Notes under the pieces: model-generated
Told to the model about the DNA's origin: nothing
What the model saw: only the letters and a program-made list of their open reading frames with translations
Database searches by the model: none
Source of the DNA: an uncultured bacterium
GTDB lineage: Bacteria > Cyanobacteriota > Vampirovibrionia > Gastranaerophilales > JAILCC01
Length of the DNA stretch: 64,000 nt
Direction: 5' to 3'
Assembly: GCA_949283935.1 (NCBI GenBank)
Contig: CASDUJ010000021.1
Coordinates: 107,627 to 171,626 of the forward strand
Made by a program: the position numbers and the translations under genes
Shown here: positions 1 to 64,000 of the stretch, in pieces
How positions within the stretch are numbered: position 1 is the stretch's first letter
How the letters are laid out: each line of letters starts with the position of its first letter

Positions 1-402
1 AATGTACGAGCTGGAACTTTTGTTGCAAAACAATTGGTTAAATCAAGCGATATACGTTTGAAAAATGTTATTTCTAATTTTAACAAAGGTATAGATTCAA
101 TATTGAAAGTTGACCCTGTTGAATATACATTAAAAGATGATGCGAAGCAAATACATCATGTAGGTGTCATTGCTCAAGATTTGCGGAAAATTTTTCCGGA
201 GGCAGTTATTGTTAACAGAGCAACAGGTTATCTTATGGTTTCCCAAGAACCTGTATTTTATGCTTTATTAAATTCTATAAAAGAGTTGAATTCAAACAAC
301 ATAAATTTGGAAAAAGAGAATAAAAAATTAGAAGAAAAAATTGCTAACCTAAAAATAATAAGAGATAAGCTAAAAAAAACTTCTAGTGGAGGAGATTTAT
401 GA
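1..402 (+). CDS. 3' end of a fibre-like protein ending in a Peptidase S74 (endosialidase-type intramolecular chaperone) domain; 5' end lies outside the window
   Basis: Frame 1 is open from base 1. SSDIRLKNVI...HVGVIAQDL..FPEAV...LLNSIKEL plus a coiled-coil tail matches the S74 signature (SDxRxK Ser-Lys dyad, GxIAQ). The stop overlaps the next start (ATGA at 399-402). Confidence 0.7.
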   Translation, partial: NVRAGTFVAKQLVKSSDIRLKNVISNFNKGIDSILKVDPVEYTLKDDAKQIHHVGVIAQDLRKIFPEAVIVNRATGYLMVSQEPVFYALLNSIKELNSNNINLEKENKKLEEKIANLKIIRDKLKKTSSGGDL

Positions 403-1799
403 AAAAAACACTTAAAACAAATGCCGCATTCTCCCTGATAGAAGCAATGATTATATTGTTGTTGATAAGTATAGCAATAATGGTTTTAATTCCTTTAATT
501 TCGCAAAAAACTACTTTTCCAAGATGGATGCCTATAAAAAATGCTGATAAAATAGAAGCAATAACGTATGGTGATAATTATCTTCAGAGAGTTGGCATCG
601 GTGCAAATGTAACTTCAGAAACTAACCCTGATGGAAATTCAGCAAGTGTTACTACTAATATTTCTCCTTTCGTAAACCAAAGTAAATTTTTGTCTAAAAA
701 TATTGCAATTAACCCGAACAACAACATTGGTGTACTTTTAGGAGATAAATATGAACAATTTAAATATACTACCACTAATTATTTGCCAAATAATTCTATA
801 CAATTAGGTATGAATACTTGTATGAGTGCTCCTTCCAATTCAATTATTTTGAGAAGCTTAAATGCTCCAAGAGAATGTTCTGACCGTATTCGAATAGGTA
901 GCGTAGATAATTGGGGAGGTATTACACTTGATAACACTGAAAAATTTACGTTAGGTACAGAAAAATATCAGATTGTGGAAATTAGTAATAATAATTTCAA
1001 CATTAAATTTCCGAATGGTAATAAGGCGATTTCTTATGCAACTGATAGCGATACGCTTACAATTGGTGATGGCTCTACTACTTCATTAATTCCTAATGGT
1101 TCAGGTGCTACTTTATTTTTGTCTGCATCTAATATGTCTTATCCTGATAGATATAATTGTATTTGCGACATTTATTATTATGATGACTGCATTGGTAATG
1201 AATATGATGAGCAGGGGAAATGTATTACGGGAAATTCTGGGTATGTTTTTGCTGGAACAGAGAACAATAAAGATTTGTCATATGCAGAAAGCAATTCATT
1301 CAGAAATGTTAACACTAATACCAAAAAATGTACTTGCTCTTGCGCTGATGATGCTGGCGGAGTTTGTGTGGCTTGCCAATCATTAGGATATATTTTTGCT
1401 GTTGACAATTCTGGCAGTGTTAACGAAACTTATTGTAAAGCTACTTATGGACAATCTTCTCCGGGTCTTTGGAATAGTTCTGATAGACGTTTAAAAAATA
1501 TTATTTCTAAGTACAAAAAGGGTTTTGATTCTCTAAAAAATGTAGATTCTTATTTGTATACATTTAAAAGTGATAAAGAAAACAAAATACATGTAGGATT
1601 GATTGCTCAAAAAATTATTGGCATTTTTGATGAAGCACTTTCAAAAGACGAAGATGGTTTTTATAGTTATGAAAAATCTCCAATTTTATACGCTATGATA
1701 AATTCTGTAAAAGAAATTTATTATAATCAAACAAAAATAAATCAAAAACAAAAAAAATTGAACAAAGAAGCTGACAAATTAATAAGGATGTATGAATGA
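399..1799 (+). CDS. prepilin-type N-terminal leader + Asn/Gly/Thr-rich fibre-like body + C-terminal Peptidase S74 intramolecular chaperone domain
   Basis: The N-terminus MKKTLKTNAA/FSLIEAMIILLLISIAIMVL is a class III (type IV pilin) signal with Glu at +5. The C-terminus SSDRRLKNII...HVGLIAQKI...MINSVKEIY plus coiled coil is the S74 signature. ATGA overlaps at both ends. Confidence 0.75.
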   Translation: MKKTLKTNAAFSLIEAMIILLLISIAIMVLIPLISQKTTFPRWMPIKNADKIEAITYGDNYLQRVGIGANVTSETNPDGNSASVTTNISPFVNQSKFLSKNIAINPNNNIGVLLGDKYEQFKYTTTNYLPNNSIQLGMNTCMSAPSNSIILRSLNAPRECSDRIRIGSVDNWGGITLDNTEKFTLGTEKYQIVEISNNNFNIKFPNGNKAISYATDSDTLTIGDGSTTSLIPNGSGATLFLSASNMSYPDRYNCICDIYYYDDCIGNEYDEQGKCITGNSGYVFAGTENNKDLSYAESNSFRNVNTNTKKCTCSCADDAGGVCVACQSLGYIFAVDNSGSVNETYCKATYGQSSPGLWNSSDRRLKNIISKYKKGFDSLKNVDSYLYTFKSDKENKIHVGLIAQKIIGIFDEALSKDEDGFYSYEKSPILYAMINSVKEIYYNQTKINQKQKKLNKEADKLIRMYE

Positions 1800-2695
1800 A
1801 AAAAGGTTTTTCTCTTATTGAAATATTACAAACTGTGATTTTGTTAGGTATTATAGCTGGATTGTCTATATCTTTTTTCAAAAGATTAAATAATGATGAT
1901 AAATTAGCATCTCAAACTATATCTTTGTTAAATGAAGCAGTAGAAGAAGCTGGTCGACAAATATGTAGTGATGCTACTCCAGCTTGTAATAATGGTGATG
2001 ATACTTTAATGAGAGGGGTTCAAGCTGCAGATAATGTAGATACTAAATATTGTGGCTTTTTGATGGACGTATTTACCACAGTTGCTGGCAAAATCAAATA
2101 TAATACTAATACAGGTTATTGTGAATATGAATTAGATAACGATACTACTCCTTGCGAAATTTATACAATTAACAATACTAGTTATATGGTGTTTGAAAAA
2201 AAACAAGATGACCCTAAAGTTTGTTATATTACTCCTTATTGCGGATATCTTGAACCTTCTGTTCCAGTTAGTAATATAATTTGCAAGAATGGTGTGCCTG
2301 ATTATAGTGTGCAAAGAATTGCTGGTATAACAGAAATTTGTAGACGCTTAAATGAATTAGTTAATCATAAAATACAAGGTGGGTCTGAAAGTATTGATTT
2401 GATCACCACTTGTAATTCTGATGTACATGAATGTTTTAAGAATAATACATGTAAAGATTTAGCAGGGAATTATTCCACTAATACTAGTATGATACTTCCT
2501 AATGGAGTAAGATTATATAATTTAGGTAGTAAATTTAATGACGGTGATTCAGTATTTGTGTACATAAAATATGATAGAATTGATGACATAAAAACTGCTG
2601 ATGTCACTTCAGATACATCCAAATTAAAAAAATACACTACATATGAATATAAAATTGTAAATCCCGCAGGTGTTGGAGATGTAAATAGTCCATAA
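1796..2695 (+). CDS. type IV pilin/pseudopilin-like protein with Cys-rich globular part
   Basis: MKKG/FSLIEILQTVILLGIIAGLSISFF is the canonical G/FxLIE prepilin cleavage-methylation motif followed by a hydrophobic helix. There are 12 Cys in the remainder and no S74 module. Confidence 0.7.
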   Translation: MKKGFSLIEILQTVILLGIIAGLSISFFKRLNNDDKLASQTISLLNEAVEEAGRQICSDATPACNNGDDTLMRGVQAADNVDTKYCGFLMDVFTTVAGKIKYNTNTGYCEYELDNDTTPCEIYTINNTSYMVFEKKQDDPKVCYITPYCGYLEPSVPVSNIICKNGVPDYSVQRIAGITEICRRLNELVNHKIQGGSESIDLITTCNSDVHECFKNNTCKDLAGNYSTNTSMILPNGVRLYNLGSKFNDGDSVFVYIKYDRIDDIKTADVTSDTSKLKKYTTYEYKIVNPAGVGDVNSP

Positions 2696-2699
2696 AATT

Positions 2700-3197
2700 A
2701 TGAATGAATTTTTAATACTTTTTATACTCAAAATAAAAGTTTCAAATATATATGAAATAAAAAAATTCATAGATACAAATTTTGCACCTTTTATGCAAAT
2801 AAGTTCAGGAGCTATAATTCCTACATTAAAACGTCTTGAAGACAATGATTTTATTCAAAGCGAAAAATTAATTTCAAAAGGTGGTTTGCGAAAAAGTTTT
2901 TATTCTATTTCTCAAAAAGGTGAGGATTTATTTAATAGTTTGCTTTTATTTTCTTCAACTTCTTCTCCTCAAATTTTCAGAAAAGAATTAGATGTTTTGT
3001 TTATGATTGTTAATTCAAAAATTTTAACAGACGAACAAAATTTGTTACTAAAAGAAAAAATATACAATATATTAAATGTGAGTATTTCAATTTTAAAAAA
3101 GACAATGTCAGATAATCCACTTAACTTGCAATATCTTCAATTAGAACTTGATTATATGAACAAAAAACTTGATTTATTAAATTTTTCTCAAAACTAA
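2700..3197 (+). CDS. PadR-like winged-helix transcriptional regulator
   Basis: IYEIKKFIDTNF...ISSGAIIPTLKRLEDNDFIQSEK resembles the PadR recognition helix/wing (G.iYP.LkRLE..G.I). It starts 5 nt after the pilin-like gene. Confidence 0.5.
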   Translation: MNEFLILFILKIKVSNIYEIKKFIDTNFAPFMQISSGAIIPTLKRLEDNDFIQSEKLISKGGLRKSFYSISQKGEDLFNSLLLFSSTSSPQIFRKELDVLFMIVNSKILTDEQNLLLKEKIYNILNVSISILKKTMSDNPLNLQYLQLELDYMNKKLDLLNFSQN

Positions 3198-3278
3198 AGC
3201 TTGTATAATGTGTAGTAATTTACGATAAAAATTTTTTGTATTATAATTTAAAAAATAGCAGAGGATAAGGAATTATTT

Positions 3279-3599
3279 ATGATAAATTCAGTAGTTATAG
3301 TAGGAAGAGTTGGTCAGGATCCAGAAGTTAGATATTTTGATTCAGGGAAAGTGAAAACAGTTTTATCTGTTGCTACAAATAGATGGACAAAAGATGGAGA
3401 TAAAACTGATTGGTTTAGAATTGAACTTTGGGATAAAAAAGCTGAAGTTGCTGGAGAATATGCTAAAAAAGGTGTTTTAATTGCTATAGAAGGCAAGTTA
3501 GCAGTTAATAAATGGAAGGCTTCTTCTGGAGAAGACAGGGAATATTATTATATTCGCGCCAATGATATACGTCTTTTAGGTAAAAGAGAAGTTGCATAA
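3279..3599 (+). CDS. ssb: single-stranded DNA-binding protein, OB-fold only (no Gly/Pro linker or acidic C-terminal tip)
   Basis: MINSVVIVGRVGQDPEVRYF..G..V....VATNR......TDWF.I..W.K.AEV...Y..KG..I.IEG.L is a typical SSB OB fold. The protein ends ...LLGKREVA. A GGA-rich RBS sits upstream. Confidence 0.8.
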   Translation: MINSVVIVGRVGQDPEVRYFDSGKVKTVLSVATNRWTKDGDKTDWFRIELWDKKAEVAGEYAKKGVLIAIEGKLAVNKWKASSGEDREYYYIRANDIRLLGKREVA

Positions 3600-4897
3600 T
3601 GTTTATTCAAACTGGAACAATAGGTATAATTGCTGATGATTTAACTGGAGCAAATGATACTGCTTTACAATTTAATTTAAGCGGAGCAAATACTCAAATT
3701 TTATTTGATTATTCTCAGCAGCCTGAAGGGCTCTTGAAAACTCAAGTTTGGGCAATAAGTACAGAAACTAGAAATCTTTCCAAGGAGGATTCTGTTCCTA
3801 TAGTACGTGGAGCTGTAAAAATTTTAGACGAAAAATTAAATGCCGAATATTTTTACAAAAAAATTGACTCTACTCTTAGAGGTAATATAGGAATTGAAAC
3901 TATGACAGTTTTAAATGAACTTGGCTGGGATGCGGCTATTATTGTTCCTGCATTTCCTGCAGAAGGTAGAACTACTGTAGGCGGATATCATTTGCTTAAT
4001 GGCAATCCTATTGACAGAACTGAACTAGCGAGGGATCCGAAATCTCCTGTTAAAGAAAGTCATATTCCTACCCTATTAGCTCAACAAATTGGTTCTTCTG
4101 ATTTAGTTGGTAATATTTCATTAAAAACTGTTACAAAAGGTGCCGGTCCTATTTTAATTGAACTGCAGCAATTAATTTGCCAAGGAAAAAAACTTATTGT
4201 AATTGATGCTGTTTCTACAACTGATATAGAACAAATTGTTCTAGCAGTTGAAAAAAGTACGTATAATATTCTTCCTTGTGGGGCAGCTTCCATGGCTAAG
4301 GCTTTTGCGGATGTTTGGCTTCCTGAAGCTGAGTATCAACATATAGCAAAAACCATTCCAGATAATCCAATTTTAGTAGTTTCAGGAAGTGCTACATCTT
4401 TAGTTCGTGCACAAATTGAAAAAGTTACTCATTCAGATGATTTTGAACCTTATGTGGTTGAATTAACTCTTGAGACCATTTCTACTCAAAGTTTTGATGA
4501 AATTTTAGATAGAATAGTTAAACATTTGAATAAATATCGTTTGGTTATTGTACATTTTTCTCCTATTGAAAATTCTATGGATAAAAACATTGAATATGCG
4601 AAAGCTAATGAAATAAATCCTGATGATATTCCATCTATTATTACAGATTATCTTGCACGTTTAACCAAAGATGTTGCGGCTATTCAAGATGTTATTTTAG
4701 TTTTGGTTGGAGGAGAAACCTCATATAAAATTTGTAGCGCAATAGGCAGCACAAATTTGCAAGTAATTGATGAAGCAGATAGTGCTATTCCTCTATGTTT
4801 GGACTTTAAAGCTCAGTGGATTGTTACAAAATCAGGAAATTTGGGAACATCTTCTACTCTTGTAAATATTTTAAAATATATAGAAAGACATAAATAA
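3599..4897 (+). CDS. four-carbon acid sugar kinase family protein (DUF1537; threonate/erythronate/3-oxo-tetronate kinase type)
   Basis: The N-terminal IGIIADDLTGANDTALQF motif and about 430 aa length are typical of DUF1537 kinases. TAATG overlap with ssb; directly followed by a PdxA-family gene. Confidence 0.8.
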   Translation: MFIQTGTIGIIADDLTGANDTALQFNLSGANTQILFDYSQQPEGLLKTQVWAISTETRNLSKEDSVPIVRGAVKILDEKLNAEYFYKKIDSTLRGNIGIETMTVLNELGWDAAIIVPAFPAEGRTTVGGYHLLNGNPIDRTELARDPKSPVKESHIPTLLAQQIGSSDLVGNISLKTVTKGAGPILIELQQLICQGKKLIVIDAVSTTDIEQIVLAVEKSTYNILPCGAASMAKAFADVWLPEAEYQHIAKTIPDNPILVVSGSATSLVRAQIEKVTHSDDFEPYVVELTLETISTQSFDEILDRIVKHLNKYRLVIVHFSPIENSMDKNIEYAKANEINPDDIPSIITDYLARLTKDVAAIQDVILVLVGGETSYKICSAIGSTNLQVIDEADSAIPLCLDFKAQWIVTKSGNLGTSSTLVNILKYIERHK

Positions 4898-5851
4898 ATG
4901 AAAAAAATTGCTATAACTATGGGGGATCCCGCAGGAATTGGACCTGAAATTATACTGAAATCTTTGCCCAAAATTGATTCTTCTAAAATTTTACTTATAG
5001 GAAATAATAAAATATTTACTAGACTTGAAAATTTGTATAATCTTAAAATTCCAAAAACAATTGAATTTTATAATATTGAATATGATGTTTCTAACATTCA
5101 ACCCGCCATAGAAAATAAAAATACTGGAGAATTGGCATATTTGTGTTTGAAAAAAGCATGTGATTTAGTTATTGATAATGTAGTTCAATCTATTGCTACT
5201 GCCCCATTGTCAAAAAAAGCTTTGAATTTAGCTGGATATAATTATTCAGGACAAACTGAAATTTTGCAAAATGAACTTGGAAGTTTAGCTGAAAACGCTC
5301 AAATGCTTTTTGTAGCAGAAAAACTTAGAGTATTACTTTTAACTCGTCACATACCTTTAAAAAATATTCCAAATTTAATTACCAAAGAAAATATAGTTAA
5401 TACTGCAAAAATTCTTAATTTGGAACTAAAAAATAAATTTAATATAAAAAAACCAAAAATAGCAATGTGTTCACTTAATCCTCATGCTGGTGAAAATGGA
5501 ATATTAGGAGACGAAGAATTGAATGTAATAAATCCTGCAATTAATTATCTTCAAACTTTGGGGATTGACATTTACGGTTCTTATAGTGCTGATTTTTTAT
5601 TAAGTGATGCTGTCAAAAATTACAAAAATCCTAAATTTGATGCATATATTTCGTGTTATCATGATCAATCTCTTCCTGCTGTAAAATCTTTAGGACTTGA
5701 TAAAGTTTTAAATATTACTATAGGTTTAAAGGCATTAAGAGTTTCTCCATCTCATGGAACTGCTTTTGATATTGCTTATAAAAATATTGCAGATTATAAC
5801 AGTATGCTAAATGCAATTAAATTTTTAGAAAACTTGCTGTTAATTATATAA
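4898..5851 (+). CDS. pdxA: PdxA-family 4-hydroxythreonine-4-phosphate / 4-phospho-D-threonate dehydrogenase
   Basis: MKKIAITMGDPAGIGPEIILK, NPHAGENG and HDQ...SPSHGTAFDIA are PdxA family hallmarks. Pairing with a DUF1537 kinase suggests the PdxA2 (catabolic) subtype. Confidence 0.85.
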   Translation: MKKIAITMGDPAGIGPEIILKSLPKIDSSKILLIGNNKIFTRLENLYNLKIPKTIEFYNIEYDVSNIQPAIENKNTGELAYLCLKKACDLVIDNVVQSIATAPLSKKALNLAGYNYSGQTEILQNELGSLAENAQMLFVAEKLRVLLLTRHIPLKNIPNLITKENIVNTAKILNLELKNKFNIKKPKIAMCSLNPHAGENGILGDEELNVINPAINYLQTLGIDIYGSYSADFLLSDAVKNYKNPKFDAYISCYHDQSLPAVKSLGLDKVLNITIGLKALRVSPSHGTAFDIAYKNIADYNSMLNAIKFLENLLLII

Positions 5852-5896
5852 TAATGCTATAATTATCTATTATGTGATTTCATAGAAAGTATTAAA

Positions 5897-6967
5897 ATGA
5901 CAAAAATTTTAATTGTTTATGATGACAAAACAAATTTAAAAATTCTGGATGCTATATTAAATGAAACTGGTTATACTATTTTAAGTGTAAATAATTTTAA
6001 TTTATTTATAGAAACTATAAAAAATGAAATGCCGGATATTATAATACTTAATAAAAGCATATTGGATATTAATACTATTAAATTTTTCAACGAAATTAAT
6101 TCGATTAAAAATATAAACAAAATACCTTTCATATTTGTTTGTGAGGTTGCTGATTATAAAACAATTACTGCAGGATATGATTTAGGTGCTGTAGATTATA
6201 TTACAAAACCTTTTATAGCAAAAGAAATTAAAACAAAGCTTGCTATGCATTTAAAAATAAATGAACTACAAAATGAACTGAAAAAGCTTAATAATATAAT
6301 GGAACATAAAGTTGAAGAACAATTTAAACAAATATCTGATACTCAAATGGAAACAATTTTTTCTTTGGCAAAACTTGCTCAATCCAGAGATGATGATACT
6401 GGAAAACATTTGGAAAGAGTACAAAAATATTGTTATGTTTTGGCGAAAGCACTTAGTGAAAACTCTTTGTATTCTAACCAAATAGATGAAAATTTTATTA
6501 AAAATATTTTAAATGCAAGTCCCCTGCATGATATTGGAAAAGTAGGAATCTCCGATTTGATTCTATTAAAGCCAGGTAGATTAACTCACGATGAATTTGA
6601 AATAATGAAAACTCATACTGTAATTGGTTACGAAACATTACAAGAAGTTGATGAAAAATTTGGTAACAATGAATTTATTGCTATGGGGAAAGTGATTGCA
6701 CGTTCACATCACGAAAGATGGGATGGAGCAGGATATCCTGATCATCTAAAAGGTGAAAATATTCCATTACCCGCGAGAATAATGGCAATTGCCGATGTTT
6801 ATGATGCTTTAAGTACAAAAAGAATATACAAAGAGGCTTTACCTTTAAATGTATGTGTAGAAGTTATAAAAGAAAATAGAGGAACACAATTTGATCCTAT
6901 AATTGTTGATAAATTTTTAGAAATTTCTTACCAATTTGCTGAAATTCATGAACAACTAAAAGACTAA
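5897..6967 (+). CDS. response-regulator receiver domain + HD-GYP domain protein (RpfG-like c-di-GMP phosphodiesterase)
   Basis: CheY-like N-terminus (ILIVYDD...DYITKPF). The C-terminal part has HDIGKVG and HHERWDGAGYPDHLKG (HD-GYP). Confidence 0.85.
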   Translation: MTKILIVYDDKTNLKILDAILNETGYTILSVNNFNLFIETIKNEMPDIIILNKSILDINTIKFFNEINSIKNINKIPFIFVCEVADYKTITAGYDLGAVDYITKPFIAKEIKTKLAMHLKINELQNELKKLNNIMEHKVEEQFKQISDTQMETIFSLAKLAQSRDDDTGKHLERVQKYCYVLAKALSENSLYSNQIDENFIKNILNASPLHDIGKVGISDLILLKPGRLTHDEFEIMKTHTVIGYETLQEVDEKFGNNEFIAMGKVIARSHHERWDGAGYPDHLKGENIPLPARIMAIADVYDALSTKRIYKEALPLNVCVEVIKENRGTQFDPIIVDKFLEISYQFAEIHEQLKD

Positions 6968-6974
6968 TTTGCTT

Positions 6975-8324
6975 TTAATTTAATTCTTTTAATATGTTAA
7001 TATATTTGTAAATTTCATCAAGAGTGTTTAGTTCTGTTAAAGCAACCAAAAGACAATTTTTCATATTTGGGAAATCTTTTTCAAGACTTATTCCAGCAAA
7101 TATATTTTTATACTCAGCTTGTTTTAAAAATTCATCAACGCTTATTGATGCTGGAAATTTTACAACAAACTCATTTAAATAATTTTTGTTCAAAATTTTA
7201 AAATCTTTGATTTCTGAAATTTTTTTTGCCAACAATTGAGCCTTTTGGATAGAATTTTCTTCAAGTTCCAAAATGCCGCTAAACCCAAGCAAAGAAAGAT
7301 ATATAGTTGCACTTAAACACATTAAAGCTTGGTTCGAACATATATTACTTGTTGCTTTTTCTCTTCTTATGTGTTGTTCTCTAGCCTGCTGAGTTAATGT
7401 GTAAGCTCTTTTTCCTTCTTTATCAAAAGTTAAACCCACTATACGCCCTGGTAATTGTCTCATATATGTTTCTTTTGTAGACATATAACCGGCATGTGGA
7501 CCTCCAAAACTCATTGGGAGACCTAAAGATTGTATGTCTCCAACTGCAATGTCTGCATCAAATGCCTTGGGAGGCTTTAGAACAGCTAAAGCCGAAGGAT
7601 CTGAGCAAGTAATCAATAATGCATTAAGTCGTTTGGCATTTTGTGAAATAGTTTCCATATCTTCAATGTCACCAAAATAATTAGGATATTGGACTAAAAT
7701 TCCTGCATATCCGCCTTCTTCAAATTCTTCTAGGGCTTTCAAATTTAATTGGGTTGAATTTAGTGGAATTAAATCAATTTCTATATTGTTGGCATTTGCA
7801 TATGATTTAATAACTTTTAGATAATCAGGATTTATTGTTGATGCTATAAGTATTTTGGAAGTTTTTTTTATTCTACAAGCCATTAACATAGCTTCTGAAC
7901 AAGCTACTGCTCCATCATATACTCCAGCATTGGACAAATCCATACCTGTTATGTTGCAAATCATTGTTTGATATTCATAAATAGATTGCAAACTACCTTG
8001 TGATATTTCCGGTTGATATGGAGTATATGCTGTCAAAAATTCAGAACGTTGAGTTAAATAAGAAACACAAGCTGGAGAAAATTTATTGTAACAACCTCCT
8101 CCCATAAAATATGCATTTTTGCTTGTGCTTTGATTGCTATTAGAAAGATTTAACAGCTTTTGCTTCATTTCAATTTCATTTATAGGATCAGGTAAGTCTA
8201 AATCTTCTCTCAATCTTATACCTGCGTCAAGTGATTTAAACAATTCTTCAGTAGAAGAAAGCCCAATTTCCTCAAGCATTTTTTGCCTAGTTGTTTCATT
8301 ATGTACAAGAAATTTATTTTCCAT
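6975..8324 (-). CDS. gcvPA: glycine dehydrogenase (aminomethyl-transferring) subunit 1
   Basis: About 450 aa, N-terminus ...MLEEIGLSSTEELF..., TAYTPYQPEISQG motif, and position after gcvT-gcvH. Confidence 0.9.
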   Translation of the reverse strand: MENKFLVHNETTRQKMLEEIGLSSTEELFKSLDAGIRLREDLDLPDPINEIEMKQKLLNLSNSNQSTSKNAYFMGGGCYNKFSPACVSYLTQRSEFLTAYTPYQPEISQGSLQSIYEYQTMICNITGMDLSNAGVYDGAVACSEAMLMACRIKKTSKILIASTINPDYLKVIKSYANANNIEIDLIPLNSTQLNLKALEEFEEGGYAGILVQYPNYFGDIEDMETISQNAKRLNALLITCSDPSALAVLKPPKAFDADIAVGDIQSLGLPMSFGGPHAGYMSTKETYMRQLPGRIVGLTFDKEGKRAYTLTQQAREQHIRREKATSNICSNQALMCLSATIYLSLLGFSGILELEENSIQKAQLLAKKISEIKDFKILNKNYLNEFVVKFPASISVDEFLKQAEYKNIFAGISLEKDFPNMKNCLLVALTELNTLDEIYKYINILKELN

Positions 8325-8707
8325 TATTGAACTTCGCTTTTATAATCATCATATTCCATTAAAGTATCTAGTTCAGAAGGATTTGTTAAATCTATCTTTA
8401 GTAACCAACCTTCTTTGTATGAATCTGAATTTAGAAGTTCAGGTTTAGAAATTAATTCTTCATTAACTTCAAGTACTTTAAAAGATACAGGAGCAAAAAG
8501 TTCAGAGGCAGCTTTTACTGATTCTAATGTGCCAAAAATTTCGCCTTGAGAAAATTCGCTTTCTACTTCAGGAAGTTCAACAAATACAATATCACCCAAT
8601 TGTTCAACTGCAAAATCTGTTATTCCTATATAATATTCATCTTCAATTTGAAATATACATTCGTGTGTTTTTGTGCATAATATGCCTTCTGGAATTTCAA
8701 AATCCAT
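8324..8707 (-). CDS. gcvH: glycine cleavage system protein H
   Basis: 127 aa with the lipoyl-lysine motif LESVKAASELFAPVS. Overlaps the gcvPA start by 1 nt. Confidence 0.9.
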   Translation of the reverse strand: MDFEIPEGILCTKTHECIFQIEDEYYIGITDFAVEQLGDIVFVELPEVESEFSQGEIFGTLESVKAASELFAPVSFKVLEVNEELISKPELLNSDSYKEGWLLKIDLTNPSELDTLMEYDDYKSEVQ

Positions 8708-8716
8708 AACTTTCTC

Positions 8717-9829
8717 CTATCTAACTATCTTATTTACTTTTTCAACAAAAGGGCGTTTAACTATTTTGGCCTCGTGTAATTTGTCTCTTATTTTTATATA
8801 TATTTTATCATCTATTTTAAAAGAATTGTCAATATATGCAAGTCCTATGTTTACGTTTAGAGTTGGAGATACTCCTCCGCTTGTAACAATTCCAATTTTT
8901 TCATCATTAGCGTAAATTTCATACCCATGTCGGGCTATCGCTTTGTCCGCCATTACAAAGCCTATAAGCTTCTTTTGAGGGGGGGTTATTAATTGGTCTT
9001 TAATTCTTTCCTTTCCGTTGTAGTAATGGGTTTTATTTTTTGCAATAGACCATGCTAAAGATGCCTCAATTGGAGTAGTTTCTTCTGTCATGTCTTGCCC
9101 ATAAAGTAGCATTGCTGCTTCTAATCTTAATGTGTCACGTGCTCCAAGTCCTATTGGTTTTATTTCATATTCTATACCTGATTTAAGTAATAATTCCCAG
9201 AGTTCTACAACTTTTTCATTTTTTATCAAAATCTCGAAGCCATCTTCTCCTGTGTATCCTGTCCTTGAAATCATTAAAGTTGTCCCTAGTAATTCAAATT
9301 CTCTAAAATTGTAATACAAAGGCTGAGAATCTTTTTTAATTCCAATTTTATCAAGTAAATCTGATGAGTGAGGCCCTTGGAGAGCTAATAGAGAAAATTT
9401 TTCTGTTATATCGTTTATTTTTACATTAAAACGTTCTTTCTTCGCATTGTCTTCTATCCAATTTAAATCTTCATTTATTCTGGATGCATTAATTACTATA
9501 AGATATTTCGTGTCGTTGTATTTGTATATCAGTAAGTCATCTATTATTCCACCGTTTTTATTTGTTATTTGCCCATACATTATTTGCTTGTTGTTTAATG
9601 TATATATGTCTTGAGGTACAAGAATTTGTAATAATTCTACAGCATCCTCTCCTTCCAAAAAAATTTCTCCCATATGAGAAACATCAAAAATCCCAACTTT
9701 TGTTCTTACACATTTGTGTTCTTCTAAAATGCCAGAGTATTGTATAGGCATGTCCCATCCGGCAAAAGCCTGCATTTTGCCTCCCAGTTCAATATGTTTT
9801 TGATGTAAAGGAGTTTTTTTTGCTTCCAT
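8717..9829 (-). CDS. gcvT: aminomethyltransferase (glycine cleavage T protein)
   Basis: KTPLHQKHIELGGKMQAFAGWDMPIQY and the GcvT fold length. Start moved to Met-12 of the tracked ORF (ATG at 9829 preceded by AGGAG); the longer ORF would overlap the upstream gene. Confidence 0.9.
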   Translation of the reverse strand: MEAKKTPLHQKHIELGGKMQAFAGWDMPIQYSGILEEHKCVRTKVGIFDVSHMGEIFLEGEDAVELLQILVPQDIYTLNNKQIMYGQITNKNGGIIDDLLIYKYNDTKYLIVINASRINEDLNWIEDNAKKERFNVKINDITEKFSLLALQGPHSSDLLDKIGIKKDSQPLYYNFREFELLGTTLMISRTGYTGEDGFEILIKNEKVVELWELLLKSGIEYEIKPIGLGARDTLRLEAAMLLYGQDMTEETTPIEASLAWSIAKNKTHYYNGKERIKDQLITPPQKKLIGFVMADKAIARHGYEIYANDEKIGIVTSGGVSPTLNVNIGLAYIDNSFKIDDKIYIKIRDKLHEAKIVKRPFVEKVNKIVR

Positions 9830-9839
9830 AGTTTTTCTC

Positions 9840-12071
9840 CTATGCCTTCGCCCAGTTGTCATATATTTCTGCCGCGTAAGCTTTGGCTTTTTTGTAGTAA
9901 TCTTCGTCTATGTATTTTTTGTATGTTTCAGTCAAATTACCGCTATATGTGCCTAGTTTCGTTGCGTATTCAAGAATTTTTTCTTTGTTTAAGCCTGCAC
10001 TGTACGCTTTTGTTTTGGCGTCAGTTCCTGATGGTCGAATTTCTACATATTTATCCTTAAATTCTAAATATGTTCCATCTCCTACAAATTTAACATCTTT
10101 TAAATCTGAAAAATCTAAGTCCCAAAATATTTCTGATAAAATTTCTTTTATATTTTCTATTTTAATTATTCCATCTTTTTTAGCTAAAGCCATACTTAAA
10201 TAAAATAAATCATTTTTTGTCCTTAATTCTTCTCCAGCTTTCTTTTCTGCTTTTAGTTTATCTATATCACTTTCGCTTTCATTGTAATAACTTATATCTT
10301 TTCTAACATCAAATTTCCCATTTATTTCGTTATTTATAAATACTTCTTTTAAATAATCTGATAAAAATTTTCCGGATTTTTCAAGAGATGCCACTAGTGC
10401 CGAAGCTACTAAAATGGCTTCTGTTGCGCTCTTTTCTCTCATTGCTAAAGCTTTTCTGCCATTTTTGCTTATAATCATATTTTCAGAGCCAATTATCATT
10501 CCCCCTGATTCTTCTCCTGCAAAAATTAATCTGGGTTCTTTTCCAAGATATATGTCTTTTCCAAATACATCGTTGATTATAACTTCTTTTCCTTCCGCAA
10601 TTTGTTTTTCAGCTTTTTTTAATATATTTGCGATTTCTTTAAATCCTACTGGCACATTGACTGCTTTTACGCCATTTTTTTGTGCCCATTCGTCCCAAGA
10701 TAGAGCTGAAGCTGTTGTCTTTATAATAAATCTGGGGTGTTTATCCCAAATGCCTTGCTCTTTTAAACCTTTTGCCCAAAAATTCATTATCATTAGAAAT
10801 GCTTGATTAGCCGTGTATACACATAAAATTCTGTCATCGTTTAATGGTACAAAATCTATTCCGTTTGCTTTTAGCCTTGTTTCATTATTCTTTGTTTCAA
10901 TTTGAGTAATAGTTAGCCTGTCATGATCTGGGTCAGTTATTAATATAACGCTACCTAAAGGGGCATCTTTTAATACTTTGTCGTAATTTAAAGTTTCTAT
11001 AACAGGCATTTTAACGGTTCCATCAGAAGATTTTAATATAACAGCTGCGTCTACTGAATAATCATAAAAAGTTCTGTTACCTTTGGGGTCAAATTTTGAT
11101 TTCCCTATTGAATGAAAAAATGGATCTTCTTCTGTGTTAAGCCATTTAAATGAGTTTTCTATGTTTAAAATTTTTAGAATTTTATTTAATGTCCTGTAAG
11201 CACTTCCTCCTACGCTTTCTATGTAGATTTTCTCTTTTATATTTCTTATTAAATTTATATTCTGCTCGTTGGCTACTCCATCTTTTAAGTAATCTGTGTA
11301 TAGATTTATTCCGTTATTAATATAATTCATTTCTTCTGTGTCTATGTTTGGGTTATTTGTGTCTGAAAATTTTATTTCATATTTCCCTTCTTCTTCTGTT
11401 TGCTTAAAAATTTGTCTGATTTTTTCTACAAATTCCATAGATTCTTCTGGTAAATATTGACTTCCTTGATCATTTAAATCTTTCGTTGCATTTTTTACAC
11501 TTATTCCGTGACTTGATGTTATGTATTCTCCTCCCGCCAAATCTAATTTGTAAGCTAAAAATGAAGCAAGCCAAATTGGTATTGTCTCAAAATCTTTAGC
11601 AACAAGTGTTTTGATATTTTGTCCAGCTTGAATTCTTGCTATTATTTGCATAAAATCTTTTGAATTGTATCTTACTTCTCTTCCTAATATTTTCTTTATT
11701 TCTTTATTTGGAAATTTTTCTTTTAGTACTAATGCTTTAGCTAAAGTAGCAAGAGTTATGCCTATTGTGTTTATTGGAAATCTTGTATCATGCGGGTATA
11801 AAATGTTTTGCGGACCTCTAATTCCTGCAGTTGAAACTCTTGCTTCTTTTTCATAATTTTTAAACCATTCGTATAAGTTTAGTCCAAGAGGATTTTCTAT
11901 CTTGTCGTAGGGAGTAAGGTGTTCCTTTCTTAATGTAAAAGTAAATTCGTTTGGGTTATCTATATCTAACAAATTATTTTCTTTAATGTATTGTGGGGTG
12001 TTGTTTTCTACTCCTTCAAATAATTCTTTTTCAAGTTCGCAACTTGGAGTTTTTCCGTTGTATTCTCTCAT
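9840..12071 (-). CDS. large atypical alpha-D-phosphohexomutase superfamily protein
   Basis: The four family loops are recognisable: STAGIRG, a Ser loop ITSSHG (instead of TASHNP), the metal loop TDPDHDR, the sugar loop GEESGG and the phosphate loop RPSGTDAKTK. At 743 aa it is about 150-250 aa longer than usual. Confidence 0.65.
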   Translation of the reverse strand: MREYNGKTPSCELEKELFEGVENNTPQYIKENNLLDIDNPNEFTFTLRKEHLTPYDKIENPLGLNLYEWFKNYEKEARVSTAGIRGPQNILYPHDTRFPINTIGITLATLAKALVLKEKFPNKEIKKILGREVRYNSKDFMQIIARIQAGQNIKTLVAKDFETIPIWLASFLAYKLDLAGGEYITSSHGISVKNATKDLNDQGSQYLPEESMEFVEKIRQIFKQTEEEGKYEIKFSDTNNPNIDTEEMNYINNGINLYTDYLKDGVANEQNINLIRNIKEKIYIESVGGSAYRTLNKILKILNIENSFKWLNTEEDPFFHSIGKSKFDPKGNRTFYDYSVDAAVILKSSDGTVKMPVIETLNYDKVLKDAPLGSVILITDPDHDRLTITQIETKNNETRLKANGIDFVPLNDDRILCVYTANQAFLMIMNFWAKGLKEQGIWDKHPRFIIKTTASALSWDEWAQKNGVKAVNVPVGFKEIANILKKAEKQIAEGKEVIINDVFGKDIYLGKEPRLIFAGEESGGMIIGSENMIISKNGRKALAMREKSATEAILVASALVASLEKSGKFLSDYLKEVFINNEINGKFDVRKDISYYNESESDIDKLKAEKKAGEELRTKNDLFYLSMALAKKDGIIKIENIKEILSEIFWDLDFSDLKDVKFVGDGTYLEFKDKYVEIRPSGTDAKTKAYSAGLNKEKILEYATKLGTYSGNLTETYKKYIDEDYYKKAKAYAAEIYDNWAKA

Positions 12072-12196
12072 GATTTTCTCTCTTTTTATCTATTTATCTT
12101 TCTTTAAAGATTACCACAGAATAAGTTCTATTTGAAGTTTGTTAAGTCTTATAAATCTTATTTTCTTGGTTTTGCTAAAAACAAAAAACTAAACCA

Positions 12197-12219
12197 AATC
12201 TAAGCCATAAGCTTGGATT
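12197..12219 (-). terminator. weak hairpin downstream of the 12251-12508 gene
   Basis: aatctaagc / cataa / gcttggatt (9-bp stem with one G-U), followed on the minus strand by a T-rich run a few nt away. Confidence 0.35.
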
Positions 12220-12250
12220 GTTCGCCAAAATTTTTTTTGTTTATAAAAAT

Positions 12251-12508
12251 TTATTCTAATAATTGGTCAATGTTTGAAGATGATTCTTCAGATTCTGCTA
12301 ATTCCAGCATTTTATACACCATATATGCTCCAAGGGCTACAGCTTTTGGATCTAAATCTGTGTTTGATGCAATATCTACAATTGCTTGATTAATTTCAGG
12401 GTTTTCTTCTTTTATGTAATGTATCATATTCTTGCGCCAAGAGTGGATGTCATTTAATATAGCAGTGAATACAATATCTTTTTGGTCTTCATTTATTAAT
12501 GGTAGCAT
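12251..12508 (-). CDS. hypothetical small acidic protein
   Basis: 85-aa ORF on the same strand as its neighbours, with coding-like composition. No motif recognised. Confidence 0.5.
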   Translation of the reverse strand: MLPLINEDQKDIVFTAILNDIHSWRKNMIHYIKEENPEINQAIVDIASNTDLDPKAVALGAYMVYKMLELAESEESSSNIDQLLE

Positions 12509-12565
12509 ATATTCCTCTTTTTGTATTCAAAATTTTAACATTTTCATTTTAACTTGTATAGTAAT

Positions 12566-12826
12566 TTACAAATAATTTTCCTCTTGAAGTGCTACGCCAG
12601 CTATTTGAGTATCTAGCAAACAAAAATTTTTGACAGGTCCTTTTGCCTGTTTTTCAATAATCTTTGGCATAGAAACATTAGCTGATTTGATTGCTTTTTT
12701 TAAATCTTCGTATAATTCTTCTGGATTGTCTACGTATAAAACCAAAGGTGGAGCCGAGTGCTTCATTAACACTAGAACTGCTTTTCTTGTTTTTACTTGT
12801 GGTGTATTTTGAAAGTGTTGCGACAT
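12566..12826 (-). CDS. hypothetical small protein
   Basis: 86-aa ORF with a GGGGG RBS-like run upstream (revcomp of cccccttt at 12831-12838). No motif recognised. Confidence 0.5.
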   Translation of the reverse strand: MSQHFQNTPQVKTRKAVLVLMKHSAPPLVLYVDNPEELYEDLKKAIKSANVSMPKIIEKQAKGPVKNFCLLDTQIAGVALQEENYL

Positions 12827-12938
12827 ATTTCCCCCTTTATAATCTTTTTAATAATAAACTTCTATGTTTCAATTTGCATCATATAATTGCATTATTTTTG
12901 TGGTATTATTCTTTATGTATTTTTTGTAAGGATAAATT

Positions 12939-13283
12939 ATGAAAATAATATGTTCAATTATCTCTGTTTTATTTTTCTTAGCTTTTGTTGCTTTAACTTA
13001 TTTAATGCAAAATAATACTTTGTTGCCAAATGTTAATTCTTTCCCGTCTTTAAATGCTGTTATTTATTCTATTTTAATAGCTATTCTTGCCTTTTTGTCA
13101 GGATTTGTGCTTAATCAAGGCAAAATTGAAGAGCTCAAAGCTGATACAACAAAGCAAATGCGAAAAGCGGAAAAATCTAATATTGATACAAAAGAAAGTT
13201 TGGATAAAATTGATAGACTTAATGCAAAAATTGAAACTCTTGAAATTGCACTCCAAGAAGCTTTAAAAAATAAAAAAGGATAA
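12939..13283 (+). CDS. two-TM membrane protein with C-terminal coiled coil (LapA/DUF1049-like architecture)
   Basis: Two hydrophobic helices (IICSIISVLFFLAFVALTYL, VIYSILIAILAFLSGFVL) followed by a charged heptad-like tail. AAGGA RBS upstream. Confidence 0.55.
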   Translation: MKIICSIISVLFFLAFVALTYLMQNNTLLPNVNSFPSLNAVIYSILIAILAFLSGFVLNQGKIEELKADTTKQMRKAEKSNIDTKESLDKIDRLNAKIETLEIALQEALKNKKG

Positions 13284-13289
13284 TGTCTA

Positions 13290-14378
13290 ATGCAAGAAAA
13301 AAAGGTTGCTGTTGTCCTATATCATTATACAGAAAAAAATTTCCAAAGTGGTGGAGAAAAAGTTAATTTTTTTATTGTAAAAGTTTTAAATGAACTGGGA
13401 TTTTCTCTCGATTTGTTCTGTAAAAAACTTGATGATTCTAATTCCCTATTCTTTAAAAATATCTATTGCAATGAAAATATTCAATTTGATCAACAAGAAT
13501 ATTTATTTTCTATTGGGGAAAATCTGTCATTTCCTAGAACTTTTTTGTATATTCACGAAAATACTCGTCACTTTCAAAATAAGTATACAAGAAATAATTT
13601 TACTAGATTTATACAAAAAATTTTTTCTCCTAAACGTGCAAAATTAATAAAAAAGAGACTTGATAATGAATATATTTCTGTAAAAAATTCCAAATTTTTA
13701 TTGCTTCCTTCTAGTATTGTTAAAAATGATTTGCTTGAGTTTTTTGATATTGAAGAAAATAAGGTTTTTCTTCTTCCTCCTCCTATTGAAGAAAAAAACT
13801 TTCAATTTGAAAATAACATTAATAATGCCATTTTTACTTTTGGTCTTTCAGCAAGAGGATTTGCAAATAAAGGCGGATGGAATCTTATTTTAGCTGCATT
13901 TTTACTTAAGTTAATTGGGGAAAAATTTAGAATTTTGATAATATATCCTTTTACAAAAACTTTAAAATTTGTTGAATTTTTTGTTGCTATATTAGGTCTT
14001 GCTTCAAATATTAAATTTTTAGACTATTGCTCAGATATGAACCAATTTTATTCTAAAATTGATTGTTTGATTTTGGCCTCAAAAAGAGAAGCTTTTGGGT
14101 TAGTTGCTCCTGAAGCTATGATAAGGAAAATACCTGTTATTGTTAATTCAAGATGTGGAATCTGTGATTTTATCCAAGATGAAAAAAATGGTTTTGTTTA
14201 TGACTACGATAAACCTCTGATTAATCTTTTCAAAAAAATGAAATATGTTTTAAATAATAAAAATAACCTTACTTTTGTTAAAAATAATTCAGTGAAAATT
14301 GGAGAGCAACTTAATTATGCGAATTTCAAAAATCAATTTAAAAATATTCTTGTAAAAGTAGGATTTTTATCGAGCTAA
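13290..14378 (+). CDS. glycosyltransferase family 1 (GT4-type, GT-B fold)
   Basis: C-terminal EAFGLVAPEAMIRKIPVIVNS..G..DFI.DEKNGFVYD matches the EX7E-type GT1 nucleotide-sugar binding region. Confidence 0.75.
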   Translation: MQEKKVAVVLYHYTEKNFQSGGEKVNFFIVKVLNELGFSLDLFCKKLDDSNSLFFKNIYCNENIQFDQQEYLFSIGENLSFPRTFLYIHENTRHFQNKYTRNNFTRFIQKIFSPKRAKLIKKRLDNEYISVKNSKFLLLPSSIVKNDLLEFFDIEENKVFLLPPPIEEKNFQFENNINNAIFTFGLSARGFANKGGWNLILAAFLLKLIGEKFRILIIYPFTKTLKFVEFFVAILGLASNIKFLDYCSDMNQFYSKIDCLILASKREAFGLVAPEAMIRKIPVIVNSRCGICDFIQDEKNGFVYDYDKPLINLFKKMKYVLNNKNNLTFVKNNSVKIGEQLNYANFKNQFKNILVKVGFLSS

Positions 14379-14777
14379 ATTTATTTTGCCTTTTACTTTA
14401 TATTTGCCTTCTGTTACTATGATAAAACTTTCTCCATTGTTGTATGTGTGAAATTCTGCCGTGTTTATCTTTAATGCCTGTTCTAAAATTTTTGTTTCTG
14501 TTATTTCTATAGAAAATATTTCTTTATCTGCCTCAAAAATTAAAATTTCTTGCCTGCTTATTGATATTCCTGCTAAATAATGTCCTGATTTTATTATTTT
14601 ATTGTTTTTATCCATTATATCCCTTGGCAAAGTTAAACTTGCAAGCTTGCTTGCTGGTGGCGCAAAACGAGGATATTTATCGGCTTCCTTTACTCCTGAT
14701 GGATACATCATATGACCAGACATATCCATAGGATTATATATTCCAATTGCTGCTATCAACAAAATTTCTGTTATCAT
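14367..14777 (-). CDS. hypothetical protein (N-terminal hydrophobic segment)
   Basis: 136-aa ORF starting 1 nt after the mnmE stop on the same strand. No motif recognised. Confidence 0.5.
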   Translation of the reverse strand: MITEILLIAAIGIYNPMDMSGHMMYPSGVKEADKYPRFAPPASKLASLTLPRDIMDKNNKIIKSGHYLAGISISRQEILIFEADKEIFSIEITETKILEQALKINTAEFHTYNNGESFIIVTEGKYKVKGKINLAR

Positions 14778-14778
14778 T

Positions 14779-16152
14779 TTATTTGCCTATACAAAATTTA
14801 TCAAATATTTGGTTTATAATCTCTTGGGTTACATCATCACCTGTTATTTCTCCTAAATGCATAAGTGCTGCTTTTATGTCTATTGCAATAAAATCTTGCT
14901 CAACTTTGTTTGTTGTTCCTATTAGTGCATTTTTTAGCGCAACTTTTGACCTTTCTAAGGCTTCCTGTTGCCTAGCATTTGTTAGAAATTCATTATTTTC
15001 GTTATCAATTTCTTGCGTAATTAACTTTGTAATTGCTTCTATTAGCTCAGATAATCCTTCTTTTTTTATATTGGAAATTTTTATTGCATTCTCAAAGTGG
15101 TCGTTTTTATGAGGAAGATCAGTTTTTGTTCCAACAATTAGAAATTTTTTATTTTTCACTAAATTAAATATTTCTTCATCTTCTTCTGTTATTTGGGAAC
15201 TTAAATCTGTTACGAAAATTATCGCATCTGCATCTTCAATTGAGCGTTTTGAATATTCTATTCCTATATTTTCAACCTTGTTTGCTTCTGTTGTCTCTTC
15301 TATTTCTCTTATTCCTGCTGTGTCAATTAGTGTAACCGCAATCCCGTTTATGTCTATACTTTCACTTATAATGTCTCTCGTAGTTCCTGCTATGTCAGTT
15401 ACAATTGCCCTTTCATATTGTAATAAACTGTTAAATAAAGATGATTTCCCTACATTAGGTTTCCCTGCAATTGCAATTTTTACCCCTTGCCTCATTATGT
15501 TAGATGTCTTTGCCCCTGCAAGAACTTTGTCTATTTCTTTTATTATTTTTTTAATTTCATATGATATGTTTTCGTATTCAGGTTCTTCTACTTCTTCCGG
15601 AAAATCAATGGCTGCAACAATATGAGATAAAAGAGTTATTACTTCATTACGAATCTCTTGTATTTTTATTGAAAGGTTTCCGCAAAGGTTTTTGGCGCTC
15701 ATTTTGGCAAATTTTTGCGTCTTTGCTGCTATTATGTCTAGTACTGATTCTGCTCTGCTTAAATCTAATTTGCCATTAATAAATGCCCTTTTGGTAAATT
15801 CTCCCCGTTCTGCAATTCTAGCTCCGTTTTTTATTGTTAAGTCAAATATTGCTTTTGTTATATTTATTCCACCGTGACATTGGATTTCAAAAATATTTTC
15901 TCCTGTGTAACTTTTCGGGGCTTCAAAATACAAAACAATAACTTCATCTATGAGTGTGTCACCATCGTAAATAAAACCATGATTTATTGTGTTGGCTTTA
16001 AATTCTATTTGTTGGAATTTAGAATTTTTATAAAATATTTTTGATATTACTTCCTTTGCATTTGCCCCACTGAGCCTTATAATGCTTACTCCGCCTGTTC
16101 CTAATACTGTTGCTATTGCAGAAATTGTGTCATTAAGGCTATTTATCATCAC
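14779..16152 (-). CDS. mnmE: tRNA modification GTPase MnmE
   Basis: G-domain GKPNVGKSSLFN and DTAGIRE, with the C-terminal CIGK tetrapeptide. Follows yidC as in many bacteria. Confidence 0.9.
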   Translation of the reverse strand: MMINSLNDTISAIATVLGTGGVSIIRLSGANAKEVISKIFYKNSKFQQIEFKANTINHGFIYDGDTLIDEVIVLYFEAPKSYTGENIFEIQCHGGINITKAIFDLTIKNGARIAERGEFTKRAFINGKLDLSRAESVLDIIAAKTQKFAKMSAKNLCGNLSIKIQEIRNEVITLLSHIVAAIDFPEEVEEPEYENISYEIKKIIKEIDKVLAGAKTSNIMRQGVKIAIAGKPNVGKSSLFNSLLQYERAIVTDIAGTTRDIISESIDINGIAVTLIDTAGIREIEETTEANKVENIGIEYSKRSIEDADAIIFVTDLSSQITEEDEEIFNLVKNKKFLIVGTKTDLPHKNDHFENAIKISNIKKEGLSELIEAITKLITQEIDNENNEFLTNARQQEALERSKVALKNALIGTTNKVEQDFIAIDIKAALMHLGEITGDDVTQEIINQIFDKFCIGK

Positions 16153-17230
16153 TTATTTTCTTTGGTTCAATTTGTTTTGCATTATTTAAATCTATAGGAT
16201 CAATTTTTTGCGCTTTATTTGCTTCTTGCGCATCGAGTTGTTTGTTAACTATTATCGTTTGTATAATTTGTACAATATTGCTTACTATTAAATAAAGCAA
16301 TACACCTGCAGGAATTGGAAAAAAGAAAAACATAGCAGTAATCATAAAAGGCATTACTGTTCCCATTGTCTGTTGCATCGCTTGTTGTGTTGGGTCTGTG
16401 TTTTTTCCCATTGAAGTAGTAAATTTTGTTGCAAGCCACATGGAAATACCAAATAAAATAACTAAGAATAAAACATCATAATGAAATGTTGTTTCTGCTT
16501 TATCTGTTGGAACTGTTGCTATTAAATTACTGTCTTGACGCTCAAAAGATATAGTTTCAACTTCTTTTGTTGTATTGTTGATTACAGGAATAGTTGTTTC
16601 TTGAACTTTATTTAATTGTTCAAATTTTAGTTTTATATTGTCTAAAGGAATTTTAAAGTCTACTGGTTTTGCTGGTTCAATATCTCCTTGAATTTGCAAA
16701 GCTTTTTGAGGGTTATCGATTTTTACATTTTGTTTTGTCCCGTCGTTCATTGTTACTTCTATATTTTTAGGGATAGAAAATGTATCATGAATTCCTATAC
16801 TAAATGTTCCATCATTTGCTACACCTGTGTGACTTTTCATTGTATTATCAAGTCTTTGTATAAAAAAGAATGAGTTATTTCCTGCTACTTGAATAAATTG
16901 AGGACTCATAAGTGCGCTGTACAACAAAATAAATATAGGTAATTGAATTAATAAAGGCAAACAGCCAGAAAATGGATTGAATTTATGTTCTTTGTAAAAT
17001 TCCATCATTTTTTGTTGCATAACTTGCGGATTGTTTTTGTATCTGTCTTGAATGGCTTTCATTTTGGGCTGTAAATTTTGCATCATACGCATGCTTTTTT
17101 GCTGTTGTACATTGACTCCCCATAATGCACCTCTTACAATTAATGTGACTACTATAATTGCCCAGCCGTAACTGCCTACAATTTTTGCTATATATGTTAA
17201 TGCGTCTATTGTTAATTGTGTGAAATCCAA
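16139..17230 (-). CDS. yidC: membrane protein insertase YidC
   Basis: MQNLQPKMKAIQDRYKNNPQ...EFYKEHKFNPFSGCLPLLIQLPIFILLY is the conserved YidC/Oxa1 core. Confidence 0.85.
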   Translation of the reverse strand: MDFTQLTIDALTYIAKIVGSYGWAIIVVTLIVRGALWGVNVQQQKSMRMMQNLQPKMKAIQDRYKNNPQVMQQKMMEFYKEHKFNPFSGCLPLLIQLPIFILLYSALMSPQFIQVAGNNSFFFIQRLDNTMKSHTGVANDGTFSIGIHDTFSIPKNIEVTMNDGTKQNVKIDNPQKALQIQGDIEPAKPVDFKIPLDNIKLKFEQLNKVQETTIPVINNTTKEVETISFERQDSNLIATVPTDKAETTFHYDVLFLVILFGISMWLATKFTTSMGKNTDPTQQAMQQTMGTVMPFMITAMFFFFPIPAGVLLYLIVSNIVQIIQTIIVNKQLDAQEANKAQKIDPIDLNNAKQIEPKKISDDK

Positions 17231-17278
17231 TTTTTTATCCTCTTTATTCTCTCTAATAATTATATTTTACTATAAACA

Positions 17279-18853
17279 TTAATTTGCAGAAGATATTTCT
17301 TCTTTTTCTGCTTTTGATTCTCTATTTAGTGTAATAGGTTTTAGTTTGTATATTCCAATGTCGTATTTTATGCAATATGCTTTTAGTTCTTTTAATATAA
17401 TAGGTAGCATTATGTATATTGCTATTAGATTAGGTACGGCCATTGCAAACATCATTGCATCTGTAAAATCAATTACGCTTTTCATATTCATAGATGAACC
17501 TATTACAATAAAAATGCAAAATATTATTTGAAAAGATTTAATGGCCCAATTACTTTCTCCAAAAAGAAAAGACCAAGCTTTTATCCCATAATACGACCAA
17601 CTAATTAATGTAGATAAAGCAAATAAAATAATTACAATGGCTAGTAATGTTGGAAAAAAAGGAAATACTGAAGCAAAAGCTTCAGAAACCAGTGGAGCTC
17701 CTGTTAAATTAGGCGATTTAATGTATTGTTCTGTAATAACTACTATAAGACCAGTTAAATTACAAATTATTACAGTAGCTATGAAAGGTTCTAATAAAGA
17801 AACAAACCCTTGAGAAATTGGCTCTTTTGATTGCACTGCAGAATAAGCAATTGGTGCCGAACCTACACCTGCTTCGTTGGCTTGAACAGATCTGCGCATT
17901 CCCCATATGATACAGCCAATTATACCTCCTTCAACTGCTTTAGGGGCTATTGCTTGAGTTAATATTGTATAAAATGCACTCGGAATATTTTGCCAGTGCA
18001 TTGCAATAATAACAACACCAGCTAATAAATAGATGCAAACCATAACAGGAACAATTTTTTCCGTAACTTTTACTATACTTTTAATTCCTCCTATTGTTAT
18101 AATTCCAACTACAATTGCAATTGTTAAACCAAAAACCCAAGCATTGTTAGCAAAAAAACTGGTTTCGGTACCTCCTGTAATATATATTAATTGTTGTGTT
18201 GCCATATTGATTTGAAACATATTTCCTCCCCCAAATGCTTCAAAAATACAAGCAATAGAAAAGAAAATTGCTAAAGGTAAAGCTAACCAACGTAATTTCA
18301 TTTTTGTCAAACCATACATTATATAATACATTGGTCCACCTGATACCGTTCCATCAAAATTTACTTTTCTATATTTTACTCCCAATGTAGCTTCAGCAAA
18401 TTTTAAAGCCATGCCTAAAAGGCCGGCAATAACCATCCAAACTAAAGCTCCAGGACCTCCCATTGTTACAGCTACAGCTACTCCTGCTATATTCCCAAGC
18501 CCTACAGTACCAGAAAGAGCTGTCATAAGAGCTTGAAAAGAAGAAACTTCTCCTTCTTCTACAGTGTCCTCTTCAAGCTTATGTCTTCCGGTAACCACCT
18601 CAATAGCGTGTTTAAATCCCCAAATAGGTATACCTTTAGTAGCAATTACACAAACAATTCCACCAATAATCAACCAAACAATTATCAAAGGAATTTCTGC
18701 TCCTAAAATATGTATTGGGTAAAAAACTATTTTGTTTGATAAAAAGTCAGAAACGGGAGCAACCATTGAGTCTATTTTTTGGTCAATGGTCATTGCATTA
18801 CACTTAAAAACCGGCACCAAAAAACTTAAAACAAACAAAATAATTTTTTTCAT
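17279..18853 (-). CDS. alanine/glycine:cation symporter (AGCS family)
   Basis: SSFQALMTALSGTVGLGNIAGVAVAVTMGGPGALVWM is the AGCS signature. The protein is polytopic and 524 aa. Confidence 0.85.
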   Translation of the reverse strand: MKKIILFVLSFLVPVFKCNAMTIDQKIDSMVAPVSDFLSNKIVFYPIHILGAEIPLIIVWLIIGGIVCVIATKGIPIWGFKHAIEVVTGRHKLEEDTVEEGEVSSFQALMTALSGTVGLGNIAGVAVAVTMGGPGALVWMVIAGLLGMALKFAEATLGVKYRKVNFDGTVSGGPMYYIMYGLTKMKLRWLALPLAIFFSIACIFEAFGGGNMFQINMATQQLIYITGGTETSFFANNAWVFGLTIAIVVGIITIGGIKSIVKVTEKIVPVMVCIYLLAGVVIIAMHWQNIPSAFYTILTQAIAPKAVEGGIIGCIIWGMRRSVQANEAGVGSAPIAYSAVQSKEPISQGFVSLLEPFIATVIICNLTGLIVVITEQYIKSPNLTGAPLVSEAFASVFPFFPTLLAIVIILFALSTLISWSYYGIKAWSFLFGESNWAIKSFQIIFCIFIVIGSSMNMKSVIDFTDAMMFAMAVPNLIAIYIMLPIILKELKAYCIKYDIGIYKLKPITLNRESKAEKEEISSAN

Positions 18854-18922
18854 CCTTCTACCTCAATAATTCGCTCGTTTTTCCAAACTAGCATAAACAT
18901 TAAAAAAAAAAAAGACCGCTTA

Positions 18923-19462
18923 TTATTTTATAGTCATAACAAACAAATTTATCAATTCACCTAATTTAGAGGCCTGTCTTTTATATGTGGATATTTTTTG
19001 TTCCAAAATCTTTATATTATTTTTATATTCTTCAATACTGTTAATACAATCTTGAGTAGAATTACCTAAATCTTCTTGAATATATTGTGCTTCAGAAAGA
19101 ACTGATTTCATTGAAATTCCCATTGCTTCAATTGTTTGTCTAATTATTTGCGCCCCTACTTGTCTGCTAACACCTGCAGGAAGTTGATTTATAAGTTTTA
19201 CCAACATCATAACATTGTCGGGTAATTCCAAGTCTGTCATTTCAAATTTTGATTCTTGCTCATCTTGAATTTGAGAAATTGCTGAATTTTTTAAATCAAT
19301 TTTAGGTTCGAATGCGGCCTCAACATTAAATTTAGGTTGTTGCGTAAAATTTTGTGTGTCATCATTACTTAATATTCTTACGTCTTGTTCATCTTGTTTT
19401 AAAGCTTCTACTATCTTTTTTCCAACATATTCAGGAAGCCTTGATTGTCTATCTGAGTTCAT
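18923..19462 (-). CDS. hypothetical protein
   Basis: Start moved to Met-15 (ATG at 19462 preceded by AAGGAG). No motif recognised; helical/coiled C-terminal half. Confidence 0.5.
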   Translation of the reverse strand: MNSDRQSRLPEYVGKKIVEALKQDEQDVRILSNDDTQNFTQQPKFNVEAAFEPKIDLKNSAISQIQDEQESKFEMTDLELPDNVMMLVKLINQLPAGVSRQVGAQIIRQTIEAMGISMKSVLSEAQYIQEDLGNSTQDCINSIEEYKNNIKILEQKISTYKRQASKLGELINLFVMTIK

Positions 19463-19537
19463 CAACTTCTCCTTGATAATTCCATTTTCCAATATTATAT
19501 ACAAAAAATAAAAAAATGTACAAAACCCTTATTTTAC

Positions 19538-20374
19538 TTATTTAGCAGATTTTAATAAATTACAATTTTCATCTCTGTGTTTTTCTTGTTCTTTGTAAAT
19601 TGAAGTTCTTGCAATAACTTCATCAAAATCTACAAGATGACCGTCAAAATCAGGCCCGTCAACGCAGGCAAATTTAGTTTCCCCTCCTACAGTTAATCTG
19701 CAAGCCCCGCACATGCCTGTTCCATCAACCATTATTGGGTTCATGCTAACAATAGTTTTAATTGCTTTGTCTTTAGTTAAATTACAAACTGCTCTCATCA
19801 TTGGCATAGGTCCTACCGCAATGACTAAATCAATTTTTTCTTTATTTATTAATTCTTCAACTACTCCAGTTACAAAACCTTGTCTGCCTAAAGTACCATC
19901 GTCTGTTGTTATAAACAATTCATGGCTTACTTTTTGCATTTTATTTTCCCAAAAAATTAGGTTTTTGTTTCTTGCTCCCATAACCATATAAACCTTGTTT
20001 CCGGCATCTTTAAATGCTTTTGCAATTAAATAGCAAGGAGCTGCCCCGTAGCCTCCTGCTACGCATACAACAGTACCAACTTTTTCAATATGTGTTGGAA
20101 CTCCTAATGGGCCTACAATATCAGGAATTTCATCTCCTACATTAAGAGCTGCCAATTTTTTAGTAGAATACCCTACTGCCATGTAAACTATAGTCAAATG
20201 CCCTTTTTCTTTGTCAACATCTGCTATTGTAAGAGGAACTCTTTCTCCATTTTCTTCTGCTCTAAATATAATAAATTGTCCTGCTTTTGCATTTTTTACA
20301 ACAAAAGGTGCTTCTATTGTTATTTCGTATTGGTTAGGACAAAGTTCTTTTTTTGAAATAATTTTGTAACCCAT
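19538..20374 (-). CDS. PyrK/NfnA-like FAD/NAD(P)-binding oxidoreductase subunit with C-terminal [2Fe-2S] site
   Basis: About 280 aa, with the ferredoxin-NADP reductase-like fold pattern (RVPLTIAD, VAGGYGAAP) and the C-terminal cluster GMCGACR...FACVDGPDF. Confidence 0.75.
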   Translation of the reverse strand: MGYKIISKKELCPNQYEITIEAPFVVKNAKAGQFIIFRAEENGERVPLTIADVDKEKGHLTIVYMAVGYSTKKLAALNVGDEIPDIVGPLGVPTHIEKVGTVVCVAGGYGAAPCYLIAKAFKDAGNKVYMVMGARNKNLIFWENKMQKVSHELFITTDDGTLGRQGFVTGVVEELINKEKIDLVIAVGPMPMMRAVCNLTKDKAIKTIVSMNPIMVDGTGMCGACRLTVGGETKFACVDGPDFDGHLVDFDEVIARTSIYKEQEKHRDENCNLLKSAK

Positions 20375-20561
20375 AATTCCCTCTTTATTTTGTTCAACTC
20401 TCTACAAATTATATTATAAACAAATTTTACTTGCATTATATCGCAAAAATTTTGCACTTTAGAATTTTCTCTTGAATATTTCTTTATTTCTCTTTTATCT
20501 TCTTTTTTTCCGTAGTAACATATAATTATTCGAAGGCAGATTTATAAATTAGGTATTAACA

Positions 20562-22346
20562 ATGAAAAATGAAAAATTAAGAAATATTGCAATTATTGCT
20601 CACGTTGATCATGGAAAGACGACACTTGTTGATTGCATGCTGAAACAAAGTGGTGTGTTTAGAGAAAATGAAGTAGTTCAAGAAAGAGTTTTGGATTGTA
20701 ATGATTTGGAAAGAGAAAGAGGTATTACAATTTTATCTAAAAATGTTGCCATAAACTATAAAGGTTGCAAAATTAATATTGTTGATACTCCTGGACATGC
20801 TGATTTTGGCGGAGAAGTTGAAAGAGTTTTAGGAATGGTTGATGGAGCTTTGTTGATTGTTGATGCTGCAGAAGGCCCAATGCCACAAACAAGATTTGTT
20901 CTTTCAAAAGCTTTAGAATTAGGCATTAGAGTTATTGTTGTAATAAATAAGATTGATAAAACTGCAGCAGAACCTGACAAAACTTTAAATGAAGTTTTTG
21001 ATTTATTTACTGAACTTACTGATGATGAAAAACTTATAGATTTTCCTGTTGTTTATGCTAGTAGTTTACAAGGATTTGCAAAAGCTGAAGTGGATGATGA
21101 AGCAAATGATGTAACTTTTTTACTTGATAGTATTTTGAAATATATTGATGGCCCTGAAATAAAAAATGATAACTTGCAATTTCACGTAACAACATTAGAT
21201 TACAATGAATATGTTGGCAGAATTGCAATTGGTCGTTTAGTAAATGGCACAATACATTCACAAGAAACCGTTACTTTACTTAAGTCTGACGGTAGTATTC
21301 AAAAAGGTAAAATTCTTAAATTATTTGGGTTTGAAGATTTAGGAAGAGTTGAAATAAAAGAAGCTCAGGCTGGTGATATTGTTGCAGTAGCTGGTTTTCC
21401 TGATATACAAATTGGCGAAACTCTTTCTTCATTAGATAATCCTCAAGCATTACCCTTGATAAAAATTGATGAACCTACATTGCAGATGAATTTTTCTGTA
21501 AATGATAGTCCTTTTGCAGGGACTGAGGGGAAATTTGTGACGAGTAGACAAATAAGAAAAAGATTATATCAAGAATTGGAAAAAAATGTTAGTTTACGTG
21601 TTGAAGATACAGAAAATACTGATGTCTTTAAAGTAAGCGGTAGAGGCGAGCTCCATTTGGGTATTTTGATTGAAACAATGCGTAGAGAAGGCTATGAATT
21701 TCAAGTTTCAAAACCTGAGGTTATATACAAAACCATTGATGGTGAACTTTGTGAACCTTTTGAAAATTTACTAATTGATGTTCCTGAAGAATTTACAGGT
21801 AGTTGTATTGATAAACTTGCAAGTAGAAAAGGTGAATTAGTTCAAATGAATGTTGTTGGCAGCAGAACAAATATGAAATTTGTTATTCCAGCAAGGAGTT
21901 TAATTGGTTTTAGGAGTGAATTTATTCGAATGACTCGAGGTGAAGGAATTATGAATCATGTTTTTGAAGGCTATAAGCCTTATTCCGGCGACATGCCAAA
22001 ACATAGGTGTGGTTCTTTGATTGCACATGAAGATGGAGAAGCTATTCCTTATGCTCTTGGACAATTTGAAGATAGAGGAGTTTTCTTTGTTACTCCAAAA
22101 ACCAAAATATACAGAGGAATGATTGTTGGTGAGGCTAATCGTCCTCAAGATATTGTTGTAAATCTTTGTAAAACTAAAAAACTCACAAATATGCGTAGTG
22201 CCACAGCTGATGTGATGGTTACTCTGCAAGCGCCTAGAATTATGTCTCTTGAAGATTGTTTGGAATATATTTCAGATGATGAATTAATGGAAGTTACTCC
22301 TCAAAATATTAGAATGCGCAAAGCTAATCTAAGCAAAATAAGATAA
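20562..22346 (+). CDS. typA: translational GTPase TypA/BipA
   Basis: IRNIAIIAHVDHGKTTLVD, DTPGHADFGGEVER and NKIDK, with about 600 aa TypA-specific C-terminal domains. Confidence 0.9.
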   Translation: MKNEKLRNIAIIAHVDHGKTTLVDCMLKQSGVFRENEVVQERVLDCNDLERERGITILSKNVAINYKGCKINIVDTPGHADFGGEVERVLGMVDGALLIVDAAEGPMPQTRFVLSKALELGIRVIVVINKIDKTAAEPDKTLNEVFDLFTELTDDEKLIDFPVVYASSLQGFAKAEVDDEANDVTFLLDSILKYIDGPEIKNDNLQFHVTTLDYNEYVGRIAIGRLVNGTIHSQETVTLLKSDGSIQKGKILKLFGFEDLGRVEIKEAQAGDIVAVAGFPDIQIGETLSSLDNPQALPLIKIDEPTLQMNFSVNDSPFAGTEGKFVTSRQIRKRLYQELEKNVSLRVEDTENTDVFKVSGRGELHLGILIETMRREGYEFQVSKPEVIYKTIDGELCEPFENLLIDVPEEFTGSCIDKLASRKGELVQMNVVGSRTNMKFVIPARSLIGFRSEFIRMTRGEGIMNHVFEGYKPYSGDMPKHRCGSLIAHEDGEAIPYALGQFEDRGVFFVTPKTKIYRGMIVGEANRPQDIVVNLCKTKKLTNMRSATADVMVTLQAPRIMSLEDCLEYISDDELMEVTPQNIRMRKANLSKIR

Positions 22347-22351
22347 TTTTA

Positions 22352-23935
22352 CTAAATAATTTTGATTCTTCTGTTTGGCTCTTCTCCAATACTTATCCCC
22401 TTAAGACCATGTTGTTCAATGTAATCATGTTGAATTTTTCTGATTTCAATAGATCTTGGAGATAGTTCAACTTCTTCGCCTGTTTCTTTATATTTTATTA
22501 CTCCTTTTTGAGCTTCTTCTAAAGCTTCATCTGTTTCATCGTGAAAAGTAGGATTTTCATCATCAGATTTTACTCCAAGCGCTATTTTTAATGCTTTTTG
22601 AATTTGTGGCATGTTATTTGATTTTACAAAATGAATTGGTAATTTAAATTCTTGTGCTGCTTCAATAATTTTAGAACCACCTTTTGCGTAGCTTTTGTGT
22701 GAAATAACTAAGTCAGCATCATCTATATTTTTAGTTACTTTTGCATTTAAATTAAGTCTTTCTATTGCTTTTTCTACTATGTTTCTTGAAATAGAGTAAA
22801 TGTATATTTTTCTGTATGATTTATTTTCATCAATATATTTCTTTACATTAAAATCTCTGTTTAGTGTACTTGTAAATTCTGGTTCCTTTTTAGTTTCAAC
22901 AGTTGGCTCTGTTGCTTTTTTTTCTTTAGGTATATAACCAATTTTTCTTATTTCAGGTTGTATGGGCCAACCTCTTAATATATAATCTACTGCTGTTGCT
23001 ACATCAGGATAAACTGCAAGAGTTTCTCTATCTACTATTTCTATTACAACATCAAATGTTGGTTGTTTTTCTCTTTCTAAAATTGTTTTTTGTGTTGAAC
23101 GTCTTCTTGCTTCATCATCACCTAATGTAACAGAACTTACTCCACCAACTAAATCAGATAATGTAGGATTTTTTATCAAATTTTCTAGCATGTTTCCGTG
23201 GGCTGTTGCTATTAACATTACTCCACGTTCAGCTATAGTTCTTGCAGCTTGTGCTTCTTCTTCTGTTCCTATTTCGTCAACTACAATTACTTGCGGCGTA
23301 TGGTTTTCAACAGCTTCAATCATTATATCTTTTTGTTTTTCAGGCGAAGCAACTTGCATCCGCCTTGAATTTCCTATTGCTCTATGTGGAATGTCTCCAT
23401 CTCCTGCAATTTCATTTGAGGTATCAACTACTACAACTCGTTTTTTAAGCTCATCTGCTACCATTCTGGAAATTTCTCTTAGTTTTGTAGTTTTGCCAAC
23501 GCCAGGCCTTCCCAAAAATAAAATACTTTTTCCATCTTTAACTATATCTGCTATACAATCTATCGTACCTGTAACTACACGTCCTATGCGAGCTGTTAAG
23601 CCTATAACTTTATTTTTGCGATTTCTTATGGCTGAAATTCTATGCAATGTCCCAGCAACACCAGAACGATTGTCAAGAGTAAAATCTTCTATTCTGCTAG
23701 TTACATAATTAATGTCTTCTTCTAATATTAGATTTTGTGATATGTATTTGATTTCTCCTGAAGAAAAACGTGCTTCAGGCTTTCTACCTAAATCCATTAC
23801 CAATTCTACTAAATCATCCAGTTCTTCTTTTTGTAAATTTTCTGTTATTACTGGTGGCATAACCGCCAATAGTTTATCTAAATCATTGTAGAATGATAAT
23901 TCTCCCATTAGTGCTCTTTCATGCAAGCTATCCAT
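22352..23935 (-). CDS. AAA ATPase (SpoIIIAA/Ycf45-like) with C-terminal R3H nucleic-acid-binding domain
   Basis: Walker A GRPGVGKTT and Walker B VIVVDEIG. The C-terminus LSPRSIEIRKIQHDYIEQHGLKGISIGEEPNRRIKI fits the R3H pattern. Confidence 0.75.
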   Translation of the reverse strand: MDSLHERALMGELSFYNDLDKLLAVMPPVITENLQKEELDDLVELVMDLGRKPEARFSSGEIKYISQNLILEEDINYVTSRIEDFTLDNRSGVAGTLHRISAIRNRKNKVIGLTARIGRVVTGTIDCIADIVKDGKSILFLGRPGVGKTTKLREISRMVADELKKRVVVVDTSNEIAGDGDIPHRAIGNSRRMQVASPEKQKDIMIEAVENHTPQVIVVDEIGTEEEAQAARTIAERGVMLIATAHGNMLENLIKNPTLSDLVGGVSSVTLGDDEARRRSTQKTILEREKQPTFDVVIEIVDRETLAVYPDVATAVDYILRGWPIQPEIRKIGYIPKEKKATEPTVETKKEPEFTSTLNRDFNVKKYIDENKSYRKIYIYSISRNIVEKAIERLNLNAKVTKNIDDADLVISHKSYAKGGSKIIEAAQEFKLPIHFVKSNNMPQIQKALKIALGVKSDDENPTFHDETDEALEEAQKGVIKYKETGEEVELSPRSIEIRKIQHDYIEQHGLKGISIGEEPNRRIKII

Positions 23936-23980
23936 TTATCATTATACACTATCTGTAGCTAGTTTGCATTATCTTAATAA

Positions 23981-24877
23981 TTAAAATGCTGTTTCTTCTG
24001 TTGGACTCACATTAGCTGAATTATTTTGATTTATTTGTGCTTGAGCTTTTTCAAAATGAGATTTTATATAATTTTGTATATGTTGTGGTAAATGCCTAAA
24101 ATCTACGCTATTAAAATCTAAATTGCTTTGGTGTGATTTTACGTAGTCCATTGCTTTTAAAATATCTTCATTTGATAAATTTTTACTTGTCTCATTTATT
24201 TTTTCTAGCGTAACATTCTTTCTTTCTTCCAAAAAATTCATTGATGCAGTCATTTCTGCTATATCTGTTTCACTTAATTCGCCTTTTTCTGCTTTAGCCT
24301 GAAGCTCTGTAAGTCTTTCTTGCGAAATTTCTTTTGCTACAGTTTTTTGAGTGTTTTTTGCATTTATCTGAAAACCTTTATTGTTTTCTGCTATAAAATT
24401 GTCAACATCATTCAAATATTTATCAATTTCTTCTTGGCTAAGTTCGTGATTATTTGCTACTTTATCTTCAATATTTAACATTTCATCTGAAGAGTTTTGG
24501 GGCTCTGTTATGTTGATTTGTGTATCTGATGAAATATTTTGGGGAATATTTGTAGCTGCTTCACTGTTTGTTTGTGTTGTTGATTCTGTATTTCTATAGT
24601 AAATTTGTTGAAATTTATTAATAAAACCTGATATTAGTTCCTTTATTCCAGGTTTATCCTGATAATTTTCGAGATTGTCTACTTTTCCAAACAAAGTTCC
24701 TAGTATGCCGTCTGGAGAATTGTTTGGAATTTGAATTGGATTACTGAAACATTCACGCAATTGTCTTTCTGCTTCGGCAGTTTCACGTCTTTCTTTTTCT
24801 GTTTCCGTAGTTGTGACGTTTGTTGTTTGCTCGTAAATATTATTTTGATAATCTCCTTTTATGCTGGCTGCGCACAT
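23981..24877 (-). CDS. hypothetical acidic, low-complexity protein
   Basis: Start moved to Met-21 (ATG at 24877 preceded by GGAGAG). Thr/Asn/Glu/Gln-rich, with no signal peptide and no motif recognised. Confidence 0.5.
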   Translation of the reverse strand: MCAASIKGDYQNNIYEQTTNVTTTETEKERRETAEAERQLRECFSNPIQIPNNSPDGILGTLFGKVDNLENYQDKPGIKELISGFINKFQQIYYRNTESTTQTNSEAATNIPQNISSDTQINITEPQNSSDEMLNIEDKVANNHELSQEEIDKYLNDVDNFIAENNKGFQINAKNTQKTVAKEISQERLTELQAKAEKGELSETDIAEMTASMNFLEERKNVTLEKINETSKNLSNEDILKAMDYVKSHQSNLDFNSVDFRHLPQHIQNYIKSHFEKAQAQINQNNSANVSPTEETAF

Positions 24878-24959
24878 ATTTCTCTCCAATTTTGTATTGT
24901 ATATTAATAAAAACAAAAATTTAAAAAAAATTGCCAAACATCTATTTTTGATATTTTTT

Positions 24960-25781
24960 CTAGTTTATACGTTCAATTTTAAAAGGTTCTGGCTGAATAA
25001 TTCTTTCGTATTTTACATTAGGATAACCAAATAACATCACATAAGAAATTTTATAATTTCTAGGAAGATTTAATTTCGCTTTTAAAATTGGAAATAATTC
25101 AAAACAAGCTTTTGCAAAACCACACCAAAGAGTCCCAAGTCCCAATGTTTGAGCATATAATTCAAAATAACTTAGGGCTATGATGGGGTCTATATCTGCG
25201 CATGGCGCTTTTTTATTTGTTGATACAATTAGCATATGCGGGGCATTTCTAAATATAACATCTTTTCCTTCCATTATAAGTTTTTTGTAAGAAGAAAATT
25301 TTTTTAAAAATTTGCTGGGAACAAATCTTAAAATTTTTTGCAGTTTTATTATTACGTAATTCTTTATTTTATTCATAGTATTAATGTCTTCTACAAATGA
25401 AAAATGTAAACCTCTGTAGTTGCATCCTGTAGGAGTGTAATTAATTATTTCTTTTAGCTTTTGCATTATTTCTTCGGATATATTTTCTTGTTTATATTGG
25501 CGACAGCTTCTCCTTCCTTGTATTAAATTTTTTATCTCCTCTGCTTTTGTGTTTTGGGTAATTACTATCGAATTTTGGGGATCTTTGCTAAAAATTGATA
25601 ATGCTCCTGTTGGGCAAATTGCCAGACAATGTTGACATTTTAAGCAATTTTTTTCTTTGTTGGTTTTGATTTGTGGAAAATTTTCTTCATTAAATTCTAA
25701 TATTCCTGATATGCAGTCATTTATGCATAATTTGCAGTGAGTACATTTTTCTTTGTCTATTTTTAAATTTATTTCATTCAT
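24960..25781 (-). CDS. nitroreductase-family protein with N-terminal 2x[4Fe-4S] ferredoxin domain
   Basis: CTHCKLCINDC and CLKCQHCLAICP cluster motifs, followed by a nitroreductase-like RRSCRQYK... core. Confidence 0.75.
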   Translation of the reverse strand: MNEINLKIDKEKCTHCKLCINDCISGILEFNEENFPQIKTNKEKNCLKCQHCLAICPTGALSIFSKDPQNSIVITQNTKAEEIKNLIQGRRSCRQYKQENISEEIMQKLKEIINYTPTGCNYRGLHFSFVEDINTMNKIKNYVIIKLQKILRFVPSKFLKKFSSYKKLIMEGKDVIFRNAPHMLIVSTNKKAPCADIDPIIALSYFELYAQTLGLGTLWCGFAKACFELFPILKAKLNLPRNYKISYVMLFGYPNVKYERIIQPEPFKIERIN

Positions 25782-25897
25782 TTTTACCTCTTGTTTTTTT
25801 TGAAGACTTTTCTATTGTATTATAATTAGTATAATTTTTTTATATTCTTTTACAATTTTGTTACCTATAATGAGTTCCTTTAACTGCTAGCTATTTT

Positions 25898-26581
25898 ATG
25901 TTTGAGAAAATTAGATATCGCTTAAAAAAAGAAGCATGTGAAAATTATAGACAATTTAGTACTAATATAATCCCTAATATTAATAATATTTTAGGAGTGA
26001 GAATGCCGACTTTACGTAAAATTGCTAGTGAAATCTATTTTTCGAATAACTGGAGAGAGTACATTCAGACTGTAGATGTTGAATTTATGGAAGAAAATTT
26101 GCTCAAGGCTCTAATCATTGGGCAAATAAATAGTTCTGCTAATACTATATTGCAATATGTGAAAGATTTTATTCCCAGAATTGATAATTGGGCAGTTTGC
26201 GATACTTTTTGTATAACTCTAAAATTTACTAACAAAAACAAAGAACAAGTATGGAAATTTATTCAACCTTATTTTAAGTCACAAAAAGAATTTGAATTGC
26301 GCTTTGCTTTCGTTATGTTTTTGAATTATTTTGTGGACGAAAAATATATTGATTTTATTTTTAATATTTTTGATGAATTTGTAAATGATGCTTATTATGC
26401 TAGAATGGCTGTAGCTTGGGCGTTATCAATCTGTATGATAAATGAACCAAATAAAACTTTTAAATATTTAAAAAAATCAAAATTAGATAATTGGACTTAC
26501 AACAAAGCAATACAAAAATGCTTAGAGTCTTATAGAATTTCTAAAAAACAAAAACTTATTTTAAAAAAAATGAAAAAATAA
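25898..26581 (+). CDS. DNA alkylation repair protein (AlkD-like HEAT-repeat family)
   Basis: Length of about 225 aa and the pattern ...GVRMPTLRKIA...NWAVCDTFC...AYYARMAVAWAL are typical of the family. Confidence 0.7.
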   Translation: MFEKIRYRLKKEACENYRQFSTNIIPNINNILGVRMPTLRKIASEIYFSNNWREYIQTVDVEFMEENLLKALIIGQINSSANTILQYVKDFIPRIDNWAVCDTFCITLKFTNKNKEQVWKFIQPYFKSQKEFELRFAFVMFLNYFVDEKYIDFIFNIFDEFVNDAYYARMAVAWALSICMINEPNKTFKYLKKSKLDNWTYNKAIQKCLESYRISKKQKLILKKMKK

Positions 26582-26668
26582 GACAGAGCAAAAATTATCG
26601 GAATATATAAAATTTTTTGATTTTGCAATAATTATCAATAATTCACTTCTCAGGAGTTCACAATATAT

Positions 26669-26698
26669 AAAAAGAAGAGGCTTACGCTTCTTCTTTTT
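26669..26698. terminator. A/T-flanked hairpin between the alkylation-repair gene and tRNA-His (possible bidirectional terminator)
   Basis: aaaaagaagaggc / ttac / gcttcttcttttt. The stem has a weak GC core and the A-tract and T-tract form part of it. Confidence 0.4.
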
Positions 26699-26699
26699 A

Positions 26700-26776
26700 T
26701 GGGGCGAGTGATGGGGATCGAACCCACGAATACCGGAACCACAATCCGGGGCCTTAACCGCTTGGCGACACTCGCC
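26700..26776 (-). tRNA. tRNA-His (anticodon GTG) with encoded G-1 and encoded 3' CCA
   Basis: The reverse complement folds as a cloverleaf. An 8-bp acceptor includes G-1:C73, the anticodon stem is CCGGA/TCCGG with loop TTGTGGT, the T-arm is GTGGG-TTCGATC-CCCAT, and the 3' end is ...CACTCGC-C-CCA. Confidence 0.9.
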
Positions 26777-26799
26777 ATTTAATATCTGTTTTCATTTCT

Positions 26800-26826
26800 A
26801 TTATATATGAAAAAAATTTTTTTCAA
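26800..26826 (-). promoter_or_regulatory. candidate sigma70-type promoter for tRNA-His
   Basis: On the minus strand, TTGAAA (26826-26821) - 15 nt - TATAAT (26805-26800), about 24 nt upstream of the tRNA 5' end. The spacer is short and the DNA is AT-rich, so this is weak. Confidence 0.3.
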
Positions 26827-26836
26827 ATTATTTATT

Positions 26837-27316
26837 TTACAATAGCTTTTCCTCAGAAGTGAATATTTGGGCGTTGAGAATATTTGCTTTCATTGAAGCA
26901 GAGTGTACTAAGTAGTCCGCTTCTGCTTTGATTGCTTCAAGTAATTCTTCTTCATTATCTGATTGATACCCCAAAAGCATGGCTCCTTCTGTAAGAGTAT
27001 ATGCTTCTTGTATTGACATGCTTTTGCTATCAAGTAGAACTCCGTCTGCTTTTAGAAGTTTTGCAATATCAACCCTATCGTAAATTATTAATAATGAGCC
27101 AAAAATTGCTGTTAGTTCACGTATTTTTTTACCTAATTGTAATTTTTTTTTAGTGTTATTTCCGCAAAACCTAATTTCTATAATATCAGTACCGTTTTTT
27201 AAAATTTCTGCAAGCTTATCTAAAAAATCATTTTCCTCAATATCTTCTTCTGATGTTTTTAACAAGATGTATTTGCTTCGTTTGTTCAACAAATATTTGT
27301 TTAAATTTGATTTCAT
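26837..27316 (-). CDS. truncated thiamine-phosphate synthase (ThiE/TenI)-like protein
   Basis: GTDIIEIRFCG, SLLIIYDRVDIAKLLKADGVLL and MLLGYQS..EEELLEAIKAEADYL align by eye to the first two thirds of ThiE/TenI. At 159 aa the C-terminal phosphate-binding part is absent. Confidence 0.45.
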   Translation of the reverse strand: MKSNLNKYLLNKRSKYILLKTSEEDIEENDFLDKLAEILKNGTDIIEIRFCGNNTKKKLQLGKKIRELTAIFGSLLIIYDRVDIAKLLKADGVLLDSKSMSIQEAYTLTEGAMLLGYQSDNEEELLEAIKAEADYLVHSASMKANILNAQIFTSEEKLL

Positions 27317-27418
27317 TTCTAATTTCCTTTTTTGCTAACTTAGATTAGCCCGAGAGATTATGCAAAAATCTCCTTGAAAATTATATAACAAAAAGAGATA
27401 TTTATAAGGTTAACTGTA

Positions 27419-28012
27419 TTGGCAAATTATAGAAAAAAAACTTTAATCGAATTAATTAACTTGGCTCAAAATAATGATAATAAAGCTCTTGATGAAATAG
27501 TAAGAAGATATCAAAGTAAAATTTATAATGCTTTTTTGTCTTTAAATCCTTCATCAGATTTGTCTGATTTGACTCAAGAAGCTTTGATGAAAATGAGTAA
27601 ATCTATAAAAAAATTAAAAGAACCTTCTCGTTTTCACTCTTGGCTTCAGCAAATTATTAATAATTTATTTCGTGATTCTTTGCGTAAAAAAAATCGAAGA
27701 AAAGAAATTTCAATTGAAAATCCAATAACTGCTTTTGCTTTTGAAAATGAAAAAGTATTAGGTCCTTGTATAATTGATGAACATAAAACACCGGATGAAA
27801 ATACTTTATCTTGTGAGTTAAAATCAAAAATTAATAAAGCTATTGATGACTTGCCTCCGTTATTTAAAACAATAATACTTTTAAGAGAAATGGAAGGGCT
27901 TTCTTATGATGAAATTGCAAAACTTACAAAATTGAATATTGGTACGGTTAAATCAAGAATTGCGAGAGCAAGAATTAAACTTAAAAAGGAACTTGAAGCT
28001 TATTTGAAATGA
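27419..28012 (+). CDS. ECF-type RNA polymerase sigma-70 family factor
   Basis: Region 2 (IYNAFLSL...DLTQEALMK...F.SWL..I..N...D) and the region 4 HTH (EGLSYDEIAKLTKLNIGTVKSRIARAR). TTG start with an upstream AAGG. Confidence 0.8.
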   Translation: MANYRKKTLIELINLAQNNDNKALDEIVRRYQSKIYNAFLSLNPSSDLSDLTQEALMKMSKSIKKLKEPSRFHSWLQQIINNLFRDSLRKKNRRKEISIENPITAFAFENEKVLGPCIIDEHKTPDENTLSCELKSKINKAIDDLPPLFKTIILLREMEGLSYDEIAKLTKLNIGTVKSRIARARIKLKKELEAYLK

Positions 28013-28025
28013 TTTTGGAGTATCT

Positions 28026-28442
28026 ATGAATATAAATCTTAATGATGATAATAATTCGCAAAAAACTTTGGTTTGTAAGGCTTTAGAATGTTATTTTTCT
28101 AATGAATATATTGAATCTTATCTTAATGACGATTTAGATTTAGAAAATAAAAAAAATATTCAAAAGCATCTTCGTAATTGTCCATTCTGTGCTTATGACT
28201 ATGAAAACATTCTTGAAACAAATGAAAAGATTAAATTTGAACTAGCTAAAAATGACACAGCTGCAAAAAATATCTTTAAGGCTAAAATTATTGAATATAC
28301 CATAACAATTTTAGTTGGTACTTTATTTATTGCATCTTTGTTCTATTTCTTCGTAAAATTAAATGTTTTAGCTAAAAGTGAGAAACCAAAAAAAATTCAA
28401 GAAATTTCAAAATTTAATGAGGTTTCATTTGAAATAAGATAA
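28026..28442 (+). CDS. anti-sigma factor (zf-HC2 type) with one TM helix
   Basis: HLRNCPFCAYDYENI is the H-x3-C-x2-C motif, followed by a single hydrophobic helix (ITILVGTLFIASLFYFFV). Lies immediately downstream of the ECF sigma gene. Confidence 0.65.
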   Translation: MNINLNDDNNSQKTLVCKALECYFSNEYIESYLNDDLDLENKKNIQKHLRNCPFCAYDYENILETNEKIKFELAKNDTAAKNIFKAKIIEYTITILVGTLFIASLFYFFVKLNVLAKSEKPKKIQEISKFNEVSFEIR

Positions 28443-28461
28443 AGTTTATGCAAGAGTTATA

Positions 28462-29046
28462 TTATTCCACATCAGGAAAATTAAAATAAATAACTTCATT
28501 GACTTTGATATTTATTTCTTCACCTTTGCCCCAAGGCGTGTTTCTGTTTACATAATCATCCCAAACTTCTTTGCCTTCACCTTTTACTATTTTCTTTGTG
28601 TCTGAAATGTATGATGGGGAAAAAACAAAAGCTGAATCTAATGGATCAGAACCATCTGTAGAAACTCCAATACTAATTTCTGAATGTTTAAAATCTGGTT
28701 TTAGTTTTTGTCTGTATGTTGCTTTTATTTCTTTTTTTATTTCATGCTTGATTCCACGATTATCTATATATTCTATGGGGATAAAAGTAAAACTAGCATT
28801 TTTATGAAAACTTTCAGGGGAAATAACATCCAGCATTTTGCCTACTATAATACTATTTTTTTCTACGACAACTCCGTCTCCTAAATTTAAGTCCCTTGAA
28901 GCTTTAATTCGAATGATATCTTTTGGGTTTTTTGTAGATATTTCATCTAACGCAGTTCCTTTAAAAACTTGTGCATTAGCAGGTATTATTGATATTACTA
29001 TTAAAGACATTAGCATTGAGGACAACAGAAAAATTTTCTTTATCAT
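28462..29046 (-). CDS. secreted hypothetical protein
   Basis: Signal peptide MIKKIFLLSSMLMSLIVISIIPANA/QV followed by beta-rich sequence. No named family recognised. Confidence 0.55.
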   Translation of the reverse strand: MIKKIFLLSSMLMSLIVISIIPANAQVFKGTALDEISTKNPKDIIRIKASRDLNLGDGVVVEKNSIIVGKMLDVISPESFHKNASFTFIPIEYIDNRGIKHEIKKEIKATYRQKLKPDFKHSEISIGVSTDGSDPLDSAFVFSPSYISDTKKIVKGEGKEVWDDYVNRNTPWGKGEEINIKVNEVIYFNFPDVE

Positions 29047-29142
29047 AAAGATCCTTTCAAAAATAATACTTACTATATTATTTTAGCTTTTTTTTTAAAT
29101 ATATCAATATTCTTCAAATTTTTAAATATTTATTACATATAA

Positions 29143-29179
29143 AAAACCCCATTTTTTAAATTAATGCAAATGGGGTTTT
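29143..29179 (-). terminator. rho-independent terminator after the repeat-protein gene
   Basis: 12-bp stem aaaaccccattt / aaatggggtttt with a 13-nt loop. On the minus strand it is followed by a T-run. Confidence 0.65.
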
Positions 29180-29216
29180 TTCTTAAAATGTTGGTTTAGT
29201 TTTATTGTTAATTTAC

Positions 29217-30638
29217 TTAATCCCAGAAAATGCCTTTCCCAATTAACGCTCCTAAGACATTGCCTGTAGATTCCATAGCTTGTTTTCCACTTTCTAAAAG
29301 CTTGTCAGTAGCTTTTGAAAAACCATCACCTTGATTCAGTGTCACTAGTGATGTGGCTGCATTTACTATACCATCAGTTGCATCAACTACAGCATCTGCT
29401 AGTCCTAAGACACCCTTTGCTCCTATTGTCTTATTAACTGATTTATTCAATACTTCATATTTTGTATCTAAGGTCGAAGCATTTTTGCCTTTTTCTACTA
29501 CTAGAGGTATTAAAGATGATGATGTATCTATGACATCTTTTACTTTGTCAAATATTATGCCAAATGCTGAGCCAGATTCCTTTTCTATTTTTGGTAGTTC
29601 TGCTTTTGGATCATTGGTTTTAGGATCTTTATCTTGTGTTTCTTTTGCTTTTGGATCATTGGTTTTAGGATCTTTATCTTGTGCTTCTTTTGCTTTTGGA
29701 TCATTGGTTTTAGGATCTTTATCTTGTGTTTCTTTTGCTTTTGGATCATTGGTTTTAGGATCTTTATCTTGTGTTTCTTTTGCTTTTGGATCATTGGTTT
29801 TAGGATCTTTATCTTGTGCTTCTTTTGCTTTTGGATCATTGGTTTTAGGATCTTTATCTTGTGCTTCTTTTGCTTTTGGTGGCGCTATTGTATTTGGATT
29901 GTCTGGGGTAGGTGCATTGTTGTTTTGTTCACAAATTGCTACTGATAGTTTTTCGTAATATTCTTGGAACTTATCTGTTATCCCTATAAATTTACCTTGT
30001 AATCCTTCATATACTGTTAACCCTGACGTGTTCCTATCAAGGTTGTAGACCGTATATGTTGAGCCTAGCCCAGCTTTGATTGGATCTGCTGTTGATATAA
30101 TTTCAACTCGTCCTGCTTGTCTGATATTATGAATTGCTAAATACAATTTTTCACTTTGGGGGACCATTTCGTTTTGTCTTGCTATTATGTAACCCATTAT
30201 TTCCTTTGAATCCAAACCATCATGCAAAACCAAATTTAATTTGTCTGAGAATCTTGAAGTAGGATCACAAAACATAGCTTTGAAATCCTCATCTGATAAT
30301 TTTTCTATTGCATTTAATACTTCTTCATCATTTTGCCTTCCTTCCAATATTGCATTTAGCATTGATTCTCTTTTTTCTGCTTGGGTTTTTGTTATATAAT
30401 GACTGTATTGAAAGCGATTTTTGCTTACTTGTGTTTCTGTATTTTCAGTTTTTTCATGCTGGATTTCGCTTGTATTTTCATTTTTTTCTTGAGCAAATTT
30501 AAAGGTTGTCTCCTTGAGTCCATCTGCAGAAATACTGAATACACTTTTTAAGTTTTCTTGTCCATCTTCAGATTTTTTTTCTGGCTTTAGGCATAAATAA
30601 TTTGTGCCTCTTTGGGTGACGTTTGTAATTTCTGTCAT
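29217..30638 (-). CDS. hypothetical protein with six 15-aa tandem repeats (KAKE[A/T]QDKDPKTNDP)
   Basis: Start moved to MTEITNV (ATG at 30638 preceded by GGAGAG). Unique N-terminal about 290 aa, the repeat block, and a Gly/Ala/Val-rich C-terminal about 130 aa. No signal peptide seen. Confidence 0.6.
   Translation of the reverse strand: MTEITNVTQRGTNYLCLKPEKKSEDGQENLKSVFSISADGLKETTFKFAQEKNENTSEIQHEKTENTETQVSKNRFQYSHYITKTQAEKRESMLNAILEGRQNDEEVLNAIEKLSDEDFKAMFCDPTSRFSDKLNLVLHDGLDSKEIMGYIIARQNEMVPQSEKLYLAIHNIRQAGRVEIISTADPIKAGLGSTYTVYNLDRNTSGLTVYEGLQGKFIGITDKFQEYYEKLSVAICEQNNNAPTPDNPNTIAPPKAKEAQDKDPKTNDPKAKEAQDKDPKTNDPKAKETQDKDPKTNDPKAKETQDKDPKTNDPKAKEAQDKDPKTNDPKAKETQDKDPKTNDPKAELPKIEKESGSAFGIIFDKVKDVIDTSSSLIPLVVEKGKNASTLDTKYEVLNKSVNKTIGAKGVLGLADAVVDATDGIVNAATSLVTLNQGDGFSKATDKLLESGKQAMESTGNVLGALIGKGIFWD
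29601..29879. repeat. 45-bp direct tandem repeat, 6 full copies plus a 9-nt partial copy
   Basis: The unit tgcttttggatcattggttttaggatctttatcttgtgYttcttt repeats head-to-tail. Copies differ only at one position (t,c,t,t,c,c) and are in frame with the CDS. Confidence 0.95.
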
Positions 30639-30826
30639 TATTCTCTCCTTTATATATTCTCTACACTCTAATAAAGTTTTGAGTTTTTTATTTATTGCTA
30701 AAAAGTAGATGTTAAATATCCTTTTTTTGAGAAAAATAAGATATATAGGCAAGTTTAAGCTTAATAAAAATTAATATATTATGAAATTAAATAACAATAT
30801 TTTGTTAGTTTAGGATATTAAACAAC

Positions 30827-31153
30827 ATGAATATAAAATGTGAACTTGGAAAAAACATAAAAAAAATGCGTAGAAAACTTGGCTTGTCACAAGAAAAATT
30901 TGCAGAAATGATTGATATAGCTCCAAGGACATTATATGGTATAGAGAGTGGAAAAAATTTTGTGACTTCTGAGACTCTGGAAAATATTATTAGGGTATTT
31001 AATGTTTCACCTGCTGATTTATTCGAACAAAATAGTGAAATCTTACCAGAACAAATGATTAATTATATTAAAGCTAATATAGATGATTTGATATATGAAC
31101 CCGAAAAACTAGTTCTGCTTTACAAAATATTAAAACATCTTATAAACAACTAA
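30827..31153 (+). CDS. XRE-family helix-turn-helix transcriptional regulator
   Basis: IKKMRRKLGLSQEKFAEMIDIAPRTLYGIESGKN is a classic Cro/C1 HTH. Divergent from the repeat-protein gene. Confidence 0.8.
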   Translation: MNIKCELGKNIKKMRRKLGLSQEKFAEMIDIAPRTLYGIESGKNFVTSETLENIIRVFNVSPADLFEQNSEILPEQMINYIKANIDDLIYEPEKLVLLYKILKHLINN

Positions 31154-33099
31154 ATTCTATACATTTCGTTAATTGTTTTTTCATATTTTTCAAAAACTAC
31201 ATTTTTACGAATTTTGGCAGTAAAAGTCATTAAACCATTTTCAATTGTAAAACCATCTGAAACAAATCTTATTGCGCCAAGTCTTTCAAAAGGTCTAAAG
31301 TTAGGACGAGATGCAATTCTTGCGTTAAGTTCTTTTAAAAGCATTTTTTTAAACATAGGATCTTGTTCTGCAGTTTCTTCTTTTACTCCATTTTGCTTGG
31401 CCCATTCTATTACGGCTTCTTCATCTGTTTTTATTAATGCTCCTAAGCAACTTTTGTCTTGACCTACAAGTACAATTTGCTTTACAAATTCGCTCATTGA
31501 GCATTCTTGTTCTATAACATCAGGCTCAATATTTTCTCCATTTGACAAAACAATGATATCTTTGGCTCTGCCTGTTAAAGTTAAAAAGTTATCTTCGCTT
31601 AACCAACCCAAATCTCCAGTTATAAACCAGCCTGTTTTCAACAAAACTTTGTCAGTTGCTTCTTTGTCTTTGTAGTAGCCTTTCATTATTTGCGGTCCTT
31701 TGGCTAAAACTAAGCCTTTTTGTCCTTTAGGCATTAATGTAAGTTTATCAGGATCTACAATTGCTATTTCTGTTTCAGGCAGAGGTTGTCCCGCAGTGTA
31801 TAATCTGTTGTTTTCAAATTTTCTAACTGTTAAAATTGGTGCTGTCTCAGTTAAACCATAACCTACAACAAGTTCTAAGTTTATTGCATTGAAAAAATCT
31901 TCAATTTGAGGAGCCAAAGCCCCGCCCCCTGATATAAATCGGGGAAATTTTCCGCCAAGTGCTTTTTTGATTCTCGAAAATATTAATTCATTTGCGGCTT
32001 TATTTATGGGGTATAAACAAGCTGCATTTATTGCACATTTAAGTTTTAACATTTTCGATGGATTTTTTTCATCCCTTGAATTTCCCTCCAAAATTCTTAA
32101 TGATTTTTTGTAAGACTTAGCTATATTTAAAAGTGAATAAAATATTCCCTTTTCCAAATTAGATTTGTTCTTTAATTCCGATATAATGCTTTCATAAATG
32201 GCTTCTAAAAGTCTCGGTACAGCTACCATTAAATCAGGTTTGAATTTTTTTAAATCTTTTTTAAAATTCCTTATGTTTGTATAACAAAGCGTTCCTCCCG
32301 AATATACTACGTAATATTCTACAGTTCTTTCATACATATGCCAAACAGGAAGAACATTTAATACAGTTTGTCGTGGCTTGACATCTATTACCCCATGAAT
32401 ATTGAATAATTGACTGGTAAGATTTCCGTTTGTTAGCATAATCCCTTTGGGTCTGCCTGTTGTCCCAGAACTATATACTATTGTGGCAAGATCTTCGGCA
32501 TGTAATTTTGTATGTATAAAATCTTTGTCTTTGCCGATTTCCAAAAGTTGGTTAAAACTATACATGGATATTTTTGTGTCTTTTAAATCAGATATATCTT
32601 CAATTCCATTGTAAATAATAAACTTGGCATTATGTTCTTCTAAATAATCTTTGATGTCCAAAATCAATGACTTGCTATCGGTTACAAGAGCACAGCAATC
32701 ACTGTGTTCGTATATGTACTTTAATTCGTCTAATGGGGCAGAAGAACTTCTCACTGCATTTACGGCACCACATTTTAATACAGCTTGGTCACATAGCATC
32801 CACCTTGCAGAGTTTTCGCTAAAAAAAGCAATGTGAGAAAATTTCTTTAATCCAATTGTTTGAAGTGCTGCAGCAATTGTGCAAATTTTCCCATAAGCTT
32901 CTCTGTAAGTAAGTCTTAACCCGCAATAATCATCTTTTATTGCTATATTAGAACCGTATTTTCTTGAAGAAAGTGCCCAAGCATCTGAAATGGAAGTAAT
33001 TTCTTTAAGATTTTTCACAACAAACATGTGCTTGTTCACAAATTTACTTATATCATAATTAGTATTTTGGTTTTTTTCTTTTGCATTAGGATTTGGCAT
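31150..33099 (-). CDS. long-chain acyl-CoA (or acyl-ACP) synthetase, AMP-binding family
   Basis: YSSGTTGRPKGIMLT (AMP-binding motif I), GYGLTET and the GD..WL.EDNFLTLTGRAKD motifs. About 650 aa, as for the FadD/Aas type. Confidence 0.8.
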   Translation of the reverse strand: MPNPNAKEKNQNTNYDISKFVNKHMFVVKNLKEITSISDAWALSSRKYGSNIAIKDDYCGLRLTYREAYGKICTIAAALQTIGLKKFSHIAFFSENSARWMLCDQAVLKCGAVNAVRSSSAPLDELKYIYEHSDCCALVTDSKSLILDIKDYLEEHNAKFIIYNGIEDISDLKDTKISMYSFNQLLEIGKDKDFIHTKLHAEDLATIVYSSGTTGRPKGIMLTNGNLTSQLFNIHGVIDVKPRQTVLNVLPVWHMYERTVEYYVVYSGGTLCYTNIRNFKKDLKKFKPDLMVAVPRLLEAIYESIISELKNKSNLEKGIFYSLLNIAKSYKKSLRILEGNSRDEKNPSKMLKLKCAINAACLYPINKAANELIFSRIKKALGGKFPRFISGGGALAPQIEDFFNAINLELVVGYGLTETAPILTVRKFENNRLYTAGQPLPETEIAIVDPDKLTLMPKGQKGLVLAKGPQIMKGYYKDKEATDKVLLKTGWFITGDLGWLSEDNFLTLTGRAKDIIVLSNGENIEPDVIEQECSMSEFVKQIVLVGQDKSCLGALIKTDEEAVIEWAKQNGVKEETAEQDPMFKKMLLKELNARIASRPNFRPFERLGAIRFVSDGFTIENGLMTFTAKIRKNVVFEKYEKTINEMYRI

Positions 33100-33223
33100 A
33101 CAAGTTTCAACTATCTAATTCCACTACTATATATTTAGCATAAAAACAAAACATAATAAAAATTGTTAAGAAATTCACACAAATCTTTAAATGTGTTATT
33201 TTGTTCACAAAGGGAGGTAAAAT

Positions 33224-33949
33224 TTGCCACAAGTTTATCAAACTAACGCAATTAATATACATTCTTATAATTTAAGTGAAAACGATAAAATTGTTGTGAT
33301 GTATTCAATAGATTCCGGAATTATAAAATGTGTTGCAAAAGGTGTAAAAAAGCCAAAAAGTAAATTGGCCGGCAGGATGGATTTGCTTATCAATAATAAT
33401 CTTGTCCTCTCAAAAGGAAAAAATCTTGATATAATTTCTCAAGCAGAAGTTATAAATGCTTTTAAAAATATTAGATTAGATTTTTCTCGTTTGGGTTTTG
33501 CTATTTATTGCGCAGAATTAATTGGAATTTTTGGGGTAGAAAATGACCCTAATTCTAAAACAATATATGAGTTACTTTTGAAAACATTGAATAAAATTGA
33601 TTTAACTTCCGGCAAAAGTAATTTGCTCAATATAGTCATAAATTTCCAGCTAGAACTCATGAAAATTGCTGGATATACTTTGTCTACTGACAAATGTTCT
33701 TCATGTGGTTTACCATATAACGAAAGTTTTAAATTTTCTATACCATCAGGTGGGGTTGTTTGTAGTAGATGTGCAACTTTTAATACTATTTCTTCTGAAA
33801 AAACAAAACAACTAATTGCTGTTATTAATAAATTACCAGAAGGAGAAAATCTTTCTATGCAAGAATTCTGCTTTGATACAATTAAAGACTATATATCTTT
33901 CCATTCTCATAGAAAGATAAAGACACATTCATTTTTATCTATAATTTAG
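33224..33949 (+). CDS. recO: DNA repair protein RecO
   Basis: N-terminal OB pattern (AINIHSYNLSENDKIVVMYS...G.I..VAKGVKK.KSK) and a Cys4 site (CSSCG...CSRC). TTG start preceded by AGGGAGG. Confidence 0.8.
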   Translation: MPQVYQTNAINIHSYNLSENDKIVVMYSIDSGIIKCVAKGVKKPKSKLAGRMDLLINNNLVLSKGKNLDIISQAEVINAFKNIRLDFSRLGFAIYCAELIGIFGVENDPNSKTIYELLLKTLNKIDLTSGKSNLLNIVINFQLELMKIAGYTLSTDKCSSCGLPYNESFKFSIPSGGVVCSRCATFNTISSEKTKQLIAVINKLPEGENLSMQEFCFDTIKDYISFHSHRKIKTHSFLSII

Positions 33950-33952
33950 TTA

Positions 33953-34342
33953 TTACCCGTATGAGAAGGCTGTTTTAATATTTTGGTCAAGCATCTTTTG
34001 AGCAGATTCTTTTCTTTGTTGAACCATTTTTAATTCGTTTTGTAATTTTGTTAATTCCATTTCAAGTTGTTTGTCTATGGCCGCTATTACTCTTTCTTTT
34101 GATTCTATACCTGAAGCCAAACTTAACAGTCTTTGATACTCTTGTTTGCCAAATGTAGTATTTTGATCGCATTGCGACATTCGTTGATATAGTGCTGATT
34201 TTTGATTACCTAGGAAGATGCTCTGCATGGAAACTTGCATACGAGTATCCATTTTGTAGTTAACGCGATAGGTTAAGTCATGTTCCATCGCTGTTAACAT
34301 CAATACTATTAAATTTGGACCGGCTATTGCGCCCATTGGCAT
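33953..34342 (-). CDS. hypothetical coiled-coil protein
   Basis: 129-aa ORF with an AAAGGAG RBS upstream (revcomp of ctccttt at 34343-34349). No motif recognised. Confidence 0.45.
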   Translation of the reverse strand: MPMGAIAGPNLIVLMLTAMEHDLTYRVNYKMDTRMQVSMQSIFLGNQKSALYQRMSQCDQNTTFGKQEYQRLLSLASGIESKERVIAAIDKQLEMELTKLQNELKMVQQRKESAQKMLDQNIKTAFSYG

Positions 34343-34472
34343 CTCCTTTTTCTATTTTTTCATCAATATAGGGTAGGTCTTACTAATATAAAAACTTTTT
34401 TTAAAATAATATTGCCTATTTTAAAAAAAACAGATGATTTGTATTTTTATTTTATTATTCATGTTTGTATTT

Positions 34473-34514
34473 AATAAAACGAAAAACCTTGTATTAAAGG
34501 CTTTTCGTTTTATT
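34473..34514 (-). terminator. AT-rich hairpin downstream of apt
   Basis: aataaaacgaaaaacc / 10-nt loop / ggcttttcgttttatt (16-bp stem, one mismatch) with T-rich flanks. Confidence 0.45.
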
Positions 34515-34603
34515 AAATTCCTAGCATTTTAAAAAATTTTTTTTGTCTGTATTTGTTACTAAATATTAAATTTTGTAAAATTTTGTTAAGTTATTTCATG
34601 CTT

Positions 34604-35125
34604 CTAAAATTTTAACATTGATACCATTTCTATTGATGGATCTATTTTTTCTCTAGCTTTTAAATCCTTAAGCTCAATAAGAAAAGCTACTTTTTTTACT
34701 ATACCTCCTAAATTTTTTACTAATTCTATTGAAGCTTCAAGAGTCCCTCCGGTAGCTACTAAATCATCCATAATTATAACCTTTTTCCCTGGTTCTATCG
34801 AATCGACATGTATTTCCAGTTTATCTGTGCCATATTCTAGTGAATATTCCGCACTTATTGTTTCGGCCGGAAGTTTCCCTGGTTTTCTTATAATAATTAG
34901 CCCTTTATTCATTAAATACGCAATTGGTGCAGCTAAAAAAAACCCTCTTGATTCAATAGCCACTATGTAATCAAAATCTGTGTTCTTAAAATTTTCAACA
35001 AAAAAATCTATGATTTCTTTGAAAATTTCCGGCCTTTTTAAGGCTGTAGTTATATCTCTAAAAATTATACCCTTTTTGGGAAAATCTACTACTTTTCTTA
35101 TTGCTTCTTCAACTTTTTTGCTCAT
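34604..35125 (-). CDS. apt: adenine phosphoribosyltransferase
   Basis: PKKGIIFRDIT and the PRPP loop VIIMDDLVATGGT. Start moved to MSKKVEE (ATG at 35125 after GGGGA). Confidence 0.9.
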   Translation of the reverse strand: MSKKVEEAIRKVVDFPKKGIIFRDITTALKRPEIFKEIIDFFVENFKNTDFDYIVAIESRGFFLAAPIAYLMNKGLIIIRKPGKLPAETISAEYSLEYGTDKLEIHVDSIEPGKKVIIMDDLVATGGTLEASIELVKNLGGIVKKVAFLIELKDLKAREKIDPSIEMVSMLKF

Positions 35126-35180
35126 AATATCCCCCAACGATTTACCGCTTGAATTATATCATGGAAAAAAATTGTTTTAG

Positions 35181-35513
35181 TTATAATTTTTTCAGTAATT
35201 TACCAATTATTGGTATTTTACCTCTAAATAGAAATCCAATTACTGCCGCTATTGAGCCACCAATTACCCAATTTAGTGTTTTTCTTTCTTTTTTTACCTT
35301 GTTTAAGATTTCCACGCTATCTGTTGTTGGTGGAGATAAGTATTTGTTTTTATCTTTACCAAAATAGTTGGTTCTTATTTCTTGACTTTGCATTCCACCA
35401 TGGATTAAATTATTTATTTGTTCATATGTTGATGGGTTACCCAAGTAAAATGCACTATTGGGGTTATTTAATTCATGTTGCACATTTGCTAATGTATATC
35501 CATCCATTGTCAC
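35181..35513 (-). CDS. hypothetical tail-anchored membrane protein
   Basis: 110-aa ORF with a single C-terminal hydrophobic helix (WVIGGSIAAVIGFLF). No motif recognised. Confidence 0.45.
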   Translation of the reverse strand: MTMDGYTLANVQHELNNPNSAFYLGNPSTYEQINNLIHGGMQSQEIRTNYFGKDKNKYLSPPTTDSVEILNKVKKERKTLNWVIGGSIAAVIGFLFRGKIPIIGKLLKKL

Positions 35514-35568
35514 ACCTTGTCATTACCTTTACCTATATATATAAAAAATATTTTGCTGAGAAAATTGC

Positions 35569-36984
35569 TTAGTTATATTTTTTTAATGCTTTTCGAAATG
35601 CTCCAAGTGTGTATCCATCGTAATAGCCCTGATATATATATGGCAATAAACTTCTGTTTGCAATTGAAATGATGCCTTGAATTTCGTTCCAAGCTATGCT
35701 ACAGGGGCGAAAATTAATTCCAAGTTTGTGACATTCTTTTTTTATGTAATTTAATTTTTTTTCTAAAGATTTTCTGTTTTCCATTGGGAATTTTTCAAAT
35801 GGTGTAAATTTTTTAGGTACAAAAGAATTTATGCTGAGCGTAAGTTTTTTTCCATTTCTAATTTTTTTCAATAAATGTATTAAGGCTTCTACGTCATCTG
35901 AAGTTTCATTTGGTAGACCAATCATTGCATATATTTTTAAACCATCCATTCCTCCCCTAAAGCATGTTTCTGCTGCTTGGATAATTTGGTCTTCAGTAAG
36001 TTTTTTGTTTATAAAATCTCTCATTTTTTGCGAGCCGGCTTCAATCGCAATGGTTGCGTTTTTTTGTCCACATTCTCTTAACATTTTGATATTTAAATCT
36101 GTTATAAAATCTGCGCGTAAAGAACCTATAGATACCTTGAAATCTTTTTTTTCTCTTTTTTTTAGTAAATATTCACATAAATTTTCGAAACAAGGATTTG
36201 CAGGGACAAGTGCTCCCAAAAGCCCAATATTATTGCATTTTTGCAATCCAATATCTATTTGTTTTGTTATTGATTCAAATGTTGCATGATGGATAGGTGT
36301 ATTGATGTGACTAGTTAAACAAAAGTTGCATTTATATGGGCATCCTCTGGAAATTTCGACCAGAAATGTATCCGAAAAAGTAGTATTGGTCGTTACAATC
36401 GGGCTAGATATACATTCTTTAGAGAGATAGCTTATTCTTTTTATTTCTGAAAAATTTTGTATGGATGGTACATAAATTCCTTTAATTTTTGCAAGTTTTT
36501 CCAATTTAGAATTTTTGGATAAATCGTGTGAGTCGTATAACAATTTTGCAATTTTAGGAATTATATCTTCTCCATCTCCTACAATTATAAAATCAAAAAT
36601 ATCATGAAAAGGTTCCGGATTTGCTGTCAAAACGGCCCCTCCTCCCATTATAAGGGGTGTATCTTTATTTCTGGTTGATGCAAACAATGGTATTTTATAT
36701 TTTTCTAAAATTTTGAAGATATTAATAAAATCAAATTCAAAAGAAAAAGAAAAGCTTATGAGATTTACATTTTGAATTGAAATAGATGTTTTTTTTGTAT
36801 CTAAAAATATTCTTTCAATATTTGCGTAAGGTGTTTCGTCAAAAAGTCTAAATAAATTTAAAAATCCAAGAGAAGACATTCCTACAACATATTCTGCCGG
36901 AAAACAAAACCAAACGTTTATTGGATTTGGAATTTTTGGAGACGGAGAATAAAAAAACTTTTCTTCATCATTAATATTTTTCAA
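35569..36984 (-). CDS. B12-binding-domain radical SAM protein
   Basis: CxxxCxxC motif EISRGCPYKCNFC, preceded by a Rossmann-like N-terminal domain (IIVGDGED). 471 aa. Confidence 0.8.
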   Translation of the reverse strand: MKNINDEEKFFYSPSPKIPNPINVWFCFPAEYVVGMSSLGFLNLFRLFDETPYANIERIFLDTKKTSISIQNVNLISFSFSFEFDFINIFKILEKYKIPLFASTRNKDTPLIMGGGAVLTANPEPFHDIFDFIIVGDGEDIIPKIAKLLYDSHDLSKNSKLEKLAKIKGIYVPSIQNFSEIKRISYLSKECISSPIVTTNTTFSDTFLVEISRGCPYKCNFCLTSHINTPIHHATFESITKQIDIGLQKCNNIGLLGALVPANPCFENLCEYLLKKREKKDFKVSIGSLRADFITDLNIKMLRECGQKNATIAIEAGSQKMRDFINKKLTEDQIIQAAETCFRGGMDGLKIYAMIGLPNETSDDVEALIHLLKKIRNGKKLTLSINSFVPKKFTPFEKFPMENRKSLEKKLNYIKKECHKLGINFRPCSIAWNEIQGIISIANRSLLPYIYQGYYDGYTLGAFRKALKKYN

Positions 36985-36986
36985 TT

Positions 36987-38309
36987 TTAAACAACTTCCT
37001 TTTTGATATCTTGATTACCCAGCAAATCGTAATCGATTTCACCTTCATTATCTGCAATTGCCGCAGCTACGACAGTGTCACTCATTACATTAACCATTGT
37101 GCGTAACATATCTGTGAAACGATCAAGTGCAAATAAGAATGCAAAACCTTGGACAAGTTGTTCGTGAGACAAGCCCAAGCTGTTTAAAATTAAAGCAATC
37201 GTAATAAGTCCGGCTCCAGGGATACCAGCAGATGTACTTGAAGCTATAATTGCAAGAAAACCTATCAAGAAAACAATACCTAAATCTAATGGAATTCCGT
37301 ATGCTTGAGTTAAAAATACAACAGCAATACATTGTAACATTGCAGTTCCATCCATATTCATAGTTGCGCCTAAAGGTAGAACAAAACTGCAAATTTTATT
37401 AGAAATTCCGGCTCGTCTTTCACAACAAGCTATTGTTACCGGAAGTGTAGCAGAACTGCTTGCCGTGCCAAAAGCCACCATTAATGCTTCAGCTACTGCT
37501 CTATATAGAGCAAAAACATTAACTTTAGTAAATAGCTTTAACACAAGTGGATATGTTACAAAAATTTGTATAGCTACTCCTAGTACAAAAGTAAGTATAT
37601 AACTGCCTATATTCCCAAATATGTGAACTCCATAAGTAGATACGGCAGTAGCAGTCAGGGCAAAGATTCCCGGTGTAGCTAACACCATAACCCAATCAGT
37701 AATTTTCATCATGGTAGCAAAAACTGATTCGAAAAAAGATACTATAGGTCTGCTTATATCGCCTATATTAGCTAGAGCAAGAGCAAAAATAATTGAAAAA
37801 ACCATCAATGGAACCATTTCGCCTTTAGCAAGAGATTCTAATGGATTTTGAGGAATCATTCCTAGTAATAATTGAGAAATTCCATGCCCGCCTTTTTGCA
37901 TTGCTTCAAAACTATTTTGTGCAGCCATAGCTACGTTGTTTGGAATAAACACATTAACGCCAAGACCTGGGTTTATTAAAAAAGCAAGGCTAAAACCAAT
38001 TGCAACTGCTACAATTGTTATAATTCCATAATAAAAAATCATTTTTAAACCAATTTTCCCAAGTTGTTTGGAATTTCCCATGCTTGCAATTCCTACTATA
38101 ATGGCACTTACGACCAATGGAATAACAATCATTTGAATAGATTTAATAAATACTTGTCCAACTACCACCAAAATTTTGTTTACTAGAGGATAGCTGGAAG
38201 CAGGAAAGCAAATACCAACTACAACACCTAAAATTAGCGCAATAAAAATATGCCAATTGCGTTTTGCTCCCAATCCTAGAGCAACAAGTATTTGCCAATG
38301 TAATTTCAT
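36987..38309 (-). CDS. dicarboxylate/amino acid:cation symporter (DAACS/GltP family)
   Basis: FGTASSSATLPVT and LGATMNMDGTA motifs with polytopic topology. Confidence 0.85.
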   Translation of the reverse strand: MKLHWQILVALGLGAKRNWHIFIALILGVVVGICFPASSYPLVNKILVVVGQVFIKSIQMIVIPLVVSAIIVGIASMGNSKQLGKIGLKMIFYYGIITIVAVAIGFSLAFLINPGLGVNVFIPNNVAMAAQNSFEAMQKGGHGISQLLLGMIPQNPLESLAKGEMVPLMVFSIIFALALANIGDISRPIVSFFESVFATMMKITDWVMVLATPGIFALTATAVSTYGVHIFGNIGSYILTFVLGVAIQIFVTYPLVLKLFTKVNVFALYRAVAEALMVAFGTASSSATLPVTIACCERRAGISNKICSFVLPLGATMNMDGTAMLQCIAVVFLTQAYGIPLDLGIVFLIGFLAIIASSTSAGIPGAGLITIALILNSLGLSHEQLVQGFAFLFALDRFTDMLRTMVNVMSDTVVAAAIADNEGEIDYDLLGNQDIKKEVV

Positions 38310-38452
38310 ATAAAACCTCTTCTTATTTTTATGTATAACGTCCTTTTCTATTCTATTCTCTTTTTTTAATTTAGTAAAGAATAAATTTAATATGTTTGTG
38401 CATATTTTAAAAGTAGTTTATAATTAACGTGGTAGTTCACGTGGGGAAAAAA

Positions 38453-38755
38453 ATGTCTGACGAAGAAGAAAAAGTTGTTTCTTTGGCACAAGCGAGAGGA
38501 AAAGATAAACACAAAGATCAAGAAGAAAAAATAACAAATCAGTCGGAAGGAGTTTATACCCCAGATAAACCGGTATATTGTTCTTTTTGCGGTAGACCTA
38601 ATACACTTGTTGTTAAAATGATTGAAGGTCCTGGAGTTAATATTTGTTCTGAGTGTACAATGATTGCGGTTCAGTATTTTATTTTAGAAGATAGAATTCC
38701 TTCAGATGAAGCAAAAAAAATATTGGCTTCTCTATGGAGTGCAACTGATAAATAA
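38453..38755 (+). CDS. small protein consisting of an acidic/basic leader plus a ClpX-type C4 zinc ribbon
   Basis: CSFCGRPNTLVVKMIEGPGVNICSECTMIA matches the ClpX N-terminal zinc-binding domain (CSFCG...ICxEC). No AAA+ module follows. Start set at the ATG at 38453 after GGGG. Confidence 0.65.
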   Translation: MSDEEEKVVSLAQARGKDKHKDQEEKITNQSEGVYTPDKPVYCSFCGRPNTLVVKMIEGPGVNICSECTMIAVQYFILEDRIPSDEAKKILASLWSATDK

Positions 38756-40425
38756 TGACAGATAAACTTAACAAACTTCAAATAAGAGCTGTTGTTCTTG
38801 ATATAATTAAAAGCTACAAAAAGGAAGATGATTTCACCTCTGCCCTTCATTTGGCTAATTTGAAGAAACTTAATTTAATTCAAGACAACAATTTTGTTAT
38901 AGAAATTCTTTTGAAAGAACTAGTTGCAACAACAGACTTGGAGCTAGAAGCTGTAAAATATATTCTTGCTGATTTTGCTACACTTGAATCAGTAGAAAGT
39001 CATATATGGACTCTTTTGCAAGATAAAAGTATTTCTGATTCTAAAAAGGAAATTTACTTACAACTTTTGAGAACATTTGGGGGAAAAATTGATGTACCTT
39101 TGTTGATGAATTGTATGCAAGATTTTGATTCAGTAGTTGATCAACAAACATTAAGTCTTTTAGAAATTGCTACGGTAAATCCTGAAGCACAAATTGATTT
39201 TTTGGATTTTCTTTTTTCTCTAAAAAAAGAAGAGCAAATTCAACTTATAAAATCTCTTCAAGATGATTTTCCGGGAGATGAACTAGCAAATATAATATCC
39301 CCTTGTCTTAGAATTAGGTTATCAGATGAGGTAAAATCTGAAGTAATAGAAATTCTTGCTAATTCTAAATCATATTTAGCGGTAAAGCCTTTGAAAAATT
39401 ATGTACTTGCAAATGAAAATGATTTTTTGAAAAAATTAGCTATTAAAGCATTGAATCAACTACAAAATTCAGGAGTTGATATAACCAACGAAGAAATGAT
39501 AAATTTAAGAGAGAATGAAATATGTAAAGCTTCTAAGTTTTACAAGGCATATATTAGTCAAATTGATGGTTGTGGAAATCAAGGTTTAATTTTTAGTAGA
39601 ATTACAACAAACAATAAAATTTTGATGTTTAGTGTTGTTATTAATTCTGCAGATGGAATAATGGATTGTTTTGGATTACATGAAATAAATTCAAATGATT
39701 TTCAAAAAGTTATTAGTAGATTTAAGGCTAATGATATTGTTGTTCCCATTTCATCATCTATTGCTAAATATAAATTATTAAATGCAGAAAAAGTAAATAA
39801 CCTATCAGGCACACCTATACCTTACGAATATCTTTGTTGGAGTGTTTATACATCTGATATTGAATCTGATTCAATTGATTATGATTCTTTATTAACAGAA
39901 AACATATGTAATTTTGATAAAGATTTATATGAGTTTTTGTATGAATCTGAAGTATTTGATACTTGGTTTTTTGAGTATGATGATAACAGAGAAATTCAAC
40001 AATTGATAGATTTTTTGTGCTCTATAAAAGATAAAGAACTTAATCAAATTTTTTTAGAAATTGAAGCCCAAATTGATGATCGTTATTTCAACATATTTAA
40101 TCCTGAAAAAATTGAAGAATATTCAATAATGCTCATGGAGGCAGCTTATATTTTTTACTTAAATAAAGATTTAAAAAGATCTAACATTGTTGCCAATCTT
40201 TCCGTAGCTATTAAAAATGGGGAAATGAAGTTTCTAAAAGATGTTTTAAGACGTTCTATCTTACAATATTTGGCAAATATAATTGCTGAAGAAAATGAAG
40301 ATAAATCTCAAAATCCTTTTTTGATGGCCAAAAGCAAAAACAAAAATTCTTTCTCAAAAGAGAAAGCATATGAATTATTACGTAGTTTAGAGCAAAAATG
40401 GGATGGAATGTTTTTTGATGAATAG
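38755..40425 (+). CDS. hypothetical 556-aa helical-repeat protein
   Basis: TAATG overlap with the zinc-ribbon gene. The N-terminal half looks like HEAT/ARM-type helical repeats (e.g. ILANSKSYLAVKPLKNYV...LAIKALNQL). No family recognised. Confidence 0.55.
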   Translation: MTDKLNKLQIRAVVLDIIKSYKKEDDFTSALHLANLKKLNLIQDNNFVIEILLKELVATTDLELEAVKYILADFATLESVESHIWTLLQDKSISDSKKEIYLQLLRTFGGKIDVPLLMNCMQDFDSVVDQQTLSLLEIATVNPEAQIDFLDFLFSLKKEEQIQLIKSLQDDFPGDELANIISPCLRIRLSDEVKSEVIEILANSKSYLAVKPLKNYVLANENDFLKKLAIKALNQLQNSGVDITNEEMINLRENEICKASKFYKAYISQIDGCGNQGLIFSRITTNNKILMFSVVINSADGIMDCFGLHEINSNDFQKVISRFKANDIVVPISSSIAKYKLLNAEKVNNLSGTPIPYEYLCWSVYTSDIESDSIDYDSLLTENICNFDKDLYEFLYESEVFDTWFFEYDDNREIQQLIDFLCSIKDKELNQIFLEIEAQIDDRYFNIFNPEKIEEYSIMLMEAAYIFYLNKDLKRSNIVANLSVAIKNGEMKFLKDVLRRSILQYLANIIAEENEDKSQNPFLMAKSKNKNSFSKEKAYELLRSLEQKWDGMFFDE

Positions 40426-40840
40426 AATATTAGGATTAGATATAGGGAAAAAAAGAATAGGCATTTCTTTAAGTGATCCACTTTTGATTATTGCTCAACC
40501 TTTTGAAACTATATTGCGTATGCCAGAAGAAGTTGCTATAAAAAAAATTTTCGAAATAGCCCAAATTTACAACGTTAACAAAATAGTGGCCGGTTTACCT
40601 CTAATGATGAATGGCGACTTTGGAGAACAAGCTTTAGATTGTTCAAATTTTGCAAAAAAAATTGAACAAAAAACTAATATTAATGTTATATTAGTAGACG
40701 AAAGATTGACCAGTTATCAAGCAGAAGAAATTTTGAGAAATCAAGGAGTTAAGTATACTCGTCAAAAAGAAAAAGTTGATATGGTAGCTGCAGCAATAAT
40801 TTTGCAAGAATATTTAGATACAATAAAAAAGGAGAGTTAG
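40418..40840 (+). CDS. ruvX: Holliday junction resolvase-like nuclease RuvX (YqgF)
   Basis: MNRILGLDIGKKRIGISLSD...VAGLPLMMNG...DERLTS is the YqgF signature. Start moved to Met-6 of the tracked ORF. Confidence 0.85.
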   Translation: MNRILGLDIGKKRIGISLSDPLLIIAQPFETILRMPEEVAIKKIFEIAQIYNVNKIVAGLPLMMNGDFGEQALDCSNFAKKIEQKTNINVILVDERLTSYQAEEILRNQGVKYTRQKEKVDMVAAAIILQEYLDTIKKES

Positions 40841-40841
40841 T

Positions 40842-41129
40842 ATGGAAGAACTAGAATCAAATATTATTCAAACAAAAGATGAAAATGGAGAATTGCAAAG
40901 TTTTGAGCTTGTTGATGTTTTTACTGTAAAAGATAAAGACTATGCAGCTTTAATTAGAGTAAGTGATGATGGTTCTCCTCTTTCCAAAGATGAAGAAGAA
41001 GAACTTATAATTATGCGTTTAATTGAAGAAGAAGATAGCTATACATTTGAAGAAATTGAAGATGATGCTGAATTTGATGCAGTAGTTGATGCATTTGAGA
41101 ATGAAATTGACGATGAAGACGAAGAATAA
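40842..41129 (+). CDS. DUF1292-family acidic protein
   Basis: 95-aa acidic protein, ...FELVDVFTVKDKDYAALI..., in the usual position directly after ruvX. Confidence 0.65.
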   Translation: MEELESNIIQTKDENGELQSFELVDVFTVKDKDYAALIRVSDDGSPLSKDEEEELIIMRLIEEEDSYTFEEIEDDAEFDAVVDAFENEIDDEDEE

Positions 41130-41153
41130 TTTATAAAGTATAGGAGAATAGTG

Positions 41154-42299
41154 ATGAAAAAGTTTTTGGTACTTTTAGTAATACCTATTTTGGTTTTAAG
41201 TTTTGCGTTAAATTCTTTCGCTCAAGAATTTCCTGATGTAAACGAAAACCATTGGGCGTATAAAGAAATTGAAACTTTGGCAAAAGAAGGTGTGGTTGTT
41301 GGATATCCTGATGGTAGTTTCAAAGCAGATTCTTTAGTTGATCGTGCAGAATTTTCTACTATGGTTATAAAGGCATTGGCTCAAGAACATTCTCCCATTA
41401 AAACTGAAATCAAATTTGAAGATGTTCCCTATTCTCATTGGGCATATGATATGATTCAAAGAGCTGTTTATTTTGAGTTAATAGATGGTAACGCTAAAAA
41501 TTTTGATCCTGACGGATATGTTACAAAAGCCCATTCTGTCAGTGTTGCAATAAATGCATTAGAAACAAGGCCAATTACCCCAGCTAAAGCTATGGTAGTT
41601 TTGTCTCAAAATTATACTGATTTTAAAGATATTCCATCTTGGCTTGTAGTGCCTGCAGCAAAAGCAGAAATTCTTGGTATAACTGCTAAGATACCTGGAG
41701 AAGAAAAAGAATTTGCTGCAATGAAAAATGCTACCAGAGCTGAATTAGCTGTTTTAGTCTATAAAATGAGAGAAGAGGCTAAATTAAATCCGAATAAAAA
41801 ATTAGCAGAAGCTATGAAACCTAAAAAAGGAGAAGGCATTGTTATTCCTGAAGCTAAAGTTAAAGGACCTATGGGTATTATTCCTGAAGGAACTTTGCTG
41901 CCTATAGCTCTTGTTGATAAATTAAGTTCTCAAACAAATGAAGAAGGCGAAATTGTTCTTACTACTGCAAACAAGAACTTGATTTCTAAGGAAGGATATA
42001 TTTTATTATTAGAAGGAAGTAATATTGCCGGAGAAATTCAAGAAGTTCTAGTTGGTAGATATTTTGTCAGAAATGGTAAAGTTATTGTTGAAACTAATTT
42101 GATATCTACTCCAATTGGGCAAAAAACAAAATTTGATGGAATTATTGATACTACTCCTAAAAGGAATTGGATTGCCAGAATTTTACGGGCAATATTTAAA
42201 GGTGGTAAAATAAATCTTAAAGCAGGAGATGTAGTTTATGTTAAATTAGACCACCCCTTAAAGATTGATCTTTCTTGCGGATGGATATTTACAAAATGA
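41154..42299 (+). CDS. SLH-domain (three copies) envelope protein with C-terminal beta-rich module
   Basis: Signal peptide then FPDVNENHWAYKEIETLAKEGVVVGYPDGSFKAD...RAEF, FEDVPYSHWAY... and F.DIPSW..., which are S-layer homology repeats. Start set at the ATG at 41154, 7 nt after AGGAG. Confidence 0.8.
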   Translation: MKKFLVLLVIPILVLSFALNSFAQEFPDVNENHWAYKEIETLAKEGVVVGYPDGSFKADSLVDRAEFSTMVIKALAQEHSPIKTEIKFEDVPYSHWAYDMIQRAVYFELIDGNAKNFDPDGYVTKAHSVSVAINALETRPITPAKAMVVLSQNYTDFKDIPSWLVVPAAKAEILGITAKIPGEEKEFAAMKNATRAELAVLVYKMREEAKLNPNKKLAEAMKPKKGEGIVIPEAKVKGPMGIIPEGTLLPIALVDKLSSQTNEEGEIVLTTANKNLISKEGYILLLEGSNIAGEIQEVLVGRYFVRNGKVIVETNLISTPIGQKTKFDGIIDTTPKRNWIARILRAIFKGGKINLKAGDVVYVKLDHPLKIDLSCGWIFTK

Positions 42300-42673
42300 T
42301 TTTCAATGTTTTTGCTGTTTTTGTCGGTGGTGGTTTAGGAGCAGCTTTGAGGTATCTTACGAGTGTTTTTTGCACTCGTTTGATACCTTTTGCGCTTCCT
42401 GTTTCGACTTTTTGTGTTAATTTTATAGGAAGTTTCATTTTGGGAATTACCTTTGCTATTTTTTTGCAAAAGTTTCCTGAAAATTCTTCTTTGAAAATAG
42501 CTGTTATTGTTGGTTTTTGCGGAGGTTTAACTACTTTTAGTACTTTTTCTTTTGAACTTTTTGAAATGTTGAAAAATGGCAATTATATTTTAGCTGTTTT
42601 TTATTCATTGTTAAGTATAGTTTTTTGTTTGTTAGCAGTATTTTTAGGTATTAAATTAGGAAAATGTTTCTAA
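42296..42673 (+). CDS. crcB: fluoride ion channel CrcB/FluC
   Basis: VFVGGGLGAALRY and GFCGGLTTFSTF motifs, with 4 TM and about 125 aa. The start overlaps the SLH gene stop. Confidence 0.85.
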   Translation: MIFNVFAVFVGGGLGAALRYLTSVFCTRLIPFALPVSTFCVNFIGSFILGITFAIFLQKFPENSSLKIAVIVGFCGGLTTFSTFSFELFEMLKNGNYILAVFYSLLSIVFCLLAVFLGIKLGKCF

Positions 42674-42675
42674 AT

Positions 42676-43377
42676 TTATCTTAGTCCGACAAATTTTATT
42701 TTTGTTTTTAAAAAATCAATTATTTTTTTAAAATCTTCAGGAGAGTATGATTTTTCGTCTGTTAATGATTTGTTGTAAATTTTTGATGCAATAAATTTTT
42801 GTAGATAATATTTTTCTGCTCCTTCAATTAATTCACCAATTCTTTTTAAATCTTCAAATGAAAGTTGAGAGGAGATTACTGTTGTTCTAAATTCATATTT
42901 TATTCCACTTTGCATAATAAGTTTTATGCTTTTTTTTATGTCTGATTCTTTTATTATTGTTCCTGTTATTTTATGATATTTTTCAAGTGGAGCTTTTATG
43001 TCCATAGCTATGTAATCAATAAGATGTTCTTTAATTAATTTCTCTAGTTTCTTAGGAAATGTTCCGTTTGTATCCAATTTTACAAAAAATCCTTGCTCTT
43101 TTATCTTTTTAATAAATGCGGCTAAATCATTTTGAATACAAGGTTCTCCTCCTGTAATAACTACTCCATCAAGTTTTCCTTGTCTTGTTTTTAAAAAATC
43201 AAAAAAAGCCGGCGCAGTAATCTGCGCCGATGTATTAATATTTAAATTTAACAGTTCCGGATTGTGACAGTAGCCACATCTAAAATTACAACCTTGAGTA
43301 AATATTATCGCAGAAATTTTCTCAGGATAATCAAGCAAAGATGATTTTTGTAGTCCGCCTATTAGCATACTTTGCAA
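42676..43377 (-). CDS. nrdG: anaerobic ribonucleoside-triphosphate reductase activating protein
   Basis: Radical SAM motif CNFRCGYCHNPE and GVVITGGEP. Overlaps the 3' end of nrdD. Confidence 0.85.
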   Translation of the reverse strand: MQSMLIGGLQKSSLLDYPEKISAIIFTQGCNFRCGYCHNPELLNLNINTSAQITAPAFFDFLKTRQGKLDGVVITGGEPCIQNDLAAFIKKIKEQGFFVKLDTNGTFPKKLEKLIKEHLIDYIAMDIKAPLEKYHKITGTIIKESDIKKSIKLIMQSGIKYEFRTTVISSQLSFEDLKRIGELIEGAEKYYLQKFIASKIYNKSLTDEKSYSPEDFKKIIDFLKTKIKFVGLR

Positions 43378-45485
43378 TCTTCTTGTATTTTGAATGTTTT
43401 TCTCGTTTTAAATTCTGCTTGTTTGCCTTTATTCCATTGATTTACAGGTCTAATATATCCAACAATTCTGGAGTATACTTCACATTCTTCTCCACAATCT
43501 GGGCAAGTATTATGCTCCCCTGCTATATATCCATGATTAGGACAAGTACTAAATGTAGGAGAAAATGTAAAATAAGGTAAATGATAATTACTACAAACTT
43601 TTTTTACTAGATTTTTCATAGTTTCATTGTCTGAAATCCTTTCGCCTGCAAATATATGAACTACAGTACCGCCGGTATATTTTGTTTGTAAATCATCTTG
43701 ATGATCTAGTAATTCAAATATATCATCTGTATAATTTACTGGTAATTGAGTTGAATTACTGTAATAAGGCGATGCACCTTTTTCATAGTATTCTTTATCA
43801 TTTGAACATATAATTCCCGTGTAGTTTTCTTTATCTAGTTTTGCAAGACGGTAGCTTGTTCCTTCTGCAGGTGTTGCTTCCAAATTATAATTGTTGCCGG
43901 TTTCTTTTTGGAAGTCTACTATTATCCTTCTCATATAATTCATAACTTCTATGGCAAAACTATGTCCTTCCTGACTTGCTATATCTTTTCCTAATAAATT
44001 TAGACATGCTTCATTCATTCCTATTAATCCAATTGTAGAAAAATGATTTTTCCAATATATTCCGAAACGATTTTTTATATCTCTCAAATAAAATTTTGTG
44101 TAAGGATACAAATTATTATCAGTTAATCTTTCTAGGAGTTTTCTTTTTATTTCTAGAGAATTTTTCGCTATTTCCATCCTTTCTTTTAAAAGACTAAAAA
44201 ATTCTTTTTTGGAATTTGCAATGTATGCTATTTGCGGTAAATTAATAGTAACTACCCCTATAGAACCTGTAAGTGGGTTGGAGCCAAATAAACCTCCTCC
44301 TCTATATTCTAATTCTCTATTGTCTATTCTTAATCTGCAGCACATTGATCTTGCATCTTCGGGATTCATGTCAGAATTAATGAAGTTCGAAAAATATGGA
44401 ATTCCGTATTTTGCACTCATTTCCCAAAGTCCTTTAAGATTTTCATTATCCCAATCAAAGTTTTTTGTTATGTTGTATGTTGGAATTGGAAATGTAAAAA
44501 CTCTTCCTGAATTATCTCCTTGCATCATTACTTCAAAAAATGCTTTATTTATCATATCCATTTCCTTTTGGAATTCTTCATATGTTTCTTCCATTATTTC
44601 TCCACCTATTATTACGTTTTGTTTTGCGTAATAACTTGGTACTGTCAAATCCATTGTAATATTAGAAAATGGTGTTTGAAATCCTACTCTTGTCGGTATG
44701 TTCATATTAAAGACAAATTCTTGTAAAGCTTGTTTTACTTGTTTGTAATCTAAATTATCGTATCTTACAAATGGTGCAAGTAGTGTATCAAAATTTGAAA
44801 ATGCTTGGGCTCCTGCGCTTTCTCCTTGCATTGTGTACAAAAAATTTGCCATTTGTCCTAATGCTGTTCTGAAATGTTTGGGAGGTGCGCTTTCAACTTT
44901 ACCTTTTACTCCAGTAAATCCTTCAATAAGTAAATCTTTTAGATCCCATCCTACACAATAAACCGATATAATATTTAAATCGTGAATATGTATGGCACCT
45001 GATTGGTGGGCATTTTTTATTTCTGCAGGGTAAATTTTATTGAGCCAATAATTTTTGCTAATGTTTGATGCAATGTAGTTATTTAAACCTTGAATAGAAT
45101 ATGACATGTTAGAATTTTCATTTATTTGCCAATCTAGTTGTTTTAAATATTCATCTACCATAGTTATGTTCGCATTTTGTGTAAAATCACGAAGTTTGTT
45201 ATGTTGATCCCTGTATAAAATGTATGATTTTGCTGTTGCTTTATAATCTGAAGATAATAATACTTGCTCTACTGCATCTTGAATTTCTTCAATTGTTGGT
45301 GCTTTTAAGTTTGATTCTTTTGTTTTTACAAGTTTTTCAACAATTTTTACAACATCTTTTGTTAATTTCGTTGCAGTTTGAGTGTCAAATTCTTTTGTTA
45401 CCTCTGATGCTTTTTTTATTGCATCAGTAATTTTTGCAGAGTTAAAATCTACAATAACTCCGTCTCTCTTTAATACTTTTTCCAT
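43362..45485 (-). CDS. nrdD: anaerobic ribonucleoside-triphosphate reductase (class III)
   Basis: N-terminal ATP-cone (VLKRDGVIVDFNSAKI), a C-terminal Zn site CPNHG...CPDCG and the glycyl-radical motif SRIVGYIRPV. Start set at the ATG at 45485 (GGAG RBS). The longer tracked ORF runs into the leader RNA. Confidence 0.9.
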   Translation of the reverse strand: MEKVLKRDGVIVDFNSAKITDAIKKASEVTKEFDTQTATKLTKDVVKIVEKLVKTKESNLKAPTIEEIQDAVEQVLLSSDYKATAKSYILYRDQHNKLRDFTQNANITMVDEYLKQLDWQINENSNMSYSIQGLNNYIASNISKNYWLNKIYPAEIKNAHQSGAIHIHDLNIISVYCVGWDLKDLLIEGFTGVKGKVESAPPKHFRTALGQMANFLYTMQGESAGAQAFSNFDTLLAPFVRYDNLDYKQVKQALQEFVFNMNIPTRVGFQTPFSNITMDLTVPSYYAKQNVIIGGEIMEETYEEFQKEMDMINKAFFEVMMQGDNSGRVFTFPIPTYNITKNFDWDNENLKGLWEMSAKYGIPYFSNFINSDMNPEDARSMCCRLRIDNRELEYRGGGLFGSNPLTGSIGVVTINLPQIAYIANSKKEFFSLLKERMEIAKNSLEIKRKLLERLTDNNLYPYTKFYLRDIKNRFGIYWKNHFSTIGLIGMNEACLNLLGKDIASQEGHSFAIEVMNYMRRIIVDFQKETGNNYNLEATPAEGTSYRLAKLDKENYTGIICSNDKEYYEKGASPYYSNSTQLPVNYTDDIFELLDHQDDLQTKYTGGTVVHIFAGERISDNETMKNLVKKVCSNYHLPYFTFSPTFSTCPNHGYIAGEHNTCPDCGEECEVYSRIVGYIRPVNQWNKGKQAEFKTRKTFKIQEDCKVC

Positions 45486-45519
45486 AAACAAATCTCCTAG
45501 TCTCGTAGCTAATTTACTT

Positions 45520-45592
45520 CCAAACATGGTATTCCGACTTTTACGGCTGCGGACCAGTGAGGGACTTTCACCCATGCTTTCCACATGTTTGT
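45520..45592 (-). promoter_or_regulatory. compact cobalamin (B12) riboswitch-like aptamer in the nrdD leader
   Basis: The minus-strand RNA reads AAACAUGUGGAAAGCAUGGGUGAAAGUCCCUCACUGGUCCGCAGCCGUAAAAGUCGGAAUACCAUGUUUGG. It contains GGUGAAAGUCC, CUGGUCCGCAGCCGUAA (compare btuB CGCAGCGGUAA) and a B12-box-like AGUCGGAAUACC. A closing helix forms between AAACAUG and CAUGUUU. A candidate promoter TTTACA-17-TAAAAT (45627-45599) would start transcription at its 5' edge. Confidence 0.6.
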
Positions 45593-45706
45593 ATTCTGAT
45601 TTTATATTTATTTGAACTTTTTGTAAAGTAAGTTAAAAAAATTTACACTTTATTCAGGATTATTTGAAATTTTTCATTTCATTGTTTTATGTGTTAAAAT
45701 CTAGTC

Positions 45707-46429
45707 ATGTTTAGTGAATTGTACGAAATTAAATATCATGAAATTTATTTGGATGGCATTTTAAAACCTGCTGTTTTGCTTGAGTTTTTAGAAGATATTG
45801 CGGCTAAAAATGCTGATGATTTGCATTTTGGTTATAACGAAATTACTCAAAGTAACTATGGTTGGTTTTTGTTGAAATATGCTATGGATTTTTATCTTTA
45901 TCCACAAAATCTAAAAAAAATTCAAATCAAAACTGAGCCCCGTGGTGCTAATAAACTTTTTGCATATAGAGATTTTCACGTATATGATGAAAATGACAAT
46001 TGTCTTGCAAAAATTGCAAGTACATGGGGATTGGTCGATTTAAAAACAAAAGCCATGATAAATCCTTTAGAAGTGTTTAGAAATAAAATGTTTCCATTTG
46101 AAAAAAAAGAAGATGATTTGAAATATAACAAAATTCCATTGATTACAAATATATCTTCTGAAAAAAAATTTGAAATCAGATATAACGATATTGATGTAAA
46201 TGAACATGTTAACAATGCTACTTACCTTCTTTGGGCTTTTGAGACTTTACCTATTGAATTTATTAAAAATAAAAAACTTTCAAGATTAGATATTAATTAC
46301 AAAAAAGAAATTAAATATGGTGGGATGGTTAAATCAATTGTTCAAATTAATGCGAATAATTCAATCCATAATTTAAAGAATGATTTGAATAATGAAGATT
46401 TATGTATTATTTCAGCTGAATGGAAGTAA
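45707..46429 (+). CDS. acyl-ACP thioesterase (FatA/FatB-like family)
   Basis: 240 aa with a double-hotdog pattern: YEIKYHEIYLDGILKPAVLLEFLEDIA...GWFLLKY... and ...RYNDIDVNEHVNNATYLLWAFE. Confidence 0.75.
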   Translation: MFSELYEIKYHEIYLDGILKPAVLLEFLEDIAAKNADDLHFGYNEITQSNYGWFLLKYAMDFYLYPQNLKKIQIKTEPRGANKLFAYRDFHVYDENDNCLAKIASTWGLVDLKTKAMINPLEVFRNKMFPFEKKEDDLKYNKIPLITNISSEKKFEIRYNDIDVNEHVNNATYLLWAFETLPIEFIKNKKLSRLDINYKKEIKYGGMVKSIVQINANNSIHNLKNDLNNEDLCIISAEWK

Positions 46430-46513
46430 TTTACTTTGTATTTAGCTTTTAAAAATTGACTTGTAGATTTGATTAAGATAAAATTTATTGTGAGGGTAGT
46501 TGCGGATATTCTT

Positions 46514-46774
46514 ATGAGTTTGGAAGAAGAAATAAAAAAGCTTATTATTGAATCTTTAGAGTTGGAAGATATTTCTTTGGCAGATATAAATGATGATGAT
46601 TCTCTTTTTGGAGATGGATTAGGTTTGGATAGTATTGATGCTCTTGAACTTGGTATGGCTTTGAAAAAAAAATATAATATAGCTTTAAGTTCTAATAAAG
46701 AGGATAACAAGAAGTATTTTTATTCTGTAAAAACACTTGCAGATTTTGTTAGAGAAAGGGCAGGAGAGATTTAG
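46514..46774 (+). CDS. acyl carrier protein 1
   Basis: GLGLDSIDALELGMAL phosphopantetheine-attachment motif. The start is uncertain: ATG at 46514 was chosen for an ACP-typical N-terminus, and in-frame GTG 46490 or TTG 46469 are possible. Confidence 0.75.
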   Translation: MSLEEEIKKLIIESLELEDISLADINDDDSLFGDGLGLDSIDALELGMALKKKYNIALSSNKEDNKKYFYSVKTLADFVRERAGEI

Positions 46775-47028
46775 TGGTAGTAAGTTTAACTAAAGAAGAA
46801 ATATTTAATAAATTAACTAATATTTTAGTCGATGATTTTGAGATTGATAAAAATTTAATTTCAAAAGATGCTGATTTGTTTGAAAATCTTGAATTAGATA
46901 GTATTGATGCAGTTGATTTGGCTGTAAAATTGCAAAGTATTACTCAACAAAAAATTTCTCCTGAAAATTTTAAACAAATTAAAACTATTGCCGATGTAGT
47001 AGATGCAGTTTATGAACTTATGCAGTAA
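46774..47028 (+). CDS. acyl carrier protein 2
   Basis: LELDSIDAVDLAVKL attachment motif. 84 aa, with a GTG start overlapping the ACP1 stop by 1 nt. Confidence 0.75.
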   Translation: MVVSLTKEEIFNKLTNILVDDFEIDKNLISKDADLFENLELDSIDAVDLAVKLQSITQQKISPENFKQIKTIADVVDAVYELMQ

Positions 47029-47030
47029 TT

Positions 47031-47435
47031 ATGAATTTAAAAAAAATTTTCCCTTCTACTTTTACTTTACTAATAATTCTGTTGTTCCATATTTCGCGAA
47101 TTGAATTTTTGAAATTATATCCTATTTTAGCTAATTTATTTATTTTTTTGCTTTTCTTTTCCTCTTTATTTCGAAAAGAAACTATTATACAGAAAATAGC
47201 AAAACAATGTGAAAGAAAAGAATTGGATGAATTCACCAAAAATTATACAAGAAAACTGACTTATGTTTGGTCTTGTTTTTTGGCAGTTAATGTATTTTTT
47301 GCTTTCATTACAACTTTTATGTCTGACGAAATCTGGATGTTGTATAATGGATTTATTTCTTATGTTCTTATAGGAATATTTTTTTTAGTAGAATATATTG
47401 TAAGAATAATATTGCGGAAAAGGGATAAAGTATAA
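47031..47435 (+). CDS. small integral membrane protein (ApeG/COG4648-like position)
   Basis: 134 aa with three or four hydrophobic helices. It sits between the ACP pair and the adenylating enzyme, as in aryl-polyene-type clusters. Confidence 0.55.
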   Translation: MNLKKIFPSTFTLLIILLFHISRIEFLKLYPILANLFIFLLFFSSLFRKETIIQKIAKQCERKELDEFTKNYTRKLTYVWSCFLAVNVFFAFITTFMSDEIWMLYNGFISYVLIGIFFLVEYIVRIILRKRDKV

Positions 47436-47440
47436 TATAT

Positions 47441-49075
47441 ATGTGTATTTTTGATTTGTTTTTATCACCTGAAAATGATAATAATATTGCTTTAAGAACT
47501 TCTTTTGGTGATTTAACTTTAAAAGAAGTAAAACAATATATTTTAAAAAGAAAAGAAGAATTTGAAAACAAAAAAATAAAAAACGTCGTTTTACTTGGTG
47601 AAAATCATTTTGATTTTATAATAAATTTTTGGGCTGCAATTTTTGCGGAGAAAAATTTATATTTAATTACAGATTCAAAAAGGTTATCTTGTCTAACAAT
47701 AGAACATATTTTGCCTGAAAAAATTACCGAAAAAGCTGAGAAACTTTCTAAATTTAAAATTCCCAATTTATCTGAAGTTAATTTCTTTACATCTGGTTCT
47801 ACAGGAATTCCTAAACTAATAAAAAAAAATTGGGAAGTTATTTTAAAAGAAGGAATTGATACGTATGATGAATTTCAATCTTTTTGGCCCAAAAGTCCTT
47901 TGGTGTTTACTACTTCAACCCCTGCACACATGTTTGTTTTGACTTTTTACGTTTTGTTATCTTTTTTAAAAAATTTTATTATAGATACTCGAAAAATTGA
48001 ATTTCCTGAACAACTTGAAGAACGTCTAAGGGATAACAGTATATTGGTGACTTCTCCATCTTTTTTAGAAACCTTACAAAAATATAATGTAAAGTTAAAT
48101 ATTGACAAATTATTAATTTTTTCTGCTGGAAATAAACTTCCGAAATCCACACATGAATATTTTGAAAATCAGAAAATTAATATAATAGATATTTATGGTT
48201 CTACAGAAACAGGTAATATTGCTTTTAAGGCTGTATCTACAGACAAATATCTTACTAAGTTTCGTAAAGTCAATTTGTATTTGAAAGAAAATTCTTTGGT
48301 AGTAAATTCTCCATTTTTTCTTGAAAATGAAATTTGTTTGTCTGATCAAGCTGAAATTCTGGATGAAAATCATTTTATTTTGCGAGGCAGAATTGATAGA
48401 CTTGTAAAAATTACAGAAAAAAGAGTTTCATTAATTGAGTTGGAAGAAAATTTAGCAAAATGTAAATTTGTTAAAAATTCTTATTGCTTTGAATATTCTA
48501 AAAAGCTTTGTGTGGCTATTGTTTTGTCAGATTTAGGTATTAAATATTTTTTAGAGCACGGAATTTTGCAAATAAAAAAAGAATTAAAAAAATATCTTTT
48601 AAATTTTGTTGAAATTGTTCCTTCTCGTTGGAAATTTTTATACGAAATTCCCAAAACAGAAAGAGGAAAAGTTGATATTAACTATTTAAATGAAGTGTTT
48701 TCTACAAAACTTTCTTTACCTTTAGTAACGAAGGTTATTTATTCTGAAAAAATGACTGAAATTGAAATGTTATTTCCTAAAACTTGCAATTTTTTTGAAG
48801 GACATTTCAAAAATTTTCCTATTGTTCCAGGGGTTGTACAACTTTATTTTGCTCAAAAATATATAGAAACTTTTTGTAAAGTAGATATAAAAGTTTGGCA
48901 AATAAAAAGAATTAAATTTTCCAATGTAATTTTGCCAGATACGATTATTAAACTGAGATTGATAAATCAACATAATTTTGTGACTTTTGAATTTTTAAAT
49001 CAAAATGGTGAAATTTACTCTTCAGGAAATTTTACAAAATTCAAACAAAAAATAGAAACGGTGGATAAATTATGA
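47441..49075 (+). CDS. AMP-dependent ligase (acyl-ACP/CoA ligase type) fused to a FabA/FabZ-like hotdog dehydratase
   Basis: Adenylation motifs FFTSGSTGIPKLI, YGSTETG and PKTERGKVD, followed by a C-terminal about 110 aa with FFEGHFKNFPIVPGVVQL (dehydratase His and PGV motif). Confidence 0.75.
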   Translation: MCIFDLFLSPENDNNIALRTSFGDLTLKEVKQYILKRKEEFENKKIKNVVLLGENHFDFIINFWAAIFAEKNLYLITDSKRLSCLTIEHILPEKITEKAEKLSKFKIPNLSEVNFFTSGSTGIPKLIKKNWEVILKEGIDTYDEFQSFWPKSPLVFTTSTPAHMFVLTFYVLLSFLKNFIIDTRKIEFPEQLEERLRDNSILVTSPSFLETLQKYNVKLNIDKLLIFSAGNKLPKSTHEYFENQKINIIDIYGSTETGNIAFKAVSTDKYLTKFRKVNLYLKENSLVVNSPFFLENEICLSDQAEILDENHFILRGRIDRLVKITEKRVSLIELEENLAKCKFVKNSYCFEYSKKLCVAIVLSDLGIKYFLEHGILQIKKELKKYLLNFVEIVPSRWKFLYEIPKTERGKVDINYLNEVFSTKLSLPLVTKVIYSEKMTEIEMLFPKTCNFFEGHFKNFPIVPGVVQLYFAQKYIETFCKVDIKVWQIKRIKFSNVILPDTIIKLRLINQHNFVTFEFLNQNGEIYSSGNFTKFKQKIETVDKL

Positions 49076-49482
49076 ACATATCAGCAACAATAACAAAAGA
49101 TATTCCATTTTATGATTTGGACCCTATGCAAGTGGTTTGGCATGGAAATTACATTAAGTATATGGAAGATGCAAGATGTGCTTTATTGGAAAAGTTAAGC
49201 TATACATATGATGATATGAAAACCGAAAATATTGCTTATCCTGTAGCAAAATTGGAAATAAAGTACATAAAACCTTGCAGATTTGCTCAAAAAATAAATA
49301 TAAAGGCTATATTGAATGAATATGATCCTTGTTTGATAATTTCATATGAAATATATGATGCGAATACCAATGAAAAAATGCTGAAAGCAAAAACCATGCA
49401 GATATGTATAGACATAAAAACTTATACAACAATATACACTCCGCCCAAAAAACTTTTAGAAGGAGTAAAAAACTATGTATAA
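49072..49482 (+). CDS. 4HBT/YbgC-type acyl thioesterase
   Basis: 136 aa with PFYDLDPMQVVWHGNYIKYMEDAR (hotdog thioesterase catalytic Asp region). ATGA overlap with the upstream gene. Confidence 0.7.
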   Translation: MNISATITKDIPFYDLDPMQVVWHGNYIKYMEDARCALLEKLSYTYDDMKTENIAYPVAKLEIKYIKPCRFAQKINIKAILNEYDPCLIISYEIYDANTNEKMLKAKTMQICIDIKTYTTIYTPPKKLLEGVKNYV

Positions 49483-50002
49483 AATTATTTTTTTGATTCT
49501 TATTTTGTTTTTATTTTCACCTAAAGTTTTGGCAGATGTTTTTGATAAGCCATCTAATGTTTCTTCTGTTGTGAAATCTTTACCTGAAATTAAAAATGTG
49601 TCTTGTAAATTTACACAAGAAAAATTTATTGCTAATTCTGCAATGACTTTAAAATCAGGTGGTAATTTTGTTTTTGATAGAAACAATGGAGTAATTTTTG
49701 AAACCTTATACCCTGTTAAATCAACTGTATCTTATAGTTCTAATTCTAACAAACAAATAAACAGAGTAGTAAACTCTATAATAAATAAAAATTATTCAGA
49801 TTTAGAAAAAAATTTCAATATTTATTTTGAAAAAAATTCTCTATTATGGAGCTTAGGTCTTATTCCCAGACGTGAAACTGCTACGGCAGAGGTAATTGAT
49901 AAATTAAAAATATCAGGCAATAGTTATATCAAAACAATTGAAATTAAAACTATTGGAGGAGATATAACAACTCTCAATTTTACATGTTCAGAAAGGCAAT
50001 AA
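49475..50002 (+). CDS. LolA-like periplasmic lipid/lipoprotein carrier
   Basis: Signal peptide MYKIIFLILILFLFSPKVLA/DV, then CKFTQEK.....MTLKSGGNFVFDR..GVIFETLYP, the LolA-family pattern. 175 aa. Confidence 0.6.
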   Translation: MYKIIFLILILFLFSPKVLADVFDKPSNVSSVVKSLPEIKNVSCKFTQEKFIANSAMTLKSGGNFVFDRNNGVIFETLYPVKSTVSYSSNSNKQINRVVNSIINKNYSDLEKNFNIYFEKNSLLWSLGLIPRRETATAEVIDKLKISGNSYIKTIEIKTIGGDITTLNFTCSERQ

Positions 50003-52191
50003 TGGAAAAATTTAATATTTATAAGATTGTATTTGTATTTTGTTTATTCTCTTTAATTCTTGTTGGTTTTTTAAAACATCCAATTATTGAAACTAATATT
50101 TTAAAAGCAATTTTGCCTGATAACGAAAAAAGCTCTGTAATTTTTTATCTAGCCAATAAAAGTTCTGCAAAAATTAATTTTACTGTTGAAGCTTCTAGCA
50201 AAGATCAATTGTTAAAAACTACTTTTGCAATAAAAGATGAAATTAAAAATATGGATATGCCATTTGTTAGACCTAATTTTAAAGAAATTTTCGAATTGTA
50301 TAAAAATTACCCTATTAATTTTTTATCAAGATCATTGAGAAAAGAATTATCCAAAAATAATTTAGATAAATTCGTTATTGAAAAAAAAATTAGTTTATAT
50401 GATCCTTTATACTCTTCTGTTACAATTTTGCCTTTAGCTCAAGATCCTTTTATGTTATTAACTGATTATTTTGCTAATCTTTCTAATGAAAACAATTATT
50501 TGTTTTTTGACAAAGATGATAAATTTTATAGCGTTTTTTCATATTATTTTGACAAAAATTTATCATTATCTCCAGCAAATCTTAATAAACAAATTGAAAA
50601 ATTAATTCGTCTTCAAGATAAATACAATACCAATGAAATCAAAATATACATTTCAGGAGCTCCTGTTCATGCTTATTTTGCGAGTAAAACTTCTGCAAGA
50701 GATATTAATTTTGTTTCTTTGGTTTCTGTATGTTTTGTTTTTTCTTTAATTTTCTATTATTTTAAGTCCTTCAAGCCTATTGTTGCTGTTTCTCTTTCGA
50801 TTTTGTTTGCAATACTGGCTGGGTATGCTATGTCGGCTATTTTTTTTAGTTCCATTCATATATTGACATTTGTTTTTTCTACTTCATTAATTGGAATTTG
50901 CATAGATTATTCTTTGCATTTTTTTGTTGAATACAAAGAAAATGTTTCTCCAACTAAAATTATACATAAAATTTCCAAAAGTCTCACTGTAAGCTTATTT
51001 ACTACTATTTGTGCTTTCGGGATTTTGTTTTTTTCAAAAATCTCTTTGCTTCAACAAATTGCTGTTTTTACTATTACAGGGCTTGTTAGTGTTTACTTAA
51101 TTGTTATTTTATTTTATCCTGTGTTTTTTAAAGGTGCAGTTAACCTAAATGAAGTTACAAAATTTAATTTTTCTATTAGTAAAAACTTTTCTATTTTAAT
51201 ATTTGCATTAGCTGCGTTTATTATGCTAATTGGTTTTCCGATGTTTAAAATAAACAATGATATCACTCTAATGTATAAACCAAACGAAAAATTATTAGTT
51301 GCGGAAAATTTATATAATGTTTTAATGCAAAAAGATACAAAATTTTTACTTGTAAAAAGTTCACGACAAGAAAATTTTCAAAAACACATAGAGTTAGAAG
51401 AATCAATAATTGATAGTATTTTGGAACTTTATCCTGATGCAAAAATTGAAGCTTTTTCTAAATATGTTCCATCTGTTAAAAGACAGACAGAGAATGTAGA
51501 ATTAATATCTAATTTATACAAAAAGAAGCTTTTTGAGTATGCGGATTTTCTAGACATTTCTCAAAAAAAATTGTTGCTGGAAAATATTAAAAATGTCAGT
51601 TTTTTTGTATATAAACCTGAGGAATATAAATTTTTAAATGATTTTTTTGTGAAAAAAAACACGTCTTTAGTTATTCTTGAAAATGTTCCTGATATTTCTA
51701 TTGTAACTAACAATCCCAATATTATTTCTATAAATCTCAAAAAGGATTTATCCGGAATTATAAGTGAGTGCAGTCAAAAATGCTTGAGGCTTATATTGCC
51801 AGCTTTTTTGGTAATGTTATTAGGTTTGACGTTTGTGTTTAATATAAAAAATGCATTGATTCTTGTATTGCCATCTTGTATTGCAAGTTGTCTCACATTA
51901 ATTATTCCTACTTTTTTTCATCAGCAAATAAATTTTTTCCATTTATTATCTGTGTTTTTAATTATTGGTTTTGGAATTGATTATTCTATTTTTAGGTTCA
52001 ATGGCTCGCGTAATGCGGGAGATGCAGTATTTTTGTCAGCTGTTACGACTATTTTTTCTTTTTCTTTGTTAGCTTTTACAGAATTTAAATTGGTCAGTTC
52101 CATTGGATTTGCTTTGGCAGTGGGATTGTTTTTTTCTTATTTGTTTAGTTTTATTGTTATTAGGAAAAATCAAAATGACAAATTGGTATAA
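50002..52191 (+). CDS. MMPL/RND-superfamily exporter
   Basis: Two blocks of about six TM helices, each preceded by a soluble loop. GICIDYSLHF and GFGIDYSIF are MMPL-type motifs. Start set at ATG 50002 (TAATG overlap with the LolA-like gene). Confidence 0.75.
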   Translation: MEKFNIYKIVFVFCLFSLILVGFLKHPIIETNILKAILPDNEKSSVIFYLANKSSAKINFTVEASSKDQLLKTTFAIKDEIKNMDMPFVRPNFKEIFELYKNYPINFLSRSLRKELSKNNLDKFVIEKKISLYDPLYSSVTILPLAQDPFMLLTDYFANLSNENNYLFFDKDDKFYSVFSYYFDKNLSLSPANLNKQIEKLIRLQDKYNTNEIKIYISGAPVHAYFASKTSARDINFVSLVSVCFVFSLIFYYFKSFKPIVAVSLSILFAILAGYAMSAIFFSSIHILTFVFSTSLIGICIDYSLHFFVEYKENVSPTKIIHKISKSLTVSLFTTICAFGILFFSKISLLQQIAVFTITGLVSVYLIVILFYPVFFKGAVNLNEVTKFNFSISKNFSILIFALAAFIMLIGFPMFKINNDITLMYKPNEKLLVAENLYNVLMQKDTKFLLVKSSRQENFQKHIELEESIIDSILELYPDAKIEAFSKYVPSVKRQTENVELISNLYKKKLFEYADFLDISQKKLLLENIKNVSFFVYKPEEYKFLNDFFVKKNTSLVILENVPDISIVTNNPNIISINLKKDLSGIISECSQKCLRLILPAFLVMLLGLTFVFNIKNALILVLPSCIASCLTLIIPTFFHQQINFFHLLSVFLIIGFGIDYSIFRFNGSRNAGDAVFLSAVTTIFSFSLLAFTEFKLVSSIGFALAVGLFFSYLFSFIVIRKNQNDKLV

Positions 52192-53107
52192 TATAAAAGA
52201 ACGTTCGGCTGGCGAATTACGTCTATATATTTTATGGATTATTTACAAATTTTTAGGAAAATTTTGTTTGGATTTTGTCGTTTTTTTTGTTGCTTTTATT
52301 TCCTTTATTTTTGCTAGTGAAATTAGGATGTACTCTGAAAAATATCTTCTTGTTTTATCTGCGTTTACTAAAGCAAAAATAAAACCTTCTTTTTTTAATT
52401 TATTTAAACATTATTTGTCTTACGCTTATTCACTTTCAGATAAGATTGAAATATTTTCTGGTAAATTTAAGTGTGAAAATATTTATTTTGAATCTGATTT
52501 AGATGCTAAAAAACTTTTTAATGATTTTGAACAAAATAAAGGAGTATTTTTTATTTGTAATCATATTGGCAATATTGATGTTATGCGCGCATTTTTGTTT
52601 TCTAGTTTTAAATATTCTAATATGAAAGTTAATGTATTTTTGCAACAAAATCAAACGAAAATTTTTAATGAATTTTTAAAAAAAATTTCTGCTGATACTC
52701 CTATATCAGTTTATCCCGTTGAAAATATTGGTATTGATACGGCTATTGAAATAAAAGAAAAACTTTCAAAAGGTGAAATTGCTTTTATGGCAGGTGATAG
52801 AATTTCGGCACAAAACTCCAATGCTGTATTTGTTGCTGATTTTTTGCAAAAAAAAGTAAAATTTCCGCTGGGAACATTTAAGTTTGCTTTATTGACTGAA
52901 GTACCCATATATTTTGTTTCTTGTCTTAAAACTCGTAAAAATTTTTATAAAATCATTTTAAATAAACCTGCCATTACCTATAAAAATAAAAAGAAAGATT
53001 TATTAATATTACAAAATGATTTTGTGAAATTTTTAGAAAATATTACTGTACAATATCCTTTTCAATTTTATCATTTTTATGATCTGTTTAATGAGGATTA
53101 TATATAG
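52175..53107 (+). CDS. LPLAT-superfamily acyltransferase with N-terminal TM segments
   Basis: FICNHIGNIDV is the HX4D acyltransferase motif, and MAGDR is block III-like. Start set at ATG 52175 (MTNWYNIK), overlapping the MMPL gene end. Confidence 0.65.
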   Translation: MTNWYNIKERSAGELRLYILWIIYKFLGKFCLDFVVFFVAFISFIFASEIRMYSEKYLLVLSAFTKAKIKPSFFNLFKHYLSYAYSLSDKIEIFSGKFKCENIYFESDLDAKKLFNDFEQNKGVFFICNHIGNIDVMRAFLFSSFKYSNMKVNVFLQQNQTKIFNEFLKKISADTPISVYPVENIGIDTAIEIKEKLSKGEIAFMAGDRISAQNSNAVFVADFLQKKVKFPLGTFKFALLTEVPIYFVSCLKTRKNFYKIILNKPAITYKNKKKDLLILQNDFVKFLENITVQYPFQFYHFYDLFNEDYI

Positions 53108-53591
53108 GTTTTCCTGATTTAACATAAGCAAGCAGTATTTGCTTGCATTGCTCTACTTCTATATTACCAGTTACTGAAATTCCTTTTTGTGCAAAAATAT
53201 TTATCCAATTTGGTTTGTAACCTTCATCAAAACTTGTTATCTTTTCTACTTCTTTAGAAGGGAGACCAAAGTATACAGATTTTATCCCTGACCACATAAT
53301 TGCTCCCACACACATAATACAAGGTTCAGCTGTTATACATAGAGAAAAATTGTAAGCTGATAAATCATAGGTATTAAATTTTTTTTGAACTATTCTAATC
53401 ACATTAGTCTCTGCATGATTCAATGCACAGTTGTCATTAACGACACTATTGTGGGCTAATTCAATAATTTCTCCTCTTTGGCCGCAAATTGCTGCAGAAA
53501 ACGGTCCGTAACCTTGTTTTTGGGCCAATAGATTTTTGGCGCATAATTCTTTTATGATTTTGTGGGCATAGTTAATATAATTGTTCTGCAT
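53088..53591 (-). CDS. CMP/dCMP-type zinc deaminase (nucleoside/guanine/tRNA-adenosine deaminase family)
   Basis: HAETNVI and TAEPCIMCVGAI (H-A-E ... PC-x2-C zinc site). Start moved to MQNNYIN (ATG at 53591). Confidence 0.8.
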   Translation of the reverse strand: MQNNYINYAHKIIKELCAKNLLAQKQGYGPFSAAICGQRGEIIELAHNSVVNDNCALNHAETNVIRIVQKKFNTYDLSAYNFSLCITAEPCIMCVGAIMWSGIKSVYFGLPSKEVEKITSFDEGYKPNWINIFAQKGISVTGNIEVEQCKQILLAYVKSGKPIYNPH

Positions 53592-53667
53592 TAGCAATCC
53601 TTCAAATCCTTCCAATATTATACCATATTTTCTTGATTACTTCTCATTTATGTTGTATCTTTTTGTT

Positions 53668-55026
53668 ATGAGAAAAATATTTAGTTTGGTTTTAATAGTA
53701 CTTTTTGCCTTAAGTAATTCAATAAATGCTGCTGATTATTTTACCATGGGAAAAACTGCTTTTGCCCAAAAAAATTACAGACAAGCAAATATTTATTTTG
53801 TGCAGGCTTTGACCCAAGACCCCAATAATGCAAATTGCAGATATTTCTACGCACAAACTTTAACTTATCTAAAAAATTACGAACAAGCTAGAAAAGAATA
53901 TGGTTATGTGATACAGCTTGCGCCTTCTTCTGTTGCCGCCGATTATTCTCAGCAAGCTATCATGTATTTGGATCAAATGTATTTTTCTACTAAACCTAAA
54001 CAAAATTCATCAGATTCTGTTGCTTCTAGCGATAACTATCTAAAAAAAGCTTTAACTTCTAATGGGGAACTTGTTACGTGGGATTTGGATAAAATGCCAT
54101 TAAAAATTTATCTTGATAATTCTTATAGAGTTCAAAATTTTTATATTGATGCGGCTAAAAGTGCTTTAAGTAGTTGGCAACAGGCAAGCGATGGGCTTAT
54201 CAGTTTTGCATATACAGTTGATCCAAATTTAGCTGATGTTAAAATTGTCTTTAAAGGAGTTGCGCAGAAAACTGAAAATCAAATTCTTGGGCTTACTCAA
54301 CATACAAGTAAAAATGGATATATAGACAAAGTACAAGTTACTTTGTATACTTTAGGACCTAATTACAAAATGCTTACTGCGGCAGATGTGTACAATGTTG
54401 CATTGCACGAATTTGGGCATATGCTTGGAATTTGGGGGCATAGTGATTCGAAAAATGACGTAATGTATTCTCTTTATGATGTGCATGGGCAATCTAATAG
54501 AATAAATCTTTCAAATAGTGACAAAAATACAATAAAAGCTTTGTATGAAATTGATAAAAATCCATATTCTACTACTTCAAATTCTATTAATAAAGTATTA
54601 GGAAACAAAGTTGATAGAATGAGTGCAAAGCTTCAGCAAAATTTAGATTATGTAAAATCAGTTCCTGGCAATCCTATAGGTTACATAAATGTTGCTAATA
54701 CATACAAAGCCATGAATAAAGAATATGAGGCAATTTCTTATTATAAAAAAGCTTTGACAATTGATAGGAACAATAAGGATGCTAATTTGGCTTTGGCTAC
54801 TATATATTTTAATCGTAATGATTTAAAAAATGCAGAAATATACTATAAAAATTTGATAAAAATTGAACCTAAAAATCCACATTCATATTGTAATTTAATA
54901 AATCTTTACATTCGTAATAACAAACTTTCGAATGCAAATGCTACACTTTCAAGTTTGCTGTATAGAAATCCTGATGCTAAAAATCAAGATTGCATAAAAT
55001 CAATTATAAAAACATTAGGAAGGTAA
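53668..55026 (+). CDS. secreted TPR-repeat protein with central matrixin-like (metzincin) zinc protease domain
   Basis: Signal peptide MRKIFSLVLIVLFALSNSINA, TPR units at both ends (e.g. NANCRYFYAQTL..., ANTYKAMNKEYEAISYYKKALTID) and a central VALHEFGHMLGIWGHS followed by DVMY (Met-turn-like). Confidence 0.7.
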   Translation: MRKIFSLVLIVLFALSNSINAADYFTMGKTAFAQKNYRQANIYFVQALTQDPNNANCRYFYAQTLTYLKNYEQARKEYGYVIQLAPSSVAADYSQQAIMYLDQMYFSTKPKQNSSDSVASSDNYLKKALTSNGELVTWDLDKMPLKIYLDNSYRVQNFYIDAAKSALSSWQQASDGLISFAYTVDPNLADVKIVFKGVAQKTENQILGLTQHTSKNGYIDKVQVTLYTLGPNYKMLTAADVYNVALHEFGHMLGIWGHSDSKNDVMYSLYDVHGQSNRINLSNSDKNTIKALYEIDKNPYSTTSNSINKVLGNKVDRMSAKLQQNLDYVKSVPGNPIGYINVANTYKAMNKEYEAISYYKKALTIDRNNKDANLALATIYFNRNDLKNAEIYYKNLIKIEPKNPHSYCNLINLYIRNNKLSNANATLSSLLYRNPDAKNQDCIKSIIKTLGR

Positions 55027-55172
55027 TTGCGAAAAAATCTAAAGTTTCCTTGATTGTTTTTTTTGCATGTAAGATAAAAAAATGCTAATATCTTCTAAAT
55101 TGTTTTTAGTTTTCTGGTTGTATTTAATTGAATTGTTACTATAATTTGCTTTTGCTTGTAAAGGAGTAATTT

Positions 55173-55316
55173 ATGTTAGCTGTTAAAACTAAGCCTATGA
55201 TGAGAACAATAAAAAAAGATAAAATTATTTGTTATCTTTTAAATGGAAAAAGAGATTACGAAAAAGAAAAAAAATTTGAAAAACTTTTAAACGATGTATT
55301 AAAAATGATTGAATAA
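55173..55316 (+). CDS. small Lys-rich protein (47 aa), not in the supplied ORF track
   Basis: AAGGAG lies 7 nt upstream of the ATG. The ORF reads MLAVKTKPMMRTIKKDKIICYLLNGKRDYEKEKKFEKLLNDVLKMIE and is followed within 5 nt by a strong hairpin terminator. Confidence 0.45.
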   Translation: MLAVKTKPMMRTIKKDKIICYLLNGKRDYEKEKKFEKLLNDVLKMIE

Positions 55317-55320
55317 ATAA

Positions 55321-55348
55321 AAAGCCGAAACAGTTGTGTTTCGGCTTT
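55321..55348. terminator. bidirectional rho-independent terminator
   Basis: aaagccgaaac / agttgt / gtttcggcttt (11-bp stem, 6-nt loop) with T-runs on both strands. It lies between the small ORF (+) and the skp-like gene (-). Confidence 0.7.
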
Positions 55349-55366
55349 TTATTGGTTTTGATATGA

Positions 55367-55828
55367 TTATTTAACTGCTTTTGTTATTTCATTTGTTATG
55401 TCTTCCCCTCCATAGAGAACTATACCTTTGGCTAAAACAATATCAAAGCCTTTAGCTTTTGCTTCCTTTTGAATTACAGTTGATATATCTTTGTCTATTT
55501 CTGCTAATTTTTTTGCGTAATTTTTATCAATTGCTTCTTTTTTGTCATTTAATTGTTTGTTGTACTTGGTTTCTAGTGATTTTCTTTTGTTTACGTCTGT
55601 TTCTTTATCTAAATTAGTTTTTGCTGTCACAACAAATTTTGTCAAATCTTCTATTTGTTTTTTATGTTCTGCTTTTAAATTATTAACAGCCTTAGAGCTT
55701 CCAACAACTTTTTGTACATCTACTGTTGCAATTTTGTAATTTGGCAAAGCGTCAGATACTGCAAAATTGTTTATGGCTAAACCTATTGTTAACGCACATA
55801 TTCCTGTCAAAATTAATTTTCCATTCAT
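55367..55828 (-). CDS. OmpH/Skp-family periplasmic chaperone
   Basis: Signal peptide, then KIATVDVQKVV...S.....L.....K...L, a long charged coiled arm, and a C-terminal G.DIVL......LYGG. About 150 aa. Confidence 0.75.
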   Translation of the reverse strand: MNGKLILTGICALTIGLAINNFAVSDALPNYKIATVDVQKVVGSSKAVNNLKAEHKKQIEDLTKFVVTAKTNLDKETDVNKRKSLETKYNKQLNDKKEAIDKNYAKKLAEIDKDISTVIQKEAKAKGFDIVLAKGIVLYGGEDITNEITKAVK

Positions 55829-55911
55829 AATTCTCTCCTCCTTATTTGCTTAAAAAGTGCAGGTAACTTCTTATCTGCACTTATAATAACATATTTATTT
55901 AAAATATAAAA

Positions 55912-56064
55912 TTATTTCAATGCTACTAACAAAGGGGCAAGTCCAAGTTCCTGTTGAACTTCTTTTGCTTTGTCCATGGCAAGAATTCTTCTCTTTTTGG
56001 CTGCTTTTAATATGAAACTTACTGAATTTGAATTTGTACTGTTATTTGAATAGTTTTTTATCAT
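55912..56064 (-). CDS. hypothetical small protein (50 aa)
   Basis: Start set at the ATG at 56064 after AGAGGA. Asn/Ser-rich then a basic helix. No motif recognised, so the gene itself is uncertain. Confidence 0.35.
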   Translation of the reverse strand: MIKNYSNNSTNSNSVSFILKAAKKRRILAMDKAKEVQQELGLAPLLVALK

Positions 56065-56159
56065 AATATTTCCTCTTGAATTTCTTATCCAATTTATCGA
56101 CATATTTGATAATAAACTTTAGTTTTTTAAGTAAAATGTTACAATAAATTTACAAAATT

Positions 56160-57371
56160 TTATGTGACAATTTTTTTTGTTTCGCTTATAAATTCTTCTT
56201 CATCTGCAGGCAAGTATTTTTCAGGTATTTTTTTTACAGGTGTTAAACCAAATGATATAAATTTATCAACTAAACTTGTTAAACCTCCTTTACCTGATAA
56301 AGGAGACATTACCTCCGCAAAATAGTCTTCTATTGCTGTAAAACGATTCTTTAAAATTTCAATCTTTTCAATAAGTATTCTGCACTTTGAATACATGCTT
56401 TCACCAAGTTTAAGAATTTGTGCTATGTTTTCTGCTTGATTTTTTTGCGCCCAACAATAATTTATTATTCTTAATGTTGCTAAAAGTGTAGAAGGACCTA
56501 CAATTATTACATTTCTTGAGTTAGCATGTTCCAAAAGTTTTGTGTTACATAAAATATAACTTAAAATTCCTTCTATAGGAATAAACATAAGTTTGAAATC
56601 AGGTGTGTTAAGACCATCTAGATTATTGTATTTGTTTCCTAAAGAATCAGACATTTTTTCTACTTGGTTGTAAAAATTTTTTAGATATTTTTGTTTTTCT
56701 TCTTCATTTTCACAATTGGCAAATTCTTTAAAATCGTTCAATGCTAATTTTGAATCTATTATGATGTGTTTGTTATCGGGAAAGAAAACAATTGCATCAG
56801 GTCTTACTAAAGGAGCAGTAGGATTATCTAAATCTCTATAGCCTGTTTGTGTTATGTAATTACCTTCTTCTCCAAAATCATTTTTATTTTTGAGCCCTGA
56901 AGCTTTTAAAATATTTTCTAAAATAATTTCTCCAAATTCTCCACGTGATTGAGCATTTTCCTTTAAAGCTTTGGTAAGTTCATTAGCTGTGTTTTTTATA
57001 ATTTTGTTTTCATTTAATAGTGTTTCTATTTGTGTTTTGATTGTTACGGTATTATTGGCCCCTTCTTTTGAGAAGTCTTCCAATCTTTTTCTAAATGCTT
57101 CAATATTTTGGTTGAGTGGCTCTAAAATTTTGGAATTTTCTTTGGCTAAATCTGATTGCTTTTCTATAATAGCTTTATTCGCAATATTTGTAAATTGCTC
57201 TTTTACTATTTCTTCTATATTTTGATATGATTTTATTATTTCTTCTTTGTTCTTAAGTTGTTCTTTTGTTTTTACTAATTCTAATTTTGATTTTTCCGAA
57301 GATAATTTACCCAACAAAAAACCTATTACAAAACCTAAAATTATTGCAAAAAGTAAATAAATATATTCCAT
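56160..57371 (-). CDS. rmuC: DNA recombination protein RmuC
   Basis: N-terminal TM, a long coiled coil, then the RmuC nuclease-like core (RGEFGEIILENIL...PDAIVFFPDNKHIIIDSK...MFIPIEG). Confidence 0.85.
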   Translation of the reverse strand: MEYIYLLFAIILGFVIGFLLGKLSSEKSKLELVKTKEQLKNKEEIIKSYQNIEEIVKEQFTNIANKAIIEKQSDLAKENSKILEPLNQNIEAFRKRLEDFSKEGANNTVTIKTQIETLLNENKIIKNTANELTKALKENAQSRGEFGEIILENILKASGLKNKNDFGEEGNYITQTGYRDLDNPTAPLVRPDAIVFFPDNKHIIIDSKLALNDFKEFANCENEEEKQKYLKNFYNQVEKMSDSLGNKYNNLDGLNTPDFKLMFIPIEGILSYILCNTKLLEHANSRNVIIVGPSTLLATLRIINYCWAQKNQAENIAQILKLGESMYSKCRILIEKIEILKNRFTAIEDYFAEVMSPLSGKGGLTSLVDKFISFGLTPVKKIPEKYLPADEEEFISETKKIVT

Positions 57372-57380
57372 AAAATTCTC

Positions 57381-57917
57381 CTAAATAAATATTATATTAC
57401 TAATAGTTACAGCCGCTAAAATTCCTGCTATATCAGCTATTAGTCCTGCCCATAAAGCATGGCGGAATTTTGTTATGCCTACGGAACCAAAATATACAGT
57501 TAATACGTAAAATGTAGTTTCACTACAACCTACCATAACTGCTGCCATTTTGGCTATAAAACTGTTTGCTCCATGCTCAGAAGCAATTTCTGCCATAATA
57601 CCTAAAGCACCACTGCCTGAAAGTGGACGAATTATCGCCAGAGGTAGTAATTCTGCAGGCATACCTATTTTGTTAAGAATAGGAGCCAACAATGCTGTTA
57701 GTATATCTATGGCTCCAGATGCTCGAAACATTCCAATAGCTACAAGAATTGCAACAAGATAAGGAATTATCATTACTCCTACCTTGAAACCTTCTTTCGC
57801 TCCCGATACAAATGTTTCGTATATTGAAACTTTTTTAAATAATGCATAAATAAGAATTACTAATAAAATAACAGGTATTGTGTAGAGAGAAATACAATTT
57901 AAAAATTCTTTAATCAT
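57381..57917 (-). CDS. spmB: nucleoside-recognition-domain membrane protein (SpmB-like)
   Basis: 178-aa polytopic protein, ...IRPLSGSGALG..., paired with an upstream SpmA-like gene with overlapping ends. Confidence 0.7.
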   Translation of the reverse strand: MIKEFLNCISLYTIPVILLVILIYALFKKVSIYETFVSGAKEGFKVGVMIIPYLVAILVAIGMFRASGAIDILTALLAPILNKIGMPAELLPLAIIRPLSGSGALGIMAEIASEHGANSFIAKMAAVMVGCSETTFYVLTVYFGSVGITKFRHALWAGLIADIAGILAAVTISNIIFI

Positions 57918-58512
57918 TTTCCTCTCCTACAGACTTTACGGGGAAAAAATTTTGTAAAATTTTTACTGCTATTATTGCAATAATAGTTCCGAATAAAGTT
58001 ATTAATATTGTAGGTCCAACTATTTCACTTGGATTTTTTGAACCTGTTGCAACTAATATAGCAATCACAGATGCAGGTACAATTTGAAAACCTGCTGTAT
58101 TTATAGCGAGAAAAGTTGCCATGGAATTTGTTGCAGTATCTTTTTGTTTATTTAATGTTTGCATTTCTTGCATAGCTTTAATTCCAATAGGTGTTGCTGC
58201 ATTTGTTACTCCTAGTGCATTAGCAGAAATATTCATCGCAATATTTCCTAATGCAGAATGTCCTTTTGGAATTTCAGGAAAAAGCCAGTTCGTTATTGGT
58301 TCTACAAGTTTTGCTATAAATTTTATAATTCCTGATTTTTCTGCCAGTTTTACTATTCCAAGCCAAAATGCCATAATTCCTATTAAAGAAATTGATATTT
58401 CTACTCCTAATTTTGCATTGTCTATAATTGCCTGCGTAACTTCTTGTATTCTTCCGTTTATAATCGCTACAATTATCGAAACTACTATTAAAAATACCCA
58501 AATGTATCCCAT
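57910..58512 (-). CDS. spmA: nucleoside-recognition-domain membrane protein (SpmA-like)
   Basis: About 200-aa polytopic protein, ...NISANALGVTNAATPIGIKAM... Start moved to MGYIWVF (ATG at 58512 after GGTGAGG). Confidence 0.7.
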   Translation of the reverse strand: MGYIWVFLIVVSIIVAIINGRIQEVTQAIIDNAKLGVEISISLIGIMAFWLGIVKLAEKSGIIKFIAKLVEPITNWLFPEIPKGHSALGNIAMNISANALGVTNAATPIGIKAMQEMQTLNKQKDTATNSMATFLAINTAGFQIVPASVIAILVATGSKNPSEIVGPTILITLFGTIIAIIAVKILQNFFPVKSVGEEND

Positions 58513-58551
58513 ATAAACCTCACCCAGTTTCACTTATTATATACAAAACAT

Positions 58552-59535
58552 TTAAACTGTAGTATCCATGTTCTCGATTTGTTCAGGAGTAAGTTCTTCC
58601 ATTCCATCCGGAGTAATAAGATTTGATGTATCTTTGTAATTTGCCAAATATATAAATTTGTATAGCATAAATGGATTAAATGAACGACTTCCTTCAGAAA
58701 GCATAATTTTGATTGCTTCGTGTGATGGAATAGCTTTTTTGTAAACTCTTTGAGAAACTAGTGCATCGTATACATCGCAAATAGCTGCTACTTGAGCATA
58801 TAAATGAATTTCTTTCCCTTTTAAGCCATGAGGATAACCAAGACCTCCATATTTTTCTTGATGTTCAAGCGCAACTCTAGCTATATCTTCTGGTAATCTT
58901 AGTTCTTTTTTTATAATATCGTAACCATAAATTGTGTGGTTTTTCATTTCATTAAATTCTTCAGGCGTAAGTTTATCAGGCTTGTTTAAAATTGCTTTTG
59001 ATACTCTCATTTTGCCAATGTCGTGTAACAATCCACCGAGAGCCAATTTTTTCAAATCCTCTTCGCTAAAACCTAACATAATTCCTAAAGCAGAACACAT
59101 AGACGAAACGTTGACTGTGTGTGAATAAGTATAATGATCAAATACTCTAAGCTGACCTATACATTCTGCTTTGTCAAGTTTGTCTGTAACTTCATCTAAT
59201 ATGATATCTCGTGTAGCTTCGCAAATGTTTATATCTGGTTTTTTTCCATCTAGTGCATCGTAAAGAATCTTTTTTGTGTTACCTACTAAATTTTCTGTAA
59301 CATCATCCGGTATAATAGATTTTATTTCAGGTTCGCCTACTAATTCATAATCATCGTCAATTAATTTAGTTTTCTTTTTTTCAGGTTGTATAAATAACTG
59401 CATATAGTTCATTTGCATAACCAAACTAGGATTAAGCTGTGTACCTACAGGGTACAAAAGCTCTCCGTTGATATTATACAAATCAACATCTAATATAGTT
59501 TTCCCTACAAGTTCAAGTGCTGATATTCGCTTCAT
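58552..59535 (-). CDS. HD-GYP domain protein with uncharacterised N-terminal domain
   Basis: GGLLHDIGKM and EHQEKYGGLGYPHGLKG motifs. The N-terminal about 130 aa has no recognised motif. Confidence 0.8.
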   Translation of the reverse strand: MKRISALELVGKTILDVDLYNINGELLYPVGTQLNPSLVMQMNYMQLFIQPEKKKTKLIDDDYELVGEPEIKSIIPDDVTENLVGNTKKILYDALDGKKPDINICEATRDIILDEVTDKLDKAECIGQLRVFDHYTYSHTVNVSSMCSALGIMLGFSEEDLKKLALGGLLHDIGKMRVSKAILNKPDKLTPEEFNEMKNHTIYGYDIIKKELRLPEDIARVALEHQEKYGGLGYPHGLKGKEIHLYAQVAAICDVYDALVSQRVYKKAIPSHEAIKIMLSEGSRSFNPFMLYKFIYLANYKDTSNLITPDGMEELTPEQIENMDTTV

Positions 59536-59594
59536 GATTTTTTTCTTCTCTAACTATTACTATCATACACCGTATTTAATTTATAAACAACAAT

Positions 59595-60521
59595 TTATAA
59601 GAATTTTGCGCCATTTGTTTCTACATTTACTGTTTTTAATTCTACTTTTACGCTATATTCTTCCCAAGTATCTTTTATGATATTTTTAATTTCATCTGTA
59701 TTTGAACCTTGCGTAATTACTACTATTCCAGGACCTGCACCACTCAATGCTGTACCTAAAACATTTTCTGTGTGACGTAAATTTTTCATTATTTCATCTA
59801 ATCCTGGTACTAATTTAGTTCTGTATGGTTGATGAAGTTTATCTTGCATTCCTAATTTGAAAAGTTTTGCATCTTGTTTGTTTATTGCCTCAACCATCAT
59901 TGCCGTTCTTCTTGCGTTAAATGCAGCATCTTTCAAACTAATCATTTCAGGTAAAACTGAACGAGAAATAGATGTGGGTAGCTCGAAATCAGGTACGCAC
60001 ATTGTAATTTTCCAATCTTCAGGCCATGGTAATTTTCTGGTTGTAACACTTCCATCTATTTCTACAGAAGAAAGTACAAAACCTCCAAGCATCGCTGCTG
60101 CAATATTGTCCGGATGTCCTTCTATTTCTGTAGCAATAGAGATTAACGTAGCTTCGTCTGCTGGTGAACCTAACAATTCATTGGTAGCCATTAAACCTCC
60201 AACTATTACAGAAGCTGAACTACCAAAGCCTCTTGCTAATGGAATGTCAGAATATATATTTATTCGCATTGAATTTGGAGTCTGCCCAATGTATGTAAAC
60301 AATAAATCAACTGCTTTGTACACAATATTGCTTTCATCTGTAGGTATATGAAATTCACTTATGTCAAATTCATCAGAAAAAACATTTATTTGTATTCCTT
60401 CATTTGGATCAACTAGTTCTTCTATTGTAACTGTATTGTGTATTGGTAACGCAAGACCAAAACAATCAAATCCAGGCCCCAAATTTGCGGAAGTTGCTGG
60501 TACTTTTACACTAACTTTCAC
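59595..60521 (-). CDS. thrB: homoserine kinase
   Basis: VKVPATSANLGPGFDCFGLAL and the GHMP motif PLARGFGSSASVIVGG. Confidence 0.9.
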   Translation of the reverse strand: MKVSVKVPATSANLGPGFDCFGLALPIHNTVTIEELVDPNEGIQINVFSDEFDISEFHIPTDESNIVYKAVDLLFTYIGQTPNSMRINIYSDIPLARGFGSSASVIVGGLMATNELLGSPADEATLISIATEIEGHPDNIAAAMLGGFVLSSVEIDGSVTTRKLPWPEDWKITMCVPDFELPTSISRSVLPEMISLKDAAFNARRTAMMVEAINKQDAKLFKLGMQDKLHQPYRTKLVPGLDEIMKNLRHTENVLGTALSGAGPGIVVITQGSNTDEIKNIIKDTWEEYSVKVELKTVNVETNGAKFL

Positions 60522-63178
60522 TATTCTTTCCCTTTATTATTATTTATATATTTTTCTTCTGCTACAATGCTCATTACGTAAGGCTGACTAAAGTATTTAT
60601 TTGCAACATCAAGTATATCTTGAACACTTACTTTTTGTATTAACTCCGGATAATCATAACTGAAACTGTAGCCTTTGTCAAAAAATTCATAATATCCATT
60701 CAAATAAGCTTTTGACATATTTGTTTCGGTGGCTAGTTTAATCCTTCCTACTAGCATTGTTTTTAAATCACATAGTTCTTTTTGGCTTATGTATTTGCTT
60801 TTTAGTTGATTTATTTCTCGTGCAAATTCTTTTTCAATTTCATCTAAATTTTCTGGATTTGTTCCTATATACATAAAAATAATTCCACTGTTAAAATTAC
60901 TTCCTGAAGATGCTCCGACTTCATAAGCTAGACCTTTATTTTCTCTTAAATTAGTAAATAATTGTGAAGAAAATCCCGAACCTAAATATGTACTTATTAC
61001 TTTTAATGTTACAAAATCATTTGTACTTAATCCTTTTGTTTGCCATCCTTGTATTAACCAAGAGCCTTTTGCATTTTTCCCCTCTTTTTTTATTATATTA
61101 TTTTCAAGAGGAGATAAATTTGCTTTTAAAATTTCTAAATTAATTGCTTCGTGACCTTTTGGATTAGTTAAAGTTGAAAATTTGTTAATTATATCATTAT
61201 CATCAAAATTTCCTGCAATACTTATAACCATATTTTCTGCAGCAAAAATTTTTTTGTGTAAGTTCTCTATATCTTCTTTGTTAATATTAGGAATAGATTT
61301 TTCTAGTATTTTACCGGTTTTTAAAAATGGCGAGTTAGCGTATATTCCTTCGTAAAAATTTTCAAATGCTAAATTTTGTGGATTATCTCTGGCTGCTATT
61401 ATGTTGTTTATTGCATCTTTTTTGGCATTGGTTATATCTTTTTCATCAAATGCTGGTTCTTCTAAAATCTCTTTTAATAAAAGAAATGCTTGATTTAAGT
61501 CTGCTTTTGTAGTTTTCATAGAAATTTCAAAATATTCAAAATTGTCTGCAACTGAAATGTTTGTTCCTATGTTATCTAGGGCATCTTCTAATTCTTTACC
61601 ACTCCTTGATTTGGTTCCTTTCATAATTGTATTTGCAAGTAAACTTGCTGTTCCATCTTTTTCTTCTATAACAGATCCGCCTTTTAAAAATATCTTTATT
61701 CCTATTACGTTGTTGGAGTCAGTTTTTTCTGCTAGTAAGGTGGCGCCATTTTTTAGTTTATATTTTTTTATGTTTTTGTGTTCGCTTATTAGCTTTGCGT
61801 CAATTTTATTTCTATTGTTTATTTCTATTATTTTATTGCTTTGAGAAATCTTTGTGCTTTTTTTAGGTAGTAAAACAGATAATGCTTGATTTTCTTCAAT
61901 AAAATATTTTTTTATTGTTTGTTGAATAAATTCAGAATCTATGCTTTCTATTGTAGGAATGTAATTGCAATAGTCTTTTATTCCATTTCCAACTGCAACA
62001 TCATATCCTAACATATTAGCGATATTTGCTATTCCTTCATTTGCATATTCATATTGTCTTTTTATTGAGTTTTTTACCATTTTTAATTTGTTTTCATCTA
62101 TTGGTTTTTGTTTTAAATTATTTAATTCTGTTTTAATTTTTTGTAGTATTTTGCTGTAATTTTGAGGTTCAAAATTACTACTTACGTAAAATACTCCTCC
62201 ATCTTTAAGTTCGTAGTTCCCTGCTGTTGCATCTATAATAAGATTTTCCTCTTCTTTTAAAACCTTGTACAATATTGAATTTTGTCCACCACTTAATATT
62301 GATGCTACTATGTCAAGAGCGTATGCTTCTTTTAAATTATTTATGCCAACAGTGGGGTAGCCTATTACCATATATCCTGTGTCAATATCAGATTTTTCAA
62401 TTATTGTTTGATTTTTTATTTTTCTAGGTGTTGGAGCCTCGGGCCCGTTTGTTTTTAATTCTTTGTTTGGCAGAGAATTTGTACATTTAAAGTTTTTTGC
62501 AATTTTAGGCAGTATTTTTTCTGCTTCTACATCTCCTACAACTACCGTAACCATATTTGATGGTTTGTACCAATGATTATGAAATGCTAGGATTTCATCT
62601 CTAGAAATACTTGATATTATTTCATTTGTTCCTAAAATTTTACGACTGTATGAATTTCCGTTAAAAATTATATTAAGAAAGTTATCAAAAACTTTGTTTT
62701 CTGGATTATCCATAGAACGTGTAATTTCTTCTAAAACTACTTTTCTTTCCATTTCAAGTTCATTTTCCGGAATCGCTATGTTTAACAACATATCTGAATG
62801 GTATGATAGGGCATCATCTATATGTTTGCTATCTATTTTTATATAATAATGAGTGTAATCTCTGCTTGTTGCTGCGTTAAAAATTCCACCTTTGCTCTCA
62901 ATTGCTTTTTCAAATTCGCCTCTTTTATGTTTTGTTGTCCCTTTGAAAAATAAATGCTCCAAAAAATGTGCTACACCATTGTTTTTATCATTTTCATTAA
63001 CTGAACCTGTTTTTATAAATGTGTCTATTATTACTATGGGATTATCTTTTACTTCTTTAATTATCACTGTTTGACCATTACGTAATGTGTATTGACTTAA
63101 ATTATCGCAAATTGCTCCATATGTACTTTGAGCAAAAAATATGATTCCAAAAAATAAAAATATAATGATTTTTCTCAT
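60521..63178 (-). CDS. secreted double-module M16 (pitrilysin/insulinase) family zinc peptidase
   Basis: Signal peptide MRKIIIFLFFGIIFFAQSTYG, the inverted zinc motif HFLEHLFFKG and a second M16-like half. Start moved to Met-6 of the tracked ORF. Confidence 0.8.
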   Translation of the reverse strand: MRKIIIFLFFGIIFFAQSTYGAICDNLSQYTLRNGQTVIIKEVKDNPIVIIDTFIKTGSVNENDKNNGVAHFLEHLFFKGTTKHKRGEFEKAIESKGGIFNAATSRDYTHYYIKIDSKHIDDALSYHSDMLLNIAIPENELEMERKVVLEEITRSMDNPENKVFDNFLNIIFNGNSYSRKILGTNEIISSISRDEILAFHNHWYKPSNMVTVVVGDVEAEKILPKIAKNFKCTNSLPNKELKTNGPEAPTPRKIKNQTIIEKSDIDTGYMVIGYPTVGINNLKEAYALDIVASILSGGQNSILYKVLKEEENLIIDATAGNYELKDGGVFYVSSNFEPQNYSKILQKIKTELNNLKQKPIDENKLKMVKNSIKRQYEYANEGIANIANMLGYDVAVGNGIKDYCNYIPTIESIDSEFIQQTIKKYFIEENQALSVLLPKKSTKISQSNKIIEINNRNKIDAKLISEHKNIKKYKLKNGATLLAEKTDSNNVIGIKIFLKGGSVIEEKDGTASLLANTIMKGTKSRSGKELEDALDNIGTNISVADNFEYFEISMKTTKADLNQAFLLLKEILEEPAFDEKDITNAKKDAINNIIAARDNPQNLAFENFYEGIYANSPFLKTGKILEKSIPNINKEDIENLHKKIFAAENMVISIAGNFDDNDIINKFSTLTNPKGHEAINLEILKANLSPLENNIIKKEGKNAKGSWLIQGWQTKGLSTNDFVTLKVISTYLGSGFSSQLFTNLRENKGLAYEVGASSGSNFNSGIIFMYIGTNPENLDEIEKEFAREINQLKSKYISQKELCDLKTMLVGRIKLATETNMSKAYLNGYYEFFDKGYSFSYDYPELIQKVSVQDILDVANKYFSQPYVMSIVAEEKYINNNKGKE

Positions 63179-63265
63179 CAGTAAACCTCTCATTTGTAAG
63201 TCAAATTTTCCTTCATTCTACTATACAAATAAATTATATAAAAATCACCCTGTTGCGGGATTTTA

Positions 63266-63916
63266 TTAACTTTTACATTCCCATTCACTAAAAAATTTTT
63301 TAAGAAATTTTTTCATAAAAATTTGTCTATTATGTGCAAGCTCTATCCCTTTTTTTGTGTTCATTTGTTCTGATAGAAGTAGTAATTTTTCGTAAAAATG
63401 GTTAATTGATGTGCTTTTTGAATTTTTATATTCTTCAAAACTATTATGAAGTTTTGGTTTAATTTCGGGATTGTATATTTCTTGTTTTACGTATGCTCCA
63501 TATGCAAATGTTCTTGCAATTCCTATTGCTCCAATTGCATCTAATCTATCTGCATCTTGTACTATTTTTCCTTCTATAGTTTTCATAGGAGTTTTTACTT
63601 TTGCGCCTTTGAATGATATTGTTTTTATTATTTCTGTAATTTTTTTTGTAATTTTATCTTCAATTTTAATGCTTTTTAAAAATTCTTCTGCTATTTCACA
63701 TCCTATATTTTCATTTCCATTGTTAAATTTCCAATCCGATATATCATGCAAAAGTGCAGAAAGTTCCACTATTAATCTGTTAGCAGATTGTTCTGTTCTT
63801 AAGATTAATTTAGAATTTTGCCAGACTCTGTATGCATGCCACCAGTCATGACCAGTTATTTCGCCTGATAATTTATTTTTTACAAATTTTATTGTTTCTT
63901 CTATATATTTTTCCAT
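63266..63916 (-). CDS. HD-domain phosphohydrolase
   Basis: HDWWHAYRV, LLHDISDWK and DADRLDAIG are the H...HD...D metal ligands of the HD superfamily. Confidence 0.75.
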   Translation of the reverse strand: MEKYIEETIKFVKNKLSGEITGHDWWHAYRVWQNSKLILRTEQSANRLIVELSALLHDISDWKFNNGNENIGCEIAEEFLKSIKIEDKITKKITEIIKTISFKGAKVKTPMKTIEGKIVQDADRLDAIGAIGIARTFAYGAYVKQEIYNPEIKPKLHNSFEEYKNSKSTSINHFYEKLLLLSEQMNTKKGIELAHNRQIFMKKFLKKFFSEWECKS

Positions 63917-64000
63917 GTATTTCCCTGATTTCTCTACTATAAAGATTTTATGCGCTCTATTAAAGATTTTGTTGCTCTTGGGCCTATAACTTCTGATAGT

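Follow-up and report, generated by a model that had tools for sequence, protein, structure and literature searches.

What is the role of a bacterial protein that begins like a type IV prepilin and ends like a phage tail fibre? The question is raised by a locus at the start of the 64,000-nucleotide stretch of DNA analysed here (the window), for which a sequence-only reading had suggested a trimeric fibre or adhesin built on a type IV filament or otherwise anchored by a pilin helix.

The operon and its setting

A chromosomal operon of five genes, A-B-C-D-PadR, in the genome of a member of Candidatus Gastranaerophilales (Melainabacteria) has its last four genes in nucleotides 1–3197 of the window. 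All of A and the beginning of B are located upstream of the window. The following features were located.

1–402, + strand: 3′ end of gene B (full gene 410 aa, start upstream of the window)
46–207, + strand: Peptidase_S74 domain of B (PF13884, 53.9 bits, E = 2.2e-14, residues 16–69 of the partial translation)
399–402, + strand: ATGA stop/start overlap of B and C, with GGAGG 7 nt upstream
399–1799, + strand: gene C, 466 aa, with prepilin head, variable body, S74 domain and C-terminal helix
399–428, + strand: leader peptide of C, MKKTLKTNAA, basic and Ala-ended (predicted prepilin peptidase site between A10 and F11)
429–500, + strand: alpha1N-type hydrophobic helix of C, F11–S34, with F1, E5 and P22 (alignment; AF2 helix 13–34)
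501–1478, + strand: variable body of C, N/S/T/G-rich, with 12 Cys, mostly predicted beta strand
1479–1637, + strand: Peptidase_S74 domain of C (PF13884, 38.8 bits, E = 1.1e-9, residues 361–413)
1674–1793, + strand: C-terminal helix of the chaperone module of C (AF2 helix, residues 426–465)
1796–1799, + strand: ATGA stop/start overlap of C and D
1796–2695, + strand: gene D, pilin-like, 299 aa, with 12 Cys in the globular part and no S74 domain (TIGR02532, AF2)
2700–3197, + strand: PadR-family regulator, last gene of the operon (PF03551, 37.5 bits)

The operon is predicted to encode three paralogous pilin-headed proteins (A, B, and C) and a conventional pilin-like protein (D). The ATGA linkage of three genes described in the sequence-only reading was confirmed at both junctions. 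The regulator following them was indeed of the PadR family, and its distance was 4 nt instead of the 5 nt given previously, with the stop codon of D at 2693–2695. A PadR gene was also found directly after D in a related locus, L007 (PF03551, 53.3 bits).

The surroundings of the operon were housekeeping DNA. The upstream genes, which the sequence-only reading had singled out as a means of telling a pilus locus from a phage, were RibD, CoaE, RibH, and a radical-SAM gene, neither phage nor pilus genes; SSB, PdxA, and glycine-cleavage genes were located downstream. No phage genes were found in approximately 74 kb (the window plus 10 kb upstream), and no genes of pilus machinery, including pilBCD, were found in the same region or adjoining the loci of the relatives. 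A gene block at 47–55 kb was considered as a pilus operon and rejected, being an aryl-polyene-like lipid cluster. Scanning the operon for promoters and terminators gave fewer matches than shuffled sequence and was therefore uninformative in this DNA of 29% GC. Exact look-ups of two other window proteins (41151–42296 and 60524–63193) found neither on record.

Prepilin heads and S74 modules

A prepilin-type head was common to A, B, C, and D. Prepilin leaders end in Gly or Ala (PMC10191384), and a short hydrophilic or basic leader with such an end was found in all four: MIKICKKG/F in A, MQKFRA/I in B, which begins MQKFRA/ISLIETLISLTIVSIALIALLPVMT, MKKG/F in D, which begins MKKG/FSLIEILQTVILLGIIAG, and the leader listed above in C, which begins MKKTLKTNAAFSLIEAMIILLLISIAIMVL (slashes mark the predicted cleavage sites). 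The leader, the small residue followed by Phe, the Glu at +5, and the hydrophobic helix noted previously in ORF 399–1799 were all confirmed, and F11 and E15, together with S12, L13, and P32, were invariant in 17 aligned C-family homologs. A, B, and C are each predicted to have an alpha1N helix behind a class III (prepilin) signal peptide.

Profile scores for this head were low. With Pfam N_methyl (PF07963, cut-off 21.2 bits), scores of 18.8 bits for A, 17.5 bits for full-length B, 13.7 bits for C, and 15.0 bits for D were obtained, all below the cut-off. At E ≤ 0.1, 15 of the 17 C-family members were matched by this model, and a relative at locus L009 reached 25.7 bits, above the cut-off. TIGR02532 (cut-off 16.3 bits) matched D at 18.6 bits, as well as all 22 D-family members at E ≤ 0.1. 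Among the 166 top members of the family, 150 had the head. The pattern used in this search required E5 and did not include Pro at +22, which was nevertheless present in 150 of 150; F was at +1 in 148, and position −1 was A in 80 and G in 70. Family-wide, a basic pair at +26/+27 directly followed the hydrophobic stretch. Since the head is present in four genes of one cluster and in 150 of 166 relatives, with a Pro for which the pattern did not ask, its occurrence is far beyond chance.

The AF2 model of D (pLDDT 72.8, pTM 0.70) displayed a 51-residue N-terminal helix (residues 7–57) followed by a beta-containing domain. Comparison of this model with the PDB by Foldseek gave no match (best E = 1.9), and sequence matches of D in the PDB were four pilins and nothing else. 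The S74 ending had been described as a trait of the gene set; it does not extend to D, the third gene.

In A, B, and C, the Pfam Peptidase_S74 model (PF13884, IPR030392; cut-off 22 bits) scored above its cut-off, with 43.6 bits for A and 52.0 bits for full-length B, and it matched 17 of 17 C-family homologs. Of the two domains proposed for the ORFs of the window, S74 is therefore upheld by profile in both, and N_methyl falls short in ORF 399–1799. Protein C ends with SSDRRLKN...HVGLIAQKI...INSVKEIY and a helical tail, as had been read, and the 5′-truncated ORF 1–402, to which the same module had been assigned, proved to be the 3′ end of gene B in frame 1.

The S-D-x-R-x-K motif was present as SDERLK in A, SDIRLK in B (Ser at nt 46–48, Lys at nt 61–63), and SDRRLK in C (S361 to K366, nt 1479–1496), and S361, D362, R364, L365, and K366 were invariant in the 17 aligned C-family homologs. 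By analogy to Ser911/Lys916 of endoNF, the Ser and Lys of this motif presumably form the catalytic dyad. The module stood behind the body, starting 106–148 residues before the C-terminus and followed by a helix, with group-specific tails after the Ser (A, 134–148; B, 117–119; C, 106). Its best solved matches were 3gud, 6f45, and 8jov, autochaperones of phi29 gp12 and tail fibres; the released phi29 gp12 chain, 3gud, starts at the aligned SDERHK. Self-cleavage of C is predicted to occur just before S361. The end of the C family was conserved as ADKL..Y (17 homologs), and we infer that the C-terminal helix of C is a coiled coil.

Between head and module, the body of C contained 40% N+G+T+S, the sequence VGIGANVT at residue 65, and 12 Cys, in agreement with the Asn/Gly/Thr-rich middle reported before. 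The description of this body as tail-fibre-like was not borne out by modelling: the AF2 monomer (17-sequence alignment) was poor, with mean pLDDT of 52 and pTM of 0.32, only residues 110–225 being moderately confident, and Foldseek against the PDB gave no usable fold match (best E = 0.46). In this poor model, the N-terminal helix had approximately 22 residues (13–34), and neither alpha1C nor a globular pilin module was seen. Structure prediction, in which monomer models only were built, gave no support to a fibre.

Family distribution and conservation

The family comprised 213 clusters (50% identity) at E ≤ 1e-30. The joining of a prepilin-type N-terminus to a C-terminal S74 chaperone domain, described from the window by the sequence-only reading, was thus confirmed and recurs in the family. 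The family is cellular, not phage. A scan of IMG/VR with the family profile detected no relatives, and GenBank phage proteins matched C only at residues ~304–466 (mostly ~341–466), the S74 part, with 25–31% identity. One homolog has been named "tail fiber domain-containing protein" by NCBI.

The A-B-C triad was found in the window and in three other MAG or metagenome contigs (L006, L007, and L013), and A-B was found at the cut end of a fourth (L008); D was absent from L006 and L013. Within ortholog groups, the N-termini shared 64–96% identity and the S74 tails 49–67%, compared with 23–50% and 28–56%, respectively, between groups. The beta-rich bodies shared only 25–38% identity in every comparison, ortholog or paralog, and the lengths of the A/B/C bodies in three genomes were 247/257/321, 277/289/231, and 253/315/268 residues. 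Orthologous ends with hypervariable bodies form the pattern expected of exposed ligand-binding proteins. Loci L001 and L002 were compared for strain-level variation; they were 99.94% identical and thus uninformative. Individual genomes contained many paralogs, as illustrated by L009 with three in 7 kb. In more distant relatives, from closely related genomes, the pilin head and S74 were separated by YadA-head repeats (PF05658), a model that had no match at E ≤ 1 in A, B, or C (Pfam).

The architecture has been catalogued. Raynaud et al. (2021; PMC8179133) listed IPR012902-IPR030392 (prepilin motif plus S74) as the sixth most frequent architecture of modular pilins, with 29 proteins, and Dataset S1 of that paper contains 7 more proteins (4 and 3) with prepilin, YadA head, and S74; they read the IPR012902-IPR030392 class as a peptidase. 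This was the only paper found by searching the literature for S74 together with pilin terms. The sequence-only reading, which knew of no characterised example, was correct in that no member has been characterised; as an architecture, however, the fusion had been described in part.

Possible roles of the pilin-headed proteins

A, B, and C are probably trimeric adhesins on a type IV pilus. The trimeric reading draws on the distant relatives with YadA-head repeats, which are obligately trimeric in known adhesins. In the assembly that we propose, the N-terminal helix would insert each protein into the inner membrane with the body in the periplasm, and prepilin peptidase would cut the leader after Gly or Ala. 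The S74 module would gather three chains, act as the template on which their bodies fold as a trimeric fibre, and finally sever itself immediately ahead of the Ser of SDxRLK. With its three pilin stems free, the mature trimer would enter the type IV filament machinery as a tip or priming complex, comparable with CofB/TcpB, and display a variable adhesin at the pilus tip; D would be an accompanying minor pilin, and PadR would regulate the operon. Taken as a whole (S74-built, homotrimeric, pilin-headed adhesins at the filament tip, with D as minor pilin and PadR as regulator), the proposal appears to us about equally likely to be right or wrong. A Gastranaerophilus genome has been reported to encode pilA, pilB, pilC, pilT, and pilD (PMC5877343), and CofB is a trimeric minor pilin at the pilus tip (PMC10191384, PMC8179133). 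A more general idea, which we put forward tentatively, is that trimers resembling phage fibres serve Gastranaerophilales as caps or primers of their type IV filaments. In each trimer, a bare three-stem alpha1N bundle would carry a hypervariable fibre, folded by an S74 autochaperone and then released from it, and A-B-C(-D) would replace the canonical minor-pilin/PilY1 tip complex. Pilus tips would thereby be made in a novel manner that combines the assembly of phage receptor-binding proteins with pilus biogenesis.

Pilus genes are absent nearby, N_methyl scores are below the cut-off, and the poor model of C has no pilin module, all of which count against the pilus tip. The head could instead be an export and membrane-anchor signal only, perhaps cut by PilD, and the S74-built trimers could stay at the inner membrane or be freed into the envelope and never be polymerised. 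Pilus genes were adjacent in none of the loci examined, the helix in the low-confidence model of C is short, the basic pair comes straight after the hydrophobic stretch, and paralogs are numerous, all of which would suit an anchor. However, the E5 invariant in the 17 C-family homologs, the nearly constant F at +1, and the constant Pro at +22 in the headed proteins point to constraints of filament packing and PilD recognition instead of those of a plain anchor. Furthermore, an adhesin anchored in the inner membrane of a diderm would leave its hypervariable body unexposed, and the co-transcribed D resembles a normal pilin. A mere anchor is therefore considered unlikely.

A hetero-oligomer is another possibility, suggested by the strictness of the A-B-C triad and by stems that are conserved separately. 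In such an arrangement, A, B, and C would form one heterotrimer via their S74 modules and, with D, a four-pilin priming complex replacing the HIJK/GspHIJK minor pilins. The three genes are single copies, translationally coupled, and kept in the same order in the window and four other contigs, each stem has a conserved sequence of its own, and minor-pilin operons likewise have four pilin-like genes in a row; as an example of a heterotrimer, GspI-J-K is known (PMC8179133). Nevertheless, A, B, and C have bodies of unequal length, which change from genome to genome independently of one another, and, together with the group-specific tail lengths, this fits poorly with one intertwined A/B/C fibre. 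To our knowledge, characterised S74 modules all build homotrimers, and D is missing from two of the loci. We regard the heteromeric tip as rather improbable and favour three separate homotrimers.

Under the published suggestion of peptidase activity for this architecture (PMC8179133), the pilus would present the S74 module as an effector protease, in favour of which is the intact Ser/Lys dyad. On the other hand, S74 domains are known to us solely as folding chaperones that cleave themselves in a single turnover and are then discarded. The domain of A–C stands, like that of phage fibres, at the extreme C-terminus with a long variable body ahead of it, and its nearest solved relatives are autochaperones, making a pilus-borne protease highly improbable. 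Ordinary prophage or phage-derived tail fibres with an incidentally hydrophobic N-terminus, to which the S74 domain typical of such fibres and the NCBI name of one homolog might point, were rejected as next to untenable, given the housekeeping neighbours, the lack of phage genes in ~74 kb and of IMG/VR relatives, the restriction of phage matches to the S74 part, and the pilin head conserved across the family.

The proposed homotrimeric tip adhesins resemble several known systems in part. Modular type IV pilins such as PilB and PilC of Streptococcus sanguinis likewise have a class III signal peptide, alpha1N, and a non-pilus module with predicted tip display. Those characterised are monomeric and combine a full pilin module with an adhesive domain; in A–C, in contrast, the added module would be a self-cleaving trimerisation chaperone, the effector would be the variable body in between, and a globular pilin module is not evident (low-confidence model). 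The type IVb proteins CofB/TcpB combine a pilin N-terminus with a beta-rich C-terminal part and form a homotrimer, for which a location at the tip and a role in starting assembly are proposed. CofB, however, possesses a complete pilin domain, forms its trimer with no cleavable chaperone, and is encoded inside a pilus operon. No pilin was matched by C in PDB sequence searches or by its poor model in Foldseek, and the likeness to CofB/TcpB is functional only. Trimeric autotransporter adhesins of the YadA family are obligately trimeric and variable, and share PF05658 repeats with the distant relatives of A–C; A–C lack their beta-barrel translocator anchor, and trimerisation would be by S74 and anchoring by the pilin helix.

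Phage tailspikes and fibres (among them K1F endosialidase, phi29 gp12, and the T5 L-shaped fibre) share with A–C the C-terminal PF13884 domain, SDxRxK, and an elongated variable body. Their N-terminus is a virion-attachment domain, whereas that of A–C is a pilin stem, and the A–C genes are chromosomal, conserved within a bacterial order, and distant from the phage domains (25–31% identity). If the proposal is true, type IV pili have been armed with variable adhesins by recruiting the means by which phages fold trimeric fibres, and a large trimer can be joined to a filament through nothing more than a pilin stem that lacks a globular pilin domain. The annotation of the IPR012902-IPR030392 class as pilus-borne peptidases would then have to be replaced. 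In Gastranaerophilales, a gut lineage that is sister to Cyanobacteria and is uncultured, A–C would be candidates for attachment to host or particles.

Membrane anchoring of an S74-type domain is also seen in the eukaryotic transcription factor MYRF, which is membrane-bound, trimerises, and cuts itself. The anchor of MYRF is C-terminal to the domain and cleavage frees the functional part, whereas in A–C, with the anchor at the N-terminus, nothing but the chaperone would be set free.

Gene layout and domain architecture of the operon

The window opens within the operon A-B-C-D-PadR, in which A, B and C are paralogous S74-pilin genes, D is a pilin-like gene lacking an S74 domain, and PadR encodes a regulator.

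Genes of the operon at the 5′ end of the window
1-402, +, B, 3′ part; frame 1, last 133 residues of a 410-aa protein
399-1799, +, C, 466 aa; ATGA overlap with B at 399-402
1796-2695, +, D, 299 aa; ATGA overlap with C at 1796-1799
start 2700, +, PadR-family gene, four bases past the stop of D

The sequence-only reading had described ATGA-linked genes followed 5 nt later by a PadR-like gene; both overlaps were located and the regulator is present, but the gap is four bases. All peptides quoted in that reading were found in the sequence. Exact look-up of C retrieved a 103-kb metagenome contig (L001) reaching 10 kb upstream of the window, on which two further S74-pilin genes were seen in full. A encodes a 431-aa protein that begins MIKICKKG/FTLAETIMTLFIVGLVVTAAIP and has SDERLK at residue 285; the complete B begins MQKFRA/ISLIETLISLTIVSIALIALLP. 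The 103-kb ENA contig matching the window ends at window ~29680. A protein identical to D is known from a contig of 184,679 bp, so the window belongs to a longer assembly of the same organism.

The Peptidase_S74 profile (PF13884, cut-off 22 bits) matched the B fragment of the window with 53.9 bits (52 bits in full B), C with 38.8 bits (residues 361-413) and A with 43.6 bits, confirming the S74 modules proposed for the two window ORFs. Residues S361, D362, R364, L365 and K366 were invariant in an alignment of 17 C homologs; we take the five-residue Ser-to-Lys spacing to be that of the S74 catalytic dyad (endoNF Ser911/Lys916). Since the autochaperone released from phi29 gp12, whose structure is solved (3gud), starts exactly at the aligned SDERHK, the cut in C is predicted to lie between S360 and S361.

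The prepilin leader was only partly recovered by profiles in the window proteins: C (13.7 bits) and D (15.0 bits) fell below the PF07963 cut-off of 21.2 bits, as did the N_methyl matches of A and B, whereas D passed TIGR02532 (18.6 against a cut-off of 16.3). C also weakly matched the ComGC N-terminus. Among homologs, N_methyl was matched at E<=0.1 by 15 of the 17 relatives of C and TIGR02532 by all 22 relatives of D, and the predicted prepilin head is clear at family level. Positions A10, F11, S12, L13, E15 and P32, corresponding to -1, F1, S2, L3, E5 and P22 of the predicted mature protein, were invariant in the 17 C homologs.

Family-wide conservation and variable bodies

Searching 1.84 billion representative proteins with a family profile that includes the N-terminus gave 20,457 hits at E<=1e-3, 2,905 at 1e-10 and 213 at 1e-30. 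Because the profile covers the N-terminus, the top of this hit list is necessarily enriched for the pilin head; the thousands of weaker hits probably have the S74 domain alone. A sample of 166 proteins was formed from the hits of a homolog search and the best 150 of the family profile search, and scanned for the head pattern [GAS][hydrophobic][ST]L.E with a hydrophobic run after it, which demands the Glu but not Pro at +22. The pattern was present in 150 proteins, all with Pro at +22 and 148 with Phe at +1; the other 16 were mostly N-terminally truncated gene calls or one residue off the motif. A basic pair at +26/+27 plus a Trp somewhere between +24 and +44 in the stem was kept in 137 of the 150; in C this region spans residues about 36-43 (window nt ~504-527) and reads RW, with SPW in many relatives.

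More distant members (P0018-P0033) have YadA_head repeats between head and S74. Their hosts are close relatives of the window organism, with 75% identity in BipA and 62% in an unusual 743-aa phosphoglucomutase-like protein, and these YadA-head S74-pilins occur several per genome in housekeeping surroundings. At one locus (L012, 10001-13504), such a gene is directly followed by one with a precomputed ZorA-like (PF28082) match, not reproduced by a fresh Pfam scan at E<=0.001, and then by an OmpA-domain gene; these two might be a stator-like pair.

Tandem A-B-C was found at the window locus (L001/L002) and in relatives L006, L007 and L013, and L008 has A-B where the contig is cut; D and then PadR follow the triad in the window and L007. 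In L013 (7410-11146) the triad occupies another chromosomal site in another genome, adjoining DHOD-B, Na/Ala symporter, YidC and TrmE genes whose window counterparts lie at 14-20 kb, and it therefore moves as a unit. The first 30 residues are 64-96% identical within an orthogroup and 23-50% between groups; for S74 plus tail the values are 49-67% and 28-56%, and each group keeps its own tail length past the Ser (A 134-148, B 117-119, C 106). The bodies are hypervariable, with 25-38% identity in all comparisons, orthologs and paralogs alike, and lengths that vary independently. Such a fast-evolving middle between conserved ends is the pattern of exposed ligand-binding proteins.

The body of C has the composition described earlier (12 Cys, N+G+T+S = 40%, VGIGANVT at residue 65). 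The fibre-like shape suggested for it did not appear in the AF2 monomer, which was poor (pLDDT 52): residues 13-34 formed a helix, there were beta strands with moderate confidence over residues 110-225, and a helix at 426-465 came after the S74 region; Foldseek gave no match. A poor monomer model is the expectation for an obligate trimer. The prediction hints that A-C have an alpha1N stem without a globular pilin module. D gave a better model (pLDDT 72.8, pTM 0.70), with a Cys-rich domain and a 51-residue N-terminal helix, a predicted length canonical for pilin alpha1. No fold match was obtained for D, and in the PDB its family profile matched nothing but pilins (Geobacter PilA-N, MshA and PilA), weakly (E 0.009-0.34).

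Proposed role of the S74-pilins

The reading we favour, at about even confidence, is that S74-pilins are processed, trimerised and self-cleaved, and are seated on, or nucleate, a type IV filament via three stems. The stem would insert the protein into the membrane, prepilin peptidase would remove the leader, and the S74 module would drive periplasmic trimerisation and folding; after self-cleavage just before the Ser of the S74 motif, the three stems would seat the trimer atop a filament or nucleate one. The trimeric fibre or adhesin on a type IV filament proposed from sequence is partly supported overall, the parts supported being the fusion and the cellular setting. It is unlikely that the pilin head is a mere membrane anchor: P22 and E5 are linked to the packing of filaments and the registration of pilins, and their invariance favours real filament incorporation. 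A heteromeric tip complex of A, B and C, with or without D, is quite unlikely; the strict triad speaks for it, but body lengths that do not covary count against a single intertwined A/B/C heterotrimer. For the favoured trimer at the tip, CofB and TcpB, which are trimeric tip-located minor pilins, provide a precedent (PMC10191384, PMC8179133), and S74-pilins belong with modular or trimeric minor pilins, as a variant.

In an InterPro search for 'modular pilins', Raynaud et al. 2021 (PMC8179133) listed IPR012902-IPR030392 (S74), with 29 proteins, in sixth place by frequency of architecture, along with IPR012902-IPR008640(YadA head)-IPR030392 (4+3 proteins). Their remark on the S74 architecture, that it suggests peptidase activity, goes no further and would fit a pilus-borne peptidase, which we consider very improbable. 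Full-text literature searches for S74 with pilins returned no other paper. The architecture, which the sequence-only reading had allowed might be a described family, is thus catalogued yet uncharacterised, and its likely logic, a trimerising chaperone and not an effector, was never spelled out. Added here are the conserved A-B-C(-D)-PadR operon, an expansion specific to the Gastranaerophilales lineage, the invariance of P22, the conserved-ends/variable-middle pattern and the exclusion of phage origin. The idea is mechanistically attractive and easy to test in vitro; the host lineage is uncultured, and we infer every functional step.

Genomic setting and host envelope

The sequence-only reading had proposed checking upstream for pilus-assembly or phage structural genes; neither kind was present in the 10 kb covered. 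Beyond A, L001 carries RibD, CoaE, a radical-SAM gene, RibH, a Memo/AMMECR1 gene and a GntR gene. Downstream of the operon the 64-kb window holds housekeeping genes only: SSB, a four-carbon acid sugar kinase-type protein, PdxA, an HD-GYP response regulator, glycine-cleavage P, H and T, YidC, TrmE, BipA, RecO, NrdD/NrdG, an SLH protein, OmpH, an aryl-polyene-like lipid cluster and an M16 peptidase. Neither capsid, terminase and baseplate genes nor pilB, pilC, pilD, pilM and pilQ were found in the window or the upstream contig stretch. The family profile had no match in IMG/VR, and GenBank phages matched C only at residues about 304-466 (mostly ~341-466), with 25-31% identity. A prophage fibre, of practically negligible likelihood, is refuted by the housekeeping neighbours, the absence of phage genes around the operon and of IMG/VR relatives, and the confinement of phage matches to the S74 region.

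Genome-derived relatives were only MAGs labelled Candidatus Gastranaerophilales, plus one labelled 'bacterium'; one D homolog carries the NCBI name Candidatus Gastranaerophilales. One Gastranaerophilus genome, not the window's, has been reported with pilA, pilB, pilC, pilT and pilD (PMC5877343).

Cyclic-di-GMP signalling close to the putative adhesin operon is hinted at by two HD-GYP-type (HD_5) proteins, at window 5897-6967 (+) and 58552-59535 (-), one with a fused response-regulator receiver domain. The aryl-polyene-like lipid pathway forms a block of ~25% GC (47031-53107, +) with an AMP-binding + ApeI-dehydratase fusion, a 4HBT thioesterase, a LolA-like protein, an MMPL transporter and an unannotated 334-aa protein. 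A secreted-looking protein (53581-55026, +) has TPR repeats and a matrixin (M10) metalloprotease domain with the motif HEFGHMLG.

The SLH-domain protein (41151-42299, +) and the OmpH/Skp homolog (55367-55828, -) point to a diderm envelope, with a putative SLH-type outer membrane-cell wall tether as in Cyanobacteria. Anaerobic ribonucleotide reductase NrdD and its radical-SAM activase (42676-45584, -) are consistent with an obligate anaerobe, and together these three features fit a diderm anaerobe.

Follow-up and report, generated by a model that had tools for sequence, protein, structure and literature searches.

The closest described systems are the aryl-polyene (APE) clusters apeA-apeR of Escherichia coli CFT073 and Xenorhabdus doucetiae. 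In this pathway, ApeH loads 4-HBA onto an acyl carrier protein (ACP) without a CoA intermediate, ApeD and ApeJ are assigned to lipid-anchor attachment, and ApeL, ApeM and ApeN to export by LolA-like and MMPL proteins, the role of ApeK being described in the same work (PMC8253772). The APE cluster of Acinetobacter baumannii encodes an adenylating enzyme with a C-terminal ApeI-type hotdog domain, and this ApeH-fused ApeI part forms a heterodimer with ApeP that has a single active site (PMC8041823). ApeP, a KS/CLF pair and a ketoreductase (KR) are encoded in the same A. baumannii cluster.

The stretch of DNA analysed here (64 kb in total, hereafter the window) shares with the E. coli and Xenorhabdus clusters the order and homology of ApeE, F, G, H, I, K, L and M, but its locus lacks ApeA, B, C, D, N, O, P, Q and R. 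Unlike in those clusters, ApeH and ApeI are fused, as they are in A. baumannii, although the ApeP, KS/CLF and KR genes of the latter have no counterparts near the window module. The acyltransferase gene follows ApeM, whereas it lies between ApeI and ApeK in the E. coli/Xenorhabdus cluster, and it represents the acyltransferase half of E. coli ApeJ, the GT2 half being absent.

Gene content and homology of the locus

The nine reading frames reported in the first-pass annotation were all recovered on the + strand with unchanged coordinates. Eight of them (46514-53107) are tightly packed, with abutting or overlapping boundaries, and match E. coli CFT073 proteins one to one: ApeE, F, G, H-I (fused), K, L and M in collinear order, and the C-terminal acyltransferase half of ApeJ. 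Together they match nine E. coli Ape domains, with E-values between 3e-8 and 3e-33; on these values, such a collinear match is far beyond chance. This bears out the APE-like gene content and order, from apeE to apeM, that had been read from the sequence at first. The same genes in complete Gastranaerophilales clusters were 39-75% identical.

ACP1 (46514-46774, 86 aa), the ApeE homolog, had 56% identity to ApeE of E. coli CFT073 (E 1e-27) and 75% to ACP1 of the complete cluster L001, and ACP2 (46774-47028, 84 aa) had 52% identity to ApeF (E 1e-23). Both pairs, ACP1/ApeE and ACP2/ApeF, were reciprocal best matches. The two proteins scored above the cutoffs of NF006617/PRK09184 and NF003757/PRK05350 and carry the serine motifs LDSIDALEL and LDSIDAVDL, respectively. 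The small polytopic membrane protein that follows (47031-47435, 134 aa) aligned with the C-terminal part of ApeG at 31% identity (E 3e-16) and with its L001 ortholog at 54%; profile searches placed it in no Pfam family and gave only a weak IspZ-like match.

The ApeH-ApeI fusion (47441-49075, 544 aa) comprises an adenylating, ACP-loading part at about residues 26-420 (ApeH, E 1e-23) and an ApeI-type hotdog at about residues 440-535, or nucleotides 48758-49045 (ApeI, E 4e-9), with functions assigned by homology. It matched the AMP-binding family PF00501, and PF22818 was borderline (28.2 against a cutoff of 28.5). Alignment A1 has 57 invariant columns, and the fusion keeps every one of them, among them the TSGSTG motif, K125 and the catalytic His455 of the hotdog. 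Editing by the fused hotdog had been one option in the pathway first proposed. The fusion is no novelty in this respect, since ApeH-ApeI fusions and their pairing with ApeP are known in A. baumannii (PMC8041823).

The ApeK-like thioesterase of the 4HBT/YbgC type (49072-49482, 136 aa) was 37% identical to ApeK (E 3e-33), with PF13279 (4HBT_2) and TIGR00051 above cutoff. The ApeL-like periplasmic carrier of LolA fold (49475-50002, 175 aa) matched ApeL with an E-value of 3e-8 and LolA and LolA2_flexi weakly; its hydrophobic N-terminus, MYKIIFLILILFLFSPKVLA, is a signal peptide. The ApeM-like exporter of the MMPL/RND type (50002-52191, 729 aa as called) matched ApeM over residues 90-771 (E 2e-32), scored above the PF03176 cutoff and is MMPL/HpnN-like. 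Its reading frame is open from 49984, the called start being 50002. For the ACPs, the ligase-hotdog, the 4HBT protein, the LolA-like carrier and the MMPL exporter, profile searches and the comparison with E. coli Ape proteins agreed with the families first assigned.

The last gene (52175-53107, 310 aa) had been labelled an LPLAT acyltransferase. It carries the HX4D motif NHIGNID and matched residues 262-550 of ApeJ, the C-terminal half, with an E-value of 1e-27. The protein itself matched no Pfam family and, among NCBIfam models, only PIM acyltransferase and LPLAT, both weakly. All 32 of its 32 conserved sites are kept, and it is 46-48% identical to its orthologs in L001 and L004. Orthologs in L004 and L010 (46-48% identity) exceed the PF03279 cutoff, and through them the last gene is classed by homology as a probable acyltransferase of the LpxL/Lip_A_acyltrans type. 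A PlsC/ApeD type was rejected, as PF01553 did not match the window protein and ApeD queries found nothing in the window. The LPLAT label was corrected to this extent.

Missing chain-building genes and the neighbouring thioesterase

Chain-building genes were searched for with proteins from relatives and with E. coli ApeA-R, over the 64-kb window and a further 9.9 kb of the same ENA contig (L182). No KS, CLF, KR, ApeP, ApeD or methyltransferase homolog was found within 45.7 kb upstream and 20.8 kb downstream, and no DUF3261 gene in the window or the additional 9.9 kb. Using tblastn, Gastranaerophilales KSr, KSo and ApeC and E. coli ApeC, O and R gave no match at E<=1e-2 in the window, and the same KS/CLF queries none in the further 9.9 kb at E<=1e-3. 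The ApeQ ketoreductase and the dehydratase partner ApeP had no match in the window or L182, nor had ApeD and the GT2 half of ApeJ in the window. Homology searches of the window and the 9.9 kb thus upheld the original observation that KS/CLF, KR, a second dehydratase, a methyltransferase and DUF3261 are missing locally. The view that they were not simply cut off by the window edge was upheld as well.

A Fat-type acyl-ACP thioesterase gene (45707-46429, + strand, 240 aa) precedes the module. It is a true member of its family, with both PF01643 and PF20791 above cutoff. The first-pass annotation had counted it among nine abutting or overlapping genes. This description holds for the eight genes from ACP1 onward but not for the thioesterase: gene callers put the ACP1 start at ATG 46514 and not at TTG 46469, which leaves an 84-bp gap between the two genes. 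A promoter-like site, TTGACT-17-TAAAAT, lies in front of ACP1 (46456-46484, + strand, 10/12 matches). It is a weak hint, as the count of such sites in this AT-rich region was not above the shuffled expectation. Misassembly of the nrdD/thioesterase/ACP junction was ruled out, because the junction was 99.85-99.88% identical in two independent assemblies.

According to the pathway originally proposed, this thioesterase would free a fatty acid from the FAS and the ligase would reload it on the ACPs, the product then being edited, attached and exported. The gene is on the same strand as ACP1 with no terminator between them, an ApeG-like paralog follows the thioesterase in L100 and L101, and a Fat-type gene occurs 3.5 kb downstream of the L027 cluster and 1 kb downstream in L071. 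However, orthologs of the thioesterase (62-65% identity) adjoin the same RmuC-Gate-Gate-HD-GHMP-M16 block in L094, L095 and L100, where no Ape module is found at the site. These comparisons indicate that the Ape module was inserted beside an older thioesterase gene and that the cluster did not recruit this gene. Co-inheritance with the module was not seen: L027 and L071 are the only two of about 80 modules with a Fat-type gene within 10 kb, close to the figure of about 0.8 that chance would give for a single-copy gene, and none of ten other detached modules (0/10) has one beside it. ApeC and ApeD are present in both L027 and L071, with the full KS module in L071 as well, and their thioesterase is therefore no substitute for elongation genes. 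Together with the gap and the promoter-like site, this makes the thioesterase most likely an unrelated housekeeping neighbour outside the module; a pathway fed by it is highly improbable.

Detached modules in Gastranaerophilales

Complete clusters in Gastranaerophilales (L001, L004, L008, L010) have the same eight genes in the same order, with the same fusion and an LpxL-like terminal gene. They differ from the window in having a divergent KSr-KR-ApeP-KSo operon, ApeC-ApeD immediately before ACP1 and, often, an O-methyltransferase. Where they have ApeC-ApeD, the window has nrdD and the Fat-type thioesterase. Among 80 GTDB species loci, the KS module was within 10 kb in 59, the export module was detached in 10 (with at least 8 kb upstream and at least 4 kb downstream examined), and the state was undetermined in 11. 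Detachment was accordingly seen in 10 of the 69 classifiable species, about one in seven, the other 59 having the module beside the KS genes. Conservation of this neighbourhood across relatives had been suggested as a check on the original proposal, and a detached export module does recur.

The detached modules (L013, L034, L036, L066, L070, L075, L074, L081, L082 and L088) stand alone among housekeeping genes, as in the window, with unrelated genes of this kind upstream. Their flanks differ from those of the window. Some lack the ACP pair, L036 lacks the MMPL and acyltransferase genes, and several retain a methyltransferase. Some form clades, with MMPL identities of 74-89% (L066/L070/L075) and 70% (L074/L081); the detached state is therefore old, with all genes still intact. 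Rearrangements concentrate at the ApeD|ACP1 junction. Its gap ranges from 29 bp to 6.7 kb across loci, L017, L018 and L090 have an inverted KS module, and in L106 and L130 the export half is found at the opposite side of the KS genes.

A reciprocal search turned up the complementary half as well. L107 has a KS module with ApeC, ApeD and two ACPs and without ApeG/ApeH, a partial case of an orphan KS module. Orphan KS modules with housekeeping flanks were present in 4 of 17 low-GC loci with enough flank (L109, L111, L121 and L124), with further ones in L112 and L185. At 4-5/17 against 10/69, their frequency was no lower than that of orphan export modules, both being counted locus by locus. The tRNA synthetase of L121 (30% GC) and that of L094 and L095 are 84% identical; the L094 and L095 loci in turn share with the window housekeeping genes of 70-94% identity. 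The same five-gene orphan KS unit occurs in L121 and L185 at two different genomic sites. By these identities, the unit belongs to the lineage of the window organism. ApeD is absent from the window module and from the L121-type KS unit alike. The one traceable KS-clade protein, P0244, came from a different sample (ERZ1029115).

The module could also be a non-functional relic of an APE cluster that lost its KS half. The KS half is indeed absent locally, and APE looks accessory in the lineage: it is missing at the site in L094, L095 and L100, and the ligase search matches included no close ligase from the JGI samples of these three. On the other hand, the eight reading frames are intact and tightly coupled, and independent samples gave an identical protein sequence. 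Of 292 positions with at least 95% conservation in the orthologs, 284 are retained in the window proteins. This lies inside the range seen at the other loci, where the attached set takes in the 11 loci of undetermined state. As detached modules elsewhere also stay intact across species-level divergence, decay is very unlikely.

A probable split aryl-polyene cluster

An elongation-free pathway was also considered, in which a free aromatic or fatty acid would be loaded on the dedicated ACPs, transferred unextended onto an envelope lipid and exported, with no polyene made. Acyl-ACP is the donor for LpxL-family enzymes, in keeping with such a transfer. KS, KR and ApeP genes are absent within 66 kb, the eight genes are intact with their conserved sites kept, and the detached state has been stable through speciation in several clades. 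Against this, the conserved sites are the same as in KS-adjacent modules. Among them is the His of the ApeI hotdog, whose known function depends on ApeP and on beta-hydroxyacyl-ACPs as substrates (PMC8041823). Orphan KS modules are also no rarer than orphan export modules. Three detached modules (L074, L081 and L088) have no ACP genes within 10 kb, so their essential partners must be encoded in trans and these three cannot be self-sufficient. A self-sufficient pathway is possible but doubtful. The fuller version, with ApeE-F-G-H/I-K-L-M-J' as a free-standing unit that takes up a free aryl or fatty acid on its own ACPs, places it unextended onto an envelope glycolipid and exports it, here and in at least ten other Gastranaerophilales species, seems unlikely. 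A module that did function with no KS at all would represent a new route of envelope-lipid decoration.

We favour, with some confidence, the reading of the window as the loading, attachment and export half of a split APE cluster whose KS module would lie elsewhere in the genome. The export half stands apart from the chain-building genes, an arrangement shared by roughly one related species in seven. This is therefore probably an ordinary known pathway distributed over two loci in an uncultured gut Gastranaerophilales bacterium. Detached export modules in 10/69 species, together with orphan KS modules that extend to its own lineage, make a second locus likely. The suggestion of a possibly undescribed pathway is not supported by this pattern.

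Going by characterised homologs, the 46514-53107 operon would have been separated from an elongation module of ApeC/ApeO/ApeP/ApeQ/ApeR. The ApeH domain would adenylate a 4-hydroxybenzoate-like aromatic acid and load it directly onto the ApeE-type ACP, and the KS/CLF-KR module would extend it in trans with malonyl units. The fused ApeI hotdog and ApeP may form a single-active-site dehydratase, and ApeK may proofread or release the product. The ApeJ-like acyltransferase of LpxL type would then join the product to an envelope lipid, and ApeG, the LolA-like ApeL and the MMPL protein ApeM would carry it to the outer membrane.

APE-type clusters are widespread in Gastranaerophilales, an uncultured gut cyanobacterial order, and no mention of them was found in the literature searched. 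If the cluster is split, this is ordinary biology with one practical lesson. The arylpolyene rule of antiSMASH is keyed on APE ketosynthases. In about one in seven Gastranaerophilales species it would then report the KS half alone and overlook the genes for loading and export. The occurrence in nature of two portable units, ApeC/O/P/Q/R and ApeE-M with the ApeJ-like enzyme, supports the view that attachment and export form a functional module of their own, which would be useful for the question of the aryl-polyene lipid anchor.

Gene content of the export module

Nine plus-strand ORFs were found at 45707-53107 of the window (GC about 29%), bounded by a divergent nrdD-nrdG pair on one side and a convergent deaminase on the other. 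In profile searches the first encoded an acyl-ACP thioesterase (PF01643 and PF20791). Next came two ACPs, each scoring above cutoff (NF006617/PRK09184 and NF003757/PRK05350), and then a 134-aa membrane protein that matched no family, an AMP-binding enzyme ending in an ApeI-like hotdog, a 4HBT_2/YbgC thioesterase, a LolA-like protein (weak match), an MMPL/HpnN-like transporter and a last protein with weak acyltransferase matches only. The gene block seen in the first-pass annotation was thus recovered. All nine genes had been described as abutting or overlapping, which is true of the final eight, whereas the thioesterase is separated from ACP1 by 84 bp. This gap holds a promoter-like TTGACT-17-TAAAAT (46456-46484), the regional count of such sites not exceeding the shuffled expectation. 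Gene calls in an independent assembly start ACP1 at 46514, the MMPL gene at 50002 and the last gene at 52175. Since sequence 99.85-99.88% identical is present in two separate ENA assemblies, the nrdD/thioesterase/ACP junction is real, and misassembly there was excluded.

The eight genes from ACP1 onward (46514-53107, the export module) were compared at the protein level with the E. coli CFT073 aryl polyene (APE) cluster (L093, 33727-48748, minus strand). ACP1 matched ApeE (56% identity, E 1e-27), ACP2 ApeF (52%, 1e-23), the membrane protein ApeG (31%, 3e-16), the ligase part of the fusion ApeH (25%, 1e-23) and its hotdog part ApeI (27%, 4e-9). The 4HBT_2/YbgC thioesterase matched ApeK (37%, 3e-33), the LolA-like protein ApeL (22%, 3e-8) and the MMPL protein ApeM (23%, 2e-32). 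These matches bear out the earlier identification of the block as the apeE-to-apeM part of an APE cluster. The last protein matched residues 262-550 of ApeJ (23%, 1e-27), that is, the acyltransferase half and not the GT2 half. Because of this match, and because its orthologs in two related loci (L004 and L010) exceed the Lip_A_acyltrans (PF03279) cutoff, the enzyme previously labelled LPLAT is probably of the LpxL type and is not a PlsC-type ApeD.

E. coli ApeA, B, C, D, N, O, P, Q and R matched nothing in the 64 kb, nor did the KS, KR, ApeP, ApeC, ApeD and methyltransferase proteins of relatives, in agreement with the reported lack of KS, KR and methyltransferase genes in the block. An ENA contig joined at the HD protein (63266-63916) added the next 9.9 kb, encoding UvrC, DUF192, GidB, TPR proteins, Dus and an aminotransferase. 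With this extension, no KS module (the chain-elongation genes ApeC, ApeO, ApeP, ApeQ and ApeR) was found within 45.7 kb upstream or 20.8 kb downstream of the export module.

The module (46001-52000) has 25-26% GC against about 28-30% in its flanks, which may reflect membrane-protein content or foreign origin. Horizontal origin was given no weight on this basis (25% versus about 29%), the module being rich in membrane proteins. An SLH-domain protein (41151-42299, +) and an OmpH/Skp chaperone (55367-55828, -) flank the region and fit the diderm envelope that an outer-membrane lipid export system requires. At the window start, a 466-aa protein (399-1799, +) contains the Peptidase_S74 (endosialidase chaperone) domain known from phage tail fibres and could derive from a former prophage.

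Complete and detached clusters in relatives

The ligase-hotdog protein had 792 homologs, the named ones from Candidatus Gastranaerophilales/Gastranaerophilus. The nearest were only 49-50% identical, with P0002 and P0004 the closest ligase relatives at 49%; the contigs of these two end before the genes upstream of ACP1 come into view. A scan of GTDB species genomes gave 80 loci, almost all carrying the label Gastranaerophilales or Melainabacteria. None exceeded 43% identity, and the window species is therefore absent from those representatives. The typical locus reads [KSr-KR-ApeP-KSo]<- ->[ApeC-ApeD-ACP1-ACP2-ApeG-ApeH/I-ApeK-ApeL-ApeM-(O-methyltransferase)-LpxL-like], where KSr is ApeR, KR is ApeQ and KSo is the other KS. 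Its KS and KR share 53% identity with E. coli ApeR and ApeQ, and by homology it is a true APE family cluster. We found no literature specifically on APE clusters in Melainabacteria or Gastranaerophilales. An ApeH-ApeI fusion is already known from Acinetobacter baumannii, where the ApeI part and ApeP form a heterodimeric dehydratase with a single active site (PMC8041823). KSo and ApeP were fused in one ORF in L001:6029-7549 (506 aa) and L107:6071-8428 (785 aa), the latter longer than KSo plus ApeP. A ferredoxin-nitroreductase fusion in the window (24960-25781, -) shares 55% identity with the gene that follows immediately downstream of the complete APE-like cluster in L008, L011 and L012; L020, L065 and L089 have homologs at most 10 kb from their cluster. 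It may be an accessory gene of the pathway in some loci; in the window it lies 20 kb from the module.

A KS module lay within 10 kb in 59 of the 80 loci, and 11 were too short to tell. In the remaining 10 no KS module was seen, the stretch examined covering at least 8 kb upstream and 4 kb downstream. Upstream of these detached modules were unrelated housekeeping genes. A common replacement enzyme was sought there and rejected, the neighbours differing (glucanotransferase, DUF2400, UvrC, ShlB, hexapeptide transferase and others). The KS and KR matches in L070 were likewise not accepted as APE genes, since the KS shares only 33% identity with KSr and is probably a housekeeping FabF. The junction between ApeD and ACP1 is variable: most loci have a gap of 29-107 bp, but in nine it widens to 0.2-1.7 kb and in one further locus to 6.7 kb. 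Three loci (L017, L018 and L090) have the KS block in inverted orientation, and in L106 and L130 the export half lies on the opposite side of this block.

Detached modules form clades, with MMPL identities of 74-89% (L066/L070/L075), 70% (L074/L081) and 95% (L082/L064); the detached state survives speciation with all genes intact. Conservation was scored on columns at least 95% conserved among orthologs from non-detached loci for the eight proteins, a set that includes the 11 loci too short to tell. Of 292 such positions the window retains 284, a score inside the range of non-detached loci, and detached loci score alike. The ligase-hotdog alignment has 57 invariant columns, and the window protein matches every one, the hotdog His included. 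The window module shows no sign of decay or shifted constraint at the sequence level, and this conservation makes it very improbable that it is a dead relic. Elsewhere, L036:9038-12573 and L032:6695-10122 keep ACP1 through the LolA-like gene with no MMPL or LpxL-like gene after, and may be truncated or decaying versions.

In three detached loci (L074, L081 and L088) no ACP genes were found within 10 kb of the export module. As the adenylating ACP-loading enzyme needs an ACP, these modules must rely on genes elsewhere, which argues against a self-sufficient route lacking a KS. These modules (about 9570-16600 in each) start at ApeG, and their ligases (433-455 aa) have a shortened N-terminus, matching only query residues 115-531.

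The Fat-type thioesterase and the insertion site

The first-pass annotation had the Fat-type thioesterase (45707-46429) feeding the ligase of such a KS-less route. This thioesterase has homologs of 62-65% identity in close relatives of the window organism. Two of these (L094 and L095) have the order methyltransferase, thioesterase and convergent RmuC-Gate-Gate-HD-GHMP kinase-M16 peptidase; a third (L100) has RimP, thioesterase, a 123-aa protein, a TPR-M10 protein and then the same RmuC block. The block genes are 65-94% identical to the window copies at 53581-63193. The window keeps the relatives' frame except that an insertion of the eight Ape genes and the deaminase separates the thioesterase from the TPR-M10 gene. 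Since the relatives share this frame without Ape genes, the thioesterase is the older resident of the site. A Fat-type thioesterase was also found within 10 kb in L027 and L071 only, both with ApeC and ApeD upstream, which could speak for the thioesterase-fed route, but a single-copy gene would be this near in about as many loci by chance. We regard that route as very improbable.

The 123-aa membrane protein (L100:2462-2833, L101:2620-2991) begins 5 nt after the thioesterase in two relatives without the Ape module. It is 31% identical to the window ApeG-like protein (E 3e-16), belongs to no Pfam or NCBIfam family, and could be a thioesterase-linked paralog or a relic of a former module. The window also encodes a FadD-like long-chain fatty acid-CoA ligase (31150-33099, -; 649 aa), which together with the thioesterase suggests ordinary free fatty acid turnover independent of the Ape module.

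Orphan KS modules

In a reciprocal search, metagenome contigs were scanned with the KSr alignment, and 17 low-GC loci with enough flank were classified. An export module was nearby in 12, and four (L109, L111, L121 and L124) were orphan KS modules, flanked by tRNA synthetase, AnmK, FliD and similar genes. In L107 the KS module is accompanied by ApeC, ApeD and the two ACPs while ApeG and ApeH are missing, the exact complement of the detached modules that start at ApeG.

L121 (30% GC) has the gene order ApeC|KSo-ApeP-KR-KSr and then a tRNA synthetase 84% identical to the L094/L095 copy, which places the locus in the window organism's lineage. A homology search with its KS gave a tight clade of five proteins (P0241-P0245; 85-91% mutual identity, next best 76%). 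The one member that could be traced, L185, came from a different sample (ERZ1029115), and there the same five-gene unit occupies a different genomic site. In both organisms (L121:7072-11224 and L185:848-4926) the orphan unit is compact, with ApeC divergent from the other four genes and ApeD and ACPs absent, and is 83-89% identical between them. In loci holding both genes, ligase identity of 46-64% accompanies KS identity of roughly 75-90%; given these matching ranges, the L121 KS clade and the window ligase clade (P0001-P0004) could represent one group of organisms.

Orphan modules of the KS type (about 24-29%) occur no less often than those of the export type (14%). This is predicted by a two-locus pathway and not by frequent KS-less pathways, and we consider a self-sufficient KS-less route in the window organism rather unlikely. 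The reading we favour, with modest confidence, is a split cluster whose KS module lies elsewhere in the genome.
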